From: an uncultured archaeon | GTDB taxonomy: Archaea; Iainarchaeota; Iainarchaeia; Iainarchaeales; Iainarchaeaceae | Direction of reading: 5' to 3' | Assembly: GCA_964373815.1 (NCBI GenBank) | Contig: CAYJWI010000001.1 | Span: forward strand, 7,885-71,884 | DNA length: 64,000 bases | In this document: positions 1 to 64,000 of the stretch, in pieces | Position numbering within the stretch: the stretch's first letter is position 1 | Layout: the number at the start of each line of letters is the position of its first letter | Notes under the pieces: generated by a model | Told to the model about the DNA's origin: nothing | Databases searched by the model: none | What the model saw: the letters and a program-made list of their open reading frames with translations, nothing else | Made by a program: the position numbers and the translations under genes

Positions 1-30
1 TCAAGCAAGGTTGCAGGAATTTCCCAAAGC

Positions 31-1716
31 TTACTTCAAATAGTCGATGTTAAGGCCAAGAGTTTCCTTCAGTTCACGCAGCTGCTTTGCGGCTCTCTGT
101 ATGTTCGCGTTCCTGCTGTTTTTCACTATGAATTCGGTGTAACCTGTCGAGGCGTCGCTGTTTATCTTGCATATCGCGGTTTCGAGGTTGAAGCCGTTCC
201 TGTGCATTATCCTGCACTGCTCATAGAGCAGCCCTGACCTGTCCATACTGTCAATCCTGAATTTCACAAGGCCTAGGTTCCCGTTGTGCTTCCCGTACTC
301 CTTGAGGCTTTTTTCCACGTTCCTCCTCGCCTTTTCCGAGTACGCGAGCGAGAGCCAGCTCGTGTTCACCTGCTTGTGGTCCGAGTAAATTATTTTCACC
401 CTGTCGCCGGAATTGATCTTCGTCCAGAGGGGGAGGATTTTCCCGTTTATTTCCGCCTTGAACGCCCTTTCCGCCTTCTTCCCGTCCTTGAAAAACGCGA
501 AGTCGATTGCGGTTGACTCCGGTGGGAGCTCTATTACCTCTCCCTTGTCCGTGAACACTATCATCGTCCTGTTGTGGAAATCGAGGTTGAGCGTGCCTGC
601 AAGCTCCTCGCTGTCCGTAACTTCTGGCCTGCTTAGCTTCGAAAACATTTTTTCGAACCTTTTGAGCTGCGGGTTCTTGGCTTTTTTCCGGAGGAGCGCA
701 ACAACGCCTTCCCTGCCTATCTCATCCATTTCGCGGGAGAAAATGTATACCTTGAGCGGCTTCTTCGACGGCCCTATTACCTGGGTGTGCAGGGACTGGT
801 ATATGGCGTATTCCGGAATCGCGATGAGGTCCTTCATTTTTTTCGGCAGCGGCTTGAAAGCGGAGTGTATTTTCCCGAGGGCAGAGTAGCAGTCCTGTTC
901 CTGCGGGACTATTACCTTGAGTATCAGGGTGTCGTTGAGCTCGCTGAGCTCTTTGCTATTGACAAGCATCTTGCTGTGCACGGAATAAAACGATTTTCTC
1001 TTGCTGGAAAATTCCCAGTCCATTTCCGGGTGCTTCTTCTTCAGGATCTGGATTGCCTTCTTGAGGTCCGCCTCCTTCCTTTTCCTGTTTTTCTCTATTT
1101 CCTTCTTGAGCTTCTTGAATTTTTTCGGCTCGAGGGAGCTGAAGCAGAGGTCCTCCATTTCATACTTGAGGCCGTGCATGCCGAGCTTGTGCGTGAGCGG
1201 CACGTAAACCACGAGGGCATCGGCTGCGATTCTCATCTGCTTTTCCCTCGGGAGGTGCCTTAGGGTCCTCAGGTTGTGGAGCTTGTCGAAAAGCTTTATT
1301 ATCAGCACGCGCAAATCCTTCGAGGACGCCATTATTGTCTTGATTATGTTAGCGGTCGACTGCTCCTTCCTTGACCTGAAAGCCTCCCTGTCAAGGTTCG
1401 TCAGGCCTTCCACAAGGCCGTAAATTTCGGGGCCGAATTTCTCCCGAAGCTCCGCCCTGCTGATTTTGGTGTCCTCGATTATGTCATGGAGCAGCGCAGC
1501 CGAGACAATGACTTCGTCAAGGCCCCTATCGGCAAGCATTTTTGCAACCGCAAGAGGATGTATGAAGTAAGGCTCCCCGGATTCCCTGAACTGGCCTTCG
1601 TGCCACTTCCTCGAAAGCGCCGCCGCCTCATCGATGAGCCTTATGTCGGCCTTCGGGTGGCTTGCCTTCAAGGCAGATTTGAGTGCCGTAAGTTCCCTGC
1701 CGAAGCCGTTCTTCAT
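31..1716 (-). CDS. long RelA/SpoT homologue (HD hydrolase, synthetase-like region, TGS, ACT)
   Basis: 561-aa ORF. HD motifs HPLAVAKML..LLHDIIEDT and RVLIIKLFDKLHNLRTL. Synthetase-region motifs KRKSFYSVHSKM and YQSLHT. TGS-like VFTDKGEVIELPPESTAIDFAF. ACT-like C-terminus FRIDSMDRSGLL. Confidence 0.8.
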   Translation of the reverse strand: MKNGFGRELTALKSALKASHPKADIRLIDEAAALSRKWHEGQFRESGEPYFIHPLAVAKMLADRGLDEVIVSAALLHDIIEDTKISRAELREKFGPEIYGLVEGLTNLDREAFRSRKEQSTANIIKTIMASSKDLRVLIIKLFDKLHNLRTLRHLPREKQMRIAADALVVYVPLTHKLGMHGLKYEMEDLCFSSLEPKKFKKLKKEIEKNRKRKEADLKKAIQILKKKHPEMDWEFSSKRKSFYSVHSKMLVNSKELSELNDTLILKVIVPQEQDCYSALGKIHSAFKPLPKKMKDLIAIPEYAIYQSLHTQVIGPSKKPLKVYIFSREMDEIGREGVVALLRKKAKNPQLKRFEKMFSKLSRPEVTDSEELAGTLNLDFHNRTMIVFTDKGEVIELPPESTAIDFAFFKDGKKAERAFKAEINGKILPLWTKINSGDRVKIIYSDHKQVNTSWLSLAYSEKARRNVEKSLKEYGKHNGNLGLVKFRIDSMDRSGLLYEQCRIMHRNGFNLETAICKINSDASTGYTEFIVKNSRNANIQRAAKQLRELKETLGLNIDYLK

Positions 1717-1996
1717 GTCAAATTATTTCCACGAAACTGGTTTTAAATGGTAATTCTGGGCGCATCTTATTAGGTGCCGAATCTGCGTCTAATATCGCCA
1801 AGAGGATGTGGCAGCTCCCACACTTCGGAACACTTTTTGTGTATGCGTGAGCCTTCCGCCAGGTTTCTTTAGCATGGCCCGCTCAAATTGCTTTTTCACT
1901 TTTTTCTTGAGCCTTGGCCCGGTACGCCTCATAATCCCACTTCCTGCAACAAGTAAGTTTTTGGTGTTAATAAATGTTTTGTGCGAAAAGTGCAGG

Positions 1997-3697
1997 CTAC
2001 ATTTCCATTACAAGCTCGATGTTTAGCAGTTGCGCGCCTTTGGCTATGGTTTGCACAACGGCCTTCACGAGCGCAAGCCTCGCTTCGGCGAGGCCCTTTT
2101 CCGCCTGCAGCACCGGCACTTCATGGTAAAACGAGTTGAATGCCGAAGAGAGCCCGAGGAGGTAGTGCGCTATTTTGTGCGGGCTGTTAGAATCACGCGC
2201 CTCGCGGGCCTTTGCATCAAAGCCTGAAATTAGCGAGACAAGCTCCCTCTCCTTTTGGTGCGAGAGCGGGTATTGCTTTGGTTTGCCGATTCTTCCAGCC
2301 TTGCGAAGGATGCTCTGGCCCCTTGCATAGCTGTAGAGCACGAACGGCCCGGTTTCGCCCTCGAGGCTCGTGGCTTTCTCCCAGTTGAACACAATTACTT
2401 TGTTCCTGTCCTGGGCAAGCATCCCGAACTTTATCGCCGCGAGCGATATTTTTTTCGCGGTCTTGGTGAGTTTCTTTTCATTCCATTCCGCGTGCCTCTG
2501 CCTTGTCTCTGCAAGCGTTTTTGCAAAAACGGTGTCGAAAACCTCAGTGTAAGTTACGACATTCCCCTCGCGCGAGCTCATTTTCCCGTCCTCGAGCCTT
2601 ACGAGCTCGTAAATTATGTGCTCTGTTTCGCAGTACTCCGGCTTTCGCGCGTTTAGCAGCTCGATGGTCTTTATGAGCTGCCTGAAATAAAAATTCTGCT
2701 CCGAACCCACAACGTTGTAGGACTTCTCCGCCTTGAAATGCTTTTTCTTCATTTTCGCAAGGGCGAGGTCCTTTGAGGAATAAAGCGCGGCGCCGTCGCT
2801 TTTGAGTATCAGGAATTTCTCGAGGTTGAATTGCGTGAGGTCTACCAGTACGGCCCCCTGGTCTTTTACCGCAAAGCCTTCCTTGAGGAGTTCGTTTGCA
2901 ATCCGGATCCCTTCCTTTTCCACTTCGCTCTCGAGAATGATGTGGTCGAATTTCACGTTGAGTTCGCCAAAAATCCTCTTGAAGCACTGGACGCTGATTT
3001 TTCGCAGGTGCTTCCAGTCCTCCTTGAGCTGCCTGTCAGAGCCATTCTCGAGCGCCACCACCATTCCCCGCATTTTTTCCTCGAGGGATTTGTCTTCCTG
3101 CACTTTTTTTGCCCCCATCGCGTAAAGCTCCCCGAGCCACTTCCCCTTCTCCTTTATGTCTTTAGGCTCCTGTGCGTGCCCGAGGTTCCTGTAAGCATAA
3201 ATGGTTTTGCTGACGTGCGGCCCTACATCGCCCCCATAATCCACCCTTATGACATTTGTGCCGGATTCTTCGAGGATGCGGGCTATGCTCTCGCCGAGGC
3301 AGATGTTGCGCAAATGCCCGATGTGGAAAGCTTTCATCGGGTTTGCCTGGCAATATTCCACTATGGCTTTGCCTTGCTTGCCCTTCCCTTTCGCCTTTTT
3401 TTTCGGGGTGAGGGCGCCTTCAATAGCCTCTTTTGCGAATGAATCCTGCGCCGCGAAAAAGTTCACGTAAGGGCCTTTAGCTTCGGCCTTCGAGAATGAT
3501 TTCGGGAGAACAATTTTTCCCGCGAGCTCTTGCGCTATCTGCACGGGGCTCTTTTTCATCTGCGCCGCGAGCTTGAAGCAGGGGAGCGCGAAGTCGCCCA
3601 TTTCACGATTGGCCGGCACCTCGAGCAGCTGCTCTGCGAGCCCTTCATTTACACCCGCTTTTGCGATCGCTTTCACGAGCTCTTTTCTGAAGTCCAT
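1997..3697 (-). CDS. argS: arginine--tRNA ligase
   Basis: 566-aa ORF with class I signatures HIGHLRN and KMSSREGN. Confidence 0.9.
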   Translation of the reverse strand: MDFRKELVKAIAKAGVNEGLAEQLLEVPANREMGDFALPCFKLAAQMKKSPVQIAQELAGKIVLPKSFSKAEAKGPYVNFFAAQDSFAKEAIEGALTPKKKAKGKGKQGKAIVEYCQANPMKAFHIGHLRNICLGESIARILEESGTNVIRVDYGGDVGPHVSKTIYAYRNLGHAQEPKDIKEKGKWLGELYAMGAKKVQEDKSLEEKMRGMVVALENGSDRQLKEDWKHLRKISVQCFKRIFGELNVKFDHIILESEVEKEGIRIANELLKEGFAVKDQGAVLVDLTQFNLEKFLILKSDGAALYSSKDLALAKMKKKHFKAEKSYNVVGSEQNFYFRQLIKTIELLNARKPEYCETEHIIYELVRLEDGKMSSREGNVVTYTEVFDTVFAKTLAETRQRHAEWNEKKLTKTAKKISLAAIKFGMLAQDRNKVIVFNWEKATSLEGETGPFVLYSYARGQSILRKAGRIGKPKQYPLSHQKERELVSLISGFDAKAREARDSNSPHKIAHYLLGLSSAFNSFYHEVPVLQAEKGLAEARLALVKAVVQTIAKGAQLLNIELVMEM

Positions 3698-3734
3698 GCA
3701 ATATCATTCCGTGCTAAGCCTTTTTTTGCCTTTG

Positions 3735-3986
3735 TCAATCGTAGACGTGTCCTCTGTCGTCAATCCATGCAAACTTGATTTTCTGGGTGTTGAATGTATA
3801 GATTATCCTTCGATTTTCAACTCTTTCGCTCCTGAATGATTGAAGCGGCTTGTGCAATGGTTTTCCGAGTTCAGGATTTTTCACTATCTTTAATATCTTT
3901 TTTTTGATTAACTCCCTAGTCCTCTGGTCAAGTTTTTTGTACTGTTTTTCGAATTTCGCGGAATAAAAATAAGGGAGTATCATCAC
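3735..3986 (-). CDS. RelE/ParE-family type II toxin
   Basis: 83-aa ORF. FEKQYKKL..IKKKILKIVKNPELGKPL..RSERVENRRIIYTF matches the RelE/ParE pattern. It overlaps the upstream small ORF by 4 nt. Confidence 0.65.
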   Translation of the reverse strand: MMILPYFYSAKFEKQYKKLDQRTRELIKKKILKIVKNPELGKPLHKPLQSFRSERVENRRIIYTFNTQKIKFAWIDDRGHVYD

Positions 3987-4192
3987 TTATCGAGCTCTGC
4001 AAGCATTTTTTTGACGGAGGAAAACTTTTTTGTTTTTCCTGCCTTCAATTCTTCTATCGCTTCCCAGAACTCTGGATTGCTGAACATTTCAAGGTCCTCA
4101 AGGTATTCCCTGAAATCCTTTTTGAGCCTGGAAGCCTCTGCCCGCAGTTGCTTTATTGCCGTTTTTTGAATCACTTGTACTCCATTAGCCAT
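3983..4192 (-). CDS. putative cognate antitoxin
   Basis: 69-aa acidic, helical ORF directly upstream of and overlapping the RelE-like gene. The call rests on position only. Confidence 0.45.
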   Translation of the reverse strand: MANGVQVIQKTAIKQLRAEASRLKKDFREYLEDLEMFSNPEFWEAIEELKAGKTKKFSSVKKMLAELDK

Positions 4193-4297
4193 TTGGCCAC
4201 CAATCTAATATTGCTGCCCTTCATGTATAAAATGTTTTAGTTGAGCCCTTGTAAAGGGCGCGATAAATGCCCTTTCCGAAAAGAGCATAATAATTAG

Positions 4298-4407
4298 CGG
4301 ACCCGGGGGGATTTGAACCCCCGACCACCTGCTAGCTTCCCTTTTCCGCTAACCTTTTTGAAAAAGGCTAGAAGGCAGGTGCTCTATCCAAGCTGAGCTA
4401 CGGATCC
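4298..4407 (-). tRNA. tRNA-Arg(UCU) with a 35-nt intron after position 37
   Basis: The minus strand reads GGATCCG-TA-GCTC..GAGC-A-CCTGC-CTTCTA[intron]A-GCAGG-TGGTC-GGGGG-TTCAAAT-CCCCC-CGGGTCC-G. All four stems pair. Length is 110 nt, 75 nt mature. Confidence 0.8.
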
Positions 4408-4458
4408 ATTTTGGCTAAGAATCTAAGAGTTAAAGGGCTTTAAAAGGGTAATTGGGGG

Positions 4459-4995
4459 TCATTTGGCTTCTTTGAGCAATTCTTCAATGTCAAGGGGCAG
4501 GGTTTGCATGGCGGGTTTTCCGTCGCCCTTTTTCGGCCATTTCTCCTTGCCCCTGTCGGCGTAGAGCTCTATCCCATTGCCGTCCGGGTCGTGCAGGTAA
4601 ATGGATTCCGAGACTGCGTGGTCGGCTGCCCCGTCAATTGGGTATCCCGCATCCACAAGCCTTTTCAGAGCGCGGACAAGCTCCTTCCTGTTTGGATAGA
4701 GTATCGCGAAATGGTAGAGCCCTATTTGGCCTTCCTGCGGCTTCCTTGCCCCGGGAGAGCTCCAGGTATTGAGCCCTATGTGGTGATGATAGCCACCCGC
4801 GGAAAGGAAAACCGCGCCGTTCCACTCCTCCGTGACTTCAAAGCCGAGCAGGTCGCGGTAAAACTTGAGCGATTTTTCCAAGTCCGAAACCGTGAGGTGT
4901 ATGTGCCCAATCCTTGTTTTGGGGTGTATTTTGTGTGGTTTCATTTTCAAAACCTTTTGCACAGCTCCTGAAAACTTTTTTCGTATCTCTTGCAC
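4459..4995 (-). CDS. VOC (glyoxalase/bleomycin-resistance/dioxygenase) family protein
   Basis: 178-aa ORF with IGHIHLTVSDLEKSLKFYRDLLGFEV and a second beta-alpha-beta module GLYHFAILYPN..YLHDPDGNGIELY. Confidence 0.75.
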   Translation of the reverse strand: MQEIRKKFSGAVQKVLKMKPHKIHPKTRIGHIHLTVSDLEKSLKFYRDLLGFEVTEEWNGAVFLSAGGYHHHIGLNTWSSPGARKPQEGQIGLYHFAILYPNRKELVRALKRLVDAGYPIDGAADHAVSESIYLHDPDGNGIELYADRGKEKWPKKGDGKPAMQTLPLDIEELLKEAK

Positions 4996-5001
4996 TGGAA
5001 T

Positions 5002-5982
5002 TCACTGGTAGAGCATGCCGTAGTACATCTGCTCTATCAGCGCATTGTATTTCTGCGGCTGTTCCGGGGAAACAAATGATTCTATCGGCGCGGCGTAGTA
5101 GGCGACCCGCTCGCCCACCTGGCTTGAAATTATGAAGGGGAGGTCCTTTCCAAAATTATATGTTTTGCCGGCTTCGAGCCAGGGCTGGCCTGTCCCTTTC
5201 CCGAGCAGCTTTGCCCCGTAATCGAGCACAGCCACAAGCCTCGAGCCTTCTTTCAACTGCTCTACCACTGCGAAGTTCCCGCGGAAAGGTATTGAAGGGC
5301 TAAGGCCGTACGAAAGTTTGTGGTCAGAGTTCGTTATTTCTATCCTGCCAGCATCCTCGCCTTTCCTGCATTCCGTGAAGTCGCAGTAATTGCCCTTGTA
5401 CTGCGCCCCGAGGAATTCGTCAAATGAAACCTGGTTGTTGGAATCCTTGCGCGCCCAGGGCCCGAGCACAATCGCCTTGCCTCCCGGAACCCTCTCGCTC
5501 TCAAGCAAATAAGTGTCGTTCTGCCCATACCTACCCCCGCCGCCCTCGCCCGAGCAGAGCTCGGTCCCGGCATCGCCTGTCCACACAAGCCTTCCGCCGG
5601 AGTTCACGTAGAACTCGAAGAGCTTGAGCTTGTCCGAGCAGATTTTTTTCGCCCTTTCCACGATCATCAAGTCGAATTCGCGCACGTTGACATAATTGAG
5701 CTTCTCGATGCCCATCGAGCGCGCCTGCGCCCTAACCAAATCCCTGCCGTTCAGGACCTCGACAAGCCTGTCAGGGTCCCCGAGCCCGGAATCGCCATAA
5801 ACCACGAGGATGTTCGGCTGCCCGCCTTTCACGAAGCGGTAATAGATTTCGCAGCCGCCCGGAACCGCATTGCACCCGAGCAGCCCGGTAAAAATAAGGA
5901 CACCCAGAAGGCCTGCGAGCAGCACCGCGAGTATTACAAGGTGGACAACGTTCGCCCTGAGCTTTTCGTCCATAAATATCAA
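5002..5982 (-). CDS. hypothetical membrane-anchored protein
   Basis: 326-aa ORF with an N-terminal hydrophobic helix VVHLVILAVLLAGLLGVLIFTGLLG. No motif recognised. Confidence 0.5.
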   Translation of the reverse strand: MIFMDEKLRANVVHLVILAVLLAGLLGVLIFTGLLGCNAVPGGCEIYYRFVKGGQPNILVVYGDSGLGDPDRLVEVLNGRDLVRAQARSMGIEKLNYVNVREFDLMIVERAKKICSDKLKLFEFYVNSGGRLVWTGDAGTELCSGEGGGGRYGQNDTYLLESERVPGGKAIVLGPWARKDSNNQVSFDEFLGAQYKGNYCDFTECRKGEDAGRIEITNSDHKLSYGLSPSIPFRGNFAVVEQLKEGSRLVAVLDYGAKLLGKGTGQPWLEAGKTYNFGKDLPFIISSQVGERVAYYAAPIESFVSPEQPQKYNALIEQMYYGMLYQ

Positions 5983-6001
5983 AACGAGGGCTTTGTATAA
6001 A

Positions 6002-6682
6002 TTACTTTTGCTTGAGGGAAAGCTCTCCGATTAGAAGCGCGAAGAAAATGTTAGAAATTATGTGCGTGAAGGAAAATGGCCAGACCAGCAAGAGCCCATC
6101 GCCGAAGTTCAGGATAACCTCGAAAATCAGCGTGCCGATAACCGTGTAGAGCACGAGCGTTCCTGTATCTGCCTTTCTTGCATATCCCGCCAAGCTTCCC
6201 GCAATAGCGCCCCCTATACCCTGCAAAAGGCTGTAGAGCCCGAAAGGCCCGCCTTCGAGGAAAATGTTTGAAAGAGGGTATGCGAGCAGGCCTATCAGAA
6301 CCCCGGCATTCACTCCATAAGAGAGCCCGGCAAAAACCGCGACAGGGATTATTGGCTCAATTGAAGTCAATGTCGGGAACTGCTTTATGAGCACCCTTCC
6401 AATGACTGCGGCAAGAAGAAGTATTACAATTTCCGCTTCGCCTATGGTTTTCTTTTTCGGCTTTCCGTATTTTTTTCCAGAACTTTGCGCATTGTGCTCC
6501 GCATGGCTTTCGCTGCCTCCATGCCCTGCGCCATGCCCACCATTGTCATGCCCTGCGTGCCCGCCGCCTTCGTGGCCATCATCCCCATGCCCCTCGTCCC
6601 CTTGGCCTTCATGCTCGTCCTCGAGGTACTCGCTCTCCTCGTTGGCCTCTTCCTTTTCTCCCTTTTGTCCATGGCCTGACAT
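6002..6682 (-). CDS. polytopic membrane protein with His/Gly/Asp-rich N-terminal tail
   Basis: Start taken at the internal MSGHGQ, which avoids overlap with the divergent gene. About 65 aa of HEGQGDEGHGDDGHEGGGHAGHDNGGHGAGHGG is followed by about 5 predicted TM helices, loosely like an ECF S-component. Confidence 0.55.
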   Translation of the reverse strand: MSGHGQKGEKEEANEESEYLEDEHEGQGDEGHGDDGHEGGGHAGHDNGGHGAGHGGSESHAEHNAQSSGKKYGKPKKKTIGEAEIVILLLAAVIGRVLIKQFPTLTSIEPIIPVAVFAGLSYGVNAGVLIGLLAYPLSNIFLEGGPFGLYSLLQGIGGAIAGSLAGYARKADTGTLVLYTVIGTLIFEVILNFGDGLLLVWPFSFTHIISNIFFALLIGELSLKQK

Positions 6683-6781
6683 GACTGATTCTTGGGTTGA
6701 GAAAGAATATAATCCTTGCCAATTCCGCACCGGCAATGAGGCATGCAAAGCGGCTTATCAACACTGGCTCGAAATAAATCC

Positions 6782-7573
6782 ATGGAATTCACTGAAAAGC
6801 ACGCGGAGCTGGTTGGCTTGCACTTTGGAGACGGCAGCTTCACTGTCCGCACCGGGACAAACCGATTGAGATTCCAGTTGAGGGGGGATGCGCACGAAGA
6901 CAGGGCGCATTATGAAGATTTCATAATCCCTTTATGCAATGAGCTAATCGGGATTCCACTATTTGGCAGAAGTCTTTGTACTGTATTTGACAGGAAACTC
7001 AACAGTTTTGGCGTCTGCGTCGAGAGTTGTCGAATTTTGGGATTCTTTCAAGCGCTTGGAATTCCAATAGGGGAAAAACATGAATTGCCTATTCCAGAAT
7101 GGATTAAAAGCAATAATGAATTCTCAAAGGCTTTTGTAAGGGGGCTGTTTGACACCGATGGAGGAATATATTATAAAAAAAACAACACGGCAAAAAGCCA
7201 GCTTAATACAGTAGGCATGCTTCACATATGTTCAACTTCAAAAGTGCTGATTTACGAGACTTCCGGAATTCTTTCACGTGTTGGCATCAAGCACTACATA
7301 AAGCATGGCATAAAGACCAACGGCGAGAGGGATTATTACAAAATCGAGGTTTACCGCCCACACCACAGGTCATTCCTCGAGGCTATAGGTTCCCACAATC
7401 CGAAACATTTGACAAAATTTTGGGTTGCCGAAAAATTCGGTTTTTGCCCTCCTAGAACGACCCTTGAACAGAGAAGGCAAATTTTAAAAGGTGATTTGAG
7501 CCCACTTTCATTTCACAGCGAGGGTACCGTAGCGGTCAACCGGGCTAGCTTGAGGTTCTTTGGTAGTAATTGA
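6782..7573 (+). CDS. free-standing double-motif LAGLIDADG homing endonuclease
   Basis: Two LAGLIDADG motifs, LVGLHFGDGSF and FVRGLFDTDGGIY, about 100 aa apart. Start taken at MEFTEK. The frame continues 56 nt into tRNA-Leu and stops at a TGA inside its intron. Confidence 0.75.
   Translation: MEFTEKHAELVGLHFGDGSFTVRTGTNRLRFQLRGDAHEDRAHYEDFIIPLCNELIGIPLFGRSLCTVFDRKLNSFGVCVESCRILGFFQALGIPIGEKHELPIPEWIKSNNEFSKAFVRGLFDTDGGIYYKKNNTAKSQLNTVGMLHICSTSKVLIYETSGILSRVGIKHYIKHGIKTNGERDYYKIEVYRPHHRSFLEAIGSHNPKHLTKFWVAEKFGFCPPRTTLEQRRQILKGDLSPLSFHSEGTVAVNRASLRFFGSN
7482..7489 (+). promoter_or_regulatory. candidate TATA box for tRNA-Leu
   Basis: TTTTAAAA lies 29-36 nt upstream of the mature tRNA 5' end, inside the endonuclease coding region. 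Confidence 0.3.
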
Positions 7574-7632
7574 CCATCGGGCAATTGGCTAGTGGCTTAG
7601 TGCCTTCAGCAGTTCGAATCTGCTCCCTCGCA
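7518..7632 (+). tRNA. tRNA-Leu(GAG), class II, with a ~31-nt intron after position 37
   Basis: GCGAGGG-TA-CCG..CGG-G-CTAGC-TTGAGG[intron]-GCTAG, long variable arm TGGCTTAGTGCCTTC, T arm AGCAG-TTCGAAT-CTGCT, acceptor CCCTCGC-A. Confidence 0.8.
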
Positions 7633-7745
7633 ATCTTTTTCTTTCTCTTGGAAAGAGAAAGGAAAAAGATTGATCAAAAAGAAAGAGAACCAAGGTGTTT
7701 ACGTAAAAGAAAAGGAACTGGAACGTTAACGAAAAGAAAAAGAGT
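7633..7745. repeat. tRNA-flanking polypyrimidine/polypurine element, copy 1
   Basis: Near-perfect hairpin ATCTTTTTCTTTCTCTT-GGAA-AGAGAAAGGAAAAAGAT (7633-7670) plus downstream block AACGTTAACGAAAAGAAAAAGAG (7722-7745). Related copies lie at 28301-28410 and 33933-33990. Confidence 0.6.
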
Positions 7746-7775
7746 AAAAGAAATCCAGGAAAAGCAAGTTGAAAT

Positions 7776-8246
7776 TCACAAATGCTGCTTTATCTGCTTT
7801 TGCCATGCGAGCAGTTCCGCCTCTTCGCCTTTCCTCGAGCCGGGCGCAATCTTGAGGCCATCCCCCTTGAACCGCGGGATGATGTGGAAATGTATGTGGT
7901 GTATTACCTGCCCCGCGGCTTCGCGGTTGTTTTGCAGCACGTTAAACCCGTCCGCCTTCGTCGCCTTCATCGCCGCCGCGCCGATTTTCTGCACAACGCG
8001 GATGAGTTCCTTGAGCTCGATTTCAGGGATGTCGAGCATTGTCGCATAATGGTTTTTCGATATGACAAGGCAGTGGCCTTTCGAGGCCGGGTAAATATCC
8101 AGAAAGCTCAAGGCGCTCTCATCCTCATAGAGCCTTGTTGAAGGTATCTTCCCTTCGGCTATTTTGCAGAAAATGCAATCGTCCAAATCAACACCTAAAT
8201 TACGCTTACGCCGATGATTATTTAACTCAACGCTGAGAGCCAGCAA
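7776..8246 (-). CDS. HIT (histidine triad) family hydrolase
   Basis: CIFCKI near the N-terminus and the HIT motif HHIHFHIIPR. The true start may lie downstream of the ORF-track start. Confidence 0.8.
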   Translation of the reverse strand: MLALSVELNNHRRKRNLGVDLDDCIFCKIAEGKIPSTRLYEDESALSFLDIYPASKGHCLVISKNHYATMLDIPEIELKELIRVVQKIGAAAMKATKADGFNVLQNNREAAGQVIHHIHFHIIPRFKGDGLKIAPGSRKGEEAELLAWQKQIKQHL

Positions 8247-8341
8247 TCATTTTTACCTACGCCTACGTTTATATTTTCAGAGTCTTGTAGTCAGTTACAT
8301 TTAATTGCACTCAAGTTCTTGTTCGCAAATTTTGTTATATG

Positions 8342-8728
8342 CTAATTTGTTACAACAAGTTTTCCGCGGAACATTTTCATGCCGCAGTGGTATTCATAGG
8401 TTCCTGGTTTTTGGGGTGTGAATGTTGCCGTGTGCGGTTCGCCGTCCTTTGATACCATGTTTACATTGAAGGCCGGGATGAGCAGTTGCCTGCCGCAGCC
8501 GGAGCCCTTGTCTGCAGAGAAGATAAATTCCACCGGCTGGCCAGCCTTTACCGTGATTTGTGCATTGTCATAAAGCCCTGTATCTAGGGCTCGTACACTC
8601 ACTTTCTGCGCATCAGGGCTATTATCCGGAGTATAGCTTGCTTGTGGTTGTTGGCTTGAACCGGTTTGGCTTTGGGCGCACCCAATGAGCAGCAAGAGGA
8701 GCACTAATGGCACAATGACTCTTTTCAT
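8342..8728 (-). CDS. cupredoxin-domain lipoprotein
   Basis: Lipobox-like LLLLIGCAQS. C-terminal GTYEYHCGMKMFRGKLVV resembles cupredoxin copper-ligand spacing. Overlaps the multicopper oxidase gene by 4 nt. Confidence 0.7.
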   Translation of the reverse strand: MKRVIVPLVLLLLLIGCAQSQTGSSQQPQASYTPDNSPDAQKVSVRALDTGLYDNAQITVKAGQPVEFIFSADKGSGCGRQLLIPAFNVNMVSKDGEPHTATFTPQKPGTYEYHCGMKMFRGKLVVTN

Positions 8729-10299
8729 GTTTTATCATCTCCGTTGTCTATAACTTTTATCATACTCATCATTCCCGAACTGAGGTGTTCGGCGTTGTGG
8801 CAGTGTATCATCCAGTCTCCGGGGTTGGAGAAGTCAACCAAAAGGTCTACCGTGCTACCTTTTGGAATGAGGGCAGTGTCTTTCCACACGAGATTTTTAT
8901 TTGCCTGACCGTTCTCGTTTATCACAAGGAACCTGTTGCCATGAATATGTATTGGATGCTGCATCGGGTGGCTTGAAGCGCCAAGATTTTTGATGCGGAT
9001 CTTTTTCACGTCCCCTTTCTGTGCTGTCCTAAAGAAATCCATATTCTCTTCCTTTGTTTTTGCATCCCTAATAATCCACGTAATTTCCGAATTGGTGGTT
9101 ATTTCGTTTATTGGCCGCATTTCATCCTCCCACTCAATAGTATCCTCGGCATGGCCTGTCATACTGCCACTATGTCCCATGCGATCTAGCATCTTATCCA
9201 TTACTGGCCAGCGTATCAATAGCTCGTATTCAAAATCAGGTTCCTTGTCAAAATATGGGCTGAATTTTCCGATTTCTTCTTTTGCGGGCGTGTTTTCCTC
9301 AAGCAGTGCGTAATCTTCTTTTGTCTGTAAAGAAATTACAGATGGATTGGCATGAATCATGCCGATTTTTTCTTCCTCCGGTTTTCCACTGAGCATGAAA
9401 TAATCCCCAGCTTCTTCAAAAAAAACATCCACAATTGCCCTTTCAGACGGACCTATTGTGATGGAATTCGCAAAGAACGGCTCTGTGTAAAAACCCGCAT
9501 CAGAGCCAACCACCTTCAACTTTGTGTTGGTAATTCCAAACTTGAATGGCCTTGCGTTTGCTGCATTCAGCAAGTACAGCCTCAAAGTTTCTCCCGCGTT
9601 TGTATCCAACCTATACTCGGTTTTGCCGTTAACAAGAATTGTGTTTCCGAACCTGCCCATCACTGCAAAATTTGTCTCTTTTTCAGGAAACTCTGGCAAG
9701 CCATTCCCTTCAATAAGAATGTCATCCAAAACAATTACTTCTCCCCTAACCATATTATTAGTGCTATTTTTTGGCTCTACGAGTATGGTTCCGTAAAGCC
9801 CCAACTCTTGCTGCTTGTCTTCCCTCACATGAGGGTGGTACCAAAACAGACCAACATCAGGAAAGTCAAGCGTATACTCAAAAAAGTCTCCGGGCTTGAC
9901 TTCTGGTTGCGTGATGTCTGGGACACCGTCAAACCTGTTTTCCAGGCGCAAGCCATGCCAGTGAACTGTAGTTGGCTCCGGCAACTCGTTCTTGAAAATA
10001 ACTTTTATCTTAGAACTCTGTTCTACTTTGAGTATCGGGCCTGGCAATTGCCCATTATACGCATAACCTTCAAACTTTTTTCCGCCCACATTTTGCACCA
10101 CTTTAATAGCCGACAAGTGGAATGTATCGCCATTTTTAAGTGTGACCATCTTCTGCTCTTTGGCCATTGACAAAGAATCAAGTTCACTATTTGGCGGACC
10201 TTTGTTTGTCGGCAGTTGCAGGAAGAAAAAACCCGAAACAATCAAAACAACTGCAATTACAATAATTATCCAGTTACGCATTTCGCCACGATCCAACAT
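8725..10299 (-). CDS. multicopper oxidase
   Basis: Copper-binding motifs HWHGLR, HPMQHPIHIHG and HCHNAEHLSSGMM. N-terminal anchor helix. The start may be MRNWIII at 10281. Confidence 0.85.
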   Translation of the reverse strand: MLDRGEMRNWIIIVIAVVLIVSGFFFLQLPTNKGPPNSELDSLSMAKEQKMVTLKNGDTFHLSAIKVVQNVGGKKFEGYAYNGQLPGPILKVEQSSKIKVIFKNELPEPTTVHWHGLRLENRFDGVPDITQPEVKPGDFFEYTLDFPDVGLFWYHPHVREDKQQELGLYGTILVEPKNSTNNMVRGEVIVLDDILIEGNGLPEFPEKETNFAVMGRFGNTILVNGKTEYRLDTNAGETLRLYLLNAANARPFKFGITNTKLKVVGSDAGFYTEPFFANSITIGPSERAIVDVFFEEAGDYFMLSGKPEEEKIGMIHANPSVISLQTKEDYALLEENTPAKEEIGKFSPYFDKEPDFEYELLIRWPVMDKMLDRMGHSGSMTGHAEDTIEWEDEMRPINEITTNSEITWIIRDAKTKEENMDFFRTAQKGDVKKIRIKNLGASSHPMQHPIHIHGNRFLVINENGQANKNLVWKDTALIPKGSTVDLLVDFSNPGDWMIHCHNAEHLSSGMMSMIKVIDNGDDKT

Positions 10300-10489
10300 T
10301 TTTCTGTTCAGTCATATTTTTTTCCAATTGTAAAATCCTGTCTTCAAAACTCTTTTCATGTTTTTTCTTTACTTTCTTTTTGAATAATAAAACCAATGCA
10401 AGGATAAATATTAAAGCGGATAGTGGGATGATTGCAATCCCAAAATTGACACCCAAAAGGTGCTCTAAGTTAATTAACTTGCTGGGCAA
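10274..10489 (-). CDS. small single-TM protein (hypothetical)
   Basis: 71-aa ORF with one hydrophobic helix and a basic stretch KKKVKKKHEK. No homology recognised. Confidence 0.3.
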   Translation of the reverse strand: MPSKLINLEHLLGVNFGIAIIPLSALIFILALVLLFKKKVKKKHEKSFEDRILQLEKNMTEQKNVGSWRNA

Positions 10490-10527
10490 TTATTGTTTCC
10501 GCACCCATACTCTTCCACTCCAAAACT

Positions 10528-11118
10528 TTAGCCAAATGCCATTTTTATTTTGTCCCCGTCCCTTATGATATAGTTCTCGTATTGCATATTTTCAACGCCA
10601 TTAATGAGGAGACTCACTTTTCTAGGTTTTCCATCAGGGCACATGTCTCCGTTTTTCTTGTCCAGTATCACTTCTTGCGAGAAATTTCTTCCGATGCTTG
10701 ACATCATAGCTCCAAGAGTTATTTGTGATGGACTTGAAACACTGCCTTCGATATGGAAAAGGCTGTCGTCATGGAGGTGGAGCAAATTACTTCCAAAGTG
10801 CTGGCCCGAAGCAGGCTTTGGAAGGGCGACATTTTCCCCGCAAATGACCAATGTGGGAGTCGCATGCCAATGGACATTGCCAAGGGGAAATGATAAGCTT
10901 CCAGTGTCATAATTTGCTTGCTTGGACTTTGGAATGGACATGAAAAACCACGCAATCCCAAAGGCTACAAGGGCTATTACTGAATAAGTCAATATTTTGT
11001 TGAAAAGTTTTTTCTTTTCCCCGGCGTTGATCGCAATTTGCTTTGCTTCTCTTCTTGTCTCAAGCTTTATCTGCCTTCTCTCATGCTTTGAGAGTTGCTC
11101 TTCAACCAATTGATTCAC
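10528..11118 (-). CDS. membrane-anchored extracytoplasmic protein with His clusters
   Basis: 196-aa ORF with an N-terminal TM helix, then HWHATPTLVICGENV and LLHLHDDSLFHIEG. I recall this kind of domain next to DsbA or copper genes but cannot name the family. Confidence 0.5.
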   Translation of the reverse strand: MNQLVEEQLSKHERRQIKLETRREAKQIAINAGEKKKLFNKILTYSVIALVAFGIAWFFMSIPKSKQANYDTGSLSFPLGNVHWHATPTLVICGENVALPKPASGQHFGSNLLHLHDDSLFHIEGSVSSPSQITLGAMMSSIGRNFSQEVILDKKNGDMCPDGKPRKVSLLINGVENMQYENYIIRDGDKIKMAFG

Positions 11119-11578
11119 CTTCTTTCCTGAATGCGCCCAAATAATTGAGTGTGAACACTAGCAACCCTATGCTAATAAGCGTTATGAGCAAACTATACTG
11201 CGTGAGGAACACACTCACGCTAAGCGGCAGGAAAATCGCCCCGAGTGAAGCGCAGGCAGGGCATTGCGAAACAAAGAACAATGCAAGCGTGCCAGCTCCG
11301 CTGCTTCCGGCTCCCTTTACCTTCTCGTCCAATGCGCACGTTTTTGGCTGCCTCCAATTGTAAACCTGGAATGAAAGCGTGATTCCGAAGATAATGGAAA
11401 AAATAATGAACAAAAAACCGTTTTCCGGAGGTATTGTCGCAAGCCACACGCCAAAATTCTCTATTATTCCAAGCAACTGGGCGTAAACATAAATAATGGC
11501 AAAAATTATTGAAGAGGAAACCGCCAGGGCAAGGTACGAATGTTTCTTCAGTACTTCCAATAATTTCATTCCTGTCAT
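11102..11578 (-). CDS. 4-TM membrane protein with intramembrane CPxC motif (paralogue 1)
   Basis: 158-aa ORF. A Gly-rich segment GAGSSGAGTLALFF is followed by SQCPACASLGAIFLPL inside a predicted TM helix. Same architecture as 13501..13968 and 15394..15900. Confidence 0.6.
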   Translation of the reverse strand: MTGMKLLEVLKKHSYLALAVSSSIIFAIIYVYAQLLGIIENFGVWLATIPPENGFLFIIFSIIFGITLSFQVYNWRQPKTCALDEKVKGAGSSGAGTLALFFVSQCPACASLGAIFLPLSVSVFLTQYSLLITLISIGLLVFTLNYLGAFRKEGESIG

Positions 11579-11601
11579 GTTGCTTTCATTCCCGGTTTTG
11601 T

Positions 11602-12228
11602 CTAATGTAAATGGTCACTGTCCCCGCCGCAACCGTCCGAAAGGTTCCAAATCTCGGTCACTTGCTGGCCTGTAAAATTGCGGTTCTTTATAAAGTATTT
11701 TCCCAAGCCACCATATACATTCCATCGCCAGCACTTGCAGCAGCATGGGCCTTTTTCTTTTGAGTTTTGCATCGCATAGTCATATTCCTTTTGCTCTTCT
11801 GCAGATAATTGGATTGTATCATAATAGGAAGACAGCTTTTTTGCCAAGCCAGCCTCAATATCATACGGGTCCGAAGGAATCTCCGGGAATTGTTTGTACT
11901 TTTCAAGCCCTTTTACTTGTTCAGTATATCTATGCATACTCATTGCACTGCAGCAAGACCCCTGCAGCCTGGCATTGTCTGGCATGCTTGCAATGGAGTC
12001 TCGGTAAGAATTGGAACAGAAAGAGTTACCATTCCTGGAAAGATAATCAAACCTTGCAACAAGTGCATTTTCCCCATTTCCGTCCTGTGGCCCTTTATAT
12101 TGCGCTGCGGCCGTGGAATTCTTCGTTTCCTGCGGTAACGAAAAGTAGAAAAAAACTCCAATAGCAAGGGCAGAAATCATGACTACCGCTGCCAAAAAAG
12201 TTTTGTCGGTTGGATTCATGCACAACAT
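11602..12228 (-). CDS. secreted or anchored Cys-rich protein, PCYCGC-motif-like
   Basis: 208-aa ORF with an N-terminal helix and motifs GSCCSAMSMHRY, GPCCCKCWRW (compare the PCYCGC motif family) and DGCGGDSDH. Confidence 0.55.
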   Translation of the reverse strand: MLCMNPTDKTFLAAVVMISALAIGVFFYFSLPQETKNSTAAAQYKGPQDGNGENALVARFDYLSRNGNSFCSNSYRDSIASMPDNARLQGSCCSAMSMHRYTEQVKGLEKYKQFPEIPSDPYDIEAGLAKKLSSYYDTIQLSAEEQKEYDYAMQNSKEKGPCCCKCWRWNVYGGLGKYFIKNRNFTGQQVTEIWNLSDGCGGDSDHLH

Positions 12229-12294
12229 CTTTTTGCATTAGAGGGGGGTGAAAAGAGGGCACACCAAAGCAGTGCACCCTCTTAACTCATATTT

Positions 12295-13101
12295 TTACTT
12301 TAGGAGGCCATCGATTGCCGATTTGAGTACGGAGTATGGTTGCGCCCCCACAATCAACTGGCCCGTTCCGTCAGCCTTGCCTATTACAAAGCTCGGGGTG
12401 CCGGTAACTCCAATGCTTGACCCTTCATTGAAGTTCGCTTGGACAGCACTTGTATACTTGCCGGTGTCAAGGCAGGTATTGAATTGCGATGAGTTCAGGC
12501 CCAAGTCTTGCCCCCATTTTTTCACATCCTCTTTGGTAAGGTTTGAGATTGTCCCTTGGCCAAATTTTGCCTGTTCAGTGAAGATTTTGTCGTGCATTTC
12601 CCAATACTTCTGCTGGTCTCCCGCGCACCTTGCGGCTTCAGAATACACCGGCGCCATCGGGTGGAAATTTAGTGGAAAGTCCTTGTACACGAAAAGCACT
12701 TTTCCGGTTTCTATATACTCCTTGTCTAACTGAGCCTTCGAGTCATTGAACCATTTCCTGCAGAAAGGGCACTGATAATCAGAGTACTCGATTATTACAA
12801 TCGGCGCGTCCTGCTTACCCTGAACAGCTGCTGCCCCCTGCAATAGGCCCTTTATTTCCGTGGTTTGTTGTGCCGGTTGCGGGTTTGGTTGGGGAGTTGC
12901 GGCAACATTGCCTGCATTGCCAGAGTCTTGTGACGGTGCACCGCCCCCCCGGATTTCTGAAATTGTTTTTGTGAGACCTGAAAGGCTATTGCCTACCCCC
13001 GAACCTGCGGCAAATATGCTAACTGATAGTATTATTGCAGCAAACAGTATACTCACAGGCAAATACAGCGCCTCCGCCTCAGATTTTACGTGTTCGCTCA
13101 C
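12295..13101 (-). CDS. DsbA-like thiol:disulfide oxidoreductase (thioredoxin fold)
   Basis: N-terminal TM anchor, low-complexity linker, then YSDYQCPFCRKW and a DsbA-like helical insertion. Confidence 0.8.
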   Translation of the reverse strand: MSEHVKSEAEALYLPVSILFAAIILSVSIFAAGSGVGNSLSGLTKTISEIRGGGAPSQDSGNAGNVAATPQPNPQPAQQTTEIKGLLQGAAAVQGKQDAPIVIIEYSDYQCPFCRKWFNDSKAQLDKEYIETGKVLFVYKDFPLNFHPMAPVYSEAARCAGDQQKYWEMHDKIFTEQAKFGQGTISNLTKEDVKKWGQDLGLNSSQFNTCLDTGKYTSAVQANFNEGSSIGVTGTPSFVIGKADGTGQLIVGAQPYSVLKSAIDGLLK

Positions 13102-13163
13102 TCAAAATCACCACCAAATTTTTCTTTATTCATTTTTTAGACCTCCATGTTCTTTGTTTTTAT

Positions 13164-13466
13164 TTATTTCATGCAATTAATTGTACATTGAAGCGGCTGG
13201 CTGTCTTGGCTATTTTCAATAGGCGAAAAAAGAACAGTTGTTTGCTTTGAAAACAGTTTTTCTTCCGAGACTTCCGCCTGATAAGTATTTTGATTTGTTT
13301 TCAGAGCCAAAGTGACTGACCCACCAGTCTTGGAGAAAGTTTGCTTTTCTGATAAGAGAGCCAAGCCCATGAAAATGAAGAACCCGACAAAAAAAATCCC
13401 GAGGTACACGTAATTGCGTTCATCAGAGGCAGGATTCAAACTCATAATGTAACCATAATGTAACAT
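13164..13466 (-). CDS. hypothetical single-TM protein
   Basis: 100-aa ORF with one hydrophobic helix. No motif recognised. Confidence 0.3.
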   Translation of the reverse strand: MLHYGYIMSLNPASDERNYVYLGIFFVGFFIFMGLALLSEKQTFSKTGGSVTLALKTNQNTYQAEVSEEKLFSKQTTVLFSPIENSQDSQPLQCTINCMK

Positions 13467-13500
13467 AAGTATTTAAACGTATCTAAACTCCATTACCCGC

Positions 13501-13968
13501 ATGGTCGCGGAAAATAAACTGGCATATTTTTTGCATAAGCACAAGTTTATGGGCGGATTGCCGCTTTTGGCTTTTTTTATTGTGTTATTAGGCACTCCGA
13601 CGGCACTTATCCCTAACCCGTTTATCCATTACATCAGGATGACGCCGGTTACCTGGCTTGATTATTTTTTCCTTCTCACGACAGGCATTCTCCTTTCAGC
13701 CAATGTGATTGTTTTCCTTGAGAAAAAAACGAAAAAAGAGGGCGCAATATTCGGGGGCGGCTTTTTGGGTTTTTTGGCGTTTGCCTGCCCAATATGTAAC
13801 ATCCTATTGGTCAGCCTGCTTGGCGCAACTTTTATTTTGGAATTCATCGAGCCCCTAAGGCCGTTATTTGGCATCGCGTCAATTGTGATTCTCTTGGCTA
13901 CACTTTATTTACAACTGAGGCAGCCGACCTGCAACGAATGCATGATTGGCGGTCAAAGCACACAATGA
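13501..13968 (+). CDS. 4-TM membrane protein with intramembrane CPxC motif (paralogue 2)
   Basis: 155-aa ORF. GAIFGGGFLGFLAFACPICNILLVSLLGA plus a C-terminal CNEC. Confidence 0.6.
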   Translation: MVAENKLAYFLHKHKFMGGLPLLAFFIVLLGTPTALIPNPFIHYIRMTPVTWLDYFFLLTTGILLSANVIVFLEKKTKKEGAIFGGGFLGFLAFACPICNILLVSLLGATFILEFIEPLRPLFGIASIVILLATLYLQLRQPTCNECMIGGQSTQ

Positions 13969-13987
13969 AAAAGGCAGGCACATTTTT

Positions 13988-14697
13988 TCAAAATAAAATT
14001 GACATTAAATAAACAACTGGAAACAATATTGCCTGGTGCAAAAAATAAACCAAAAGGGAATTCTTCCCCAGTGCCTGCAAAAATCCGGCCGCCGAGTTTT
14101 TCGGCTCTTCAAGTTGGAATTTTCTTTCCGCACCTTTGTATAATGTATCGCCGATAAACAAACCAATGAGAACTACCCCAAACCACGGGAACACCGGGAA
14201 AAAATCCAATGTTGGTTGCGGAGCCGCAAATCCAAGCCAAACCAGCAATGGCTGGTTGGTGCTGCGCAAATCATAAAACAGCGGCAAGGCGATTAACACA
14301 AGGGCAAGTAGTGCACCCAACCGCTTTTTTCCGGCAAACGGGATTGAAAGTATTATCGAGGCGCCTATCAGGTGGAGGATGCCAAAGTAAATGAAATTCT
14401 CCCTGAAAAAATGAAGGTGAAAGCCGTTATCAGAAGGCCAAACCCGAAAACAACCGCCCCGCGCTTTAGGAATCGCTGGGCGTAGTCATTTCTGTGCTTG
14501 TGGCAGGTTATGCTCAGAGCAACGCCGACAAGCAACAGAAACAGGGTGGCAGTGGCCTTCTGGAGCAAGCCCCAGAACCCAGAATAAATGTCCCCTTGGA
14601 TAAATCCAAAATACCTCAAATCCCAGACAAAGTGGAAAACAACCATCATCATTACTGCCAGGCCGCGTCCAAAATCAATTTCCCAAAAGTGGTGCAT
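13988..14697 (-). pseudogene. DUF1624-like (heparan-alpha-glucosaminide N-acetyltransferase-like) membrane protein, split by a frameshift
   Basis: The N-terminal half (14368..14697, FGRGLAVMMMVVFHFVWDLRYFG) and the C-terminal half (13988..14320) are in different frames with a 47-nt gap. Together they make one protein of typical length. Confidence 0.5.
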
Positions 14698-14798
14698 TAA
14701 CCTGCCTTTTCTTTATTAAAAAGGATTTTCAGAGGTTACCCCGAAATCTCACCGGAAACCAAAAAGCAAAAATGAGCTAGGTGAACAATTATTTGGTT

Positions 14799-15167
14799 TT
14801 ATAGTTTGTTGAAGGCGTTAGATTCTGCCAGTTTTATGAGTGGAAGTATTGCTTTCCTGACTTTTTCGCCGTTGCGCGTGAGCGAGTATTCTACCCTCGG
14901 CGGCTTCTCAGAAAACGCTGTTCTGACGACCAAGTTGTGTTCTTCTAGCTCGCACAGCCTTTCAGCCAGAGATTTCTGCGTGATTCCGCCAATCCTTTTT
15001 AATAGGCCATTGAACCTGAGCGCGCCAAAGTTCCCGATTATTACTAGAATGCTCAGCGCCCACTTCTTGCTAAGAAAAGCAGTCTTTTCAAGTGGCTTTG
15101 GACAGTAGCCATTGCCCCTCATTCCACACTCGCTGTTCGTTACCAAACGTATACTGGTTTCCGGCAT
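14799..15167 (-). CDS. HxlR-family winged-helix transcriptional regulator
   Basis: CPKPLEKTAFLSKKWALSILVII..LRFNGLLKRIGGITQKSLAERLCELEEHNLV..EKPPRVEYSLT. Confidence 0.75.
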   Translation of the reverse strand: MPETSIRLVTNSECGMRGNGYCPKPLEKTAFLSKKWALSILVIIGNFGALRFNGLLKRIGGITQKSLAERLCELEEHNLVVRTAFSEKPPRVEYSLTRNGEKVRKAILPLIKLAESNAFNKL

Positions 15168-15245
15168 GAAACTGCCCCCCTTAAATTAATCAAGAACCAC
15201 TTAATAGTATACAAAATAAACCAATTAAAAATGGAGGTGTTTCAA

Positions 15246-15380
15246 ATGGACAAAACAAAATCCTGTTGCAGTGGAGGAGTATGCCAAGCCTGTGATTGCT
15301 GCATATGCATATGCACAAAAGAACTCAAAAAAGCACTTTCACCGCAAGCAAGAAAACTCTTACTTAAAGCACTCCAATGA
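15246..15380 (+). CDS. 44-aa cysteine-rich peptide (8 Cys in residues 7-23), not in the ORF track
   Basis: ATG is preceded by GGAGGTG at an 8-nt spacing. Translation is MDKTKSCCSGGVCQACDCCICICTKELKKALSPQARKLLLKALQ. The stop lies 13 nt before the CPxC paralogue 3 start, and the gene is divergent from the HxlR regulator. Confidence 0.5.
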   Translation: MDKTKSCCSGGVCQACDCCICICTKELKKALSPQARKLLLKALQ

Positions 15381-15393
15381 AGAGTGACGCCAA

Positions 15394-15900
15394 ATGATTG
15401 GAACCGAATCAAAATCAACTATTAATGCCATTGGCCTGGCACTCAAGTCCAGAAAACGCTTGGCTATAGGCATTATTTCAGCAATTGCAATGGCTTTTCT
15501 CTCCATTTACATTCCAGCGGCTATTAAGCTTGGAACCACAATTGAATCCCAAATTTCTCTTTTAACTTGGGAGAACATTTTACTCATAACCATTTTCTCG
15601 ATTTTGTTCGGGGTGTCAATCGCCCTTCACAGTTATGCAATGAGCTTAAAGAAAAACCATGGCAATATGAGCGTGACCCCGGTTGGAGGATTTGCCGGCA
15701 TCATAGGCGGGGTGTTTTCAGGGCCGATGTGCCCTACCTGCATAAGCACCATCATCAGCATATTAGGCCTCGGCAGCTCCACAGCCATTTTCATGCTCTC
15801 CCACAGGACGGAAATACTCGCACTAAGCGCACTTCTCATTATCACCTCGATTTATTTTGTAGGGAAAAAAGTAACACGTTTTTGCGACAAATGCAAATGA
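15394..15900 (+). CDS. 4-TM membrane protein with intramembrane CPxC motif (paralogue 3)
   Basis: 168-aa ORF. VGGFAGIIGGVFSGPMCPTCISTIISILGLG plus a C-terminal CDKC. Confidence 0.6.
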   Translation: MIGTESKSTINAIGLALKSRKRLAIGIISAIAMAFLSIYIPAAIKLGTTIESQISLLTWENILLITIFSILFGVSIALHSYAMSLKKNHGNMSVTPVGGFAGIIGGVFSGPMCPTCISTIISILGLGSSTAIFMLSHRTEILALSALLIITSIYFVGKKVTRFCDKCK

Positions 15901-16000
15901 AAAGACAGGCTTATCTATTTCTGAAGCTCTAGTCTGGAATCAGGCATTAAAGGCTCGTAAAGCGTTTTAAGGAGAATGGCACCCGTTTTAAACGGGTGAT

Positions 16001-16309
16001 TTGGCAATGGCGCTTGAAATAATTCTCACAATAATCTCCACATTGTTTTCGCTGGGGGCAATCTACTACTCGTTCATGCTTTCAAAGGAAACCAGCGGCG
16101 CAAAATACTGGATTTTTTTCCTAATAGCATCCGTAATGTTCGGAATAGCGCACCTGGCCTCAAAGGATTTCATGGGCTTTTCATCCGAAACCCAGTTTGT
16201 CGTCAAGGAGGTAGCTGAAATCGCAGGCGCATTCTCGCTGGCGTACGCTACTTATGGCTTGTATTCCTCTATGAAAAAAATCCGCGAAAAAATCGGCAAA
16301 GAACTTTAG
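16001..16309 (+). CDS. small 3-TM membrane protein (hypothetical)
   Basis: 102-aa hydrophobic ORF with a TTG start (or ATG at 16007). No motif recognised. Confidence 0.4.
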   Translation: MAMALEIILTIISTLFSLGAIYYSFMLSKETSGAKYWIFFLIASVMFGIAHLASKDFMGFSSETQFVVKEVAEIAGAFSLAYATYGLYSSMKKIREKIGKEL

Positions 16310-16322
16310 AGGAATGAACTAA

Positions 16323-16592
16323 ATGGACAAGACAATCCTCTTCTACTGGAGCAAAGGAGCCGAAACACGGGTCAAAATCCTAAATGCCGCCCACCAATGC
16401 AACAAAAACAAAGAGCCCTGCTTCATACAGCAAATCGCAGACAAACTAAAAATCAGCCATGTGGGCATAAAAAAACACGTCGACCTGCTGATAGAAAACG
16501 GATACCTCAAAGAAGTGAATCCAAAAGGGAAACCAGTATATCTTGAACTAACTCACAGTGGAAATGCAATACTTAAGGAATTCAAAAAATAG
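16323..16592 (+). CDS. small winged-helix DNA-binding protein (ArsR/MarR-like)
   Basis: 89-aa ORF. IQQIADKLKISHVGIKKHVDLLIENGYLKEVNPKGKPVYLELT. Confidence 0.6.
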   Translation: MDKTILFYWSKGAETRVKILNAAHQCNKNKEPCFIQQIADKLKISHVGIKKHVDLLIENGYLKEVNPKGKPVYLELTHSGNAILKEFKK

Positions 16593-16625
16593 CCATTAGG
16601 TTTGTTATTGTCGTTTTTGTAAAAA

Positions 16626-16931
16626 TTAATTCATAAGAAGGAATTGCCATAATTTCTTTATAAAGAGAATTTTGTCAATGCAAAGAGGCGATTGCCGTGG
16701 GGCGTCTAGGCGTCCTTCGCTCTTGTCAAAAATGTTCCCGTCAGGAAAGCTCCCGACATATTCAACCTTCACCGTATCCCCTTCCTTTACCTTCACCAAT
16801 TCACCAACTCCTCCATTCGCATTCGCCCCCACATTCACTTCAGTTCCAGCTCCCTTGCCCTGCTCACTTGCCTGCTGCGAGCACCCGGCGAGAAGCAACG
16901 AAACAATGAGAAAGGACAGGATTTTGCGCAT
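16626..16931 (-). pseudogene. truncated FKBP-type peptidyl-prolyl isomerase lipoprotein
   Basis: Lipobox LLLAGCSQ and the FKBP N-terminal strand GDTVKVEYVGSFPDGNIFDKSEGR are present. Unrelated sequence follows, and the rest of the FKBP fold is absent in all frames. Confidence 0.4.
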
Positions 16932-16954
16932 GCACAAATCCAAACCCATTAAAT

Positions 16955-18544
16955 TCATGCTTGTTTTTTCGAAAAAACGGCGAAATCCCCGTATTCAAAG
17001 GCTTTCCCGAGGTTTAGGCCTTCGAGCGGGTAATTTTTCCTTGCCACCACGTAATCGACTTCGGGCAGGATTTGTGAAATGCATGCGGGGCAATTTCCTG
17101 CAACCGCCCTCTGCGCAAGCTCGTGCCTCGCGAGCAGTTGCGGGTAATACGGGTCATTTCCTGCTATGCGCAAATCATACGAAACATACCACTGCGATGC
17201 AGCATCGTAGGGGATTTTTTCCGCTATTTCAGCTACCTTTCCGCCATCCTCGAGAAGGAAAAGCGCAGTCTTCATTTCGGGGTCGAACTTCTTGAACCCG
17301 TATGCGAACGCGGTCTCTCCAGGTGTTATCTTCGAGCCTTCGCGCAGGTGGGTGAGCTCTGAAGAAGAGAAAAAGAGAATAAGTGAAACCAGCGCAATCG
17401 ATGCAACCGCGTGGCCAAAAAACTTCGGCCTCGATTCAGCCATGCGCGCAATTACTCCGGCGGAGATGAATAGTGCGCAGAACATGGAGAGCTCAATGAC
17501 CCTTCCCCCAAGCGCCCTGCCTGTCGCGCTCAGCAGCACTGCCAAAAGCGCGGAAATTATGAAAGATGAGAAAAGCAGCAGTTCCATTTTGCCGATTTTT
17601 TTTGAGAGCACGATGCCGCCAAAGGAGAAAATCCCCGTGGCAAAAACCAAGAGCCCTATCCATGGCGGGAAAACCGCGATGCTTTGCGCAAGGGATTGCA
17701 CCGTGAGCGGGTGCGCGGCTTCAGCCCCGAAGTTGGAGATGTATGGGAGGTAAGAGACAATGATTGCGGGAAGCGCAAGCAAACCCGAGAGGAAAAGGAT
17801 TGCGGTTGCCCTAAATTCGGAAAAAATCACCCCGCGCAAAACGAAAAAAATCCCCGCATAAAAGGCCACTCCCGGGTGCGCTGCCACTAGGCTTGGGAAA
17901 AAGATATACGCGAGAGCGCTCCTGTTTTCAACCGCGAGAAAAGTAGCGAGGAAGAAAACCGACGCCATCATGAAGGTGTACTGCCCCCAGTACATGTTCT
18001 GGAAAACTATTTTCGAGCCAATGAAAAGCGCGAGGGAAACGATTCCTGCTTTCTCGCCCCAAAGATGTTTTGTGATGCAGTACACAAGGGTTGCCGAGAG
18101 CAAAGCGAACAAGGCCCCGAGGCCCCACACAATGGCATTGCTGGGGATTGCGGGCAGGAGGTCGATTAGCATTTTCGCGAAAACAGGGAAGCCTATCTGG
18201 TACCTGTACCCGAGCTTCGAGAACGGCTCATAGGTTTGCGGCATTTTGTCGCCTATCGCAAGGCTGCTTATGTGCGCTGCGGGGTCGGCGCTCGCGTCCA
18301 CAAAAGGGTGAATTAAAACATAGGGGTATGCAGAGAGCGCTGCGATTAAAATGCACAGCAATGCCGCCGGCATGCTTATTTGCGGCAATTTGATTTCGTA
18401 TTTGCGGATTGCAAAAAACGAGGCCGCGAGCGAAATTATCGCGATTGCCCATGAAACCCTAGAAAAGTAGAGGCTCCAGAGGGAGAGCAATGTGGCGATT
18501 GAAATGAACGCGAGCACGAAGGCCAGCGCTTTGCCGTTATTCAC
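16955..18544 (-). CDS. polytopic GT-C-type glycosyltransferase (PMT/ArnT-like)
   Basis: 529-aa ORF with about 12 hydrophobic helices and a soluble C-terminal domain. Overlaps the upstream GT2 gene by 8 nt. The family call is by architecture and context. Confidence 0.55.
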   Translation of the reverse strand: MNNGKALAFVLAFISIATLLSLWSLYFSRVSWAIAIISLAASFFAIRKYEIKLPQISMPAALLCILIAALSAYPYVLIHPFVDASADPAAHISSLAIGDKMPQTYEPFSKLGYRYQIGFPVFAKMLIDLLPAIPSNAIVWGLGALFALLSATLVYCITKHLWGEKAGIVSLALFIGSKIVFQNMYWGQYTFMMASVFFLATFLAVENRSALAYIFFPSLVAAHPGVAFYAGIFFVLRGVIFSEFRATAILFLSGLLALPAIIVSYLPYISNFGAEAAHPLTVQSLAQSIAVFPPWIGLLVFATGIFSFGGIVLSKKIGKMELLLFSSFIISALLAVLLSATGRALGGRVIELSMFCALFISAGVIARMAESRPKFFGHAVASIALVSLILFFSSSELTHLREGSKITPGETAFAYGFKKFDPEMKTALFLLEDGGKVAEIAEKIPYDAASQWYVSYDLRIAGNDPYYPQLLARHELAQRAVAGNCPACISQILPEVDYVVARKNYPLEGLNLGKAFEYGDFAVFSKKQA

Positions 18545-19271
18545 TTTTTTTCATCCTCCCTATCTCCCCTCTCATCCAGAGCAGCTTTGAAATGAAGTGC
18601 AGGGTATCGGACAGCACCTTCACCGTGCTTTTCTTTGCCTTGTTCTGCATGTAGAGCACATCGATTTCCTTTATCCGCAGGCCAGCTAGCGATGCGCGCT
18701 TCATGACTTCGGTATCCCAGAACCAGTGCCCATCGATTGTGCTTTTTAGGACTGGGAGTATTTTCCCGCGCCGAAAGAACTTGCACCCCGCGTTCGGGTC
18801 ATGCACCGGCATTGAAAGCAGGAGTGAAGTGAGCTTTGAATATGCATAGTGCAGCAAGTTCCTCGGCATATTGAGGAGCGTGAAGTCATAGTGCCTGTTA
18901 GCGCAGGCGACATCATACCCATCCTCTATAGCCCCTGCCATCTCGGGGATGCACGATGGGGCTATCTCGAGGTCGATGTCGATATACCCAACAATATCCC
19001 CGCGGGCCGCCCTTATCCCGTCCGTCACTGATTTGCCGCGCCCGGAGTTTTTTCCATGGAAAATCGCCCGTGAATTCCTGCTGCGCCGGATTTCCTCCTT
19101 CACGAGCCTTGCGGTGGAATCCGTGCTCTTGTCCTCGACGAAAATAATTTCATAATCGAGCCTTGCCTGGCCAAGGGCCTGGTGCAGCTTTTTGACCGAG
19201 TCCCTGAAAATTCCTTCCTCGTTATAGCACGGAAGAACAAGGGATAGCCCCTTTTTTTGAACAAAAACCAC
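18537..19271 (-). CDS. family 2 glycosyltransferase (dolichyl-phosphate sugar synthase-like)
   Basis: LSLVLPCYNEEG, VEDKSTDST, GRGKSVTDGI and YIDIDLE motifs typical of GT2/Dpm1-like enzymes. Confidence 0.8.
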   Translation of the reverse strand: MVFVQKKGLSLVLPCYNEEGIFRDSVKKLHQALGQARLDYEIIFVEDKSTDSTARLVKEEIRRSRNSRAIFHGKNSGRGKSVTDGIRAARGDIVGYIDIDLEIAPSCIPEMAGAIEDGYDVACANRHYDFTLLNMPRNLLHYAYSKLTSLLLSMPVHDPNAGCKFFRRGKILPVLKSTIDGHWFWDTEVMKRASLAGLRIKEIDVLYMQNKAKKSTVKVLSDTLHFISKLLWMRGEIGRMKKSE

Positions 19272-19325
19272 CTAGAATCCTTGCACCTAAGATATTAAAA
19301 TCCGCATCTGCGGCCAGGCAACGGC

Positions 19326-19730
19326 ATGGCCTTAAGCTATTGGATGCCGCGAAAGTTTTTTGGTATTTATGGCGGCCTGCTGTACTGCATATTTACCATC
19401 CATGCAATCGGGGTCTTGCGCGTTTTCAAACACTTTTTATTTTCAACGGGCACCATTTCACTTGTTTTGGTGATTGGAAAAATGGCACCCGGAAAAACTT
19501 TTGCGCAGGGAAAAAACGGAGAAAAGAAAGCCCATGACCCCAACACGCGCTTCGACCCCGAAATAGGCTGGGTGCCAGTAGAGGGCAGGTCAATAACTTC
19601 TTTTGGCGCCAAAAAAATTTCTTCAAATTCGCTCTACCTCGACCGCGTGCATTACTCCCCGCAGGGGCACAAGTTCATCTCCAGCATCCTTTATGATTAC
19701 CTCAAGCAAACGTATCCCAAGCAAAGCTAA
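19326..19730 (+). CDS. hypothetical protein, possibly an SGNH-hydrolase remnant
   Basis: 134-aa ORF. Only the C-terminal DRVHYSPQGHKFISSILYDYL resembles the SGNH block V (DxxH). Coding status is uncertain. Confidence 0.25.
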   Translation: MALSYWMPRKFFGIYGGLLYCIFTIHAIGVLRVFKHFLFSTGTISLVLVIGKMAPGKTFAQGKNGEKKAHDPNTRFDPEIGWVPVEGRSITSFGAKKISSNSLYLDRVHYSPQGHKFISSILYDYLKQTYPKQS

Positions 19731-19995
19731 AACGGTTTTCCGGAGTTAGGGTGTTTCCAAAGTAGGATTGGGGCGGAAAAGCTTCCCCCTAATGCCATTT
19801 TCCACAATAAAAATTCCGGGCAAAAAACGTCAAACGCCGATTCCGCATATTGGTATATAAATGTTAATCAAGGCTAATATTTTAGATTAATAGAGCAAAG
19901 CGGGCAGCATCTGGCTTTTTCAAGGAAACCGGTTCTGAACTGCGTTATTTGGGGTATAATCGGCATTATTTGGGTTGTTTTAGGAAGGGTTTTTT

Positions 19996-22032
19996 TTGCT
20001 TGAGATAGTTTTTGGGATAGGCGTTCTTGCACTGCTTGTAGCCATAGCCTGCGCGCAGTATGTGCTAAGGCAGGACACGGGCACAAAGCAGATGCAGGAA
20101 ATTGCGGGCTATATACGCGAAGGCGCCGAGGCCTTCATGAAAAGGCAGTACACGGCAATCGCTGTCCTTGCAATAGTTACCGCCCTGATAATTCTTGCAG
20201 TCTACACTTTTGTAGGCCGGGTTGATTTCGCGATACAGACATCAATCGCTTTTGTGCTCGGAGCATTCTGCTCTGCAATCGCGGGGATAATCGGCATGTA
20301 CATTTCAGTGCGCGCAAATGTAAGGACAGCCGCCGCCGCGACAAAATCCATGGCAAAGGCCCTGCGCATTGCGCTGCTTGGGGGCGCGGTTTCAGGGATT
20401 TTCGTTGTCGCGCTTTCCCTGATAGGAGTTACCACAATATTTTACGTTTTCGGCGCGGACCCGACAAAGACGCCATTCCTCATTGTCGGCTATGCTTTCG
20501 GCGCTTCGTTTGTGGCGCTCTTCGCACAGCTTGGAGGTGGAATTTACACCAAGGCAGCTGACATCGGCGCTGACCTTGTTGGAAAAGTAGAAGCGGGGAT
20601 TCCGGAGGACGACCCGCGCAACCCGGCAGTTGTTGCGGACCTTGTGGGCGACAATGTCGGCGACTGTGCAGGGAGGGGCGCGGACATTTTCGAGAGCACC
20701 GCAGCAGAAAACATCGGGGCAATGATCCTCGGTGTTGCCCTATACCCGGTTTTTGGAATAAACGGCGTTCTTTTCCCGCTTGTTGCAACAGCATTCGGCC
20801 TTCTAGCATCGATGGCCGGGATACTTTTGGTAAAAGCCGGGGAGAACGAGGAGCCAATGGCCGCCCTTAACCGGGGATATTACATCGCGAGCTTTCTTGC
20901 CGCCATTTTGCTCTACTACGCGACAACCACCCTGCTGCACAGCATTTGGTTCTTTTACGCAAGCCTTGTGGGGCTTGTGATGAGCATCCTTTTCGTCTAC
21001 ATCACCCAGTACTACACCGAGTACAGGTTCAGGCCAGTGCGCAGCATTGCAAAGGCATCAGTTACCGGCCATGCGACAAACATAATCACGGGGCTTGCCG
21101 TGGCGCTTGAAAACACGGCGCTTCCCGTAATAGTGATTTCACTCTCGCTTTTCATCTCCTACAGCTTCGGCCTGCAGTCGGGCGTCCCTAACGGAGGGCT
21201 CTTCGGCACAGCGGTTGCGACAATGGGAATGCTCGCAACCGCCGCGTACATACTTGCGATGGACACTTTTGGCCCGATAACAGACAACGCGGGCGGGATT
21301 GTGGAAATGTCAAAGGCCCCGGCAAACGTTAGGAGAAACACCGACAAGCTCGATGCCGCGGGGAACACCACAAAGGCGCTCACGAAAGGCTATGCAATCG
21401 GCTCCGCCGCGCTCGCAGCATTCCTGCTCTTCTCAGCCTACATGAACGAAGTCTCAACCCTTACAGGAAAGCCTTTTGTGGTGGTCAACCTCGCGAAGGT
21501 CGATGTCTTCATAGGTGCGATGCTCGGCGCGATGCTGGTCTTTCTCTTCAGCGCCTTTGCAATCAACGCGGTGGGGAATACAGCCGGCTTCATAATCGAG
21601 GAAGTGAGGAGGCAGTTTAGGGACAAGCAGGTGATGTCTGGGAAGAAGAAGCCTGATTATGCTCGGTGCGTCGACATCACGACACAGGGCGCGCTCAAGA
21701 GCATGGTGCTTCCCGGGCTTCTTGCGATTTGCTTCCCAATTACGGTCGGCATATTGCTCAAGACCGAAGCGATGGCGGCATTTTTGATGGTCGGAACGAT
21801 TGCGGGGATACTCATGGCGATTCTCATGAACCAGGGCGGGGGCGCATGGGACAATGCGAAGAAATACATCGAAACAGGCGTGCACGGGGGCAAGGGCTCC
21901 GATGCGCACAAGGCCGCGATTGTGGGCGATACAGTCGGCGACCCGCTCAAGGACACAGCGGGCCCGAGCCTGCATGTTCTCATAAAGCTGCTTGCGACAT
22001 TGACGCTCGTGCTCGCGCCGCTGTACATCTGA
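19996..22032 (+). CDS. hppA: membrane-bound ion-translocating pyrophosphatase
   Basis: 678-aa polytopic ORF (TTG start) with GDNVGDCAGRGADIFES and DTVGDPLKDTAGPSLHVLIKL. Confidence 0.9.
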   Translation: MLEIVFGIGVLALLVAIACAQYVLRQDTGTKQMQEIAGYIREGAEAFMKRQYTAIAVLAIVTALIILAVYTFVGRVDFAIQTSIAFVLGAFCSAIAGIIGMYISVRANVRTAAAATKSMAKALRIALLGGAVSGIFVVALSLIGVTTIFYVFGADPTKTPFLIVGYAFGASFVALFAQLGGGIYTKAADIGADLVGKVEAGIPEDDPRNPAVVADLVGDNVGDCAGRGADIFESTAAENIGAMILGVALYPVFGINGVLFPLVATAFGLLASMAGILLVKAGENEEPMAALNRGYYIASFLAAILLYYATTTLLHSIWFFYASLVGLVMSILFVYITQYYTEYRFRPVRSIAKASVTGHATNIITGLAVALENTALPVIVISLSLFISYSFGLQSGVPNGGLFGTAVATMGMLATAAYILAMDTFGPITDNAGGIVEMSKAPANVRRNTDKLDAAGNTTKALTKGYAIGSAALAAFLLFSAYMNEVSTLTGKPFVVVNLAKVDVFIGAMLGAMLVFLFSAFAINAVGNTAGFIIEEVRRQFRDKQVMSGKKKPDYARCVDITTQGALKSMVLPGLLAICFPITVGILLKTEAMAAFLMVGTIAGILMAILMNQGGGAWDNAKKYIETGVHGGKGSDAHKAAIVGDTVGDPLKDTAGPSLHVLIKLLATLTLVLAPLYI

Positions 22033-22185
22033 TTGCAGAGCTTGTGGCAAGCGCCCTTTCAATCACTTTTCAAATACATCCACCTTGCTTTTTTCGCATA
22101 GGAAAGCCATTAAAATAGTTGCTGCTTTCTATTGTAAAAGCGTAATTACTTAGTATTTGATGATTGGAAAGGAGGTTGGATTCAA

Positions 22186-22338
22186 ATGGCAAAACCTGCA
22201 TTCGGCGGATACAGCATCTGCTTCAAGGGCTGCACCGATACAGTCGAAAGCGTTTTCGGCAGCGGCAACATAGCGCCTTCGGAAATGACGAAGAAGCTCT
22301 GGGTATATGTCAAGGCGAAGAAACTTTCAAGCAAGTGA
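22186..22338 (+). CDS. 50-aa protein with a SWIB-like C-terminal motif (not in the ORF track)
   Basis: GGAGGT lies 10 nt upstream of the ATG. Translation is MAKPAFGGYSICFKGCTDTVESVFGSGNIAPSEMTKKLWVYVKAKKLSSK. The tail resembles small SWIB-domain proteins. It competes with the track ORF 22164..22394 in another frame. Confidence 0.35.
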   Translation: MAKPAFGGYSICFKGCTDTVESVFGSGNIAPSEMTKKLWVYVKAKKLSSK

Positions 22339-22512
22339 ATTTTCCACTGCCCCGCAAGGGGCAAAAGCTTTTATTTGGATTAACCCAAGATTAGGGCATA
22401 TGTCCGGAAGGGCAACTATTCCCATTGGGCTGGTTTTTCTGGCAGGCGGGAAATGCATCTAAACAGGGGCATGTTCTGATGTCATTCCACGCTTCTGAAG
22501 CTTTTTCAACAA

Positions 22513-23209
22513 TTGCGCTTTTCATCCCCCCTGCTCGTCTCGTTTTTTGTCTGGCGAAAAATAAATTCAAGCACGGAAAAACTAGGCTTTGCGGAAAGCA
22601 GGAGAAAATCAATTTCCATTGTTTCCGGGGTTTTGCTTTTCGGCTGGTTTTTTGCCGCTTTTGCCATCGCATTGCTCGGCCTGTTCCATGTCAGTTCAAG
22701 CTTTTTTTCCCCGCTGGTCCCCCTAGCGGTGGTTCTCTGCGGCATCGCAGTGGTGGCGTTGGTTCTTTTTTCCAGCACCATGAAACAAATCATCGGCTTG
22801 CTCCCACAGCGCTGGCTCATCTCATTGCAGCTATACAGGGTCTTGGGGGTTGTTTTTTTTGTGGCAGCTCGAGGCCGGCGCATTGCCAGCAATGTTTGCA
22901 ATCCCGGCAGCCTATGGTGACATCATCACCGGCCTCGCCGCGCCCATTGTCGGGTACGTTTACCTGAAAAAAATCCCATTTTCAAAAATTCTCGCCGTGG
23001 TTTGGAATGTCTTCGGCATAATTGACATCACTATGTCCATATGCCTCGGAATCCTGCTGGTTTTCCCAGCACCGTTCCAGCTTGTGGCTGTGTCCCCCAC
23101 CACTGAAATAATGACCATGTTCCCGATGGCCCTTGTTCCCGTCTACGCGGTGCCGCTCGCGTTCATGCTCCACGCGTTTTCGCTAAAAGGCCTGCTTGCG
23201 GAAAAGTGA
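22513..23209 (+). pseudogene. polytopic membrane protein interrupted at a T8 homopolymer
   Basis: ORFs 22513..22920 and 22850..23209 are both hydrophobic and change frame at the T8 run 22853-22860. A single T gain or loss would join ...YRVLGVVFF to WQLEAGALPAMFAIPAAYGD. Confidence 0.4.
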
Positions 23210-23259
23210 GTTTTTAGCCGCCGGGGAGAGCGACAGAAGCGTATGCGGGCAGTTCAAAT

Positions 23260-23622
23260 CTACAATTGTTTTTTCTCTTCGTTCTTTTTCATCCGGGCTT
23301 TGACAAGCTTCTTTATGAGAGCGACGGGGAGCTTTTTGTCCAGCGGAAATCGGACTGTTGCTTGGAAAGTTTCATAATCAGCCAGTTCCTTTTTGTGCTC
23401 CTCTATACTTGGGGTTGGTAAATAGAGCCCGATATGCGCTTTCGCGAGGGCGAAATAAGCCAGCCGCCCCTTGTAGGCATAGTACGGCATCCCATAACTG
23501 ATGCGCTCCGCGGCTGCCGGTGCGGCTTTTTTGATAGCCACCCGGAGCTCCCTAAGTTTGCCCTGCACCTCTTTCGGCGCCCTCGCAATGTATGCGTCCA
23601 CGTCTTTTGATGTTTTTTCCAT
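23260..23622 (-). CDS. DUF1801 (YdhG-like) domain protein
   Basis: 120-aa ORF. VDAYIARAPKEVQGKLRELRVAIKKAAP..ERISYGMPYYAYKGRLAYFA..VRFPLDKKLP. Confidence 0.7.
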   Translation of the reverse strand: MEKTSKDVDAYIARAPKEVQGKLRELRVAIKKAAPAAAERISYGMPYYAYKGRLAYFALAKAHIGLYLPTPSIEEHKKELADYETFQATVRFPLDKKLPVALIKKLVKARMKKNEEKKQL

Positions 23623-23714
23623 TAGATCACATTTTCAAATATACTCGCGGAGAATTGCTTTATGCCCCATCGGAGACGGGACGACAACTACGCCCTTCCG
23701 AGGCGTTTCTCGGA

Positions 23715-23725
23715 CGCGGAGGACG
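23715..23725. repeat. distal att core (displaced copy of the tRNA-Ser(UGA) 3' end)
   Basis: cgcggaggacg is identical to 25635-25645 and to the genuine tRNA 3' end at 28217-28227. Confidence 0.7.
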
Positions 23726-23803
23726 GAAGATACTACAATCAGTTCAAATCTAGCCTCTGTGGGAATTGTAGAGCAAAGCTCATTTAAACGTGGAAGTTTG
23801 GCA

Positions 23804-25228
23804 TTAAAAGTCTTCCAAATCGTATGCTAGGTATCCTTCGTTTTTTATTTTTTGCTTGTTTTCAATGTGCTTTGCCACTATTCCGCATTTTACAGTGGTT
23901 AGTTTTTTGTTCAAATGGCCGGTTTTGCTTTCAAGGGTTTTCAAAATGCCGAGCGTTTCCTTGTATGACAACTCTTTCCATTTAAATTCGAAAGCGTAAA
24001 AGTTTTTTCCGTCTTTAGCTATACAATCTATTTCGTAGGCGTTTTCGCCTTTTTTTGCCCCGTGTATTGTGCCCCATTGCCTTTTTGCCTCTTTTAAGCC
24101 GAGCTTGTTTTTGAGGAATTCTTTTGCGGGGTTTTCAAAGGCCTTTCCGTAGGTGCTGTTCAGGTTGTTTTTGAGGTTTTCAATGAATTCCGGTTTTCTT
24201 GCGGCATAATCCGAATAATTCTTGTATATTTGCGAGAACCAGAATTGAATCAGGGGGTGTTTTATTTTGTAGATTCCCCTTTTTCCCTCGAATGGCATTT
24301 CGAATTCAATCAGTTCGAAGTAGTCCCTGAGTTCTTTTATTTGCCTTGTGATTGAGGTGGGGTTTATGTTCATTGTGCCTGCGATTGTGGATATGGTGTT
24401 GTTTCCGTTCGCTATTGCCTCTAAAATGGAGTAGTATACTCCGCTTCTTCCGCCGAATTCTTGGGATAGTATGCTGTTTACTTCATCTTCCAGTGCGGCG
24501 CCTTTTGAGAGCAGTAATGAATCCAGTATTTCCGCTGTTTTTTTCCCTTCCAACCTGAAGTCCTCAATTGAAACGAAGTATTTTGGGTATCCGCCGAAAA
24601 TGCAGTAAAATTTTACCAGTTCCTCCTTGTCAAGCTTCAATTCTTTTGCAAGTTCCAGGCATGAATTCACACTTAGGGCTTCGAGCTTAATCCCTTTCTT
24701 TATCCTTCCGTATAGGGCTTCTTTGGAGTTTTTGAACAGGTTCTTCATCAGTCCTATCAATGAGCCTGAGAGAATCACGAGCCCGGGGTTGTTTTCGTTC
24801 AAATCAATGTTTTTTTGCATTATCCCGAAAACTGCGGGTTCTACAAAACCAAAATTCTGGAATTCATCAAAAACCATTGGGGGGGAGTTCCTTTTTCCAA
24901 GAACTTCAAAGAACTTGTCCCAGGAATCCACACTTTCGAGTTCTCCCAAAATATTGCTTTTTCTCAAAATTTCCTGAAATTCTGCCAAGAGATCATTTGA
25001 TGTCTTGCTCTTGTTCACAAAAAAATACAAGCCGTCTTTTCCATAACCATGCCCCGTTCCATCAACAGAACCGTGGCCAGAACCTATTACGCGAAGAAAT
25101 TCAAATAAAAGCCTAGTTTTTCCAACCCTTCGTAGGCCATACAAAGCCACGACAAAAAGCTTTTTGCGGGAAAGCGCTTCAATTTCATGGAGTTCTTTTA
25201 GTTCCGCAACCCTGTCCACAAACTTCAT
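23804..25228 (-). CDS. archaeal-type AAA ATPase with C-terminal DUF234 (PD-(D/E)xK-like) domain
   Basis: 474-aa ORF. Walker A-like LYGLRRVGKTRLL, Walker B-like PPMVFDEFQ, wHTH region, and C-terminal YEIDCIAKDGKNFYAFEFKW. Confidence 0.8.
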   Translation of the reverse strand: MKFVDRVAELKELHEIEALSRKKLFVVALYGLRRVGKTRLLFEFLRVIGSGHGSVDGTGHGYGKDGLYFFVNKSKTSNDLLAEFQEILRKSNILGELESVDSWDKFFEVLGKRNSPPMVFDEFQNFGFVEPAVFGIMQKNIDLNENNPGLVILSGSLIGLMKNLFKNSKEALYGRIKKGIKLEALSVNSCLELAKELKLDKEELVKFYCIFGGYPKYFVSIEDFRLEGKKTAEILDSLLLSKGAALEDEVNSILSQEFGGRSGVYYSILEAIANGNNTISTIAGTMNINPTSITRQIKELRDYFELIEFEMPFEGKRGIYKIKHPLIQFWFSQIYKNYSDYAARKPEFIENLKNNLNSTYGKAFENPAKEFLKNKLGLKEAKRQWGTIHGAKKGENAYEIDCIAKDGKNFYAFEFKWKELSYKETLGILKTLESKTGHLNKKLTTVKCGIVAKHIENKQKIKNEGYLAYDLEDF

Positions 25229-25401
25229 ATATATTCACCAACTGAATTATTCAGTGACTGAATACATATTTAAACTTATCTTGGGCTAAAAATCGTTACA
25301 TTTTTGTAACGAAAATGGCTTATTTTGTTACACTTTTGTAACGCTTGTATCTGTTAAACAGATAATATATAAAGCCGGCGAATATATGCCAAATTCTGGT
25401 A

Positions 25402-25554
25402 TCAGAAATCTGCTAAGCTCCGTTGTTTCTCGTTTGTGCCACTTTGGATTTTGGCCTTGACTGTATTTATGCATTGCCGGCCCCTTTTGTGCATGTCATA
25501 CTCCTGATCGAATACCGAGAAGTCGAATTGCTCTTGCTTTGTAATTTCTTGCAT
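25402..25554 (-). CDS. 50-aa ORF sharing its promoter and first 34 codons with 27945..28136
   Basis: The N-terminus MQEITKQEQFDFSVFDQEYDMHKRGRQCINTVKA is encoded inside the 194-bp repeat, and the sequence diverges afterwards. Below the track size cut-off. Confidence 0.35.
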   Translation of the reverse strand: MQEITKQEQFDFSVFDQEYDMHKRGRQCINTVKAKIQSGTNEKQRSLADF

Positions 25555-25645
25555 TTTTTGGTTCCCCGAAAGATTATAGTCCTCCGCTAACGTGGACGCT
25601 TATTATACTTTCGGATTCGAACTGAATGCATACTCGCGGAGGACG
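25452..25645. repeat. 194-bp exact direct repeat, copy 1 (element right arm plus att core)
   Basis: Identical to 28034-28227, offset 2,582 bp at both ends. Confidence 0.9.
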
Positions 25646-25881
25646 TAAGATACTACAATCAGTTCAAATCTATCTCTTTGTCATATACCTATAGCGATGT
25701 TTTTTTAAGAGCTTTTGAGAAAGTTCGGCTTTCGATGGTAAAAACTGCCCGAATTTTGCGTGTGGGTTTTTGCCCTAAATTGAACATTTTTAATCTTATC
25801 CACAGGGATATGATATAGTGGGGTTCTGCTTTGGGGGCAGTTATATTAACCTGAAAATGCCTTTTAAGGGTTGATTTGACT

Positions 25882-26817
25882 ATGCAGGGTGAAGAGACGG
25901 CGCAAACTGTCAGGGGCTTGTTAATTGCTATTGCGGAGATTGATGAGCTCAAGAGGGGCGGCAAGGCCTTTTTATCCGAGACGTGGTTTCATAAGCTGCT
26001 CTATGATTTGAAGCGGCGAGTTGATGATAGGGAAATTAAGGGTGCGCTCCAGTTCTATTGGTATATCCACGGCCCTTTTTCTGAGGACGTACGCTACGAG
26101 CTGCAAACCTTGGTCGAGGAGAAAGTTTTTGAATCTAATTCGACTTTCAGCGGCAACGCTTACCGATTGAAGGTAAAGCCCAAGAGGGCTGAGTCAAAGG
26201 GTCTGGTTGTTGCAGGAAAGGTTTTGAAACAGATTTATGCGGAAATCAATCCTTACAATTTGAAGTCTTTGATGAAGACGATTTATTTGGAGGCCCCTTA
26301 CAAGTTCATGCCACAGTATAAATTCAGTTATTTGGATGGCCTCAAGGATTTGAAGATGTTTATCGAACAAGATGAGAGCAAAAAATTCATAGAGGAGTAC
26401 AAGGCTAAAGTAATTGACAATCTTTATGAAGCTGAAATCCTCCTGCCATCACACAAATTATACGCCACTTACAACCAAGTTTTTGGGAATATGGTTGGAG
26501 AAATAACTGCCCTATTGGCTCTATCCGACCAGCATGGCATTTATGCTATTGAAAGTGCCATCAAACTTAGTGAAGAAGCTTGGGAGTGTTTTGCAAAGGG
26601 CGTGAGGATAGAAAATCATGACCCTGCATACGCCCACAGAAAAGAGGCGTGGGGTAAAAATTTTGAAGACTCTCTAAGCGGGTTTGCTAATATGCTAGCA
26701 CTATTCAGCCAACAGCAACTAAAAAACATGAGTGGTTACACAACAAAAACAACCCAAGAGCCGCCCCATTCAATAGGAGTCATGCGTGCAATTGTCTTGG
26801 GTTATCTCAATGAATGA
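25882..26817 (+). CDS. hypothetical protein with a weak Panacea/DUF4065-like N-terminus
   Basis: About 311 aa. WFHKLLYDL...YWYIHGPFSEDV resembles the DUF4065 core. The rest is helical with no motif. Overlaps the downstream PIN-like gene by 8 nt. Confidence 0.45.
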   Translation: MQGEETAQTVRGLLIAIAEIDELKRGGKAFLSETWFHKLLYDLKRRVDDREIKGALQFYWYIHGPFSEDVRYELQTLVEEKVFESNSTFSGNAYRLKVKPKRAESKGLVVAGKVLKQIYAEINPYNLKSLMKTIYLEAPYKFMPQYKFSYLDGLKDLKMFIEQDESKKFIEEYKAKVIDNLYEAEILLPSHKLYATYNQVFGNMVGEITALLALSDQHGIYAIESAIKLSEEAWECFAKGVRIENHDPAYAHRKEAWGKNFEDSLSGFANMLALFSQQQLKNMSGYTTKTTQEPPHSIGVMRAIVLGYLNE

Positions 26818-27523
26818 AAACAAGGAGCACTTTCTGGACACAAGCGTAATGCTTGCTAGGGTTACTTACTGGAAGCCCGAGGACGCGCATAGGAACGCGA
26901 AGAAGTATTTTCTGGATTCGCGCTACAACAAGTGCACCAGCATTCGCGTTGTCGGGGAAGCCAAAGGGGTAATGAACTCATCGAGGCAGGTTATTGGAAA
27001 GGCTTTGCTCTGGCTCTTTGAGAACCAGTCCGGCATGTCTGCTATGAATTTTGAGGGCTGGGCTGTACGCGCAACTAGTGGCTTGTTCGACAGGCCTTTT
27101 GAGCAGAGGATTTGCAAATCGTTCATCCAGAACTGTGGCCCGGATATACTTTCGGCTATTTCGGGAAGCAGGGAAAACCTTGACCAGTTCCTTGGGAAAA
27201 TCCGTTCCGAGATTGGGCACAGCTACAATGACTTGCAGACCTTGTGCGCGAACAACCCTGGGTCGGCAATTGCAAGGCATGATGACTGTCCTGTAACCTA
27301 CACCTCCATGTACTCGGGCGAATTCCAGGCTATATCTACTGCCCTGAACCACGACAAGGATTCTCTCATAGTGATGGATTCATACTTCGTTTCAAAGAAA
27401 ATCCGGCAGCGGGTTTCCCTGGTTACGCTTGACAGGGAGCACATGCTCTCAAACAAAGCCAAAATAGAGGCTGCCCTTTCAACCGTAAAGGTCTGCGATT
27501 TCGGCGCTTACCAGTCTCAGTAA
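26810..27523 (+). CDS. PIN-like domain protein
   Basis: Start taken at MNENKEH. FLDTSVM (first acidic residue), VVGEAKG, VMDSYF and LVTLDREH give PIN-like spacing of acidic residues around a large helical insert. Confidence 0.45.
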   Translation: MNENKEHFLDTSVMLARVTYWKPEDAHRNAKKYFLDSRYNKCTSIRVVGEAKGVMNSSRQVIGKALLWLFENQSGMSAMNFEGWAVRATSGLFDRPFEQRICKSFIQNCGPDILSAISGSRENLDQFLGKIRSEIGHSYNDLQTLCANNPGSAIARHDDCPVTYTSMYSGEFQAISTALNHDKDSLIVMDSYFVSKKIRQRVSLVTLDREHMLSNKAKIEAALSTVKVCDFGAYQSQ

Positions 27524-27948
27524 TCGTTTTCTCCTGTCTGGTTCGCGTTCCATTCAATCCGCTTTATTACCGGATATTTTGGCCGACCATACGGCTTGCG
27601 TTTGCGCTTTTCCCGGCGCTCCGGAATGCTTACAGCTTCACCATCTTCGAGAATAAATTTTCCGATGCAGGTTCTTTTTCCTGCCTTGCTTCTCCATGGT
27701 TTGAGGTAGTATCTTTCCTTTCGTTGGTTGCTGTAAGCGTACTGTGGCCGGCCCACTTTATTTTTCCGATTCTTTCTTTTTTGCGTATAGCTCGCATAGC
27801 AATAGCTCCAGAGGTAGTAAACCCCGTCTGGAAATTCTCCGAAGGTTTGCTCGAGCCAGTTCCTGAAGTCGATTTTATCCGTCCATCGGTTCACTGGGAA
27901 ATCTTCGGGCGGAATTTCTGCGAGCGGGTTGCTCAAGTCAACCATCAT
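27517..27948 (-). CDS. highly basic hypothetical protein
   Basis: 143-aa ORF rich in K, R and Y (KRKNRKNKVGRPQYAY, ERREKRKRKPYGRPKYP). Start overlaps the upstream 63-aa ORF by 4 nt. Confidence 0.5.
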   Translation of the reverse strand: MMVDLSNPLAEIPPEDFPVNRWTDKIDFRNWLEQTFGEFPDGVYYLWSYCYASYTQKRKNRKNKVGRPQYAYSNQRKERYYLKPWRSKAGKRTCIGKFILEDGEAVSIPERREKRKRKPYGRPKYPVIKRIEWNANQTGENDY

Positions 27949-28136
27949 GGGCCAGCCGGATAGGTTCTTTGTTTTTTGAGTTGATGGGGGCGCCGGCCAT
28001 ACAAAGAGTCGATGTCAAGCCTGTTTTGTTCTATGGCCTTGACTGTATTTATGCATTGCCGGCCCCTTTTGTGCATGTCATACTCCTGATCGAATACCGA
28101 GAAGTCGAATTGCTCTTGCTTTGTAATTTCTTGCAT
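27945..28136 (-). CDS. 63-aa hypothetical protein
   Basis: Its N-terminal 34 codons and upstream region lie inside the 194-bp repeat. Translationally coupled to the basic protein gene. Confidence 0.45.
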   Translation of the reverse strand: MQEITKQEQFDFSVFDQEYDMHKRGRQCINTVKAIEQNRLDIDSLYGRRPHQLKKQRTYPAGP

Positions 28137-28227
28137 TTTTTGGTTCCCCGAAAGATTATAGTCCTCCGCTAACGTGGACGCTTATTATACTTTCGGATTC
28201 GAACTGAATGCATACTCGCGGAGGACG
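28034..28227. repeat. 194-bp exact direct repeat, copy 2
   Basis: Identical to 25452-25645. The last 11 nt are tRNA-Ser(UGA) positions 63-73. Confidence 0.9.
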
Positions 28228-28300
28228 AGATTCGAACTCGCGCCCCCTTTCGGGGACCTGGTCTCAAGCCAGGCGCGTTGGACCGCTCCGCCACCTCCGC
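28217..28300 (-). tRNA. tRNA-Ser(UGA), class II
   Basis: GCGGAGG-TG-GCG..CGC-G-CCTGG-CTTGAGA-CCAGG, variable arm TCCCCGAAAGGGGGC, GCGAG-TTCGAAT-CTCGT, CCTCCGC-G. 84 nt. Confidence 0.85.
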
Positions 28301-28410
28301 AATTTTTTTCTTTCTCTTGGGAAGAAAAGAAACCCTCACAAACATATGTTTGTGGGGCACAGCAGAATAAAAATTCTGCTGTGAAACGTTGATTAAAAAA
28401 GAAAAGAAAC
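28301..28410. repeat. tRNA-flanking polypyrimidine/polypurine element, copy 2
   Basis: TTTTTTTCTTTCTCTTGGGAAGAAAAGAAA (28303-28331) and AAACGTTGATTAAAAAAGAAAAGAAAC (28384-28410). Two strong hairpins lie between them, CCTCACAAACATATGTTTGTGGGG and CACAGCAGAATAAAAATTCTGCTGTG. Confidence 0.6.
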
Positions 28411-28463
28411 CCCTGCGAAAAGAATGCTGAAATAAGAGGCTTTGAAAACCATTAAAAGGCTTG

Positions 28464-29159
28464 TCAATCAATTTCCCGCAGCTCCTCAACCGCCCTTGCA
28501 ATCCCTTTTGGATGGCTGAATATGAATGTCCCGGCTGCAAGCACATCCGCCCCCGCGGCAATGCATTTTTTCCCTGTTTGGGCGTTTATCCCGCCGTCGA
28601 CCTCTATGCTGCACCCAAACCCTTCCTCGTCGATTTTTCCCCCCAGCGCGCGGATTTTTTCAATGGCTTTCGGGTTGAATCCCTGGCCCCCGAAACCCGC
28701 ATCGACGCTCATCACAAGGCATAGGTCAACATTGGGGAGAAACGGGAAAACTTTTTCTGCAGGGGTTTTGTTGTTGATTGCAATCCCAGCCTTCATCCCG
28801 CTGCTTTCGATTAGTTCTATTATTTCCAGCGGCTTTTCAGTCGCCTCAATGTGGAAAATTGCAAGCCCACTCCCCGCTTCCGATATTTCCTCAAGGTAGT
28901 TTTCCGGCTTGAATGCCATTATGTGGGTTTCAAAAAATATTTTTGTTTTGCCCCTCAGTTCCTGCATCTGCTCGATTTTCACGCCGGCATTCGGCACGTA
29001 CTTGTTGTCCATTATGTCCCAGTGCAGCCTGTCCACCCCGGCTTTCCCGAGTTCCGCGAGCCACTTTTCCCATTTGGAGAAGTCGGCATTGAGCACCGAA
29101 GCAGAGATTTCCGGCATGAAACTAATAGGCTTCCCCGCCTTTAAAATCATTGCCTTCAC
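28464..29159 (-). CDS. rpe: ribulose-phosphate 3-epimerase
   Basis: 231-aa ORF with HWDIMDNKYVPN, HIEATE and MSVDAGFGGQGF. Confidence 0.85.
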   Translation of the reverse strand: MKAMILKAGKPISFMPEISASVLNADFSKWEKWLAELGKAGVDRLHWDIMDNKYVPNAGVKIEQMQELRGKTKIFFETHIMAFKPENYLEEISEAGSGLAIFHIEATEKPLEIIELIESSGMKAGIAINNKTPAEKVFPFLPNVDLCLVMSVDAGFGGQGFNPKAIEKIRALGGKIDEEGFGCSIEVDGGINAQTGKKCIAAGADVLAAGTFIFSHPKGIARAVEELREID

Positions 29160-29986
29160 TCCAGCATTTCCGCGTTATCAATCCCGAGGCCGTCATTCGG
29201 GACAGAGCAGTATGCAATCCATTTCCCCAGTTTTTTTGAAAAGCACTTCGAGCGCACTTCGCCTACAGGCTCGCTGTTGCGCAGAATGCTTTGCGGCTCT
29301 TTTTCAAATGCAAGGCGCACGAGCCTTTTGGGCGGCTTTCCGCGGTGCATTATTTTCACGGTTATCTCCTGGCCGAGGAAACACCCTTTGGTGAATGAGA
29401 CCGCGCCCTTCCAGTCCGTGTTCATTATCATTTCCGAGTCGAACTCCTTTCCCTGCATGGAAACCCCGTTCTCGAGGCAGTAGCAGTAGAATCCCTCTTC
29501 GCCCATTTTCCGCAAGCCCTGCGGCGGGTTTTCGGAGAGGAGTATGGAGCCGCCTTTTTCCGGGATTTTTATTTCCGCTGCCTCCCGCTTGGTTTCAAGA
29601 TTTCCAGCATGGGGTTTTCCAAGCTGGGTTGCAGGAGCATCGCCGTTTTTTTCCTCTTTTTCGGCGCTCCTCTTATTTTCTGATTCCTGCGCAATGAAAA
29701 AAGCCTTGAGATTTGTCTCCTTCGCCTCCACTTTCCCGAGCCGCAGGTGCAGCCCCGCGTGCTCCCTGAACCTTTGCAAAAATTGTTTGTTGAATGTGAT
29801 GTGCGCCCCTCCGCTCGCAGAGAATTTCTGGTAAAAGACGATGACTATTTTTCCGTAAACATCGATGAGCGCGTTCCTGCTTGCGGACTCGGTGTTAGTG
29901 GCTATCCCTGCAAAGAGTTTTTGCACGTTTCCTGTAAGCTTGAGCACGCAAAAGGGAAGTTCAAAATAGGCATTCATAAAAAGCAC
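29156..29986 (-). CDS. YgfZ/GcvT-like folate-binding protein
   Basis: 276-aa ORF. FTKGCFLGQEITVKIMHRGKPPKRLV matches the YgfZ KGC(Y/F)xGQE signature. Contains a charged low-complexity insert. Confidence 0.6.
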   Translation of the reverse strand: MLFMNAYFELPFCVLKLTGNVQKLFAGIATNTESASRNALIDVYGKIVIVFYQKFSASGGAHITFNKQFLQRFREHAGLHLRLGKVEAKETNLKAFFIAQESENKRSAEKEEKNGDAPATQLGKPHAGNLETKREAAEIKIPEKGGSILLSENPPQGLRKMGEEGFYCYCLENGVSMQGKEFDSEMIMNTDWKGAVSFTKGCFLGQEITVKIMHRGKPPKRLVRLAFEKEPQSILRNSEPVGEVRSKCFSKKLGKWIAYCSVPNDGLGIDNAEMLE

Positions 29987-30101
29987 TTGTGGGCAACTTT
30001 TAAATAAGGCTTGCGGGAAAACAAAGGGCTATACATAACAAAAACTATGTTTAAATATTCAATCCCACAAGTTCAATAGAATAGCGTTTTTGGTGTTTTG
30101 A

Positions 30102-30275
30102 ATGGTTTTCGTGAACTTGGACAAGAAGGCCCCGAAAGTCTCGCCGAGCCCTTACCAGAAGCAGTACAAGTGCGTCAACTGCGGCACAGTAATAGACAAC
30201 CCTTTCGGCAGCATTGACGCAAGAAGGTTTTGCAGCACAAGGTGCAGGAACGAGTACTTCGGCCCGCAGCTTTGA
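30102..30275 (+). CDS. 57-aa zinc-ribbon protein (DUF2116-like), not in the ORF track
   Basis: Translation is MVFVNLDKKAPKVSPSPYQKQYKCVNCGTVIDNPFGSIDARRFCSTRCRNEYFGPQL, with CxxC...FCSxxC spacing. Confidence 0.45.
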   Translation: MVFVNLDKKAPKVSPSPYQKQYKCVNCGTVIDNPFGSIDARRFCSTRCRNEYFGPQL

Positions 30276-30347
30276 AGCCTGATTTTGTAATTCCGCGCCA
30301 ACCCTGAATAATAATGCTTATATAGGACTTTAGGGTTATTTTGGTCA

Positions 30348-32735
30348 ATGAAAAAGCAATCCCTCCCAATACTTGCGTTAGCCCTTTTTTTCTCAATAGG
30401 TTTTGCCTACTCCGCGCAGCCTCAAAGCGGGCGAGTTTTGCCAGCAGATGGGCAGGGCGAGCCGGCAGGTGAACAAGGCGGGCCGGCAGATGGGCAAGGC
30501 TTGCCAGAAGGTTTCCCGAATTATGGCCAGGGCCAACCCGGCTCCCCGCCGCTTCCTTACAATGGCGGAAGTGAAGGCGGGTTCGACGGAGGGCCTGGCT
30601 TCAACGGCGGATTTGAAGGCGGCGGCAATGGCGGAATGGGGCCAGGCGGTTTTGATGGAGGGCTCAGGGGGAACTTCGATTTTGGTTTCGGGATTGGGGA
30701 GTCAAGCTTTGCCGACACAAAGCATGCGGGGGAGCAAAAAGTCGTTGAAAACATGACCGCGGTTTATGACTGGATTTCGCTAAACAGCACAAAGTTTGTC
30801 GAGGGGTGCAAGACCGACAGGGTTGCCCTTTCAGCGGAATTGGTCGGCATCATCACGCAGTCGCAGCAAGCCTCCTCCGTTTGCAAAAAGCTCGAACAGG
30901 AAGCCGGCGAGTGCAATGCAGATTCATTCTGCTCAAGGTTCAGCGCAGGCGAGATCCCTTTCCCGCCGGGGGTAAAGTCAGCCCTCAAAAAAGCGGGCAT
31001 TGACACTTCCACCATCACCGTTGATTCTTTCAATGAAGATTTTGCGCTGAAAATGTGCCTCTCCTTCAGCAAGCCTGAAATCGAAAAGCAAAAGCAGAAA
31101 ACCGAGAAGGCGAAGGTGAAGATAAAAGAGCAGCTCCCGTCGTTTAGGGAAAAATGCGCCAAGCTAAAAGAGTTCAGGGAGAAAGGTGAAGAGTATGAAT
31201 TCAGGCTCCCGGATTTCGGGGTACCGCAATCCCAAGGATACGGGCCGCAAGGCCAGGGGCCACCGTGCCAATCTTCACCGCCGAACTGCCCGGGAGGGGC
31301 TAGGTCCTCATGCACCCCCAATGGCTGGGTGTGCGGCCAGCCGGATTATCCACAGCAGCAAAACGATTACAGGCCGGAGCAGCAGTACCAGCGTGAAGGG
31401 ATGCCGCCGAATGATTACAGGCCGCCAGAGCAGCATTATACACAGCCGGCAGAAAACCGTTCAGATTCATCCCAGCCAGCACCAGAGCAAGCTCCAGCCC
31501 CCTCCCCAGAGCCTGCTCCCAGTGCGCCTGCCCCTTCAGGCGATTCAGGGACAGCCCAGACAGCCCACGGCGTAAACGCTAGGGTAAAACCAACAGGATT
31601 TGCAAGTGTTGAAGGGGGGAGCCAGCCACAAGGTTCGCCCGAACCTTCTCCGCAGCAAGGTTACAGAGCAGAGCCATATTCGGGTGGGGCGCCGCCGCAG
31701 GGTTATGGCGGCCAGCCATACCAGGGAGCACCACCACAGGGAGATTATGGCAGGCAGCAGTATCCGGGAGGCTCTGGGTCTCAGGGCTTCGGAAGGGATA
31801 ATGGTTATCCACAACAGCAGGGGTTTGGAGGAAATTTCCCGCAAAATTATGGAAGGCCACCTGAAAACTTCGGGTTCGGAGGTCCGCAAGGCTACGGCCC
31901 GCAAGGCCCACAAGGCCAGCAAGGTTATGGGCCACAAGGCCCGCAGGGTCAGCAGGGCTACGGTCCGCAGGGAGGCCCGGGCTTTGGCTTTGGTGGCCCA
32001 CAAGGGTATGGGGGGCCACAGGGTTATGGCCCACAAGGCCCGCAGGGAGGCCCTGGTGGGGGGCCACATGGAGGTTATGGCGGCGGCCCGGGCTCGCCCG
32101 AACAGCTATGCGAACTTTCAGATGATGAGCTTGTAGAGGAATTCACTTCGCAGTACAGCAATTTCGGCCCCAAAGAGGAAGACCTGGAGAAGATATGCAG
32201 GAAGGAATCCGGAAAAATCGTTGCCGACATGCAGAGGTTCAGGCTCGGGATTGCGGAGTGCAAGGCAAGTGTTGCCGTCCAGTGCGCCTCGAAGCAGGAA
32301 GCCGCAAAGAACTGCGCAAGCATTCAGGACAACCCGGAGGAGATAAGCAGGGTCATGGTGGAAAAGATGTGCAGGCGCTTCGGCGTTCCCGCTGCGGCAA
32401 AGGCTGACAATGAACTCTACAAGGTGGCAAGCAGGTGGTATGATTCAGACCCGGCACTCGCGGACCAGCTCGGCGACACCGCTGACAAGAGCACTGTAGA
32501 CAAGAAGAAGCTTGGCATAATGAGTTACCTGTTCGGTGACGGGGATTACGGCGCAAAGCTCAAGACAAGGGCCGCAGAGCTAAGGACAGTAATAGAGAAA
32601 CTCAAGGCCGCAGGAGTGAATGACGCGGAAACAGTTTCAGTGCTCGAATCGCAGGCGCAGTCATTCGATGCTGAAGGGGCAAAGTTCAGCAACTTCTTCG
32701 ACATCTCAAGGCTGGGCGGCCTGTTCGGCGGATAG
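30348..32735 (+). CDS. secreted protein with G/P/Q/Y-rich low-complexity regions and two Cys-containing helical domains
   Basis: 795-aa ORF with signal peptide MKKQSLPILALALFFSIGFAYSA. Tandem QGYGPQGPQGQ repeats lie at about 31880-32070. Structured Cys-bearing segments flank the repeats. Confidence 0.7.
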   Translation: MKKQSLPILALALFFSIGFAYSAQPQSGRVLPADGQGEPAGEQGGPADGQGLPEGFPNYGQGQPGSPPLPYNGGSEGGFDGGPGFNGGFEGGGNGGMGPGGFDGGLRGNFDFGFGIGESSFADTKHAGEQKVVENMTAVYDWISLNSTKFVEGCKTDRVALSAELVGIITQSQQASSVCKKLEQEAGECNADSFCSRFSAGEIPFPPGVKSALKKAGIDTSTITVDSFNEDFALKMCLSFSKPEIEKQKQKTEKAKVKIKEQLPSFREKCAKLKEFREKGEEYEFRLPDFGVPQSQGYGPQGQGPPCQSSPPNCPGGARSSCTPNGWVCGQPDYPQQQNDYRPEQQYQREGMPPNDYRPPEQHYTQPAENRSDSSQPAPEQAPAPSPEPAPSAPAPSGDSGTAQTAHGVNARVKPTGFASVEGGSQPQGSPEPSPQQGYRAEPYSGGAPPQGYGGQPYQGAPPQGDYGRQQYPGGSGSQGFGRDNGYPQQQGFGGNFPQNYGRPPENFGFGGPQGYGPQGPQGQQGYGPQGPQGQQGYGPQGGPGFGFGGPQGYGGPQGYGPQGPQGGPGGGPHGGYGGGPGSPEQLCELSDDELVEEFTSQYSNFGPKEEDLEKICRKESGKIVADMQRFRLGIAECKASVAVQCASKQEAAKNCASIQDNPEEISRVMVEKMCRRFGVPAAAKADNELYKVASRWYDSDPALADQLGDTADKSTVDKKKLGIMSYLFGDGDYGAKLKTRAAELRTVIEKLKAAGVNDAETVSVLESQAQSFDAEGAKFSNFFDISRLGGLFGG

Positions 32736-32767
32736 TGCCTAAGAATTAAGCTTCCAGAATGCCCGGC

Positions 32768-33055
32768 TTACCAATGTTTTGGCCCAAGGCCTGCGGCCCA
32801 TGAATTCCGGAAAATAAATGGCGCGGGGAATGAGCCACCAACCGTCTTTTTTATGCGCCCTATCGTGCTGTTTTTGGTTCGAAATACCCATAGGTTGTCC
32901 GGGTCGTTGTTGCCTTTGTCCCTGTCCATGTGGTGGACGACTTCGCCTCTTCTTAGTGGCCTGCTGAGCTTGTCTTCTGCGACCCATCTGTGTATTGGTG
33001 TTCCGCTGTCTGAGAATCTCCTGTACCCTTTCTTGTCATAATAGTAATCTGCCAT
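32768..33055 (-). CDS. HNH endonuclease
   Basis: 95-aa ORF with GEVVHHMDRDKGNNDPDNLWVF. The last ~18 codons lie beyond the putative element boundary. Confidence 0.7.
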   Translation of the reverse strand: MADYYYDKKGYRRFSDSGTPIHRWVAEDKLSRPLRRGEVVHHMDRDKGNNDPDNLWVFRTKNSTIGRIKKTVGGSFPAPFIFRNSWAAGLGPKHW

Positions 33056-33071
33056 TTTAAAACCTCCAAAT

Positions 33072-33539
33072 GTGATGGGTTTTCTAGGATTTTTATTTGA
33101 ATTGAGGGTTCGGTGCCGGTGCGGGATATGTATAAATATTGGGTTTGCTGATTGTTTTTTTATGGATGAATATTCAAAGATGAGGACGGCAGTGTTGCAA
33201 AGTGAACTAGAAAAACAACAGTTGCATCTTGGTATGATTTCGCTTAATTTTAATACAAATCAAGTTGGCACTCCTGCCGAGGCGGAGAGGTATGATAAGG
33301 GGATAATTCGCAGGATAAAAACGGTTTCCGGAAGGCTTGTTAGTATTCTTGAAGAATTGAGGGAAAGGAACCAGACAGTTAAAATTGCTAACCTTACACA
33401 TTGGCACCCGGTTGTACAGGTAACATTTGCAGCCAAATTAAGAGCCAGCAAGTACCCCCTAATTTCACAACTTGGACAAGGGGTCAAACCGATATTTACA
33501 AAGCACCCGAAGCTACCGCCGCATAACCGGAGATTTTAA
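33072..33539 (+). CDS. hypothetical protein
   Basis: 155-aa ORF, likely starting at the internal MDEYSKM. No motif recognised. Confidence 0.3.
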   Translation: MMGFLGFLFELRVRCRCGICINIGFADCFFMDEYSKMRTAVLQSELEKQQLHLGMISLNFNTNQVGTPAEAERYDKGIIRRIKTVSGRLVSILEELRERNQTVKIANLTHWHPVVQVTFAAKLRASKYPLISQLGQGVKPIFTKHPKLPPHNRRF

Positions 33540-33540
33540 A

Positions 33541-33786
33541 CTAATTTTTTTCTTGAAGCTTCTTCTCCAGTTCAATCATCATGCTAACCAGAATCACGTG
33601 CATGCTCGTAAGTTTGAGCGTGTCGAAGTGTTTGATTAACCGCGGGACAGAGAGACCGTTGAGCTTGTTGTATGTGTAGAACTTTTGAATGAGTTCTTTG
33701 TTCTCTTTGGACATTTCCAAAGTGGATTCGAGCCAGGCCAATCGCCTGGCCAAATCCCTTTCGTAGGAATGTATGTATTGTTTCAT
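33541..33786 (-). pseudogene. N-terminal fragment of a tyrosine-recombinase-type integrase
   Basis: 81-aa ORF. YERDLARRL..MSKENKELIQKFYTYNKLNGLSVPRLIKHFDTLK resembles the N-terminal SAM-like domain of archaeal integrases. No catalytic domain follows. It starts 63 nt from the tRNA 3' end. Confidence 0.45.
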
Positions 33787-33848
33787 GTTGAGTGCCCCCT
33801 ACTCAACCGTACTTTTTAAAAGGGCACCGACTTGAACTGTCGGTAGGA

Positions 33849-33932
33849 CGCGGGGAATGGGATTTGAACCCATGCTCCCGTGAAGGAACACGCTTTCCAG
33901 GCGTGCGCATTAGACCGCTCTGCCATCCCCGC
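33849..33932 (-). tRNA. tRNA-Ser(GGA), class II
   Basis: GCGGGGA-TG-GCA..TGC-G-CACGC-CTGGAAA-GCGTG, variable arm TTCCTTCACGGGAGC, ATGGG-TTCAAAT-CCCAT, TCCCCGC-G. 84 nt. Confidence 0.85.
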
Positions 33933-33990
33933 AACCTTTTTCTTTTCTTTTGGAAAGAAAAGAAAAACGTTGACGAAAAAGAAAAGAAAC
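33933..33990. repeat. tRNA-flanking polypyrimidine/polypurine element, copy 3
   Basis: Perfect 14-bp hairpin TTTTTCTTTTCTTT-TGG-AAAGAAAAGAAAAA (33937-33967), immediately followed by AAACGTTGACGAAAAAGAAAAGAAAC (33965-33990). Confidence 0.6.
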
Positions 33991-34270
33991 TTCTGCCAAC
34001 AAAACTCTTGCCAAAAAGGTATTGCATTTGGCTTGGTTTGAATGAAAAAGTGCCCGGTTAAGGTTAAAAATGTTGATTTGGAACGAAAAAGGCGGGAATT
34101 GCGGCAAATATGAAGAAGGTAAGCCAGGGATCTGCCCTCCTATGAGGAGTCAGTGAACCACTGTATGCAGTATGGCTTACCCCCTTAACTCCCAATACGC
34201 AATACCAATTACGACTTTAGTGTTTAAATATCTTCTCGTGGGGAAAATTTTTTTCGGCGGGCAGCGGAAA

Positions 34271-35476
34271 TTATTTTTTAAGGAAGTTTTCCTTCACGAA
34301 TTCCCCTATTTTGTCGAAAGCGCTGTCCAGTATTTCCTCAGGAGGCAGGAAAACTATCCTGAAATGGTGCGTCCCCTTCTTCTGCCCAAAACCTTCACCA
34401 TAAACCACAAGCACTCCCTTCTCCTTGAGCAGTTTTATGACGAATTCCCTGTCGGATTTTATCGGGAGCTCGATTTTCGGGTAGGCGTAGAATGCACCGC
34501 GAGGCTTTGCGCAGCTAAGGCCCCCTATTTCATTGAGCCTCTTGTATGCAAGGTCGCGCCTCCTCTGCAATTTAGGGATGAGTTCCTTGAAATGCTCCTG
34601 CGGCCCGTTTAGTGCTGCCTCGATAGCGAACTGCACCGGCGCCACGGTCGAAAGCCGCAGCCTCGAGAGCTTTTTTATCCCCTCGAAATAATCCTCCATA
34701 ACCCCGAGCGGGTCGTGCCTGTAAATCCAGCCTCCGCGGAATCCGGGGCACAAATAATTTTTCGAGATGCTTCCGAATGAAATCACAGGCACGTCCTTTG
34801 CGAGCGAGGCCATTGGCGTGAATTTTTCCCCATCGAAGAGGAGCTTGTCATAGGTTTCGTCCGCAAGCACCACGAGGTTGTTTGCACCGGCCACGTCGAT
34901 GACTTTCTTGAGGTTGTTTTTTGAGTAAACGGCCCCTGTTGGGTTGTTTGGGTTTATCACCACGACCGCTTTAGTTTTCTTGTCCACCTGCTCCTCGAGG
35001 TGCTCTATGTCCGGCTGCCATTCATTCTCTTCGTCTAAATAATATTTATTCGCCCCTGTTTCGAGGAACGCGAGCTCTCCTGTGAACATTGAGTAGCCGG
35101 GTGTTGGCACAAGGCAGTTCTCCCCACGGTTGAAGAGCGCCTGCATGGAATGTATTATCGCCTCGCTTCCGCCGACAAAAGTCATTACGTCATCCACGCC
35201 AACATTGGGCGCGCCCATCCTTTTCGCATAATCAGCGACCGCCTTCCTTGCCCCAAGCGTTCCGAGGGAATCGGTATAGCCTTCACTTTTGGCCTTGTTG
35301 TCCTCAATCGCCTTCCATATGTGCGGAGGCGTGCGGTAGTCGAAGACCATGGGGTCGCCGATGTTCAGGTAGAGCACTTTCTTTCCGCTCTTCTCCACTT
35401 CCTGTGCTATTGGGACAACGTCCCTTGTCGCGTGCCTTATTCCCATTGCGCGCTTTGCGGGGACTATTCTTTTCAT
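34271..35476 (-). CDS. class I/II pyridoxal-phosphate aminotransferase (alanine/aspartate aminotransferase-like)
   Basis: Start taken at MKRIVPAK. SFGSISKNYLCPGFRGGW contains the PLP lysine. NPNNPTG motif present. Confidence 0.85.
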   Translation of the reverse strand: MKRIVPAKRAMGIRHATRDVVPIAQEVEKSGKKVLYLNIGDPMVFDYRTPPHIWKAIEDNKAKSEGYTDSLGTLGARKAVADYAKRMGAPNVGVDDVMTFVGGSEAIIHSMQALFNRGENCLVPTPGYSMFTGELAFLETGANKYYLDEENEWQPDIEHLEEQVDKKTKAVVVINPNNPTGAVYSKNNLKKVIDVAGANNLVVLADETYDKLLFDGEKFTPMASLAKDVPVISFGSISKNYLCPGFRGGWIYRHDPLGVMEDYFEGIKKLSRLRLSTVAPVQFAIEAALNGPQEHFKELIPKLQRRRDLAYKRLNEIGGLSCAKPRGAFYAYPKIELPIKSDREFVIKLLKEKGVLVVYGEGFGQKKGTHHFRIVFLPPEEILDSAFDKIGEFVKENFLKK

Positions 35477-35544
35477 GGAATCAATCCAAAGAATAGGGAA
35501 TGGATAAGTTTTTATATTACGGCGCAATAATCTAGCGGATAAGC

Positions 35545-35850
35545 ATGTTCTCGAATTTGTTCCAGGCAAGGGGCGTTTCAGCGCAGCCTGAGATAAGCGG
35601 GCCGAAATGGATTGAGGCCGCGCATAGGAAGGAATCCGGGGGCCTTGGGCTGTTCAGATTCGGCAACAATGTGCTGGGCAAAACCCTCAAGTTCCGCGCT
35701 GTAACGCTTGTAACAACCCTTGGAATCACCTGGCTTCTCACGGGGAACCCGGTTACGAGCGTCGGGCTTACGGTCCTGCAGCAGAGCACAAACACCGCGG
35801 TGTATTACTTCTTTGAAAAAAACGAGCATAAAAAGTTTAATCCGAATTGA
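35545..35850 (+). CDS. DUF2061-like small membrane protein
   Basis: 101-aa ORF. RAVTLVTTLGITWLLTGNPVTSVGLTVLQQSTNTAVYYFFEK resembles the DUF2061 two-helix pattern. Confidence 0.45.
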   Translation: MFSNLFQARGVSAQPEISGPKWIEAAHRKESGGLGLFRFGNNVLGKTLKFRAVTLVTTLGITWLLTGNPVTSVGLTVLQQSTNTAVYYFFEKNEHKKFNPN

Positions 35851-35993
35851 GCGTTCATAGAAACGTGGCACCTACTGCCAGGTTTCGGCTTCTTTCTTTC
35901 GGGCAATCTTGTGGCTTTATGCCAAGTCGGGGCCCGTGGCTAGGGCCGGTTTGCTGGAAACTTTTTTATATAACTACTCCCTAGTAGTGCCTT

Positions 35994-36671
35994 ATGATTG
36001 AGAGGATAAAAAAGCTCGGCCTCAACGAGTACGAGGCAAGGGCCTACAAGGCGCTGCTCCGGCAAGGCAGGGCTTCCGCCGTTTCGGTGAGCAGGCATGC
36101 CTCGATTCCGCGCGCGAGGGTCTATGACATCCTTTTCTCGCTTGAGAAGAAGGGCTTTGTTGTCAAATCCGCCTCCAAGCCGATTGAGTTTAGCGCGGTT
36201 AAGCCAGTGCACGCTTTCGAGGCGATTTCAAAGGGCAAGAGGGATGAAATGGAGGCCTCCCTCTCTGAACTAAAGGCCACGGCCGAAGCCCTCCAGAAGG
36301 GCATTGGAGAGGGGCAGGGGCCTGCAGATGACGGCGCAGTGCTTCTCTTGGAGGGAAGGCTAGGCATTTACTCATTCCTCGGCCGCCAGCTGGAAAACTG
36401 CACTGAAAGCGTCGTAATTTCCTCCTCGGAGGATGGCATTAGGAGGAAAAAGGAGGCTTTTGAAAAGAAATTCTCCTCGCTTTCAAGGGACGGGGTGAAG
36501 GTTTTTTCGAAGCAGAGCCACGCCTCGCGCTTTGTGGTCCTCGACAAGGAAGCGGTGATGCTGTTTTTGAACAGTGAAAGGGAGCCCGAGGAAACAGCCA
36601 ATGAAAAGGCTATTTTTATCAAAAGCCCGTTTGTCGCCAACTATTTCTACAATTCCGCGATGAAAAAGTAG
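35994..36671 (+). CDS. TrmB-family transcriptional regulator
   Basis: LGLNEYEARAYKALLRQGRASAVSVSRHASIPRARVYDILFSLEKKGFV. Confidence 0.8.
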   Translation: MIERIKKLGLNEYEARAYKALLRQGRASAVSVSRHASIPRARVYDILFSLEKKGFVVKSASKPIEFSAVKPVHAFEAISKGKRDEMEASLSELKATAEALQKGIGEGQGPADDGAVLLLEGRLGIYSFLGRQLENCTESVVISSSEDGIRRKKEAFEKKFSSLSRDGVKVFSKQSHASRFVVLDKEAVMLFLNSEREPEETANEKAIFIKSPFVANYFYNSAMKK

Positions 36672-36689
36672 CCCGGGTGGCGATAATGC

Positions 36690-36800
36690 ATGGCCCAAAC
36701 AAAGAGCCAAAAGAAGGGCGGGTGGAAAACCTGCAGCCGCGGACATGAGTACCGCGGCAGCGCATGCCCAATTTGCTGGAAAGGGAATAAAAAGGATTAA
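36690..36800 (+). CDS. 36-aa zinc-finger-like peptide (not in the ORF track)
   Basis: Translation is [36 protein letters not shown], with C..H...CPIC spacing. Confidence 0.3.
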
Positions 36801-36841
36801 TGGCCTAAAAATAAGCAAGGGGCAAAAAATAATTAGGGGGT

Positions 36842-39800
36842 TTACTGCGTTTTCTTCTTCGCTTTTTTCTTTTCGCTTTTTTCAGCAGTGGCCTCTGTTT
36901 TGCCCTCTTCCTTTCCAACCGCCCTATAAGTCGAGAATGCGATGAGCCCTATCACTAAGAGTATTAGCACTCCGAGAATTGCTGTAGAGAATGAAGCAAG
37001 GCCGAAGAGCCCTGTCCCAACATTGAGGTTTTCAGCGGCTTGCTGCTTGTTCTCGCCCGCGATGTTTTTGAAAGTTACGTTTCTAGTGAATGTCCCTTCA
37101 TTGGTTTCAAGTGATATCGGCACTGTCGCGCTCTCGCCTGCGCCCTGCGGGAGCTTTACTAGCAGCCTTGCCTTTGTGGATTCCTTCGATGCCACGACCC
37201 TCTTCTCTGCCTGCACTATGCCGTTGAAGTCAAGGGCTTTTGCGCTGAGTATTTCAAGTGTCCTGTTGCTGTCATTGAAAATGTTGAAATCAACCTGGAA
37301 TTCGTATGGCATCCCTTCAATTTCCTTTATGCTTATGTCCTGCACCCTTACATCGACTTCCCCCGGCCCGTATGATTCCTGGTTGCCTTTGACGAGCAGC
37401 CTTATTTTTGCGGAAGTCGAGAACCCGTTGTCTGTCTGTGCATTGATTGTTATGAAAGTCGTTGCCGGCAAATCGAACGGAGGTGAGACGAAGAAGTCCA
37501 CTTCCTCCTTTTCCCCGGCTTCAATGTTTATTTTTTTGTCCACTATGTAAACGAAAGGCTTGTCCGCAGTGATGGTGACATCCTGGCTTGCAACTCCCCT
37601 GTTCTCCACGAGCAATGACTGTTTTATTCCCTCGCAGGTGGCTGCATCGAGCTCTGGGTTTGGAAGGAGTATGTCTATTGCAAAGCAGCTCGAGGATGAG
37701 AGGTAGTTGATGTTCTTTTCCTGGGTGAAATCGAGCCTTGCGGATTTCGCCTTCACGCTGAACTTGTTTTCAGCGCTGCCCTTGGGCGCGGTTGCGCTGA
37801 AAGGCACGGCCTTCTCCTCTCCCGCCTCAACAGAGATTGCCCCTGGGCCGCTTACCCATGGAGGGGCATAACTGATTTTGAATTCCTGCCTCTCGGAGCC
37901 TAGGTTGAATACCGTGAAGAGCTCTTTCTTCTCAACTCCCGGGCAGATGTTGAGCTCCGGTACAACGAATGCCGCGCTGTGGCAGTCCGAGACCGTTAGG
38001 GTGAAATCCTTTTCAAACGAAAAGTGCTCTGAAGTAAGTTTGAGCGTGAAAGTCTTGGCCCCTTTTGTTGCCGGCACGATGTCGAGCTCTTGCGAAATCT
38101 GCTTGAGCACATCGATTAGCTGCTGAGAGTTCTGCGCATCGAAGTATTTGCCCTTTGTCCTGTCCGCTATAACCTGGAGCTGTGCCTTGCCTTCCTTGTC
38201 TATGTCAAAGCCTACTGCATAGACCCTTATGCCCTTGGAGGAGAGGTCTTTTGCCGCCTGTGCAGTGTTTCCTGCGCATGTTTCCTTTCCGTCGCTTACA
38301 AGTATTACTGCCTTCTGTTTTGTGCCGGTGAAATCATTTGCCGCTGCCTGCAGCGCCTGTGCGAGCGGTGTCTTTCCCTTCGGCTTGAATGCGGAAACCT
38401 TGTCGGTTATTCCCGCAATGTCAAGCTCTTTTATGGGCACGAGCAGCGAGGAGTCTTCACAGAGCTCTCCCTGCCCGAAAATCCTCAATCCAAGGTCAAC
38501 CTGGCTGATGTTATTTACAAGGTTTATTACAGCGGATTTTGCAGCGTCCATCTTGCCCTGCTTTCCTGATGTTTCAACCATCGAGCCTGAAGCATCTATA
38601 AGAATTTCGATTGCCGTGTCGGTTTTGCTCACTTTCGCTTCCTTTGCGAGCTTGCTCACGTCAATCAAGGCGTTGAGCTGCTCTTCGCTGCCGGGGTTAA
38701 TCGTGAATTTTTTCTTGTCAAGCGCTGCATCGATTCCTGTGATGATTGCCTCGAGCTCCACAGGCTTTTCCCTGTTGTTTTTGAGCGTGAATTTGTAAAC
38801 GGGTTTGTCCTCTACGCACACGCTCGCATCCCCTCCCGTCTTCTCGACTTCGAGGTTGTAGCAGTCCTTTAGCTGGCCTGAAAATGTTTTTGTGATGTCG
38901 TACTTGAATCCCGTGCTTTCGGCCTTTACCTTGAAATCATAATTTCCCCCAGGCTCTCCCGTCTGCGAGAATTTCACCGTAAAGGTGTCCTCGCTTCCGG
39001 CCTTTACCGACAGCTCTGTCCTGTCAAGTTTTGCAAAGTTTGCGCCTTCGAGCGAAATTTTGTATTTCTCGTCAAGCTTTCCGTTGTTTGCAATCCTGAT
39101 TTTCCCCTCGCTCCCTGTTTCGAGGCAGGCTGAATACTTCCCTCCCTCAAACCCGCTTCCGAGGATTATCTGCGTGCCCTGGCCCTGTGAAATGGTGTAC
39201 TGTGCTCCATCTTCCGAAAAAAAGTCCGGGTTTGGAAGCGATGCCTTGACCTTGAAATCATATGTCCCCAAATCCGCATCGCATGGGGCTTTCACTTTGA
39301 GTTTTACGGTTTCAGGTTCGCCCTTTGCGACGATTACCCTAGCGCTTTCGAGTGTGTACCATGCCTTGGGAATGCCTTCGATGCCCAAATCCGCCCTTTC
39401 GGTATTCTGGTTCGGCACTTTTGTGCGGTTCGTGACAACGATGTCGTATGTTTTTTCCTCGCACTGCGTTGCCTCCTGCTTTGATGGCTGCACATCCACG
39501 TCCACGAAGTGCCCCTGGCCAAGCTCTACTGAGCAGGTGGCTGAAACTGTTTTTCCGTTCTGCACCAAGAGCTGCGCTGTATATTTGCCGGGGCTTGCAT
39601 AGCAGTTCGCCACCGCGAAAACCCGCAGGTTTTCACACTCGCCAGCTTCGAGGCTGAACTTGTTCGGTATTACATTGAACCAGGAAGCAGCTGCGCCGTT
39701 GAAATAAGCGTTATAATTTTCGGTTTTCGAGGAATCGTTGCACAGTTCGAGTTCGCTCATTGAAAGCTCGCACTGGATATTGGTCGAATCGCACGAGCCG

Positions 39801-39874
39801 CTAAGCTCCGAGCCGTGTGCGTATGCTCCTAGTATCACGAACGCGATCCCGATTATGATTGCACGTATGTCCAT
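36842..39874 (-). CDS. large surface protein: Ig-like (CARDB/COG1361-like) repeats, central vWA domain, C-terminal anchor
   Basis: 1010-aa ORF with a signal peptide. vWA with MIDAS LIDASGSM...KGKTP...VSDGKE at about 38084-38614. C-terminus GTGLFGLASF, a TM helix and a KKKAKKK tail. Confidence 0.8.
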   Translation of the reverse strand: MDIRAIIIGIAFVILGAYAHGSELSGSCDSTNIQCELSMSELELCNDSSKTENYNAYFNGAAASWFNVIPNKFSLEAGECENLRVFAVANCYASPGKYTAQLLVQNGKTVSATCSVELGQGHFVDVDVQPSKQEATQCEEKTYDIVVTNRTKVPNQNTERADLGIEGIPKAWYTLESARVIVAKGEPETVKLKVKAPCDADLGTYDFKVKASLPNPDFFSEDGAQYTISQGQGTQIILGSGFEGGKYSACLETGSEGKIRIANNGKLDEKYKISLEGANFAKLDRTELSVKAGSEDTFTVKFSQTGEPGGNYDFKVKAESTGFKYDITKTFSGQLKDCYNLEVEKTGGDASVCVEDKPVYKFTLKNNREKPVELEAIITGIDAALDKKKFTINPGSEEQLNALIDVSKLAKEAKVSKTDTAIEILIDASGSMVETSGKQGKMDAAKSAVINLVNNISQVDLGLRIFGQGELCEDSSLLVPIKELDIAGITDKVSAFKPKGKTPLAQALQAAANDFTGTKQKAVILVSDGKETCAGNTAQAAKDLSSKGIRVYAVGFDIDKEGKAQLQVIADRTKGKYFDAQNSQQLIDVLKQISQELDIVPATKGAKTFTLKLTSEHFSFEKDFTLTVSDCHSAAFVVPELNICPGVEKKELFTVFNLGSERQEFKISYAPPWVSGPGAISVEAGEEKAVPFSATAPKGSAENKFSVKAKSARLDFTQEKNINYLSSSSCFAIDILLPNPELDAATCEGIKQSLLVENRGVASQDVTITADKPFVYIVDKKINIEAGEKEEVDFFVSPPFDLPATTFITINAQTDNGFSTSAKIRLLVKGNQESYGPGEVDVRVQDISIKEIEGMPYEFQVDFNIFNDSNRTLEILSAKALDFNGIVQAEKRVVASKESTKARLLVKLPQGAGESATVPISLETNEGTFTRNVTFKNIAGENKQQAAENLNVGTGLFGLASFSTAILGVLILLVIGLIAFSTYRAVGKEEGKTEATAEKSEKKKAKKKTQ

Positions 39875-39893
39875 GTTTTCGCCTATATAGTTC

Positions 39894-42020
39894 CTACTTG
39901 TTACTGTTAAGTAGTGACAATACTATAAATGCTATTACAAGAACAATTAAAATGATAACCCCTGCGGCAAATGCCCCATTGCTTCCGAGCACTGCAAGCC
40001 CTGAAAGCGCGCTTCCGCCCCCCTGCTGGCCTGCTGCCTTGCCCGCAACGGTTATCTTAATTGGCTTGGTTGAGGCATAGCCCTTTGCCCGCACTTCAAG
40101 GGTCGCGTTGAAAACCCTGTCAGAATCGGTTTCAGAGGCGCTCACAAGTCTTGTGAAAGTCCTTGTCTGGTTCGGCCCGATGTTTCCAAGTGAAATAGGC
40201 AGTATTACTGCGCCTTCTTCAGAGCCATAAACCCTCACCCTTACGTCTTCTAGTGCTCCTGCAAGGACGTTCTTTATGGTGAATGAAAGTTCCTTCTCTT
40301 CAGCGGAAGCAAGCCTTACTTCCGAAGGATAGCTAAGTATTTCCACTCCTCCAGCCTGCGCGTTTGTTTCGGCGGCAACTACCCTAAACCTTAGCTCTTC
40401 GCTCTGCTCATCAGAGCCGCTCTTTGCGCTAAGCGTTATTGTATAGTTGCCTAGCTGCGCATCGAATGCCGGGGAGATGAAAACGTAAACCTTCTCTTCC
40501 TTTCCTTTCTTGACGGTTATTTCCTTGTCAGTTAGGGTTGCATTTATCGAAGCGTCGACACCTTTTAGCGAGAGCCTGGCTTTTTCATCGAAAGCCCCGT
40601 TGTTTCTAAGCACTACCTCGAAGACCTGTCCCGCCGTTGCGGAGCATGCCCTTGCCTCGAAATCATTGTTGGCTATGAGCATCTCGAGCTTGTGCTCATC
40701 CCTTATGTCAATTTCCGCTTTCTTGGTTTCGGTTTCCTCCGCGCTGCGGCCGGTTACTTTCACTTCGTGCTTCCCGAACTTTTCAGTATCCTTCGCCTTC
40801 ACGGTGAGTGTTACTTCCTTTGTCCCTTTCCCTGCAAGAAAAACCCTCGAGGAATCTAGCCTTGCCTCAATGTCGCCGTCAACCCCGAGTGTCACGAACT
40901 GGCCCTGCTCTATTTTGCTTTTGAGTATTACGCTAAGTTCCTTCCCCTCCCCCCTCTTCATGGATTTTCTTGCAGGCGTTATCGTGAGGTCGAACTCGTC
41001 CTTTCCGCATTCAATTACCCTTATGCGTATTTCCCTTTCGACGAAGTAATCCTCGCTTCTCGCGAACACGGGTATTGTGTAATCAGTGAAAGCGGTAGTG
41101 TAATTAGTGTTTATCGAGAGGCCCACTTCCTCTTCATCCCCGCTTGCAAGCCTTGTGGCTGGGAATTCGAATACAGGGAGCAATAGCTCGTGGCTAGCCC
41201 CGAGTGAAATCGTCTGGCCCCTTCCTGAATTGTTTTCAAGCCTTATTTTTATTTCCTGCGTATAAGGCTGCCTGCAGATGAAATAACCGTCCAATCTTTC
41301 TATGTTTATCGGCGAGTCGTCATCTATGACTTCGGCCCTGATGTTTTGCCTTATTGCACTGCCCTCGCCGTACAAAAATTTTGCCTGCACATCATAAACG
41401 TCTGTTCTCGCGTCCGGGAAGGCGGTGATTGTCATTGTTACCGAAGTCCTCTCGCCGTTGCCGAGGCAGAAAGAATTCCCCGGCACTTGCGCTTCTATTT
41501 CGTGCCTTTCGCTGTTTCCAATCTGTGCATCCGCGGTAAAGCACTCCCTCTTGCCGCTGTTGTTGCTAACCGAGAGTTGCACGTTTATCGACTGGCCGGT
41601 TTCGAGGAAAACCGAGTTCCTGTCAGAAGAAACTGTTATCGCTTTTGAGGGCTGCGATTCTGAAACATTGATGTTGAACTCGTCGCTGTCGCCAAGCCCT
41701 GCGGGGTTTTGCGCCCTTACTGTAACCGTGCTCATGCCTGCGCTTGCAGGCTCCGGCGCGTTGCAGCTTATGAAATAATTTTCCTGCAGGAAGCAATCCA
41801 CAAGCTGGGTGTCACTTTGCTTTTCAATGCTGAAAAACATTTTATCGGATGAGTATGCGGGGTCGCTTACATAATTCCTCAAATCAGCGAATTTTACAAT
41901 TGGCCCTGAATCCATCCCCACTGAAATGTCCTTAATGCCATCAAAATCCGGTGCCGCGGCCGCAAGTGCAAAGCCCGCGCAGAGCAAAACCACCATGGCG
42001 GACATGATTCCCTTCATCAT
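39894..42020 (-). CDS. surface protein with repeated Ig-like domains and C-terminal anchor
   Basis: 708-aa ORF with a signal peptide. The N-terminal module is shared with 42935..45484. C-terminus GGGSALSGLAVLG plus a TM helix. Confidence 0.75.
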   Translation of the reverse strand: MMKGIMSAMVVLLCAGFALAAAAPDFDGIKDISVGMDSGPIVKFADLRNYVSDPAYSSDKMFFSIEKQSDTQLVDCFLQENYFISCNAPEPASAGMSTVTVRAQNPAGLGDSDEFNINVSESQPSKAITVSSDRNSVFLETGQSINVQLSVSNNSGKRECFTADAQIGNSERHEIEAQVPGNSFCLGNGERTSVTMTITAFPDARTDVYDVQAKFLYGEGSAIRQNIRAEVIDDDSPINIERLDGYFICRQPYTQEIKIRLENNSGRGQTISLGASHELLLPVFEFPATRLASGDEEEVGLSINTNYTTAFTDYTIPVFARSEDYFVEREIRIRVIECGKDEFDLTITPARKSMKRGEGKELSVILKSKIEQGQFVTLGVDGDIEARLDSSRVFLAGKGTKEVTLTVKAKDTEKFGKHEVKVTGRSAEETETKKAEIDIRDEHKLEMLIANNDFEARACSATAGQVFEVVLRNNGAFDEKARLSLKGVDASINATLTDKEITVKKGKEEKVYVFISPAFDAQLGNYTITLSAKSGSDEQSEELRFRVVAAETNAQAGGVEILSYPSEVRLASAEEKELSFTIKNVLAGALEDVRVRVYGSEEGAVILPISLGNIGPNQTRTFTRLVSASETDSDRVFNATLEVRAKGYASTKPIKITVAGKAAGQQGGGSALSGLAVLGSNGAFAAGVIILIVLVIAFIVLSLLNSNK
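39900..39930 (-). promoter_or_regulatory. conserved TATA-plus-initiator-like motif, copy A
   Basis: The minus strand reads ATTTATAGTATTGTCACTACTTAACAGTAAC, 25 nt upstream of the 36842..39874 start codon. It also encodes the last residues IVLSLLNSN of the upstream gene. Confidence 0.4.
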
Positions 42021-42854
42021 TTACTTCGCCCTCCCTTGTTTCTTCCCGGCCGTGAGGATTTTCACCATTCTCGCTATGAATGCTATGAGCAGCACAGCCG
42101 CCACAAGCACGAGCACTGCATCCACCAAAAGTTCGCCACCTGCAATTCCGCCAAGGCCGAATACCGCAAAACCGGTTGAAGCGTCCGCACTGCCATTGCC
42201 TTGCCCGTACTTTATTTTCGCAGGTTCAGAAACCGTCGCCGGATTTGCAACGCCTTTGCATGTGAATTCGAATTCGGCGTCCGCCTCGAAGCCGCTGCCA
42301 GATTTAACTGTAAGTTCATAATCCCTTTTCTCGAAAGCCCCGAGGGAAAATTCCTTCACGCCCTCTATTGCAGCGCCGCTTGGCAGGCCTTTGACTGCAG
42401 AGAGCTGCACGGTTTTGCTTTTGTATGACTTGTTTTCAAGCGAAAGTTTTATGCTGCCGTTTTCCTGCGCCGTTATTCGCGCTTCGAGCGGGCATGAATC
42501 CTCTTCAAAAAAGGTGATGGCGATGTTCTTCTCCGCCCTGTTCCCCCCGAGGTCTATGATTATTGTTCCGGTGTAGGTGTTTCCCTCGAGCCCCTTCTTC
42601 GGGAAAACCTTGACAACCACTTCTCCCTTGTTGCTTTTTGCGGCAACGAATGCCGGCCCCTTCACTACGGAATACTCCGAAGGGAAGTGGAATTCAACTG
42701 AAAGGGGGAGCTTTACGCCCGAAGCGTTATCCACGAAAAATGAGAGTTTGTAGGCCGATTCGCCTACCATTATGCTGTTCTCAAGGCCTGTTACGCCAGC
42801 GCTTGCGCTAGCGCAAAAGAGAAGAATTGCAGCCAAAAACCCCAAAAGCCTCAT
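42021..42854 (-). CDS. surface protein with Ig-like domains and C-terminal anchor
   Basis: Start taken at MRLLGFLAAILLFCASASA. C-terminus ASTGFAVFGLGG, a TM helix and a KKQGRAK tail. Abuts the downstream gene. Confidence 0.7.
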   Translation of the reverse strand: MRLLGFLAAILLFCASASAGVTGLENSIMVGESAYKLSFFVDNASGVKLPLSVEFHFPSEYSVVKGPAFVAAKSNKGEVVVKVFPKKGLEGNTYTGTIIIDLGGNRAEKNIAITFFEEDSCPLEARITAQENGSIKLSLENKSYKSKTVQLSAVKGLPSGAAIEGVKEFSLGAFEKRDYELTVKSGSGFEADAEFEFTCKGVANPATVSEPAKIKYGQGNGSADASTGFAVFGLGGIAGGELLVDAVLVLVAAVLLIAFIARMVKILTAGKKQGRAK

Positions 42855-42934
42855 GTTGTTCACGTGTTCACTAGAAGTTATTATACTACATATGTCCAAA
42901 CCTTTATTTAAATGTTGATATTAACGTTAATTAG

Positions 42935-45484
42935 TTAATTTGCTTTAAGTAGTGAAAGAACGCCTATTACTGCCAATACAACGAGCACAATGCCGCCAAC
43001 AGCCATCCCTACAGTCGATGCAAGGGAGGCAAACCCTGTTGCTCCCGAGCCCTGTGCCTGCGCTTTCTTGGCATCAAATGAAACCGGGATGCTTTTGCTT
43101 CCCGAATCAGCATTAACCCTAAATGTCGCCTCTACCTTCCCTTCGTAATCTTTTGCATCCACCGCAACCTCTACCTTCTCCCCTGTCCGCCAGAGCTGCT
43201 TTTGGAGTGCGCCCACTTTCACGCCCGCGGGCACGCCTATTGCTGTAATCGTTACGTTGGTGAGGTCATCACCGGTGTTCTCAAGCTCTATCTTGCCAGC
43301 CCCGCTAACAGTATCGGGCTTGGCTGAAACCCTCACTTCAGGCGCCCTCTTTTCAGGCTCTGCAGGTGCTGGCTGTGGTTGGGGAGCCGGCTGCGGCGAA
43401 GGCGGCTGTCTTGAGCTATCTTCCACAGTCACGTAGAAATTATCCGAAATGGCCGAAGCCGAGCAGTATCTTCCGTCGCTGAACCTTCCTGCAACTGAAA
43501 CATCAACGCTTCCCCTTGTGCCGGATGAAACACTGCCTGCGCTTATTTCAACGCCGATTGTTTCACCGCTGTTCCTGCCAACGCTTGAGGGCTTGCTTTT
43601 CACCCTTGCAGAGAACTTCGGACTTGCATCCTCCACTTTCACAGAATCAATCGAAAAAGTCCTGTTGGAGCTGTTTTCAATCCTGACATTCTTCGTGGTT
43701 TTGGAATCCTCATTTACGCTCACGTCCGGCGCGCTAAGGGTTATGTCATTGCACGCGGCGCTTCCGGAGCCTGAGCTTGAGCCGTTGTTGTTTATTTCTA
43801 CCCTGAAGCTCTTTGTCACGCTGCCGAGGCTGCATTTCCTGCCATCCGAGAACTCCCCCTTGAGCTTGAGCGTAACAGTCGCTTCGCGGTCCTGCACGGT
43901 GTTGGTGCTCACAAGGTCCATGCTAAGGTCAGATGAGTCGTTCGCGCTTATGCTTGCCGGGGCATCGAAGTTCTCGGCCTTCAAATATGAGCTGTTGTCC
44001 GAAATGCCGGCATCGGTCACCTCAAAGTCCTGGTCAGAGTCATTCCTAACACTAAAGCTCACGTTTTTCGTCTCATCCTCGTCCATGAAAACTGTTGAAG
44101 TGGAAACACTTATGTCCGAGCATGTGCCGTTGCCCTGCCCGCCCACATTCACAGTGAAAGTGTCGGAATCTACCCTGTTGCGCGTGTTTTCAACTTCTAT
44201 TGTAATGGTGCTCTCGCCGGTGCTGTTCCCCCTTGGGCCTTCGCATTCGAAGTACCTGTCGCCCACTATGCGGCAGAATACCAGTGAGGTGTCGCTCTGC
44301 CTTGAAATCCTGAAGTCAAGCTGGTCATCGCTGTCAAAGTCATCCCTCGCGTATGAAAAGAGGTCGATTAGCCTGCTGTTGTAGCCGTCGTTTTCCCTGA
44401 TGTCAATGTCAGGCAAGCCGCTTATTGAAGGGCTGCTGTTTCCAGTGCCCTCGGAGAAAACCCTTACATCGAAAGTGTCAGTCGCGCTGAGCCCGCTTGT
44501 ATCGGTAACCCTTACTGAAATTGAATTCGTCCCTGTCCTGTTGGTGGAAGGCGCGTCGCAGTCAATGAACCTCTGCGAGTCCACAAAGCAGTTCACGAGA
44601 GAGGAATTGCTCTGCGAAGTGACTGCAAAAGAGAGCCTGTTGTCCGCATCTTCGGCATCGCTTGCATAGGCCCAGAGGTCTATCGCATCGTTTCTCGAGC
44701 CCGAATTCTCCCTTGTGTCAAGATCCGGGATTCCGCTCAATACTGGCGCGTTGTTCCCGGGATTTCCGCTCACAGTGGCAACAAAGACATCGGAGGCCGA
44801 TGCCCCATTAGTGTCCATTGCTTGGACAGTGATCGTGTTAGAGCCTGTCTGGTTTTGTGTAGGCGCATTGCAGCTCACGTACCTGTTGTTGTTTATCGTG
44901 CAGCTTATGAGCCCCGGGTTGCTCTGCGAGTTAATCGTGAAAGTGAGCCTGTCATCGGAATCCTCTGCATCTGTTGCGTAAGCCCAGAGGTCGGTTATGT
45001 TTGCCCTAGCATTTGAGTTGATGGCGAACTGCACGTCAGGGACATTGGTTATTGCAGGAGAGGTGTTTGCAGGCGGATTTGGTCTTACGACAGTAATTGA
45101 TGCCCTTCCGCAGCTCTGGCCGAAAAGGGTTGCGTTGCGGTCCATCTGCCAGAGTGCTTCGTAATTGCCGGCGCCTGAAGGCGCCTTTATGGAAAAGCTG
45201 AATGCCTTTGAATCCAGCGGAACAACGGAGCCTGAACCGATTGCCATGCCGCTCGAAGCTGAGCCAAAGGTTGTGCCCTGCAATGAGCGCAGGGTGTACT
45301 TGTTTGTGTCATTCCATGCCTCAGTGCCCGTGTTTTTGAGGGTGACAGAAACATTGTAGTTTTCATCTGCAACGATGAATTGCGGGATGCTTGAGGATAT
45401 GCACTGCGCATCATTGGCGGCGCTTACAAAAACACTGGCCATTACCAAGGCCATTACTGTCAAAAATGCTTTGCCGAAACCCAT
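42935..45484 (-). CDS. large surface protein with three tandem ~105-aa modules and C-terminal anchor
   Basis: 849-aa ORF with a signal peptide. It carries repeated DLWAYA(T/S)DAED(S/A)D(D/N)RL(T/S)F..SQSN modules and a PQPAPQPQPAP linker. C-terminus GSGATGFASLAS plus a TM helix. Confidence 0.75.
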   Translation of the reverse strand: MGFGKAFLTVMALVMASVFVSAANDAQCISSSIPQFIVADENYNVSVTLKNTGTEAWNDTNKYTLRSLQGTTFGSASSGMAIGSGSVVPLDSKAFSFSIKAPSGAGNYEALWQMDRNATLFGQSCGRASITVVRPNPPANTSPAITNVPDVQFAINSNARANITDLWAYATDAEDSDDRLTFTINSQSNPGLISCTINNNRYVSCNAPTQNQTGSNTITVQAMDTNGASASDVFVATVSGNPGNNAPVLSGIPDLDTRENSGSRNDAIDLWAYASDAEDADNRLSFAVTSQSNSSLVNCFVDSQRFIDCDAPSTNRTGTNSISVRVTDTSGLSATDTFDVRVFSEGTGNSSPSISGLPDIDIRENDGYNSRLIDLFSYARDDFDSDDQLDFRISRQSDTSLVFCRIVGDRYFECEGPRGNSTGESTITIEVENTRNRVDSDTFTVNVGGQGNGTCSDISVSTSTVFMDEDETKNVSFSVRNDSDQDFEVTDAGISDNSSYLKAENFDAPASISANDSSDLSMDLVSTNTVQDREATVTLKLKGEFSDGRKCSLGSVTKSFRVEINNNGSSSGSGSAACNDITLSAPDVSVNEDSKTTKNVRIENSSNRTFSIDSVKVEDASPKFSARVKSKPSSVGRNSGETIGVEISAGSVSSGTRGSVDVSVAGRFSDGRYCSASAISDNFYVTVEDSSRQPPSPQPAPQPQPAPAEPEKRAPEVRVSAKPDTVSGAGKIELENTGDDLTNVTITAIGVPAGVKVGALQKQLWRTGEKVEVAVDAKDYEGKVEATFRVNADSGSKSIPVSFDAKKAQAQGSGATGFASLASTVGMAVGGIVLVVLAVIGVLSLLKAN

Positions 45485-45503
45485 AAACCTACACCATTAA
45501 TTC

Positions 45504-45539
45504 GTTACTATTAAGTAGTGACAATGAAACTATTTAAAG
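45504..45539 (-). promoter_or_regulatory. conserved TATA-plus-initiator-like motif, copy B (candidate operon promoter)
   Basis: The minus strand reads CTTTAAATAGTTTCATTGTCACTACTTAATAGTAAC, 19 nt upstream of the 42935..45484 start codon. 21 of 22 nt are identical to copy A over GTTACTnTTAAGTAGTGACAAT. Confidence 0.4.
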
Positions 45540-45657
45540 CTATGGTTTTGGGCAGGTTTTACGCCTGTGCTGCAGAAAGCCAACCGCTTAAGCTGTTGGA
45601 TGAATGCAACCAATGGCACAGGCGTGTCTTCCAAACATTCAGGCAATAATTTGAAAG

Positions 45658-45677
45658 CCCACGCCTTTAGGCGTGGG
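45658..45677 (-). terminator. hairpin downstream of the HTH-CBS gene
   Basis: CCCACGCC-TTTA-GGCGTGGG lies 20 nt past the stop codon and is followed on the minus strand by CTTTCAAATTATT. Confidence 0.35.
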
Positions 45678-45696
45678 TCTTTTTACTCATAATACT

Positions 45697-46266
45697 TTAT
45701 TTCTTTTCTATAAGCGCATTCAGCAAGTCCGATTTGGTTATTATCCCAACAACCTTCCCCTTCCTTGCAACCAATACCCCGGGGTTGTTTTCTAGCAATC
45801 CGGAAATCGGCCTGAATGGTGTGTCTTCACGCACGGTCGGCATGGCTTCGGCCATGAACTCGCCTACCTTTAGAACGCTCACTTCCTCCATATCCTTTGC
45901 GCTGTTCATCCTGTCAAGTATCGCCTTTTCGGAAATCGTGCCGAGGTTCCTTCCGTCCTCGATTACCGGCAGCTGGGAGACCGCGTGCTTTTTCATCATC
46001 CTCGCAGCCTCCTTGAGGTTTGCATCCCTGCTTACGCCTATCACTTTTTCTGACATGAAATCCGCGGCCTTTGCCTGCGCCTCATTGTGCAGCGATTCGA
46101 AGAAATCAAAGAGCCTTTTCGCGTTCGAATAGGACGGCACTATCGCCCCCGCCTCAATTTTCGCAATCAATGACTGGCTAACGCCCGTGCGCACAGCCAG
46201 CTCGTTTTGCGTAATGCCGAGCTTTTTCCTCTTGGCCTTTAGTTCGGAGAGTTCTGGGAGCACCAT
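45697..46266 (-). CDS. HTH (XRE-type) plus CBS-pair domain regulator
   Basis: KLGITQNELAVRTGVSQSLIAKIEAG is followed by two CBS motifs. Confidence 0.8.
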   Translation of the reverse strand: MVLPELSELKAKRKKLGITQNELAVRTGVSQSLIAKIEAGAIVPSYSNAKRLFDFFESLHNEAQAKAADFMSEKVIGVSRDANLKEAARMMKKHAVSQLPVIEDGRNLGTISEKAILDRMNSAKDMEEVSVLKVGEFMAEAMPTVREDTPFRPISGLLENNPGVLVARKGKVVGIITKSDLLNALIEKK

Positions 46267-46360
46267 AAGGCCACTTATTCCTATGTGAATATTTTATGCA
46301 GAAATTATTATTAATGTGCCTTTGCACATAATATAGGGGCGTTTTTGGAGGTTTTTTTGG

Positions 46361-47542
46361 ATGGCGAGGAAATATCTTTTCAGTTCGGAATCGGTTACGG
46401 AGGGGCACCCGGACAAGATGATGGACCAGATCGCCGACACGATATTGGACGAGATGATAAAGGGCGACCCAAATTCGAGGGTGGCTGTTGAATGTGCAAC
46501 CAAAACCGGGCTGATACTGGTGTTTGGCGAAGTGACCACCAAAACATACGTCGATATCCAGGCAACCGTGAGGAAAGTCATCAGGGAAATAGGCTACAAC
46601 AACCCATCATACGGCTTTGACTGCGACGCTTGCTCTGTTTTGATTTCACTTTCAGAGCAGAGCCCCGACATAGCCCAAGGTGTGAATGAGGGCTCCGGCC
46701 TTGACAAGGAGCAGGGCGCGGGGGACCAGGGGATGATGTTCGGCTATGCCACAGACGAAACCCCTGAACTGATGCCTCTGCCTATAATGCTCGCGCACAA
46801 GATTACGCAGCGCCTCGCGCAGGCGAGAAAGAGCAAGGAAATAACCTTCCTGCGCCCAGACGGCAAGAGCCAGGTGACGATTGAATATGTTGACGGAAAG
46901 CCCGTGAGGGCCGATACAATCGTCGTGAGCGCGCAGCACGATGACGTGCCGTACGAACAGGTACGCGAAGCGATAATAGAGAAAGTGGTAAAGCCTGTGT
47001 GCGGCAAATGGGTGGATGATAATACAAAATTCTTAATCAATCCCACTGGAAGGTTTGTAATCGGCGGGCCAGTGGGCGATTCAGGGCTTACCGGGAGAAA
47101 AATAATAGTAGACACTTACGGCGGAGTAGGCCATCACGGCGGGGGAGCGTTCTCCGGCAAAGACCCTTCAAAGGTCGACCGCTCTGCCGCATACTTCGCC
47201 CGCTATGTCGCAAAGAACATTGTTGCCGCGGGGCTTGCGCAGAGGTGCGAGATACAGGTCGCATACGCTATTGGGGTTTCGGAGCCTGTTTCAATTTTCG
47301 TGAACACCTATGGCACAGGAGAGCTGCCGGATGAAGCGCTCGAAGCCCTCGTGAAAAAAGTTTTCAACTTCAAGCCAGCGGCGATAATAAAGCACCTCAA
47401 CCTCAAGAGGCCGATTTACCGCAAGACCGCGGCCTACGGCCACTTCGGAAGGGATGATGCGGATTTCACTTGGGAGAAAACCGACATGGCAGAGGAGCTG
47501 AAGAAGGAAGCTTCGGGCTTGCTTGCAAAGGCGAGGAACTAG
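46361..47542 (+). CDS. metK: S-adenosylmethionine synthetase, bacterial/eukaryotic MetK type
   Basis: [30 protein letters not shown] and [19 protein letters not shown]. Confidence 0.9.
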
Positions 47543-47648
47543 AAGTCGAAATCGGCAAAAATTCTTTGGTTCCAAGAAAGGGCTGCGGCCAAGGCGGGGC
47601 ATAAAGAATTAAAAACAGGCTCTCCTATCCTAATACTGTGGTCAACTG

Positions 47649-48113
47649 ATGCGCAGGCACGTTAGGGATGCTGTCTCTCGAGTAAAGAGCCAGCTTGTGC
47701 AATCACACAGAATCCCCAGGCACAAAACAGCGGGCATGATTAGAAAGGCGGCTGATGTGCGGGGAAAGTTTGTTTCTTTTTTTGAAAGGGTCAGGCTGCT
47801 GTATAGGCTGCAGTCGTCCTCAAAACGAATTGAAGGCATGATGAACTTTGTCCAGTTGGCAGAAAGGCAAATAAAACACATTGACCGGCAAGCTGAAAAT
47901 TACCCGGCAATGCAGCCAGAAGAATTGGTGAGGCTGATGGCTGACAGGGAGAGCGCGGAAATGGGAAAAAGGTTTTTCAGTCTCGCGATAACGAACAAAG
48001 GCAATATACACTCCACAATGGCCCTGCTTGCCAGAAACCATTTTGACTTTGATGAAGTCGCACGGCTGCTAGGGCAAGTAAAAAAAGAGCCGGCTCAACC
48101 AAGGCATGATTAA
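47649..48113 (+). CDS. hypothetical protein
   Basis: 154-aa ORF. The real start is possibly MMNFVQL at about 47838. No motif recognised. Confidence 0.3.
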   Translation: MRRHVRDAVSRVKSQLVQSHRIPRHKTAGMIRKAADVRGKFVSFFERVRLLYRLQSSSKRIEGMMNFVQLAERQIKHIDRQAENYPAMQPEELVRLMADRESAEMGKRFFSLAITNKGNIHSTMALLARNHFDFDEVARLLGQVKKEPAQPRHD

Positions 48114-48122
48114 GGCGATTGA

Positions 48123-48470
48123 ATGTACCACTTGGGAAAAATCATTGAGGTCCTCCCCGCGGAGGAAAAAGGCTCCAGGTCCGCGGATGGCGCAACCCAC
48201 GCGCTAATTGAGATGTGGGATGAGAACCTCATTATTTTCAGGGTCAACCCTGCGATAGTTAAGGATGTCAAGGAAGGGGTTTTCGTTCTTGTAGATTACT
48301 CCCCGATTGCCGTGGGCGGGGCGCCCGTGCCAAAGCATGAAATAGTTTCTATTGTCAGCGAAGCAAAGGGGAAGAAAATCCTCGCAAAGCTCCGCGAATC
48401 GCTAGACGAGAAAAAGAGGCAAAGGCAGCCGACCTTTGAAGCGCCAGTGCACGGCAAAATGATAGGTTAA
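48123..48470 (+). CDS. hypothetical protein
   Basis: 115-aa ORF in tight tandem with its neighbours. No motif recognised. Confidence 0.45.
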   Translation: MYHLGKIIEVLPAEEKGSRSADGATHALIEMWDENLIIFRVNPAIVKDVKEGVFVLVDYSPIAVGGAPVPKHEIVSIVSEAKGKKILAKLRESLDEKKRQRQPTFEAPVHGKMIG

Positions 48471-48479
48471 GGTTCTTCA

Positions 48480-48866
48480 ATGCCGAAATATTTCCTTGTT
48501 ACCCATCCCTGGGAACAGTACAGGAAAACGCTCGAATACCTCTGCTTCGAATCCGAAGGCGAAAGAAAGCCGCTCTCGCAGGGCGATTTGGTTGTTTACT
48601 GCAGCAGCGGCCTCGTTGCCGGGATTTTCGAGGTGGAAAAATTTGTTGAAAAAGAGTTCACTGGTTCAGCTGATTGTGGAGAATTCCAGGTGAAAATAAA
48701 GCCGGTTGCCCTGCCTGAAAAGGACCTCGTTGCAAGGCCTTTCCGCTACAAGGAAAGCCTAGAGAAGCCAATTGAAGGCTCGCCGCGCATCTTTCCCGTC
48801 AATACGCAGGATTTCGGGAAAACCCTGATTGCGATAAGGGAGAAGAAGAAGGAGTTGGTGCTTTAA
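48480..48866 (+). CDS. hypothetical protein, possibly with a PUA/EVE-like fold
   Basis: 128-aa ORF. MPKYFLVTHPWEQY..GDLVVYCSSGLVAGIFEV is loosely EVE/ASCH-like. Weak call. Confidence 0.4.
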   Translation: MPKYFLVTHPWEQYRKTLEYLCFESEGERKPLSQGDLVVYCSSGLVAGIFEVEKFVEKEFTGSADCGEFQVKIKPVALPEKDLVARPFRYKESLEKPIEGSPRIFPVNTQDFGKTLIAIREKKKELVL

Positions 48867-48932
48867 GGGCTATCAAGAATTTTATGCACAAGGATGGCAG
48901 TTTTTTAATACTTTTTCAGCAACTACCATTTA

Positions 48933-49385
48933 ATGCTCGAGGATTTCATAGAGGCAAACAAGCTTAGCGCGAAAGTCTTTGAAACCACGAGCGAAGTGCA
49001 CACCGCAGCGAAGGCCGCCACTTTGATGGGCGATGATGCGCAGGCCGTCGCGAAATCCATCCTTCTCATTGATTCAAACACAAACCCAATCCTTGTAGTG
49101 CTGCTCGGAAAAGACAGGGTTGATTTTGGGAAAGTTAAGGAAATACTAAAAGTGCGCGACGTGCGGCTCGCGGAGCCGGAGGAAGTTTCAGACATCACGG
49201 GGTATGAAATAGGCGGCGTGCCCCCGGTTTCGATTTACGGCGTAAGGACAATCCTCGACAAGGCCGTTAGACGCAAAGATGAAGTGGTGTGCGGCGGAGG
49301 CGACCCGCAGCACTTGATGAGGATAAAGGTTGGCGAGATACTCGAGTTCGCGGAAGAGATAACGGTAGAGGATGTCCGAAAGTAG
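48933..49385 (+). CDS. YbaK/EbsC-type aminoacyl-tRNA editing domain protein
   Basis: 150-aa ORF. AKSILLIDSNTNPILVVLLGKDRVDFGKV...GYEIGGVPPVS. Confidence 0.7.
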   Translation: MLEDFIEANKLSAKVFETTSEVHTAAKAATLMGDDAQAVAKSILLIDSNTNPILVVLLGKDRVDFGKVKEILKVRDVRLAEPEEVSDITGYEIGGVPPVSIYGVRTILDKAVRRKDEVVCGGGDPQHLMRIKVGEILEFAEEITVEDVRK

Positions 49386-49387
49386 GT

Positions 49388-49765
49388 TCAAATCGGGATT
49401 GTAATATTTAGCCTTTCATATTTTGCTTTCGGCTCCACTGTGCCCTTTGCCCCGCCGAGTTCAATCAGCCCCATCTCCGCGAGTTTTTTCACGTCGCGAA
49501 AGACGTTTGCATAAGGCCTTTTCAGGGTTTTTGCGAGGGCATAAATCGTCTTGGGCTTCTTTTCCCTAACCGTTTTGAGGATGCGCAGCCTTTCCTTGGT
49601 AAGCATCCCCCTCATCAGTTCAACTGTTTGAAAGGAAAGGATTTCCTGCTTCTCTACCTTCTCGCCTTTCCTGATTTTTTCATAGGTATCGGCAAACCTG
49701 TCCATAGTATGTTCAAAACTGTCAACCATGATGGTTACGTTTCTTGCTTTCATGCAAATCCACAC
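49388..49765 (-). CDS. HVO_A0114-like wHTH protein (putative antitoxin)
   Basis: About 120 aa. ILSFQTVELMRGMLTKERLRILKTVREKKPKTIYALAKTLKRPYANVFRDVKKLAEMGLIEL. Overlaps the upstream gene. Confidence 0.55.
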   Translation of the reverse strand: MWICMKARNVTIMVDSFEHTMDRFADTYEKIRKGEKVEKQEILSFQTVELMRGMLTKERLRILKTVREKKPKTIYALAKTLKRPYANVFRDVKKLAEMGLIELGGAKGTVEPKAKYERLNITIPI

Positions 49766-50036
49766 TCCTGATTGCTGAAACTTCTTCCATAAAAGCCCTC
49801 TTGAGATTGTTTACGTCCTTGAATTCCAGCTTCACCTCTTTTCCTTTTAGGTGTTTGTGGTGCCCCTTGCCTCTTTCGTTGTCATACCTCAAGATGCAAA
49901 GGCCGTTCTTTATAAAATTCATTGAATATTTTATGCCTTCTGGGAAAAACTTCCCTCTTTCCACTTCGTAAACCCTTATTTCCACGAACTCACCCTTTTC
50001 AAAATATGTCCTTTCGCTTTCCATCAGGCGGGCCAT
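49722..50036 (-). CDS. TumE/DUF6516-like putative toxin
   Basis: 104-aa ORF. IKYSMNFIKNGLCILRYDNERGKGHHKHLKGKE matches my recollection of the DUF6516 RYDN..HHKH core. Confidence 0.5.
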   Translation of the reverse strand: MARLMESERTYFEKGEFVEIRVYEVERGKFFPEGIKYSMNFIKNGLCILRYDNERGKGHHKHLKGKEVKLEFKDVNNLKRAFMEEVSAIRSVDLHESKKRNHHG

Positions 50037-50208
50037 AAAACCACATCAATGGCCTGCCACGCTATATATGGTGCGGCAGGCTATATAATACTATCCCATT
50101 ATACGTTGATTGACGAAGTAGTTTTATTTGTTTCTAGAGGCAGTTTATTATTTCCCTTTTCAGCTCTTGCAAATTGTATTTAATTATGGCTTCAATCATC
50201 CTTATTCT

Positions 50209-50835
50209 ATGCCGCGCATACCTTCCCCTGAAAGGGTTTCAAAACTCGCCGCATTCAGGCGCACGAGATTATTGAAAAGGCGGCAGAGAGAAGTCCAGTC
50301 AACGACGAGGGTAAAATTGATGAAAGCCCTTGCCTCGAAAATATCAGCCCTTTCAAAAAAGCTAGTGAATGCCGAATTAAAACCCTTAAGCGAAGTCGAG
50401 CCGGCAACCCATTATACACTTTTTTACAAGGGTAGGCCGGTGGCGGAGATAGGCGTTTTTGCCGCCATTAAAAACGGGACGGCAACCCTCGTAATTGATG
50501 AGATACAGGGGTGGCCAAAGGTTAAAGCAGAAATTGACCAGTTCAAAAAAGACAATGGCCTTCCTTGGAATGTGGCAATGGTTGATTTTCTTGTCTCTTC
50601 CGCTTATGAAGCCAGGTTTGACAGGGTTCTTCTTGCTGACATAACTGATTCCTCGTATTATGAAAACACATCAGTAGATGTCGGGGTAGCTGCCTCCCAG
50701 AAGGAAAAATTAGACAAGATAAAGTATGCAAGGGAAAAGATGAAACAATTATACACCTGGACTGCAAAGGCCTGCGGCTTCACGAAAATGGAAACCAATG
50801 AGCACGGCAGGTTTTATGTGAGGGAATTCCCTTAA
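50209..50835 (+). CDS. hypothetical protein
   Basis: Start taken at MPRIPSPERV. No motif recognised. Converges on atpD. Confidence 0.4.
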   Translation: MPRIPSPERVSKLAAFRRTRLLKRRQREVQSTTRVKLMKALASKISALSKKLVNAELKPLSEVEPATHYTLFYKGRPVAEIGVFAAIKNGTATLVIDEIQGWPKVKAEIDQFKKDNGLPWNVAMVDFLVSSAYEARFDRVLLADITDSSYYENTSVDVGVAASQKEKLDKIKYAREKMKQLYTWTAKACGFTKMETNEHGRFYVREFP

Positions 50836-51515
50836 GCGCTTTCCCGTGCTTCAAGCTTCGCTTTTATGGTTTTCAGCGAAATGAACTGCTCGCGCTCCAT
50901 TTCCTCAAGGCGCATTATGATGTACTTTGCATTGCCCTTCAGGTTCGGGATCATTATGTAATCGAGCGCGTTCACGCGCCTCTTGGTCTTCTCGATTTCC
51001 TTTATGAGCCTCTTCAGCGCGTTCTCGGTTTCGGCGAGCTTTATTATTATTTCAAGGCTTTTCTCGAATGCACTGGCGGCCTCGTCGATTTTCGCCGAGC
51101 TGCCCTGTATGCTATAGCCCCTCTCGGAAATTGTTTTTGAGACATATTCGCCCTTTATGTGAGGGATGTGCACACCCATTACGTTCTTCGATTCAACTTG
51201 GATGTTGGGCGCCTTCTTTACCGCGAGCGCGATGTTTTCGACCTCGAGTATGCCGTGGTATGCCTGGCAGACCGCAAGAGAGGAGAACGCCTCGCCCATC
51301 CTGGAATTCAGGTCCGTGCGCAAATCCTGCGCCTGCTTCATTATCTTGAAGAACTCGAGAACGAGCACGTCACGCTTCTGCTTGAGCAGCTTGTGGCCGT
51401 TCTCCGCGAGCCTTATCCTGTTCCTTGTCTCTATGAGCTCTAGGCGCGTTGTCTTCACATCATCTGCCACTTTTTCACCAATTTTTGGGTTTTTTTTAGG
51501 CGGAAAGATTTCCAA
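50832..51515 (-). CDS. atpD: A-type ATP synthase subunit D
   Basis: TRLELIETRNRIRLAENGHKLLKQKRDVL. TTG start. Last gene of the operon. Confidence 0.85.
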   Translation of the reverse strand: MEIFPPKKNPKIGEKVADDVKTTRLELIETRNRIRLAENGHKLLKQKRDVLVLEFFKIMKQAQDLRTDLNSRMGEAFSSLAVCQAYHGILEVENIALAVKKAPNIQVESKNVMGVHIPHIKGEYVSKTISERGYSIQGSSAKIDEAASAFEKSLEIIIKLAETENALKRLIKEIEKTKRRVNALDYIMIPNLKGNAKYIIMRLEEMEREQFISLKTIKAKLEARESA

Positions 51516-51599
51516 AAGCCAAAACTCCCAAGCCTTCTTTTCCGGTTTTTCCAGTTTTGAAGGAATTGCCTGTTTTGGCCCACTGTTTTTCCCAGCTTT

Positions 51600-52997
51600 T
51601 CACTCATCGCCTTTCCTGAATTTCTTGCCGTACTTTTCGAGGTGCTCGAGCTTTACCCTCTTCAATTCCTTTTTTGGAAGCATTGCGAAGAGCTCCCAGC
51701 CCAAATCGAGCGTCTGCTCTATCGAGCGGTTCTCGTTGCGGCCTTGCCTTATGAACCTCTTTTCGAACTCATCTGCAAACTTGAGGTACTTCCTATCATT
51801 TTCGGATAGCGCTTCCTCACCTACGACCGCGCTTAGCGCGCGCAAATCCATTCCTTGCGCGTATCCGGCGTACAATTGGTCCGCGACCCCGCGGTGGTCT
51901 TCCCTTGTCTTGCCGTTGCCGATTCCAAGGTTCATCAGCCTCGAGAGGCATGGGAGAACATCGATTGGCGGGAATATGCCTTTTCTGTGAAGCTCCCTTC
52001 CAACAACGATTTGCCCTTCCGTGATGTATCCCGTAAGGTCGGGGATTGGGTGAGTGATGTCATCTGATGGCATTGAAAGTATCGCAATCTGGGTGACAGA
52101 GCCTTTCTTCCCTTTTATGACCCCCGCCCTTTCGTAAAGTGATGCGAGGTCGGTGTAAGTGTAGCCCGGATATCCCCTTCTGCCCGGCACTTCCTTTCTC
52201 GCCCCCGCGATTTCACGCAGGGCTTCGCAGTAGTTGGTCATGTCCGTGATTATTACAAGCACGTGCATGCCCTTTTCGAACGCCAAATATTCCGCGGTGG
52301 TGAGCGCCATCCTTGGGGTTATGAGCCTCTCAACGCTCGGGTCATCCGCGAGGTTGAGGAAAAGCACGCTCCTCTCGAGCGCCCCCGTCCTTTCAAAATC
52401 CTTCATGAAAAAGCTAGATTCCTCGTGGGTAATCCCTATAGCGGCGAACACGACCGCGAAGTTCTCGCTCTTGTTTCTAACCTTTGCCTGCCTTGCTATC
52501 TGCACGGCAAGCTCGTTGTGCGGAAGGCCCGAGCCTGAAAAAATCGGGAGCTTTTGCCCCCTTACAAGCGTATTGAGGCCGTCGATTGTGCTTATCCCTG
52601 TCTGGATGAAATCCTTTGGCTTTTCCCTCGCCATCGGGTTTATCGCAGCGCCTATGATGTCGATTTTCTTTTCTGCAATAATCGGAGCGCCTTTGTCGCG
52701 TGGCTCCCCGAGGCCGTTGAACACCCTTCCGAGCATTTCTTCGGAGACGCTAAGCTTCATTGTGTCGCCGAGGAATTTCACCTTTGTCCTCTCTATGTCA
52801 AGCCCTGTTGTGGGACCGAAAATCTGTATTACTGCCTTCCCTTTCGAAGTTTCGAGCACCTGCCCCTTCCTCTTCTCGCCGTTCGGGAGCTTTACTTCGA
52901 CTATCTCGTTGTAGCCGACGTTCTCAACCCTGTCCACGAATACGAGCGGGCCCTCGATGCTTGTCACCGTCTGGTATTCCTTCATCATTGCTGCCAT
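51600..52997 (-). CDS. atpB: A-type ATP synthase subunit B
   Basis: 465-aa [26 protein letters not shown] and overall A/V-type B-subunit pattern. Confidence 0.9.
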
Positions 52998-53005
52998 GCA
53001 TTCAC

Positions 53006-56000
53006 CTATCTTGCCTCTTTCACTGCTTTTTCAAATTCAGAATCCATTTCCACAATTATTCCTTCAATGCCCTTTTCGGCATCCTTTTCCGCGAGCTCCT
53101 TCATCCTCGCTATCTTCTCGCGCACCTTGAGCGCGGTAACAGCCTTTAGCTGCACCCCGAGTTCGAGCGCATCAACCGCCTTGTCATAGAAGCGCAGTAT
53201 TGCCTTGAGCATCCTGTACTGCTTCTTTAGGGATGAGAAAGCGTCGATGTCGCTGAACGCTGACTGCTGCAGGAAATCCTCCCTTAACATCCTTGTGGCA
53301 TCGAGCACCATCTGCTCCTTTTCAGGGAGCGCATCAGGGCCTACTAGCTGCACGATTTCCTGCAGCTCCGCTTCCTTTTGCAAAAGCGCCATGGCCTTTC
53401 CCCGGTTATCCGCCCAATCGGGTGCAACGAGGTTCGCGTAAGTCGCATCCAGCGAATTCGTGTACAATGAGTATGACTTGAGCCAGTTGATTGCGGGGAA
53501 GTGCCTTCTCTGCGCGAGCTTGGCATCAAGCGCCCAGAACACCTTTGTTACGCGCAAGGTGTTCTGCGACACAGGCTCCGAAACATCCCCTCCGGGAGGC
53601 GAGACCGCCCCGATGACTGAAATCGAGCCGTTCCTTTCCGGTGAGCCCACACAAACAATTCTTCCCGCCCTTTCGTAGAACTCTGCGAGCCTTCTTGCAA
53701 GGTACGGCGGATACCCCTCTTCACCCGGCATCTCCTCAATCCTTCCCGAAATTTCCCTCATCGCTTCCGCCCACCTTGAAGTGGAATCCGCCATGAGCGC
53801 GACATCATAACCCATGTCCCTGTAGTATTCCGCAATCGTTATTCCTGTGTAAATGGACGCTTCCCTTGCAGCGACCGGCATGTTGGAGGTGTTCGCTATA
53901 AGCACGGTCCTCTGCATGAGCGGCTTTTTGGTCTTCGGGTCCACGAGTTCCGGGAATTCCGTCAGCACTTCGGTCATCTCGTTGCCCCGTTCGCCGCATC
54001 CGATGTAGACGATTATCTGCGAATCGCTGAATTTTGCGAGTGACTGCTGTGTCACAGTGTTGTGCAAAAGCATAGGCTGGTTGCCTGAAATAAAATTGTG
54101 TGTTTCTGGCACAGTGAGGTCGTAGACGTACTGTTCGGAATTTATTTCCCTGATTTGTGTTATTTTATCGCAGAATACGTCCTCTAATGACTGTGCAAAC
54201 TCATAGAGCCTTCCTTCAATTCCCAGCTTTTCCACTATTGACTGGAATGTCGTGGAGGTTTGGTTGAGTTGCTTGTAGTATGCGATTGTGGATACTCCCT
54301 TTTTCTGCAGTTCCCACGGTTTGATTCCTTCAAGTATTTCCCTAAATAATTCTGGTGTCATGGGGACAATGTCTTTGGACGTATAATAATGCTTTTTCTC
54401 ATAATATGAATCGATTTTATTTGCCTCTTTTGGAGCAATAAAGATTCTGTAATATGTTCCTTTTGCGGTGTTTTTGACCGCGCAGGTGTGGAGTATTCCC
54501 ATTTTTGTGAGAACATATGAGAGGCCAGTCTGCATTTTATGTGATGCAGAAGTGATTTCCGCATCATTCTCACCGATATGGCCATCGCCCTTGATGTATG
54601 CTTTCAGGAAAGCTTTGCACACTGCGTTCGGTGATGTGAGGAGTTGTTTTGGCACTCTCACGTTTCTGGACTTCTTTATGAATGGGAAGCCCATTGAATT
54701 GAGGAATTTTGCCAAAGAAGCGTGGTTAACGCTCACGGCCCAAACGGTGTTTGCGTAGATTTCTTTTGAATCGAGGTTGAATATTTTTTTCAGGAGGAAA
54801 GAAACCCTTTTCCGAAGCTCCTTGTCATTGTTGTAGAATTCTACCACTTTTTTATCTTTTATGCTTCCTTCAGCCATTAGGAAGCCAAGGAATTCCGCAA
54901 GCTCCTCATCTAGGTATTTTGGGAGGCTGATTGGCTTTGATTGCCTTTGGGCCTTGATTTCGCTGAATTCAATTTCCACCCCACTTAGTGTCATTAGGCT
55001 TTTCAGAAAACTTAGGGTTGGTTTGTTGGTTTCGGAGTAAAATGCTGACATTGTATGCTTTGGAACCCCTAAAAGTATTCCAAGTTCTTTTCTATCCATG
55101 CCCCTTTTACTGCATTCTTGGTCTATTACCGATTTCATCTTTTTTAGGGCTTTGGCATCAGTTATCCTGCAGTCAAAGTCCACGGCCAATTTTTGGGTTT
55201 CCCCACTGAACGGGATTTTTCTTGGAGATATTATATAGTCGCCTTCCCTTAATTCCTGTGAAGGCGTTTCTTCTATCCCAAGCTTCTCGTTTATCCTAAA
55301 TAACTTGTGCACTGGTGTTACTTGCACTTTTCTCCCGCTGCGGGTCTTCACTTCAATCATTTTGTCTGTCTTTCCCCTGTAAAGTGTTGTGGCAAGCGTA
55401 TCGGTTATTTCTTTGCCATTAAATGTATACACTTTTAGAGGCTCTTTTAGATTAATTATTGTTTCATAATTATTTTCTTCAATTGAATTGGCCTTATTAT
55501 CCTCCTCTGCTTGGAATATCTCCTGAATTGGCCTCAGTTCGTCATTTGCCAGCACAATTGTATTGCCGTCTATGCATTTCCCAGAACCAAATGGCCCTGG
55601 TATCGCCGCTGTCCCGCCTTTTGAAATCGGGAAGAACGTGTCAAGTATTCTCTGTCCCGTGATTAGCGGGGTATTTGGCGGGAATTTTTCGGCATAGGGC
55701 CTCGGTTTTCTAACTTCCCATCTCTGGAGCATCTGCACTTCGCGCTTTTCCCTGCCGTCCTTTATCACCGCAATTGTTTCCTCTATTGTGAAACTGCCCT
55801 TGCTTATTTCCATGACTTCCCCGGAAATTCCGTGCGGCACCATTATCTTGTGAAGTATAATGCCAGTTTCCTGGACTTCGCCGAGGATGTCGCCTCCAGC
55901 GACCTTCTCGCCCCTCTTCGCTTTCGGCGTGAATGCCCACTTCTTTTCCCTGCTAAGCGAATTCGCGACAACCCCGCGGGCGATGAAGCTTCCGCTCTTT

Positions 56001-56281
56001 GCCATTATTGCATCAAGCGGCCTTTGTATCCCATCATAAACCGATTCAAGCAATCCGGGCCCCAGTTCAACCGTGAGGGGAAGCCCCGTGTTCTCGACAG
56101 GCTGGCCTGGCTTTAGCCCTGATGTGTCCTCATAGACCTGGATGGTTGCTCTATCGCCATTTAGCTTGATTATTTCGCCGATAAGCTTCTCCTTTCCAAC
56201 CTTTACGACGTCATACATTTTCGCCCCCGCCATTTTCTCCCCAACAACTACGGGTCCGACTATTTTTTGCAATTCTCCCAT
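53006..56281 (-). CDS. atpA: A-type ATP synthase subunit A, intein-containing precursor
   Basis: 1091-aa ORF. The exteins (235 + 350 aa) reconstitute GPFGSGK|[37 protein letters not shown]. Confidence 0.9.
54059..55576 (-). mobile_element. 506-aa intein with LAGLIDADG homing endonuclease domain in the AtpA Walker A loop
   Basis: Begins CIDGNTIVL directly after GPFGSGK. Block B TPVH. LAGLIDADG motifs [14 protein letters not shown] and [13 protein letters not shown]. Ends [23 protein letters not shown], followed by the Thr +1 residue. Confidence 0.85.
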
Positions 56282-56445
56282 TTTGTCCCACCTCTGAATT
56301 TTTCCAATCCTTTAAGTTCCAAAACCTCTTCCAAATTTTCCGATATTCTCCTTCATTTCCAATCCTTCAACCTTTCAAACCATTCTTTGCTTCCATAATT
56401 TTCCAAACTTCTTATTCGCCCTAACCCTTCTCATCCTTTTCGCTT

Positions 56446-56775
56446 TCACTTCATCAATTCAAACCCAAGGGCCTTCTTTATCATCGCCCTCAATGAATCC
56501 CCCTGCTCCGCGGGGCCGCCCTTGTCCGGCACTGCTATGACCACGGGCTTTGCGAGCCTCTCGATTTTCTTCTTGAGCCTCCAATCAGCCCCGTTCATTA
56601 TCTTCTCATTCACAATTACAATCCCGGTTCCCGGGTCCGCGAGCAGTTCCTCGATTTTTGCCTCTGCCTCCTTTCCTTCGGCGAGATGAACATCCCGTAT
56701 CCCCGCAAGCCTAAAGCCGGTGCATGTAGGCCCGTCAGCCACAACCGCAATCCTATGTGAGTATTTTTCTTCCAT
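56446..56775 (-). CDS. atpF: A-type ATP synthase subunit F
   Basis: Start at MEEKYSHRIAVVADGPTCTGFRLAGI. The ATG lies 2 nt after the atpC stop. Confidence 0.75.
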   Translation of the reverse strand: MEEKYSHRIAVVADGPTCTGFRLAGIRDVHLAEGKEAEAKIEELLADPGTGIVIVNEKIMNGADWRLKKKIERLAKPVVIAVPDKGGPAEQGDSLRAMIKKALGFELMK

Positions 56776-56777
56776 GT

Positions 56778-57851
56778 TCACACCAGCACAACCATTTCCA
56801 TAATCTTTTCTGCAGGGAGGCTGAATTCCTTCGCGCGGCAAATCTTGCGGATGTTTGCGACTTCCTGCTCCTTTAGCAGGAGGAATCCCGCAATCGCGCC
56901 AAGTGAGAGCACGCTCGTCCGGAGGCCAGTGAGGGCTTTTTTCGCGATCCCTTTCTCTATTTCCACTTCCACCGGAATAAGGCTCCCTGTTTTCCTGAAC
57001 TCCTCTAGCGCTTTCCCGATTTTGTAATTTTTCTCGAAAGCCTTCGCGGCTTCCTCGACGTTTTTCGCCGAAGCTGCCTGCATGAGGGAATCCCTTGTTA
57101 TGCTTCCGCCGCTTATGAGTAGTTCCGCAATCCTGTCCTCCTTCATGCCGGCCTTTTTCGCGCGCAGGACATTTGAAACATTCTTCAAATCGCCCTGCGC
57201 CTTTAGCATGTTGAGTATTATCCTCTCGTCCCCATAAGGGTTCCTGACAATCTGCGGGAGCTTCCTGTAGTAATACTCATCGAGGCTGGAAATAAGCGTG
57301 TTGATTTCCCGCTCCTTCCCGTACTTGCCCATTGCCTTCTCGAGCAGCGAGCCGTAAGGCGTTCCGCCGAGCTCCGCAACAGCTTCCTTTAGCCCTTTTG
57401 CATCAAGCATGCGGTTCAGAAGTCCCTTTGAGAGCACCCCTGTTTCAGTGATGAGGCTTGCCGCAGTTTCCTTGCCCTCGCCGAGGTGCTTTGTGATGAG
57501 GATTGTCTTGAGGTTTTCAATGTCGTATTTCTCGAACAGCTCATCCATTTTTTTTTGCGCATCCTTTGGCGTGAGAGCCCTGATTTTTTTCAGCAGCCTT
57601 GAAAAGTTCTTTGTGCACGCGAGCTCTATCTGGTCGGAAATGCTGCGCCCCTTCATCGCCGAGCCCACGAGATCCTGCCTGTAAGGTGTTTTCTCGAGCA
57701 GCGAATAAACTTCATCCGGGTTTTTCGCGTCCATCATAGCAACCGTCTCCTTTTCGGAGAGCAGCAGGCCCTTCATCGCCTTTACGCGCGCGTTCGCATA
57801 CCCAAAATTGATTGCCCTTTCGACAATCCCCGCCTCGTAAAGTATGCCCAT
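56778..57851 (-). CDS. atpC: A-type ATP synthase subunit C
   Basis: Start at MGILYEAG, 4 nt after the atpE stop. Length (~357 aa) and helical repeat character fit subunit C (d). The call rests largely on position. Confidence 0.7.
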   Translation of the reverse strand: MGILYEAGIVERAINFGYANARVKAMKGLLLSEKETVAMMDAKNPDEVYSLLEKTPYRQDLVGSAMKGRSISDQIELACTKNFSRLLKKIRALTPKDAQKKMDELFEKYDIENLKTILITKHLGEGKETAASLITETGVLSKGLLNRMLDAKGLKEAVAELGGTPYGSLLEKAMGKYGKEREINTLISSLDEYYYRKLPQIVRNPYGDERIILNMLKAQGDLKNVSNVLRAKKAGMKEDRIAELLISGGSITRDSLMQAASAKNVEEAAKAFEKNYKIGKALEEFRKTGSLIPVEVEIEKGIAKKALTGLRTSVLSLGAIAGFLLLKEQEVANIRKICRAKEFSLPAEKIMEMVVLV

Positions 57852-57855
57852 CAAA

Positions 57856-58428
57856 TCACTTCCCTTCCTTTGTGAGCGTGGAAAATATCGCGCTCTTTGC
57901 CTCTTCCTTCCCATTCTCGAAAATCGATTCAAGCGAGTTGTCTATTGTTATGCTGCCATCTTTGGTGCAAACTATAGCCCCGCCTGCGATGTCAGCGGGT
58001 TTCTGGGAGACGTTTTCCGAAAACTTTTTCGCGAGCTTCAAATCGGATGAATTCACGTTCACCATCGCCTTTTCCCCGAGCTCCTTTTCAGCGCCGGTTA
58101 TGAGCCTCTTCATCATTGCTTCATACTCATTTGTTTGCGTGACTTTGCGAAACTCATCCCACATTGCCGAAAGGGACTCTTCGAGGAGCCGGTTCCGTGC
58201 CTCGGTGACTGTTTTCTTCGCCTTTAGCTGGGCCGAGCTTATCCTCTCATTGCTCTCCGCCTCCGCTGCCAGCCTTGCCCTCTCCTTTGCCTCCGCCCTT
58301 ATTTTTGCGGAGGCTTCGGCTGCCTGTGCGAGGATTTCTTCCGCCTGCTTTTCGGCCTGCGAAACGATTTTGCGCGCCTCTGCGCTGCCTTCCGCGACAA
58401 GGCTTTTCTTCAGGTTTTCGAGTTCCAT
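57856..58428 (-). CDS. atpE: A-type ATP synthase subunit E
   Basis: 190-aa ORF with a long N-terminal Ala/Glu/Lys-rich helix and a globular C-terminus. Position in the operon fits. Confidence 0.7.
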   Translation of the reverse strand: MELENLKKSLVAEGSAEARKIVSQAEKQAEEILAQAAEASAKIRAEAKERARLAAEAESNERISSAQLKAKKTVTEARNRLLEESLSAMWDEFRKVTQTNEYEAMMKRLITGAEKELGEKAMVNVNSSDLKLAKKFSENVSQKPADIAGGAIVCTKDGSITIDNSLESIFENGKEEAKSAIFSTLTKEGK

Positions 58429-58560
58429 TTTTCCAATCCGCCTAATTCAATTCTCTTTCTTGATACTTTTCCCTCTTGCGATTTTCTTCCCTAATATATC
58501 TCTTTTATTGTAATCCATTCTCCCTCAAAAAAAACGGGAGGACCTTAATTTTCCAACCCC

Positions 58561-58785
58561 TCACTTGAAGAGCAGGAGCAATGCCACGACAAAGCTGAAT
58601 ATGATTATCGTCTCCGGTATTACGAGCCAGATTATCAGCTTTGATGCCATGTCCGGCTTTTCGGCTATGACGCCCACTGCGCTTGCACCGATTCCGGCCT
58701 GGGCCACCCCTGTCCCCAACGCGCCCCCGAGAATCGCAAGGCCAGCGCCTATAGCGGCCATTCCGGCAGTTTCAATAGCGACCAT
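58561..58785 (-). CDS. atpK: A-type ATP synthase proteolipid subunit K (c)
   Basis: Start at MVAIETAG with GGAGGTG 8 nt upstream. Two-helix hairpin with Gly-rich helix 1 and the carboxylate in LVIPETIIIF. Confidence 0.8.
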   Translation of the reverse strand: MVAIETAGMAAIGAGLAILGGALGTGVAQAGIGASAVGVIAEKPDMASKLIIWLVIPETIIIFSFVVALLLLFK

Positions 58786-58802
58786 TTTTCCACACCTCCT
58801 TT

Positions 58803-60707
58803 TCATTCCCTCAAATATTTTTTTTCAAGCTTGAAAGGCGCGAACTCCTTTCCCCCGCCCTCGTAAAACTTGGAATAGAACTCCACAAAATTGAGCCTTG
58901 CGCCCTGTATGAATGACTCGAACATCGCCAAAAAGGCGTTGAACAAATGGCCGCAAATGTAGAGTGGAAGCAAAAGTATTATTAAGAATCCCTTGTCGAG
59001 GGAGGGGAAAGCGAGCTCGTTTAGTATGAACGCAATCACCGTGCCCACAAGGCCCACCGCAAGTATCCTCGCGAATGAAAGCACGTTGCCCATGACGCTT
59101 GGTATCTCGATAAGGCCCATCGGCCCCTCCGCCTTGAGCATCGCGAGCAGTGAAATTCCCATGGCAACCCCGGCGGGAAGCGCGAAAGCCTGGGGGAACG
59201 CGTTGAACATCACAGTGCTCACAAGCACGCTCCCGGACGCAACTATCCCGAACCACCCTATCTTTGCGAGCGCGTGCTTTTTGTCGCCGTGCTTTGTCGC
59301 ATTCAGGAAACCGAGCAGGAATCCGGTGCAGACCGTAAGCAGGCCGAAAAGTATTGTCGCGGTGAGCAGGAACTGCACGTTGTGCAGCCTCTCAAGCCCG
59401 TGGTAGAGCGAGAAATTGTGCAGGCCGAAAAAGACTTCCGCGATTCTTTCGTGCGAAAACCCGGCGAACTCGTCAAAAATGAGCCCGAAGATTATTGTGG
59501 GGATAGCGCCCCACATCCAGATTATCGAAACCGGCTTTAGTATGCTCTGCTCGGGAACCCTCTTCATTATCGCCCTCGCTATGAGGAATGAAACTATCCC
59601 GTAAATGAAATCGCCAACCATCATGCCGTAAAAAATCGGGAAGAAAAAGAGGAAAACGAGCGTGGGGTCGAGTTCATTGCTCCTCGGCACTGAAACGTAC
59701 TTTGTCATGAACTCGAAAGGGGCAAGCGCCTTCGAGTGCTCGAGCAATGTCGGCGCCTGCTCATGCCCCGCCTCCAGCTCCTTTGAGGAAAACTTCCTTA
59801 CCTCGATTTTTTTCCCGAAATTTTCCCCAACTATTTTTTCAAATTCATGGAAATTCCTTTCAGGCAGGTATGCCTCGAGCACGAACGTGTGCTCTGTGCT
59901 CCCAAGCATTGCCGCTGCGTTGGATTTTGCGACCTCCCCGCCAAGGCTTTCGCGCGCCGCGCCGATTTTTCCGTATTCCCTTGATGAAACCCCGCAAAGC
60001 CCTTTTGAAATGGCTTTTTTGCGCTCCGTAAGCTCCAAAATCCTCTTCTCTGCCTTAACCATTTCAGCTGAAGGCGTGGAACCCATTTCTGGGATAGTGA
60101 CCCTCTCAAAGCCCGCCTTCGAGAGTTCCTCGAGGGCGCCCTCCATGCTCTTCGGGTAGGCTACAAGCACCATTGAGGATGTCTTGGAGGCGCTTTTCTC
60201 GACGAATTTCAATCCGGGCGCCTTTTCGAGGGCTTCAATTACCGCCTGCCTGTTCCTTCCGCTGACAAGGCCCGCGGCAACGCCTGCGGTCTGCGCCTTC
60301 ATTTTGGAAAAATCAGCGTCAAACCCTGAAAAGAGCCGTAGCCTTGACTTCAAATCCTTGAGCGACTCGATTTCGTTTCCAATCCCCTCAAGCTCCGCGT
60401 TTGCTTCCCCTATCCTCTTCTCCGCCTGCCTGAAATCCTTCGAGCCCAGGTATGCCGCCGCTTCCTTTTCCGTGATTTTTTTAGAAGACTGCCCGCCTTC
60501 AAGCGAGCCAGCAAGGGCCTCGAGCCTTAGGAGCTTTTCAACGGCCTCGTTGTGGCTTTCGAAGTTTTTTGCGTTCTGCATTTCGTGGCTGCTGAACCTC
60601 TTTATCTCCGCGCCGCCGAATTTTTCGAGGCAGTCGATTGCCTTCCGGATGCCGCTGCGAAGGCCTATCACCCTCACTTTGCACATCTTTGCGGGCCAGA
60701 ACATCAT
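58803..60707 (-). CDS. atpI: A-type ATP synthase subunit I (a)
   Basis: 634-aa ORF with a soluble coiled N-terminal half, a polytopic C-terminal half, and SFARILAVGL containing the conserved Arg. Confidence 0.85.
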   Translation of the reverse strand: MMFWPAKMCKVRVIGLRSGIRKAIDCLEKFGGAEIKRFSSHEMQNAKNFESHNEAVEKLLRLEALAGSLEGGQSSKKITEKEAAAYLGSKDFRQAEKRIGEANAELEGIGNEIESLKDLKSRLRLFSGFDADFSKMKAQTAGVAAGLVSGRNRQAVIEALEKAPGLKFVEKSASKTSSMVLVAYPKSMEGALEELSKAGFERVTIPEMGSTPSAEMVKAEKRILELTERKKAISKGLCGVSSREYGKIGAARESLGGEVAKSNAAAMLGSTEHTFVLEAYLPERNFHEFEKIVGENFGKKIEVRKFSSKELEAGHEQAPTLLEHSKALAPFEFMTKYVSVPRSNELDPTLVFLFFFPIFYGMMVGDFIYGIVSFLIARAIMKRVPEQSILKPVSIIWMWGAIPTIIFGLIFDEFAGFSHERIAEVFFGLHNFSLYHGLERLHNVQFLLTATILFGLLTVCTGFLLGFLNATKHGDKKHALAKIGWFGIVASGSVLVSTVMFNAFPQAFALPAGVAMGISLLAMLKAEGPMGLIEIPSVMGNVLSFARILAVGLVGTVIAFILNELAFPSLDKGFLIILLLPLYICGHLFNAFLAMFESFIQGARLNFVEFYSKFYEGGGKEFAPFKLEKKYLRE

Positions 60708-60713
60708 ATTATT

Positions 60714-61031
60714 TCACTTCACAAGGTTTTCAACGCACTTCCTTATCGCCGCGGCCGGGACCTGCATGGCTGAAATCTTTTCCGCTTCCTTCATCGCCCT
60801 CGAAACAATCGCCTTCTCTTCCTTTTCGCTCTCTTCGCGTGCCTTCGAGAGTATTTCCCCCTCTATTTTTCCGCAATCGTCCTTCGCCTTTGCCACCCAT
60901 CCCTTCGCCTTCGCCTCGGCGTCTGCTACTGTTTTCTCCGCGTTCTTTTTCGCGGACTCAAGTATTTTTTCCTTCTCCCTCTCCGCTTTCCTTATCCCCT
61001 CAAACTCTTCCACAAAGCCCTGTTCCTGCAT
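60714..61031 (-). CDS. atpH: A-type ATP synthase subunit H
   Basis: 105-aa Glu/Lys/Ala-rich helical protein directly upstream of atpI. The call rests on position and composition. Confidence 0.6.
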   Translation of the reverse strand: MQEQGFVEEFEGIRKAEREKEKILESAKKNAEKTVADAEAKAKGWVAKAKDDCGKIEGEILSKAREESEKEEKAIVSRAMKEAEKISAMQVPAAAIRKCVENLVK

Positions 61032-61343
61032 TCACTTCACCTTCCTTCTCTTCGCTTTCCTGGAAACGGCAATGCTCTCCATTGCAGCGGATGCGAATTT
61101 TGGTATAATGAAATACGAAGCCCCGAAAGCGATCGCGAGCAGGGCAAACGCCTGCTCTATGCTGAGAACGGAAAACTTCACCATTGCCACAAGGGCCAAA
61201 AAAAGCAGCAGGAAAAACGGGATTAGGTTGAGGAATGCGAATGCGAGCGAGAACCTCTTGATGTGGGCGAACTCGGTTTTTTTGAACGCCCTGGAGGGCT
61301 TTTTGCCAAGCTCCTTCCAGCCATAAAAAGTGTTTATTGCCAT
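61032..61343 (-). CDS. small 2-TM membrane protein at the head of the ATP synthase operon
   Basis: 103-aa ORF whose stop abuts the atpH start. Two hydrophobic helices and a basic tail RKAKRRKVK. Confidence 0.45.
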   Translation of the reverse strand: MAINTFYGWKELGKKPSRAFKKTEFAHIKRFSLAFAFLNLIPFFLLLFLALVAMVKFSVLSIEQAFALLAIAFGASYFIIPKFASAAMESIAVSRKAKRRKVK

Positions 61344-61583
61344 GAACTATCCAACCCTGAAATCCCCTTTGCCGCCCTTAAAGCACGCTTTAAGGTTCAC
61401 CAAGCTTTTTTTGCCTTGTACAATTAGATTGGGTGGGGGGTAGCTTAAAAAGCTATTCCTGGGTTGCTCTGCCAACTCCCCGATTCCGCTTTAATCCGTG
61501 CTTTACGGTAATTTTAAATGAATTAACACTGCAAGATGGATTAAATAAGGCAAAAAACCATGTAAACTGCAAGTGTCCTCTCC

Positions 61584-62228
61584 ATGCTTTCAAAACTCAG
61601 GGCCCAACTGCACTCATTTGTGAACATCGTCGCCTACCCTTTTGCGGGCATGCGCATAAACCCGAATATTTTCAGCATCTGTGCGGTTCCCCTTGCCATC
61701 CTTTCAGCATACCTTATTGTGCGCCAAGACTTCTACAACGCCTTCATCCTGGCTTTGCTCGCGGTTTCGGTCGACCTCTTCGACGGCGCCGTCGCCAGGC
61801 TGCAGAACAGGGAAACCCTTTTCGGGAATTACTTCGAGACCATGGTCGACAAAATGGTCGAAATAATACTTTTCATCGGCTGCGCATTCCTGTATCCAAT
61901 CGCATCCGTGTGCGCACTGGGCTTCTCGATGCTCGCAAGCTATGCAAAGCCCCGCGCAGCATTGGTGATAATCACGGACAACCGCGACTGGCCAGCAGTG
62001 GGGGAGCACTCGGAGAGAATGCTCCTGCTGCTCGCAGGGCTCTTGCTCTCGTTTTTCGGTTTTTCCTTTGCGGGCTACCGCGCGCTCGAGCTTTGCCTCT
62101 GGGCAATCGCACTCCTCGCCCTGATAGGTTCTTGGCAGAGGATATTCTACGCGAAGAAACTCATTGCGGAAGCGGAGAGGAAGGGCGAAGCGCTGCCGTA
62201 TTTGAAAAAAAAGCCCCTCAAAAACTAA
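61584..62228 (+). CDS. CDP-alcohol phosphatidyltransferase family protein
   Basis: DLFDGAVARLQNRETLFGNYFETMVDK fits DGxxARx8Gx3(D/E)x3D. Polytopic. Confidence 0.8.
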   Translation: MLSKLRAQLHSFVNIVAYPFAGMRINPNIFSICAVPLAILSAYLIVRQDFYNAFILALLAVSVDLFDGAVARLQNRETLFGNYFETMVDKMVEIILFIGCAFLYPIASVCALGFSMLASYAKPRAALVIITDNRDWPAVGEHSERMLLLLAGLLLSFFGFSFAGYRALELCLWAIALLALIGSWQRIFYAKKLIAEAERKGEALPYLKKKPLKN

Positions 62229-63472
62229 ATCCGCAACCTTGCTTGGGCCGCTTTTTTGTGCGCTTCCAACCCCTCGATTTCCGCGAGCCTTGAGGCTATC
62301 CAGACCATCCCCTTCGAACCTTTCCTCGTCACTTTCTGCCAAGTGAGCACTTTTACGAAGTCTTTCACGGAAAGCCCGCCAGTGTAACGCGCAGCCCCAT
62401 TAGTCGGCAGGACGTGGTTCGTTCCGCTGCAGTAATCGCCGAAGACTTCCCCGGAGTACTTGCCGATGAAAAGCGAGCCGTAATTATTCAGCCTGCCTGC
62501 CAGCTTCTCCGGCTCTCTCGTTTGCAGTTCTACGTGCTCGGGCGCCTTGCTGTTTGATATTTTTGCCGCCTCATCAAGGCTCCCTGCAAGTATTATCTCG
62601 CCGTTTTTGAGGGCCAGAGCAGCCGTTTCTCTCGTGCCGAGTTCTTTTAGCTGCACCTCAAGCTCGTAGTTTACTTTCTCTGCAAGCTCGCCCGATGTAG
62701 TAATCAAATACGGTTTGGCGTTTGTATCGTGCTCCGCCTGCGCCAGCAAATCAGCGGCAATAGTTTTCGCATTCCCAGTCCCATCTGCGATAATAAGCAC
62801 TTCACTAGGGCCTGCAAGGAAATCTATCCCGGCCGCCCCGTAAACCTCTTTTTTTGCCGCCGTTACAAACTTGTTTCCCGGCCCTACTATCTTGTCAACT
62901 CTTGGAATTGTTTCGGTCCCGTAAGCCATGGCGGCAATTGCCTGCGCCCCGCCGACGTTAAAAATCCTGTCAACGCCGGCAATGTCCGCTGCAACGATTG
63001 TCACGGGCTTGATTTTAGGCGAACAGACGATAATTTCCTTCACCCCTGCGATTTTTGCAGGGATGGCGCACATCAGCGCCGTTGAAGGCAGCGGGTATCT
63101 GCCTCCCGGAACATAGCATCCTGCCTTTTCCACTGGCACTATTTTCTGCCCGAGTGTTACTCCGCTTCTTTTTACTGTAAAGTTTTTCATTCCCTTTGCC
63201 TGTTCTTTGGCAAAGCAGCGGATATTTTTTGCAGCTTTTCTGAGCGCATTAATGGTTTGCCTGTCCACTTGCCCGTATGAGCGCTTGATTTGTTTGCGGG
63301 TTATTTCAAATGACTTTAACTCTGCCCCGTCAAACCTCTTCGTATATTTGCCCACAGCAGCATCGCCATTTTTCCTGACATCGCGGATTATCCCGCGCAC
63401 TAAATTTATTTCCTTTATTTCTTCATACCATGTATTTTCCACAGGCCGCCTGGCTGCTTTTACAATTTTCAT
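62225..63472 (-). CDS. hisD: histidinol dehydrogenase
   Basis: 415-aa ORF. GGRYPLPSTALM, LLAQAEHD and SGEVFGDYCSGTNHVLPT. Confidence 0.9.
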   Translation of the reverse strand: MKIVKAARRPVENTWYEEIKEINLVRGIIRDVRKNGDAAVGKYTKRFDGAELKSFEITRKQIKRSYGQVDRQTINALRKAAKNIRCFAKEQAKGMKNFTVKRSGVTLGQKIVPVEKAGCYVPGGRYPLPSTALMCAIPAKIAGVKEIIVCSPKIKPVTIVAADIAGVDRIFNVGGAQAIAAMAYGTETIPRVDKIVGPGNKFVTAAKKEVYGAAGIDFLAGPSEVLIIADGTGNAKTIAADLLAQAEHDTNAKPYLITTSGELAEKVNYELEVQLKELGTRETAALALKNGEIILAGSLDEAAKISNSKAPEHVELQTREPEKLAGRLNNYGSLFIGKYSGEVFGDYCSGTNHVLPTNGAARYTGGLSVKDFVKVLTWQKVTRKGSKGMVWIASRLAEIEGLEAHKKAAQARLRI

Positions 63473-64000
63473 TTTCTTCTCCCCCGCAGTTCATTTTTGA
63501 CTTCGTTTATCGTTACCCCGTTCTTGGCCATGAGGACCATCACGAAATATGCGAGATCCGCAATTTCCCATACGAGGTTCGCCCTGTCCTTGTAATACAC
63601 AACTTCCATTGCCTCTTCCCAGATTTTGGATTTCAACAGCTTTTCATCCGAAGAAAGCTTGGAGGTGTAAGAGCCTACCTGCGGATTCCTTATCCTATCG
63701 GCAATAACCCCGTATAGGTCGCCAAAGCCGAACCCCTTTTCCCCAAAACAGGAGTAGCCGCCAATATGGCATGCGTTGCCTTCCTGTTTTACTGTAAAGA
63801 GCAGCGTATCCCTGTCGCAGTCGTATCTCACTTTTATTATTTGCTGAAAATTCCCAGAGGTTGCACCTTTCTCCCACAGTTTTCCCCTCGACCTGCTGTA
63901 GTAATTCGCCTTTCCGGATTCAAAGGTATTCGAGAGGGATTGCTTGCTGGAAAACGCCATCATCAGGATTTGCCCGCAATCGTCCTGCACTATTGTGGGC
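63469..64000 (-). CDS. hisI: bifunctional phosphoribosyl-AMP cyclohydrolase / phosphoribosyl-ATP pyrophosphatase (5' end outside the window)
   Basis: HisI-like QDDCGQILMMAFSSKQSL..YYSRSRGKLWEKGATSGNFQ..DCDRDTLLFTV..GNACH, then the HisE-like tail. The frame is open to the window edge. Confidence 0.8.
   Translation of the reverse strand, partial: PTIVQDDCGQILMMAFSSKQSLSNTFESGKANYYSRSRGKLWEKGATSGNFQQIIKVRYDCDRDTLLFTVKQEGNACHIGGYSCFGEKGFGFGDLYGVIADRIRNPQVGSYTSKLSSDEKLLKSKIWEEAMEVVYYKDRANLVWEIADLAYFVMVLMAKNGVTINEVKNELRGRRK

Follow-up and report, generated by a model that had tools for sequence, protein, structure and literature searches.

A syntenic gene cluster of Ig-like proteins with signal peptides and C-terminal membrane helices in Iainarchaeota

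Introduction

Described systems with which the cluster reported here can be compared include the VWA pilus tip adhesins of Gram-positive bacteria, the integrin-type receptors, the Bat aerotolerance proteins and the SlaA/SlaB S-layers of Sulfolobales. Bat proteins are short and N-terminally anchored, and their genes occur alongside those of a MoxR ATPase and a DUF58 protein. DPANN archaea are tiny, mostly uncultured and thought to be attached to other cells, and few of the molecules with which they build their envelopes and make contact are known. In two preprints, the S-layer proteins of DPANN archaea are of the M. jannaschii type, a family different from the proteins described below (bioRxiv 10.1101/2021.04.28.441871; 10.1101/2024.05.28.596244). 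A literature search combining Diapherotrites or DPANN with von Willebrand found no relevant publication.

The cluster lies in a 64-kb stretch of DNA, analysed at its full length and called the window below, from an archaeon of the Iainarchaeota (Diapherotrites), a DPANN lineage. The first-pass annotation of this DNA had assumed a small-genome archaeon, which agrees with the 1.24 Mb genome of the complete relative AR10 (CP010424). The contig is also represented in the runs ERR3478686 and ERR4904391.

Gene layout and protein topology

The first-pass annotation had described a four-gene operon of giant Ig-like surface proteins. The four co-directional reading frames were recovered at exactly the same positions, all on the minus strand, while "giant" is overstated for proteins of 277-1010 aa.

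42935..45484, minus strand: gene A, open reading frame of 849 aa
42021..42854, minus strand: gene B, 277 aa from the ATG at 42854 (42021-42899 gives 292 aa from a TTG)
39894..42020, minus strand: gene C, open reading frame of 708 aa
36842..39874, minus strand: gene D, open reading frame of 1010 aa

The 277-aa ATG start of B is the one used by public gene calls, and with it the A-B spacer is 80 nt; the 35 nt given earlier applies to the TTG start only. The two other spacers, 0 and 19 nt, stand: the stop of B is followed directly by the start of C (TAA ATG), with an SD-like GGGAGGG upstream of the latter, and 19 nt separate C from D.

The four proteins each have two hydrophobic segments and no more, at the N-terminus and at the C-terminus (aa 1-26 and 817-849 in A), corresponding to one signal peptide and one TM helix, with beta-sandwich modules and cysteines between them (12 cysteines in A, 3 in B, 8 in C and 17 in D). 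This type I topology bears out the signal peptide and C-terminal anchor proposed for every protein. The modules had been likened to CARDB/COG1361; the beta-sandwiches and their cysteines were found but not the CARDB profile, which gave no match at E<=1 in A-D (Pfam). Among the E-set families related to CARDB, FixG_C exceeded the cut-off in both C and D, and NPCBM_assoc remained below.

No paralogue of the cluster genes is present elsewhere in the 64-kb window, the remaining large reading frames of which are housekeeping genes. The neighbours identified with Pfam are TrmB, HTH-CBS, MetK and an aminotransferase.

Transcription units

Signals read from the sequence and from alignments of upstream regions probably divide the cluster into two transcription units, A and B-C-D, instead of the single operon proposed earlier.

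45657-45678: hairpin and T-rich terminator-like site after the HTH-CBS gene, read from the sequence
45531..45538, minus strand: TATA-like box TTTAAATA of gene A, lying 54 nt before its start codon, read directly
42905..42912, minus strand: candidate B-C-D promoter between A and B, a TATA-like box TTTAAATA lying 58 nt before the ATG of B, read directly
42858..42871, minus strand: leader element GTGAACACGTGAAC directly before the start of B, conserved in an alignment of 18 upstream regions
36807..36830, minus strand: candidate archaeal terminator, two oligo-T runs right after the D stop, read directly

A box matching that of B is present in register in 18 of the 18 aligned genomes, four of them without gene A; L015 and L024 depart from TTTA(A/T)ATA at this position. 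Upstream of A, TATA-like boxes were found at 9 of 15 orthologous loci. The leader element, with the consensus GT(T/G)AAc(A/G)AGTGAAc, may be either an SD-like ribosome site or an operator. A scan for sigma-70 promoters and intrinsic terminators was uninformative for an archaeon, its counts being those of shuffled sequence.

Synteny and distribution

B-C-D is a syntenic core conserved across related archaea and placed between two regulator genes.

45697..46266, minus strand: HTH_3 + CBS regulator, conserved neighbour upstream (Pfam and synteny)
35994..36671, plus strand: TrmB-family regulator, convergent, conserved neighbour downstream (Pfam and synteny)

The order HTH-CBS, (A), B, C, D, TrmB recurs in about 25 species representatives and is found also in VWA-less lineages. 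Because the genes are kept in the same order across at least 25 species, the cluster is not a product of chance. Adjacent B, C and D genes, each product having a signal peptide and a C-terminal TM helix, were found in the window, at most of the 25 Iainarchaeota loci, and also in L087, L088, L091 and L092. The contig scan used peptide patterns within the VWA domain and could thus retrieve VWA-bearing orthologues only; the VWA-less ones came from a profile search.

The latter are D-like proteins of DPANN MAGs (P0055, P0059, P0064, P0072 and P0083). Their homology to D extends across both of its halves (E 1e-65 to 1e-112), but they lack the VWA insertion of about 190 aa, and most lack a separate gene A. 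The B-C-D order between HTH-CBS and TrmB is present in P0055, P0059 and P0072, the triad only in P0083, and the C-D pair only in P0064. All five proteins are annotated as "hypothetical protein".

Protein D and its VWA insertion

Protein D is composed of a signal peptide, four beta-sandwiches, a VWA domain, three beta-sandwiches, a conserved IGTGLFxLA motif with the TM helix, and a Lys-rich tail. It includes a FixG_C match of 66.6 bits (Pfam), and its AF2 model has a pLDDT of 72.

38066..38641, minus strand: VWA insertion, aa ~412-603 (~190 aa), from Pfam and the alignment with a VWA-less orthologue
38102-38605, minus strand: Pfam VWA match (PF00092), aa 424-591
38582-38596, minus strand: MIDAS motif DASGS, with T502 at 38369-38371 and D528 at 38291-38293
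36911..37021, minus strand: pre-TM motif and TM helix, aa 952-988, from alignment, AF2 model and hydrophobicity
36845..36910, minus strand: Lys-rich cytoplasmic tail, ending EKSEKKKAKKKTQ, from the translation

A complete vWA/MIDAS domain had been reported in the last gene, and this was confirmed: PF00092 matches with 49 bits against a cut-off of 23.8, covering 170 of the 174 profile positions, and the MIDAS residues D427, S429, S431, T502 and D528 are invariant in 23 orthologues. In the AF2 model, residues 420-596 form alternating strands and helices in a Rossmann-like arrangement, with pLDDT mostly 80-90. The closest solved VWA domains by sequence are those of BatA/BatB (PDB 3ibs, 4jdu; E 6e-5), and outside the phylum the VWA of D is most closely related to those of secreted bacterial proteins with the same Cys pair.

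The syntenic VWA-less orthologue P0055 aligns unbroken to D 8-411 and 604-1003, and the VWA-less syntenic orthologues are 746-868 aa long. As judged from these alignments, the VWA domain is a clean insertion and a lineage-specific add-on. Among the 150 best-scoring 50%-identity clusters, 16 have the MIDAS/VWA and 134 do not. The VWA domain, earlier called a hallmark of metal-dependent adhesion, is absent from most relatives, so MIDAS-mediated binding cannot be the core function.

The 22 full-length orthologues of D share 42-61% identity, and 13 cysteines are invariant in 23 orthologues. Phylum-wide the identity is 33-59%, which makes D the most conserved component of the cluster and no fast-evolving adhesin, contrary to what the rapid evolution suggested as a check by the first-pass annotation would imply. 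Within D, the VWA columns are the most conserved among VWA-bearing orthologues (0.71), and the pre-TM/TM columns are on par with them (0.70, compared with 0.63 in the Ig domains).

Searches of the PDB by sequence and profile gave the BatB-type VWA alone for D, and nothing for A, C or the post-VWA half of D. A Foldseek comparison of both models, D and B, with PDB structures returned only generic multi-Ig arrays with TM-scores of 0.1-0.35 (hydin/ASH, CEP192, MG domains of alpha-2-macroglobulin, and chaperone-usher proteins) and gave no functional lead.

Proteins B and C

In protein B, the signal peptide is followed by two Ig-like beta-sandwiches and by a linker that leads to the TM helix; its AF2 model (pLDDT 78.5) shows the two sandwiches and a helix at 240-269.

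42048..42137, minus strand: TM helix of B, aa 240-269, from the AF2 model and alignments

The core of this helix, LLIAFIAR, is invariant in the seven-sequence alignment A3 and near-invariant in 15 orthologues, and the TM columns are more conserved than the ectodomain (0.65 vs 0.45), which is about 40% identical among orthologues. Foldseek matches of the B model are of the generic PapD/ASH-type Ig; the CFA/I pilin CfaB and a C. perfringens pilus protein are weak matches among the top 50.

Protein C has a signal peptide, one cadherin-like module (aa 21-122), an Ig-like array of the FixG_C type and a TM helix with LLNSNK at its end. It resembles A (E 1e-14) and D (E 2e-8) in BLASTP, and its orthologues are 40-45% identical. 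In B and D, the TM helix belongs to the most conserved parts of the protein, which suggests a membrane complex. The weak conservation of the TM helix in C (0.51 vs 0.48) counts against such a complex.

Protein A, a variable accessory protein

Protein A begins with a signal peptide and an NBR1-FW-like Ig domain, followed by three cadherin-like/Big_9 modules, more beta-sandwiches, a Pro-rich linker and the TM helix. Its Pfam matches above the cut-off are NBR1-FW-like, Big_9 and DEX1 beta-sandwiches.

45113..45370, minus strand: N-terminal (membrane-distal) NBR1-FW-like Ig domain, aa 39-124 (PF16158 N_BRCA1_IG)
44135..45067, minus strand: three tandem cadherin-like/Big_9 modules of about 100 aa, aa 140-450 (BLASTP, repeat HMM, Pfam)

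The PF16158 match has an E of 9e-8 and 33.1 bits against a cut-off of 28. The cadherin-like modules contain an acidic motif, DLWAYAxDAEDSDD, and a Cys pair, and BLASTP aligns A with C at 32-33% identity (E 1e-13 to 1e-15). N-X-S/T sequons are frequent in A, with 2.2 per 100 aa vs 0.32 in background proteins.

Protein A is a separate, variable unit and an add-on of some lineages. The orthologues range from 602 to 1344 aa, the gene is missing in four genomes (L022, L023, L024 and L032), and in L088 the A repeats are fused to C. A repeat HMM found three cadherin-like copies in A and 1-5 across its orthologues; copy-number variation, which had been proposed as a check, was thus observed in this gene.

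Proposed function and alternatives

The preferred reading, held with evenly balanced confidence, is that B-C-D forms a conserved envelope scaffold, a membrane-anchored surface complex, which carries lineage-specific adhesive modules and provides metal-dependent surface binding. B, C and D would each be exported by a Sec-type signal peptide and fold into a disulfide-containing stalk of tandem Ig-like beta-sandwiches with one C-terminal TM anchor, and the TM helices would hold the three together in the membrane. The bacterial-type extracellular VWA/MIDAS would branch off sideways between beta-sandwiches four and five of D, where it is predicted to bind an acidic residue of a protein ligand via a divalent cation. 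Protein A, presumably transcribed separately and rich in N-glycosylation sites, would add an NBR1-FW-like tip and a variable number of cadherin-like repeats. Together the VWA and A would most likely give metal-dependent surface binding, whether to a second cell, to a matrix or surface, or to the S-layer of the cell itself. From these features we infer complex formation, surface exposure, metal dependence and adhesion; the cell-cell or host attachment proposed by the first-pass annotation is conjectural. As Ca. Iainarchaeum andersonii is thought to be possibly free-living (PMC6349945), a host may not exist.

The most serious alternative, still somewhat unlikely, is a purely structural envelope complex, in which the B-C-D stalks set the spacing of the pseudo-periplasm or tether a TM-less S-layer, as SlaB does for SlaA, and the VWA of D binds the cell's own S-layer protein. 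The single-copy, syntenic and phylum-wide conservation, strongest in D, is consistent with this, as are the related triads in other DPANN-labelled MAGs; conservation of the whole ectodomain of D fits a structural housekeeping function better than an adhesin specific to a host. A stack of seven Ig domains is also about as tall as an archaeal S-layer canopy. Furthermore, an unidentified TM-anchored partner has been postulated for the Micrarchaeum S-layer protein, which has no C-terminal TM helix of its own (bioRxiv 10.1101/2021.04.28.441871). However, the legend of Fig. S7 in the later survey credits the anchoring of the DPANN S-layer type to its own Zincin-like domain (bioRxiv 10.1101/2024.05.28.596244), and a structural role leaves the variable cadherin-like protein A unexplained.

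A wider proposal, distinctly unlikely at present, is that B-C-D constitutes an undescribed trans-envelope complex across several DPANN lineages. It would be the missing anchor of the TM-less S-layer or a cell-contact machine, coupled to nucleic acid or a cytoplasmic partner through polybasic or helix-hairpin-helix tails and customised by the VWA insertion or by cadherin-like subunits.

The same tails could make the cluster a transmembrane receptor or coupling device, in which binding by the ectodomain is relayed to the cytoplasm or to nucleic acid; this is very unlikely. Most of the D-like proteins listed have a polybasic C-terminal tail, with a KKKxKKK-type cluster 20-80 aa past the TM helix, a homologue labelled Aenigmarchaeota has a helix-hairpin-helix DNA-binding motif at the same position, and a regulator gene lies on either side of the cluster in conserved synteny. 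Yet the basic tails may merely follow the positive-inside rule or bind acidic lipids, the window's proteins have no signalling domain, and the regulators may be unrelated neighbours.

It is highly improbable that the four proteins themselves form a multi-component S-layer lattice. They share with archaeal S-layer proteins the signal peptide, Ig-like domains, TM anchor, N-glycosylation sequons and acidic composition, but A-D gave no match at E<=1 to the S-layer families PF05123, PF05124, TIGR01564 and TIGR01567 (Pfam, NCBIfam), and four D-like homologues had no S-layer family match in NCBIfam. Solved S-layer proteins are missing from the top 50 Foldseek matches for D, and for B there is a weak match to SbsB at rank 36. 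In addition, Table S1 of the survey lists another protein, UniProt A0A2G9N319 (1039 aa), as the Iainarchaeota S-layer protein, and the fold type of this protein is inferred from the survey's general statements on DPANN phyla (bioRxiv 10.1101/2024.05.28.596244). Identity of A or D with A0A2G9N319 was considered and judged improbable: accessions and lengths of the D orthologues in UniProt differ from it, neither the A nor the D orthologue in L019 has a start codon that yields 1039 aa, and A0A2G9N319 was therefore provisionally treated as a different protein. These results agree with the earlier view that the cluster is not a simple S-layer.

A covalent fibre like a sortase pilus, with D as the VWA tip adhesin, B and C as shaft or base and the C-termini cut by an archaeosortase-like enzyme, can hardly be credited: the VWA amid Ig-like domains, the clustering with other Ig-like subunits and the C-terminal layout common to A-D (G/S-rich segment, TG(F/L)-type motif, hydrophobic helix, basic residues) recall such pili, but seven tails scanned alone against the NCBIfam X-CTERM models gave no convincing match (the best was PEF-CTERM, E 0.089 and 13 bits against a cut-off of 23, a partial model on the hydrophobic stretch of one orthologue), LPXTG was not found in any C-terminus of A-D, the conserved neighbourhood has no sortase or archaeosortase gene, and the strongly conserved helices and the long cytoplasmic tail of D argue for retained anchors, not removed signals.

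With this analysis, proteins so far called "hypothetical" and "VWA domain-containing" become a defined, conserved three-gene module with two plug-in binding modules, in which B, C, D and their TM helices are ancestral and the VWA and protein A lineage-specific. Antibodies, cryo-ET assignment and multimer modelling can thereby be directed at concrete targets, and the VWA-bearing and VWA-less lineages offer a natural comparison for the question of the MIDAS ligand. If the cluster were a mere generic adhesin, the finding would be routine.

Comparison with known systems

The Bat system provides the closest solved VWA domains by sequence, but D is anchored C-terminally and there is no MoxR ATPase or DUF58 gene among the neighbours. 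With the SlaA/SlaB S-layers the cluster shares adjacent envelope-protein genes, one product being a TM-anchored stalk. It has no sequence or fold match to them and no coiled-coil stalk, and DPANN archaea have their own M. jannaschii-type S-layer family (bioRxiv 10.1101/2024.05.28.596244; 10.1101/2021.04.28.441871).

Gram-positive VWA pilus tip adhesins of the RrgA, GBS104 and SpaC type also have a VWA/MIDAS amid Ig-like domains, and their clusters encode adjacent Ig-like surface subunits with C-terminal hydrophobic segments. In contrast to these, the present cluster has no known sorting motif (LPXTG or other) and no sortase-like gene nearby, its TM helices are probably retained, and no pilin of this type is among the top 50 Foldseek matches for D.

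Integrin-type receptors differ in having beta-propeller, hybrid, PSI and EGF domains, none of which is present here; there is no sequence relation beyond the VWA fold, and the VWA of D is closest to secreted bacterial VWA proteins. They are alike in being type I proteins whose single C-terminal TM helix leads into a short cytoplasmic tail, in the MIDAS VWA placed as a side-branch in a beta-sandwich stalk, and, if the heteromer proposed here exists, in being hetero-oligomers held together partly by their TM helices.

Gene arrangement and protein topology

Four consecutive open reading frames, encoding the predicted surface proteins A to D, occupy 36842-45484 on the minus strand of the window:

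42935-45484, minus strand: gene A, 849 aa
42021-42899, minus strand: gene B, 292 aa when counted from the first TTG
39894-42020, minus strand: gene C, 708 aa
36842-39874, minus strand: gene D, 1010 aa

In the public gene calls of an identical contig, B starts from an ATG at 42854 (277 aa), and a TATA-like box lies 58 nt upstream of this ATG. Because the TTG start would overlap the box, and in agreement with the public calls, B was taken as 42021-42854. With this start the spacer between A and B is 80 nt, and not 35 nt as in the first-pass annotation. The stop of B and the start of C abut (TAA ATG), with GGGAGGG about 10 nt upstream, and C and D are separated by 19 nt. Oligo-T runs are found just after D.

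Each of the four proteins has exactly two hydrophobic segments, one N-terminal and one C-terminal, a pattern that predicts a Sec signal peptide and a type I membrane anchor. The cysteines number 12 in A, 8 in C and 17 in D, 13 of the last being invariant among orthologues; their frequency and invariance are compatible with disulfide-bonded extracellular domains.

Domain composition

Pfam placed a VWA domain in D at aa 424-591 (nt 38102-38605), far over the threshold, together with two FixG_C-type Ig-like matches. The MIDAS is complete, and its residues D427, S429, S431, T502 and D528 were invariant in all 23 orthologues. The AlphaFold2 model of D (23-sequence alignment, mean pLDDT 72) shows the following order of elements:

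N-terminal, first element: signal helix
aa 22-404: beta-sandwiches 1-4
aa 420-596: alpha/beta VWA domain
aa 605-936: beta-sandwiches 5-7
after sandwich 7: disordered linker
aa 962-987: single long helix
after the helix (window 36845-36910, minus strand): Lys-rich tail

The mature N-terminus of A matched an NBR1-FW-like Ig domain, followed by Big_9 and DEX1 beta-sandwich matches above the cut-off. The Big_9/DEX1 region consists of three tandem cadherin-like modules of about 100 aa with an acidic DAEDSDD-type motif, and protein C opens with one further copy of this module. A has 2.2 N-glycosylation sequons per 100 aa, compared with 0.32 in the housekeeping proteins of the window. No Pfam match was obtained for B, the AlphaFold2 model of which (pLDDT 78.5) consists of two Ig-like sandwiches and a transmembrane helix. 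In Foldseek searches of the PDB, the models of D and B drew only generic multi-Ig proteins, with low TM-scores. The CARDB modules proposed earlier were not matched; the families detected are related E-set families.

Synteny, variability of A and promoters

Among the 25 species-representative loci of sufficient length, most share one gene order: MetK on the opposite strand, then the HTH-CBS regulator, A, B, C, D and a convergent TrmB regulator. D orthologues were 33-59% identical to the window protein, those of B 26-43%, those of C 21-46% (mostly 23-45%) and those of A 25-47% in partial alignments. The copy-number comparison suggested by the first-pass annotation revealed variation in A, the orthologues of which range from 602 to 1344 aa with one to five cadherin-like modules. 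Four loci (L022, L023, L024 and L032) lack A altogether, B following directly after the HTH-CBS gene. In L088 (6723-9821), a relative without VWA, the cadherin-like repeats of A are joined to the N-terminus of a C-like protein (1032 aa), which shows module shuffling inside the cluster.

A TATA-like box is present 54 nt upstream of A. Upstream of B (window 42858-42912, minus strand), aaaCcTTTA(A/T)ATA is followed by ATATAACA and by GT(T/G)AAc(A/G)AGTGAAc, the last element lying 3-6 nt before the ATG. The nucleotide sequence of these elements is conserved in 18 genomes (the window and 17 loci, L008-L032), while the proteins are only about 40% identical, and they are also kept in the four genomes without A. 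B, C and D thus make up a tightly linked unit served by a candidate promoter of its own, with A as an accessory unit upstream. The four-gene operon first proposed probably comprises these two transcription units, although no terminator was found between A and B and transcription may read through. The tandem GTGAAC-like element could be a Shine-Dalgarno-like site or an operator for a flanking regulator.

The VWA domain as an insertion

A profile built from the post-VWA half of D and run on 1.84 billion representative proteins hit 765 clusters at E≤1e-3, 414 of them at E≤1e-10. Among the 150 best clusters only 16 had the MIDAS signature; the others were 680-900 aa long and all annotated as hypothetical. 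Submitter labels of the D-like proteins without VWA were Diapherotrites, Iainarchaeum, Micrarchaeota, Nanoarchaeia or Aenigmarchaeota, metagenome-assembled genome labels which may be imprecise. One of these proteins, P0055 (831 aa), occupies the same slot as D (MetK, HTH-CBS, B of 268 aa, C of 644 aa, P0055, TrmB), and aligns without a break to residues 8-411 and 604-1003 of D. The VWA is therefore a clean insertion of about 190 aa between sandwiches 4 and 5. B-C-D-like triads were also found in L088, L091 and L092, and a C-D pair in one Nanoarchaeia-labelled contig.

In the orthologues that carry it, the VWA is better conserved than any other part of D, indicating purifying selection. Its best matches outside Iainarchaeota were secreted bacterial proteins (31-44% identity) having the LDASGSM and VSDGKETC motifs, including the cysteine pair, in common with D. 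This suggests acquisition from bacteria, a lead rather than a phylogeny since the scan patterns lie inside the VWA.

Membrane anchors and tails

The transmembrane core of B, LLIAFIAR, was invariant in a seven-sequence alignment and nearly so in 15 orthologues; identity in the ectodomain is about 40%. Mean majority-residue frequency was 0.65 in the transmembrane columns of B, 0.45 in the ectodomain and 0.47 in the equally hydrophobic signal peptide. In D, conservation was 0.70 for the IGTGLFxLA motif and transmembrane helix and 0.63 for the Ig domains; in C the difference was small. No tail scanned matched a known archaeosortase- or exosortase-type signal. We read the helices as probable retained anchors making specific membrane contacts, and they are the main argument for a hetero-oligomeric complex, which we infer.

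D and, among the matches listed, most D-like proteins end in a polybasic cluster. The tails of the D-like homologues P0041-P0110 are cytoplasmic, 10-130 aa long and very often terminated by a KKKxKKK-type cluster, exceeding the demand of the positive-inside rule. In the Aenigmarchaeota-labelled P0093 (L090, 4597-7293) the tail has, after the transmembrane helix, a helix-hairpin-helix motif (HHH_5/NusA-C/RadA-N type) instead of the polybasic cluster, and its C-terminus, DIKDILDNI, is a motif common to P0079, P0081, P0100 and P0102.

Host organism and neighbouring genes

Homologues of D carried the names Candidatus Diapherotrites or Iainarchaeum. In the species-representative scan, with patterns lying inside the VWA, full-length orthologues were confined to Iainarchaeota, including Ca. 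Iainarchaeum andersonii and AR10 (complete, 1.24 Mb). Together with the TrmB regulator, intron-bearing tRNA and A-type ATPase of the window, these orthologues bear out the earlier description of a small-genome archaeon.

The catalytic subunit A of the A-type ATPase (53006-56281, minus strand) is split by an intein with a LAGLIDADG homing endonuclease (Intein_splicing, aa 242-741, and two LAGLIDADG_3 domains). The 110-nt Rfam tRNA match at 4298-4407 (minus strand), not called by ARAGORN, probably represents an archaeal tRNA gene with an intron. Two genes are of bacterial type: MetK (46361-47542, plus strand), with three bacterial/eukaryotic S-AdoMet synthetase domains and syntenic with the cluster across Iainarchaeota, and a long-form RelA/SpoT homologue (31-1716, minus strand; HD, RelA_SpoT, TGS and ACT). 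The window also includes genes for a three-domain multicopper oxidase (8725-10299, minus strand) and a membrane H+-pyrophosphatase (19996-22032, plus strand). For reading frames of 795 aa (30348-32735, plus strand) and 529 aa (16955-18544, minus strand), Pfam gave no match at E≤0.001 for the first and E≤0.01 for the second.

Proposed function

B, C and D would assemble into a surface complex through their transmembrane helices and probably also their ectodomains. The N- and C-termini of the VWA fold adjoin each other, which would explain why the stalk is uninterrupted in orthologues without VWA; in D the domain would project sideways and use a divalent cation to bind an acidic residue of its ligand. 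A, which is variable and predicted to be glycosylated, would present cadherin-like repeats and an FW-like tip. We give about an even chance to this reading, a conserved scaffold in the envelope to which lineages add adhesive modules of their own. The main rival, a purely structural or S-layer-anchoring role, appears rather unlikely.

PF05123, PF05124, TIGR01564 and TIGR01567 matched none of A to D or four D-like homologues. The experimentally supported Micrarchaeum S-layer protein has PF05123/TIGR01564-type domains and lacks a C-terminal transmembrane helix (bioRxiv 10.1101/2021.04.28.441871), and a survey of S-layers ascribes to DPANN phyla in general an M. jannaschii/MSTP-like S-layer type with a Zincin-like domain anchor (bioRxiv 10.1101/2024.05.28.596244, Fig. 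S7). The same survey names A0A2G9N319 (1039 aa) as the Iainarchaeota S-layer protein (Table S1), from which the D orthologues differ in UniProt accession and length, the two features compared. Given these differences and the missing profile matches, the cluster is most likely not the lattice itself, in line with the first-pass annotation, but could serve as a stalk or anchor associated with the S-layer. Host attachment as such, also proposed there, is not supported by direct evidence, and for Ca. Iainarchaeum andersonii a free-living lifestyle has been considered possible (PMC6349945).

Comparison with known systems

Database annotations of the cluster proteins read only "VWA domain-containing" or "hypothetical", and a literature search turned up no paper on the cluster. 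That a B-C-D triad is conserved across DPANN-labelled lineages, together with the clean insertion of the VWA, may surprise a specialist. Among solved structures, BatB has the VWA closest in sequence, but the partners of the Bat system are absent here. In working principle the nearest analogues are integrin-type receptors and Gram-positive pili tipped with a VWA protein. The cluster fits neither, as defining features are absent: a propeller and a hybrid domain in the first case, LPXTG in the C-termini and a sortase gene among the neighbours listed in the second. We rate the cluster as belonging with the Ig-like/VWA surface adhesin systems.
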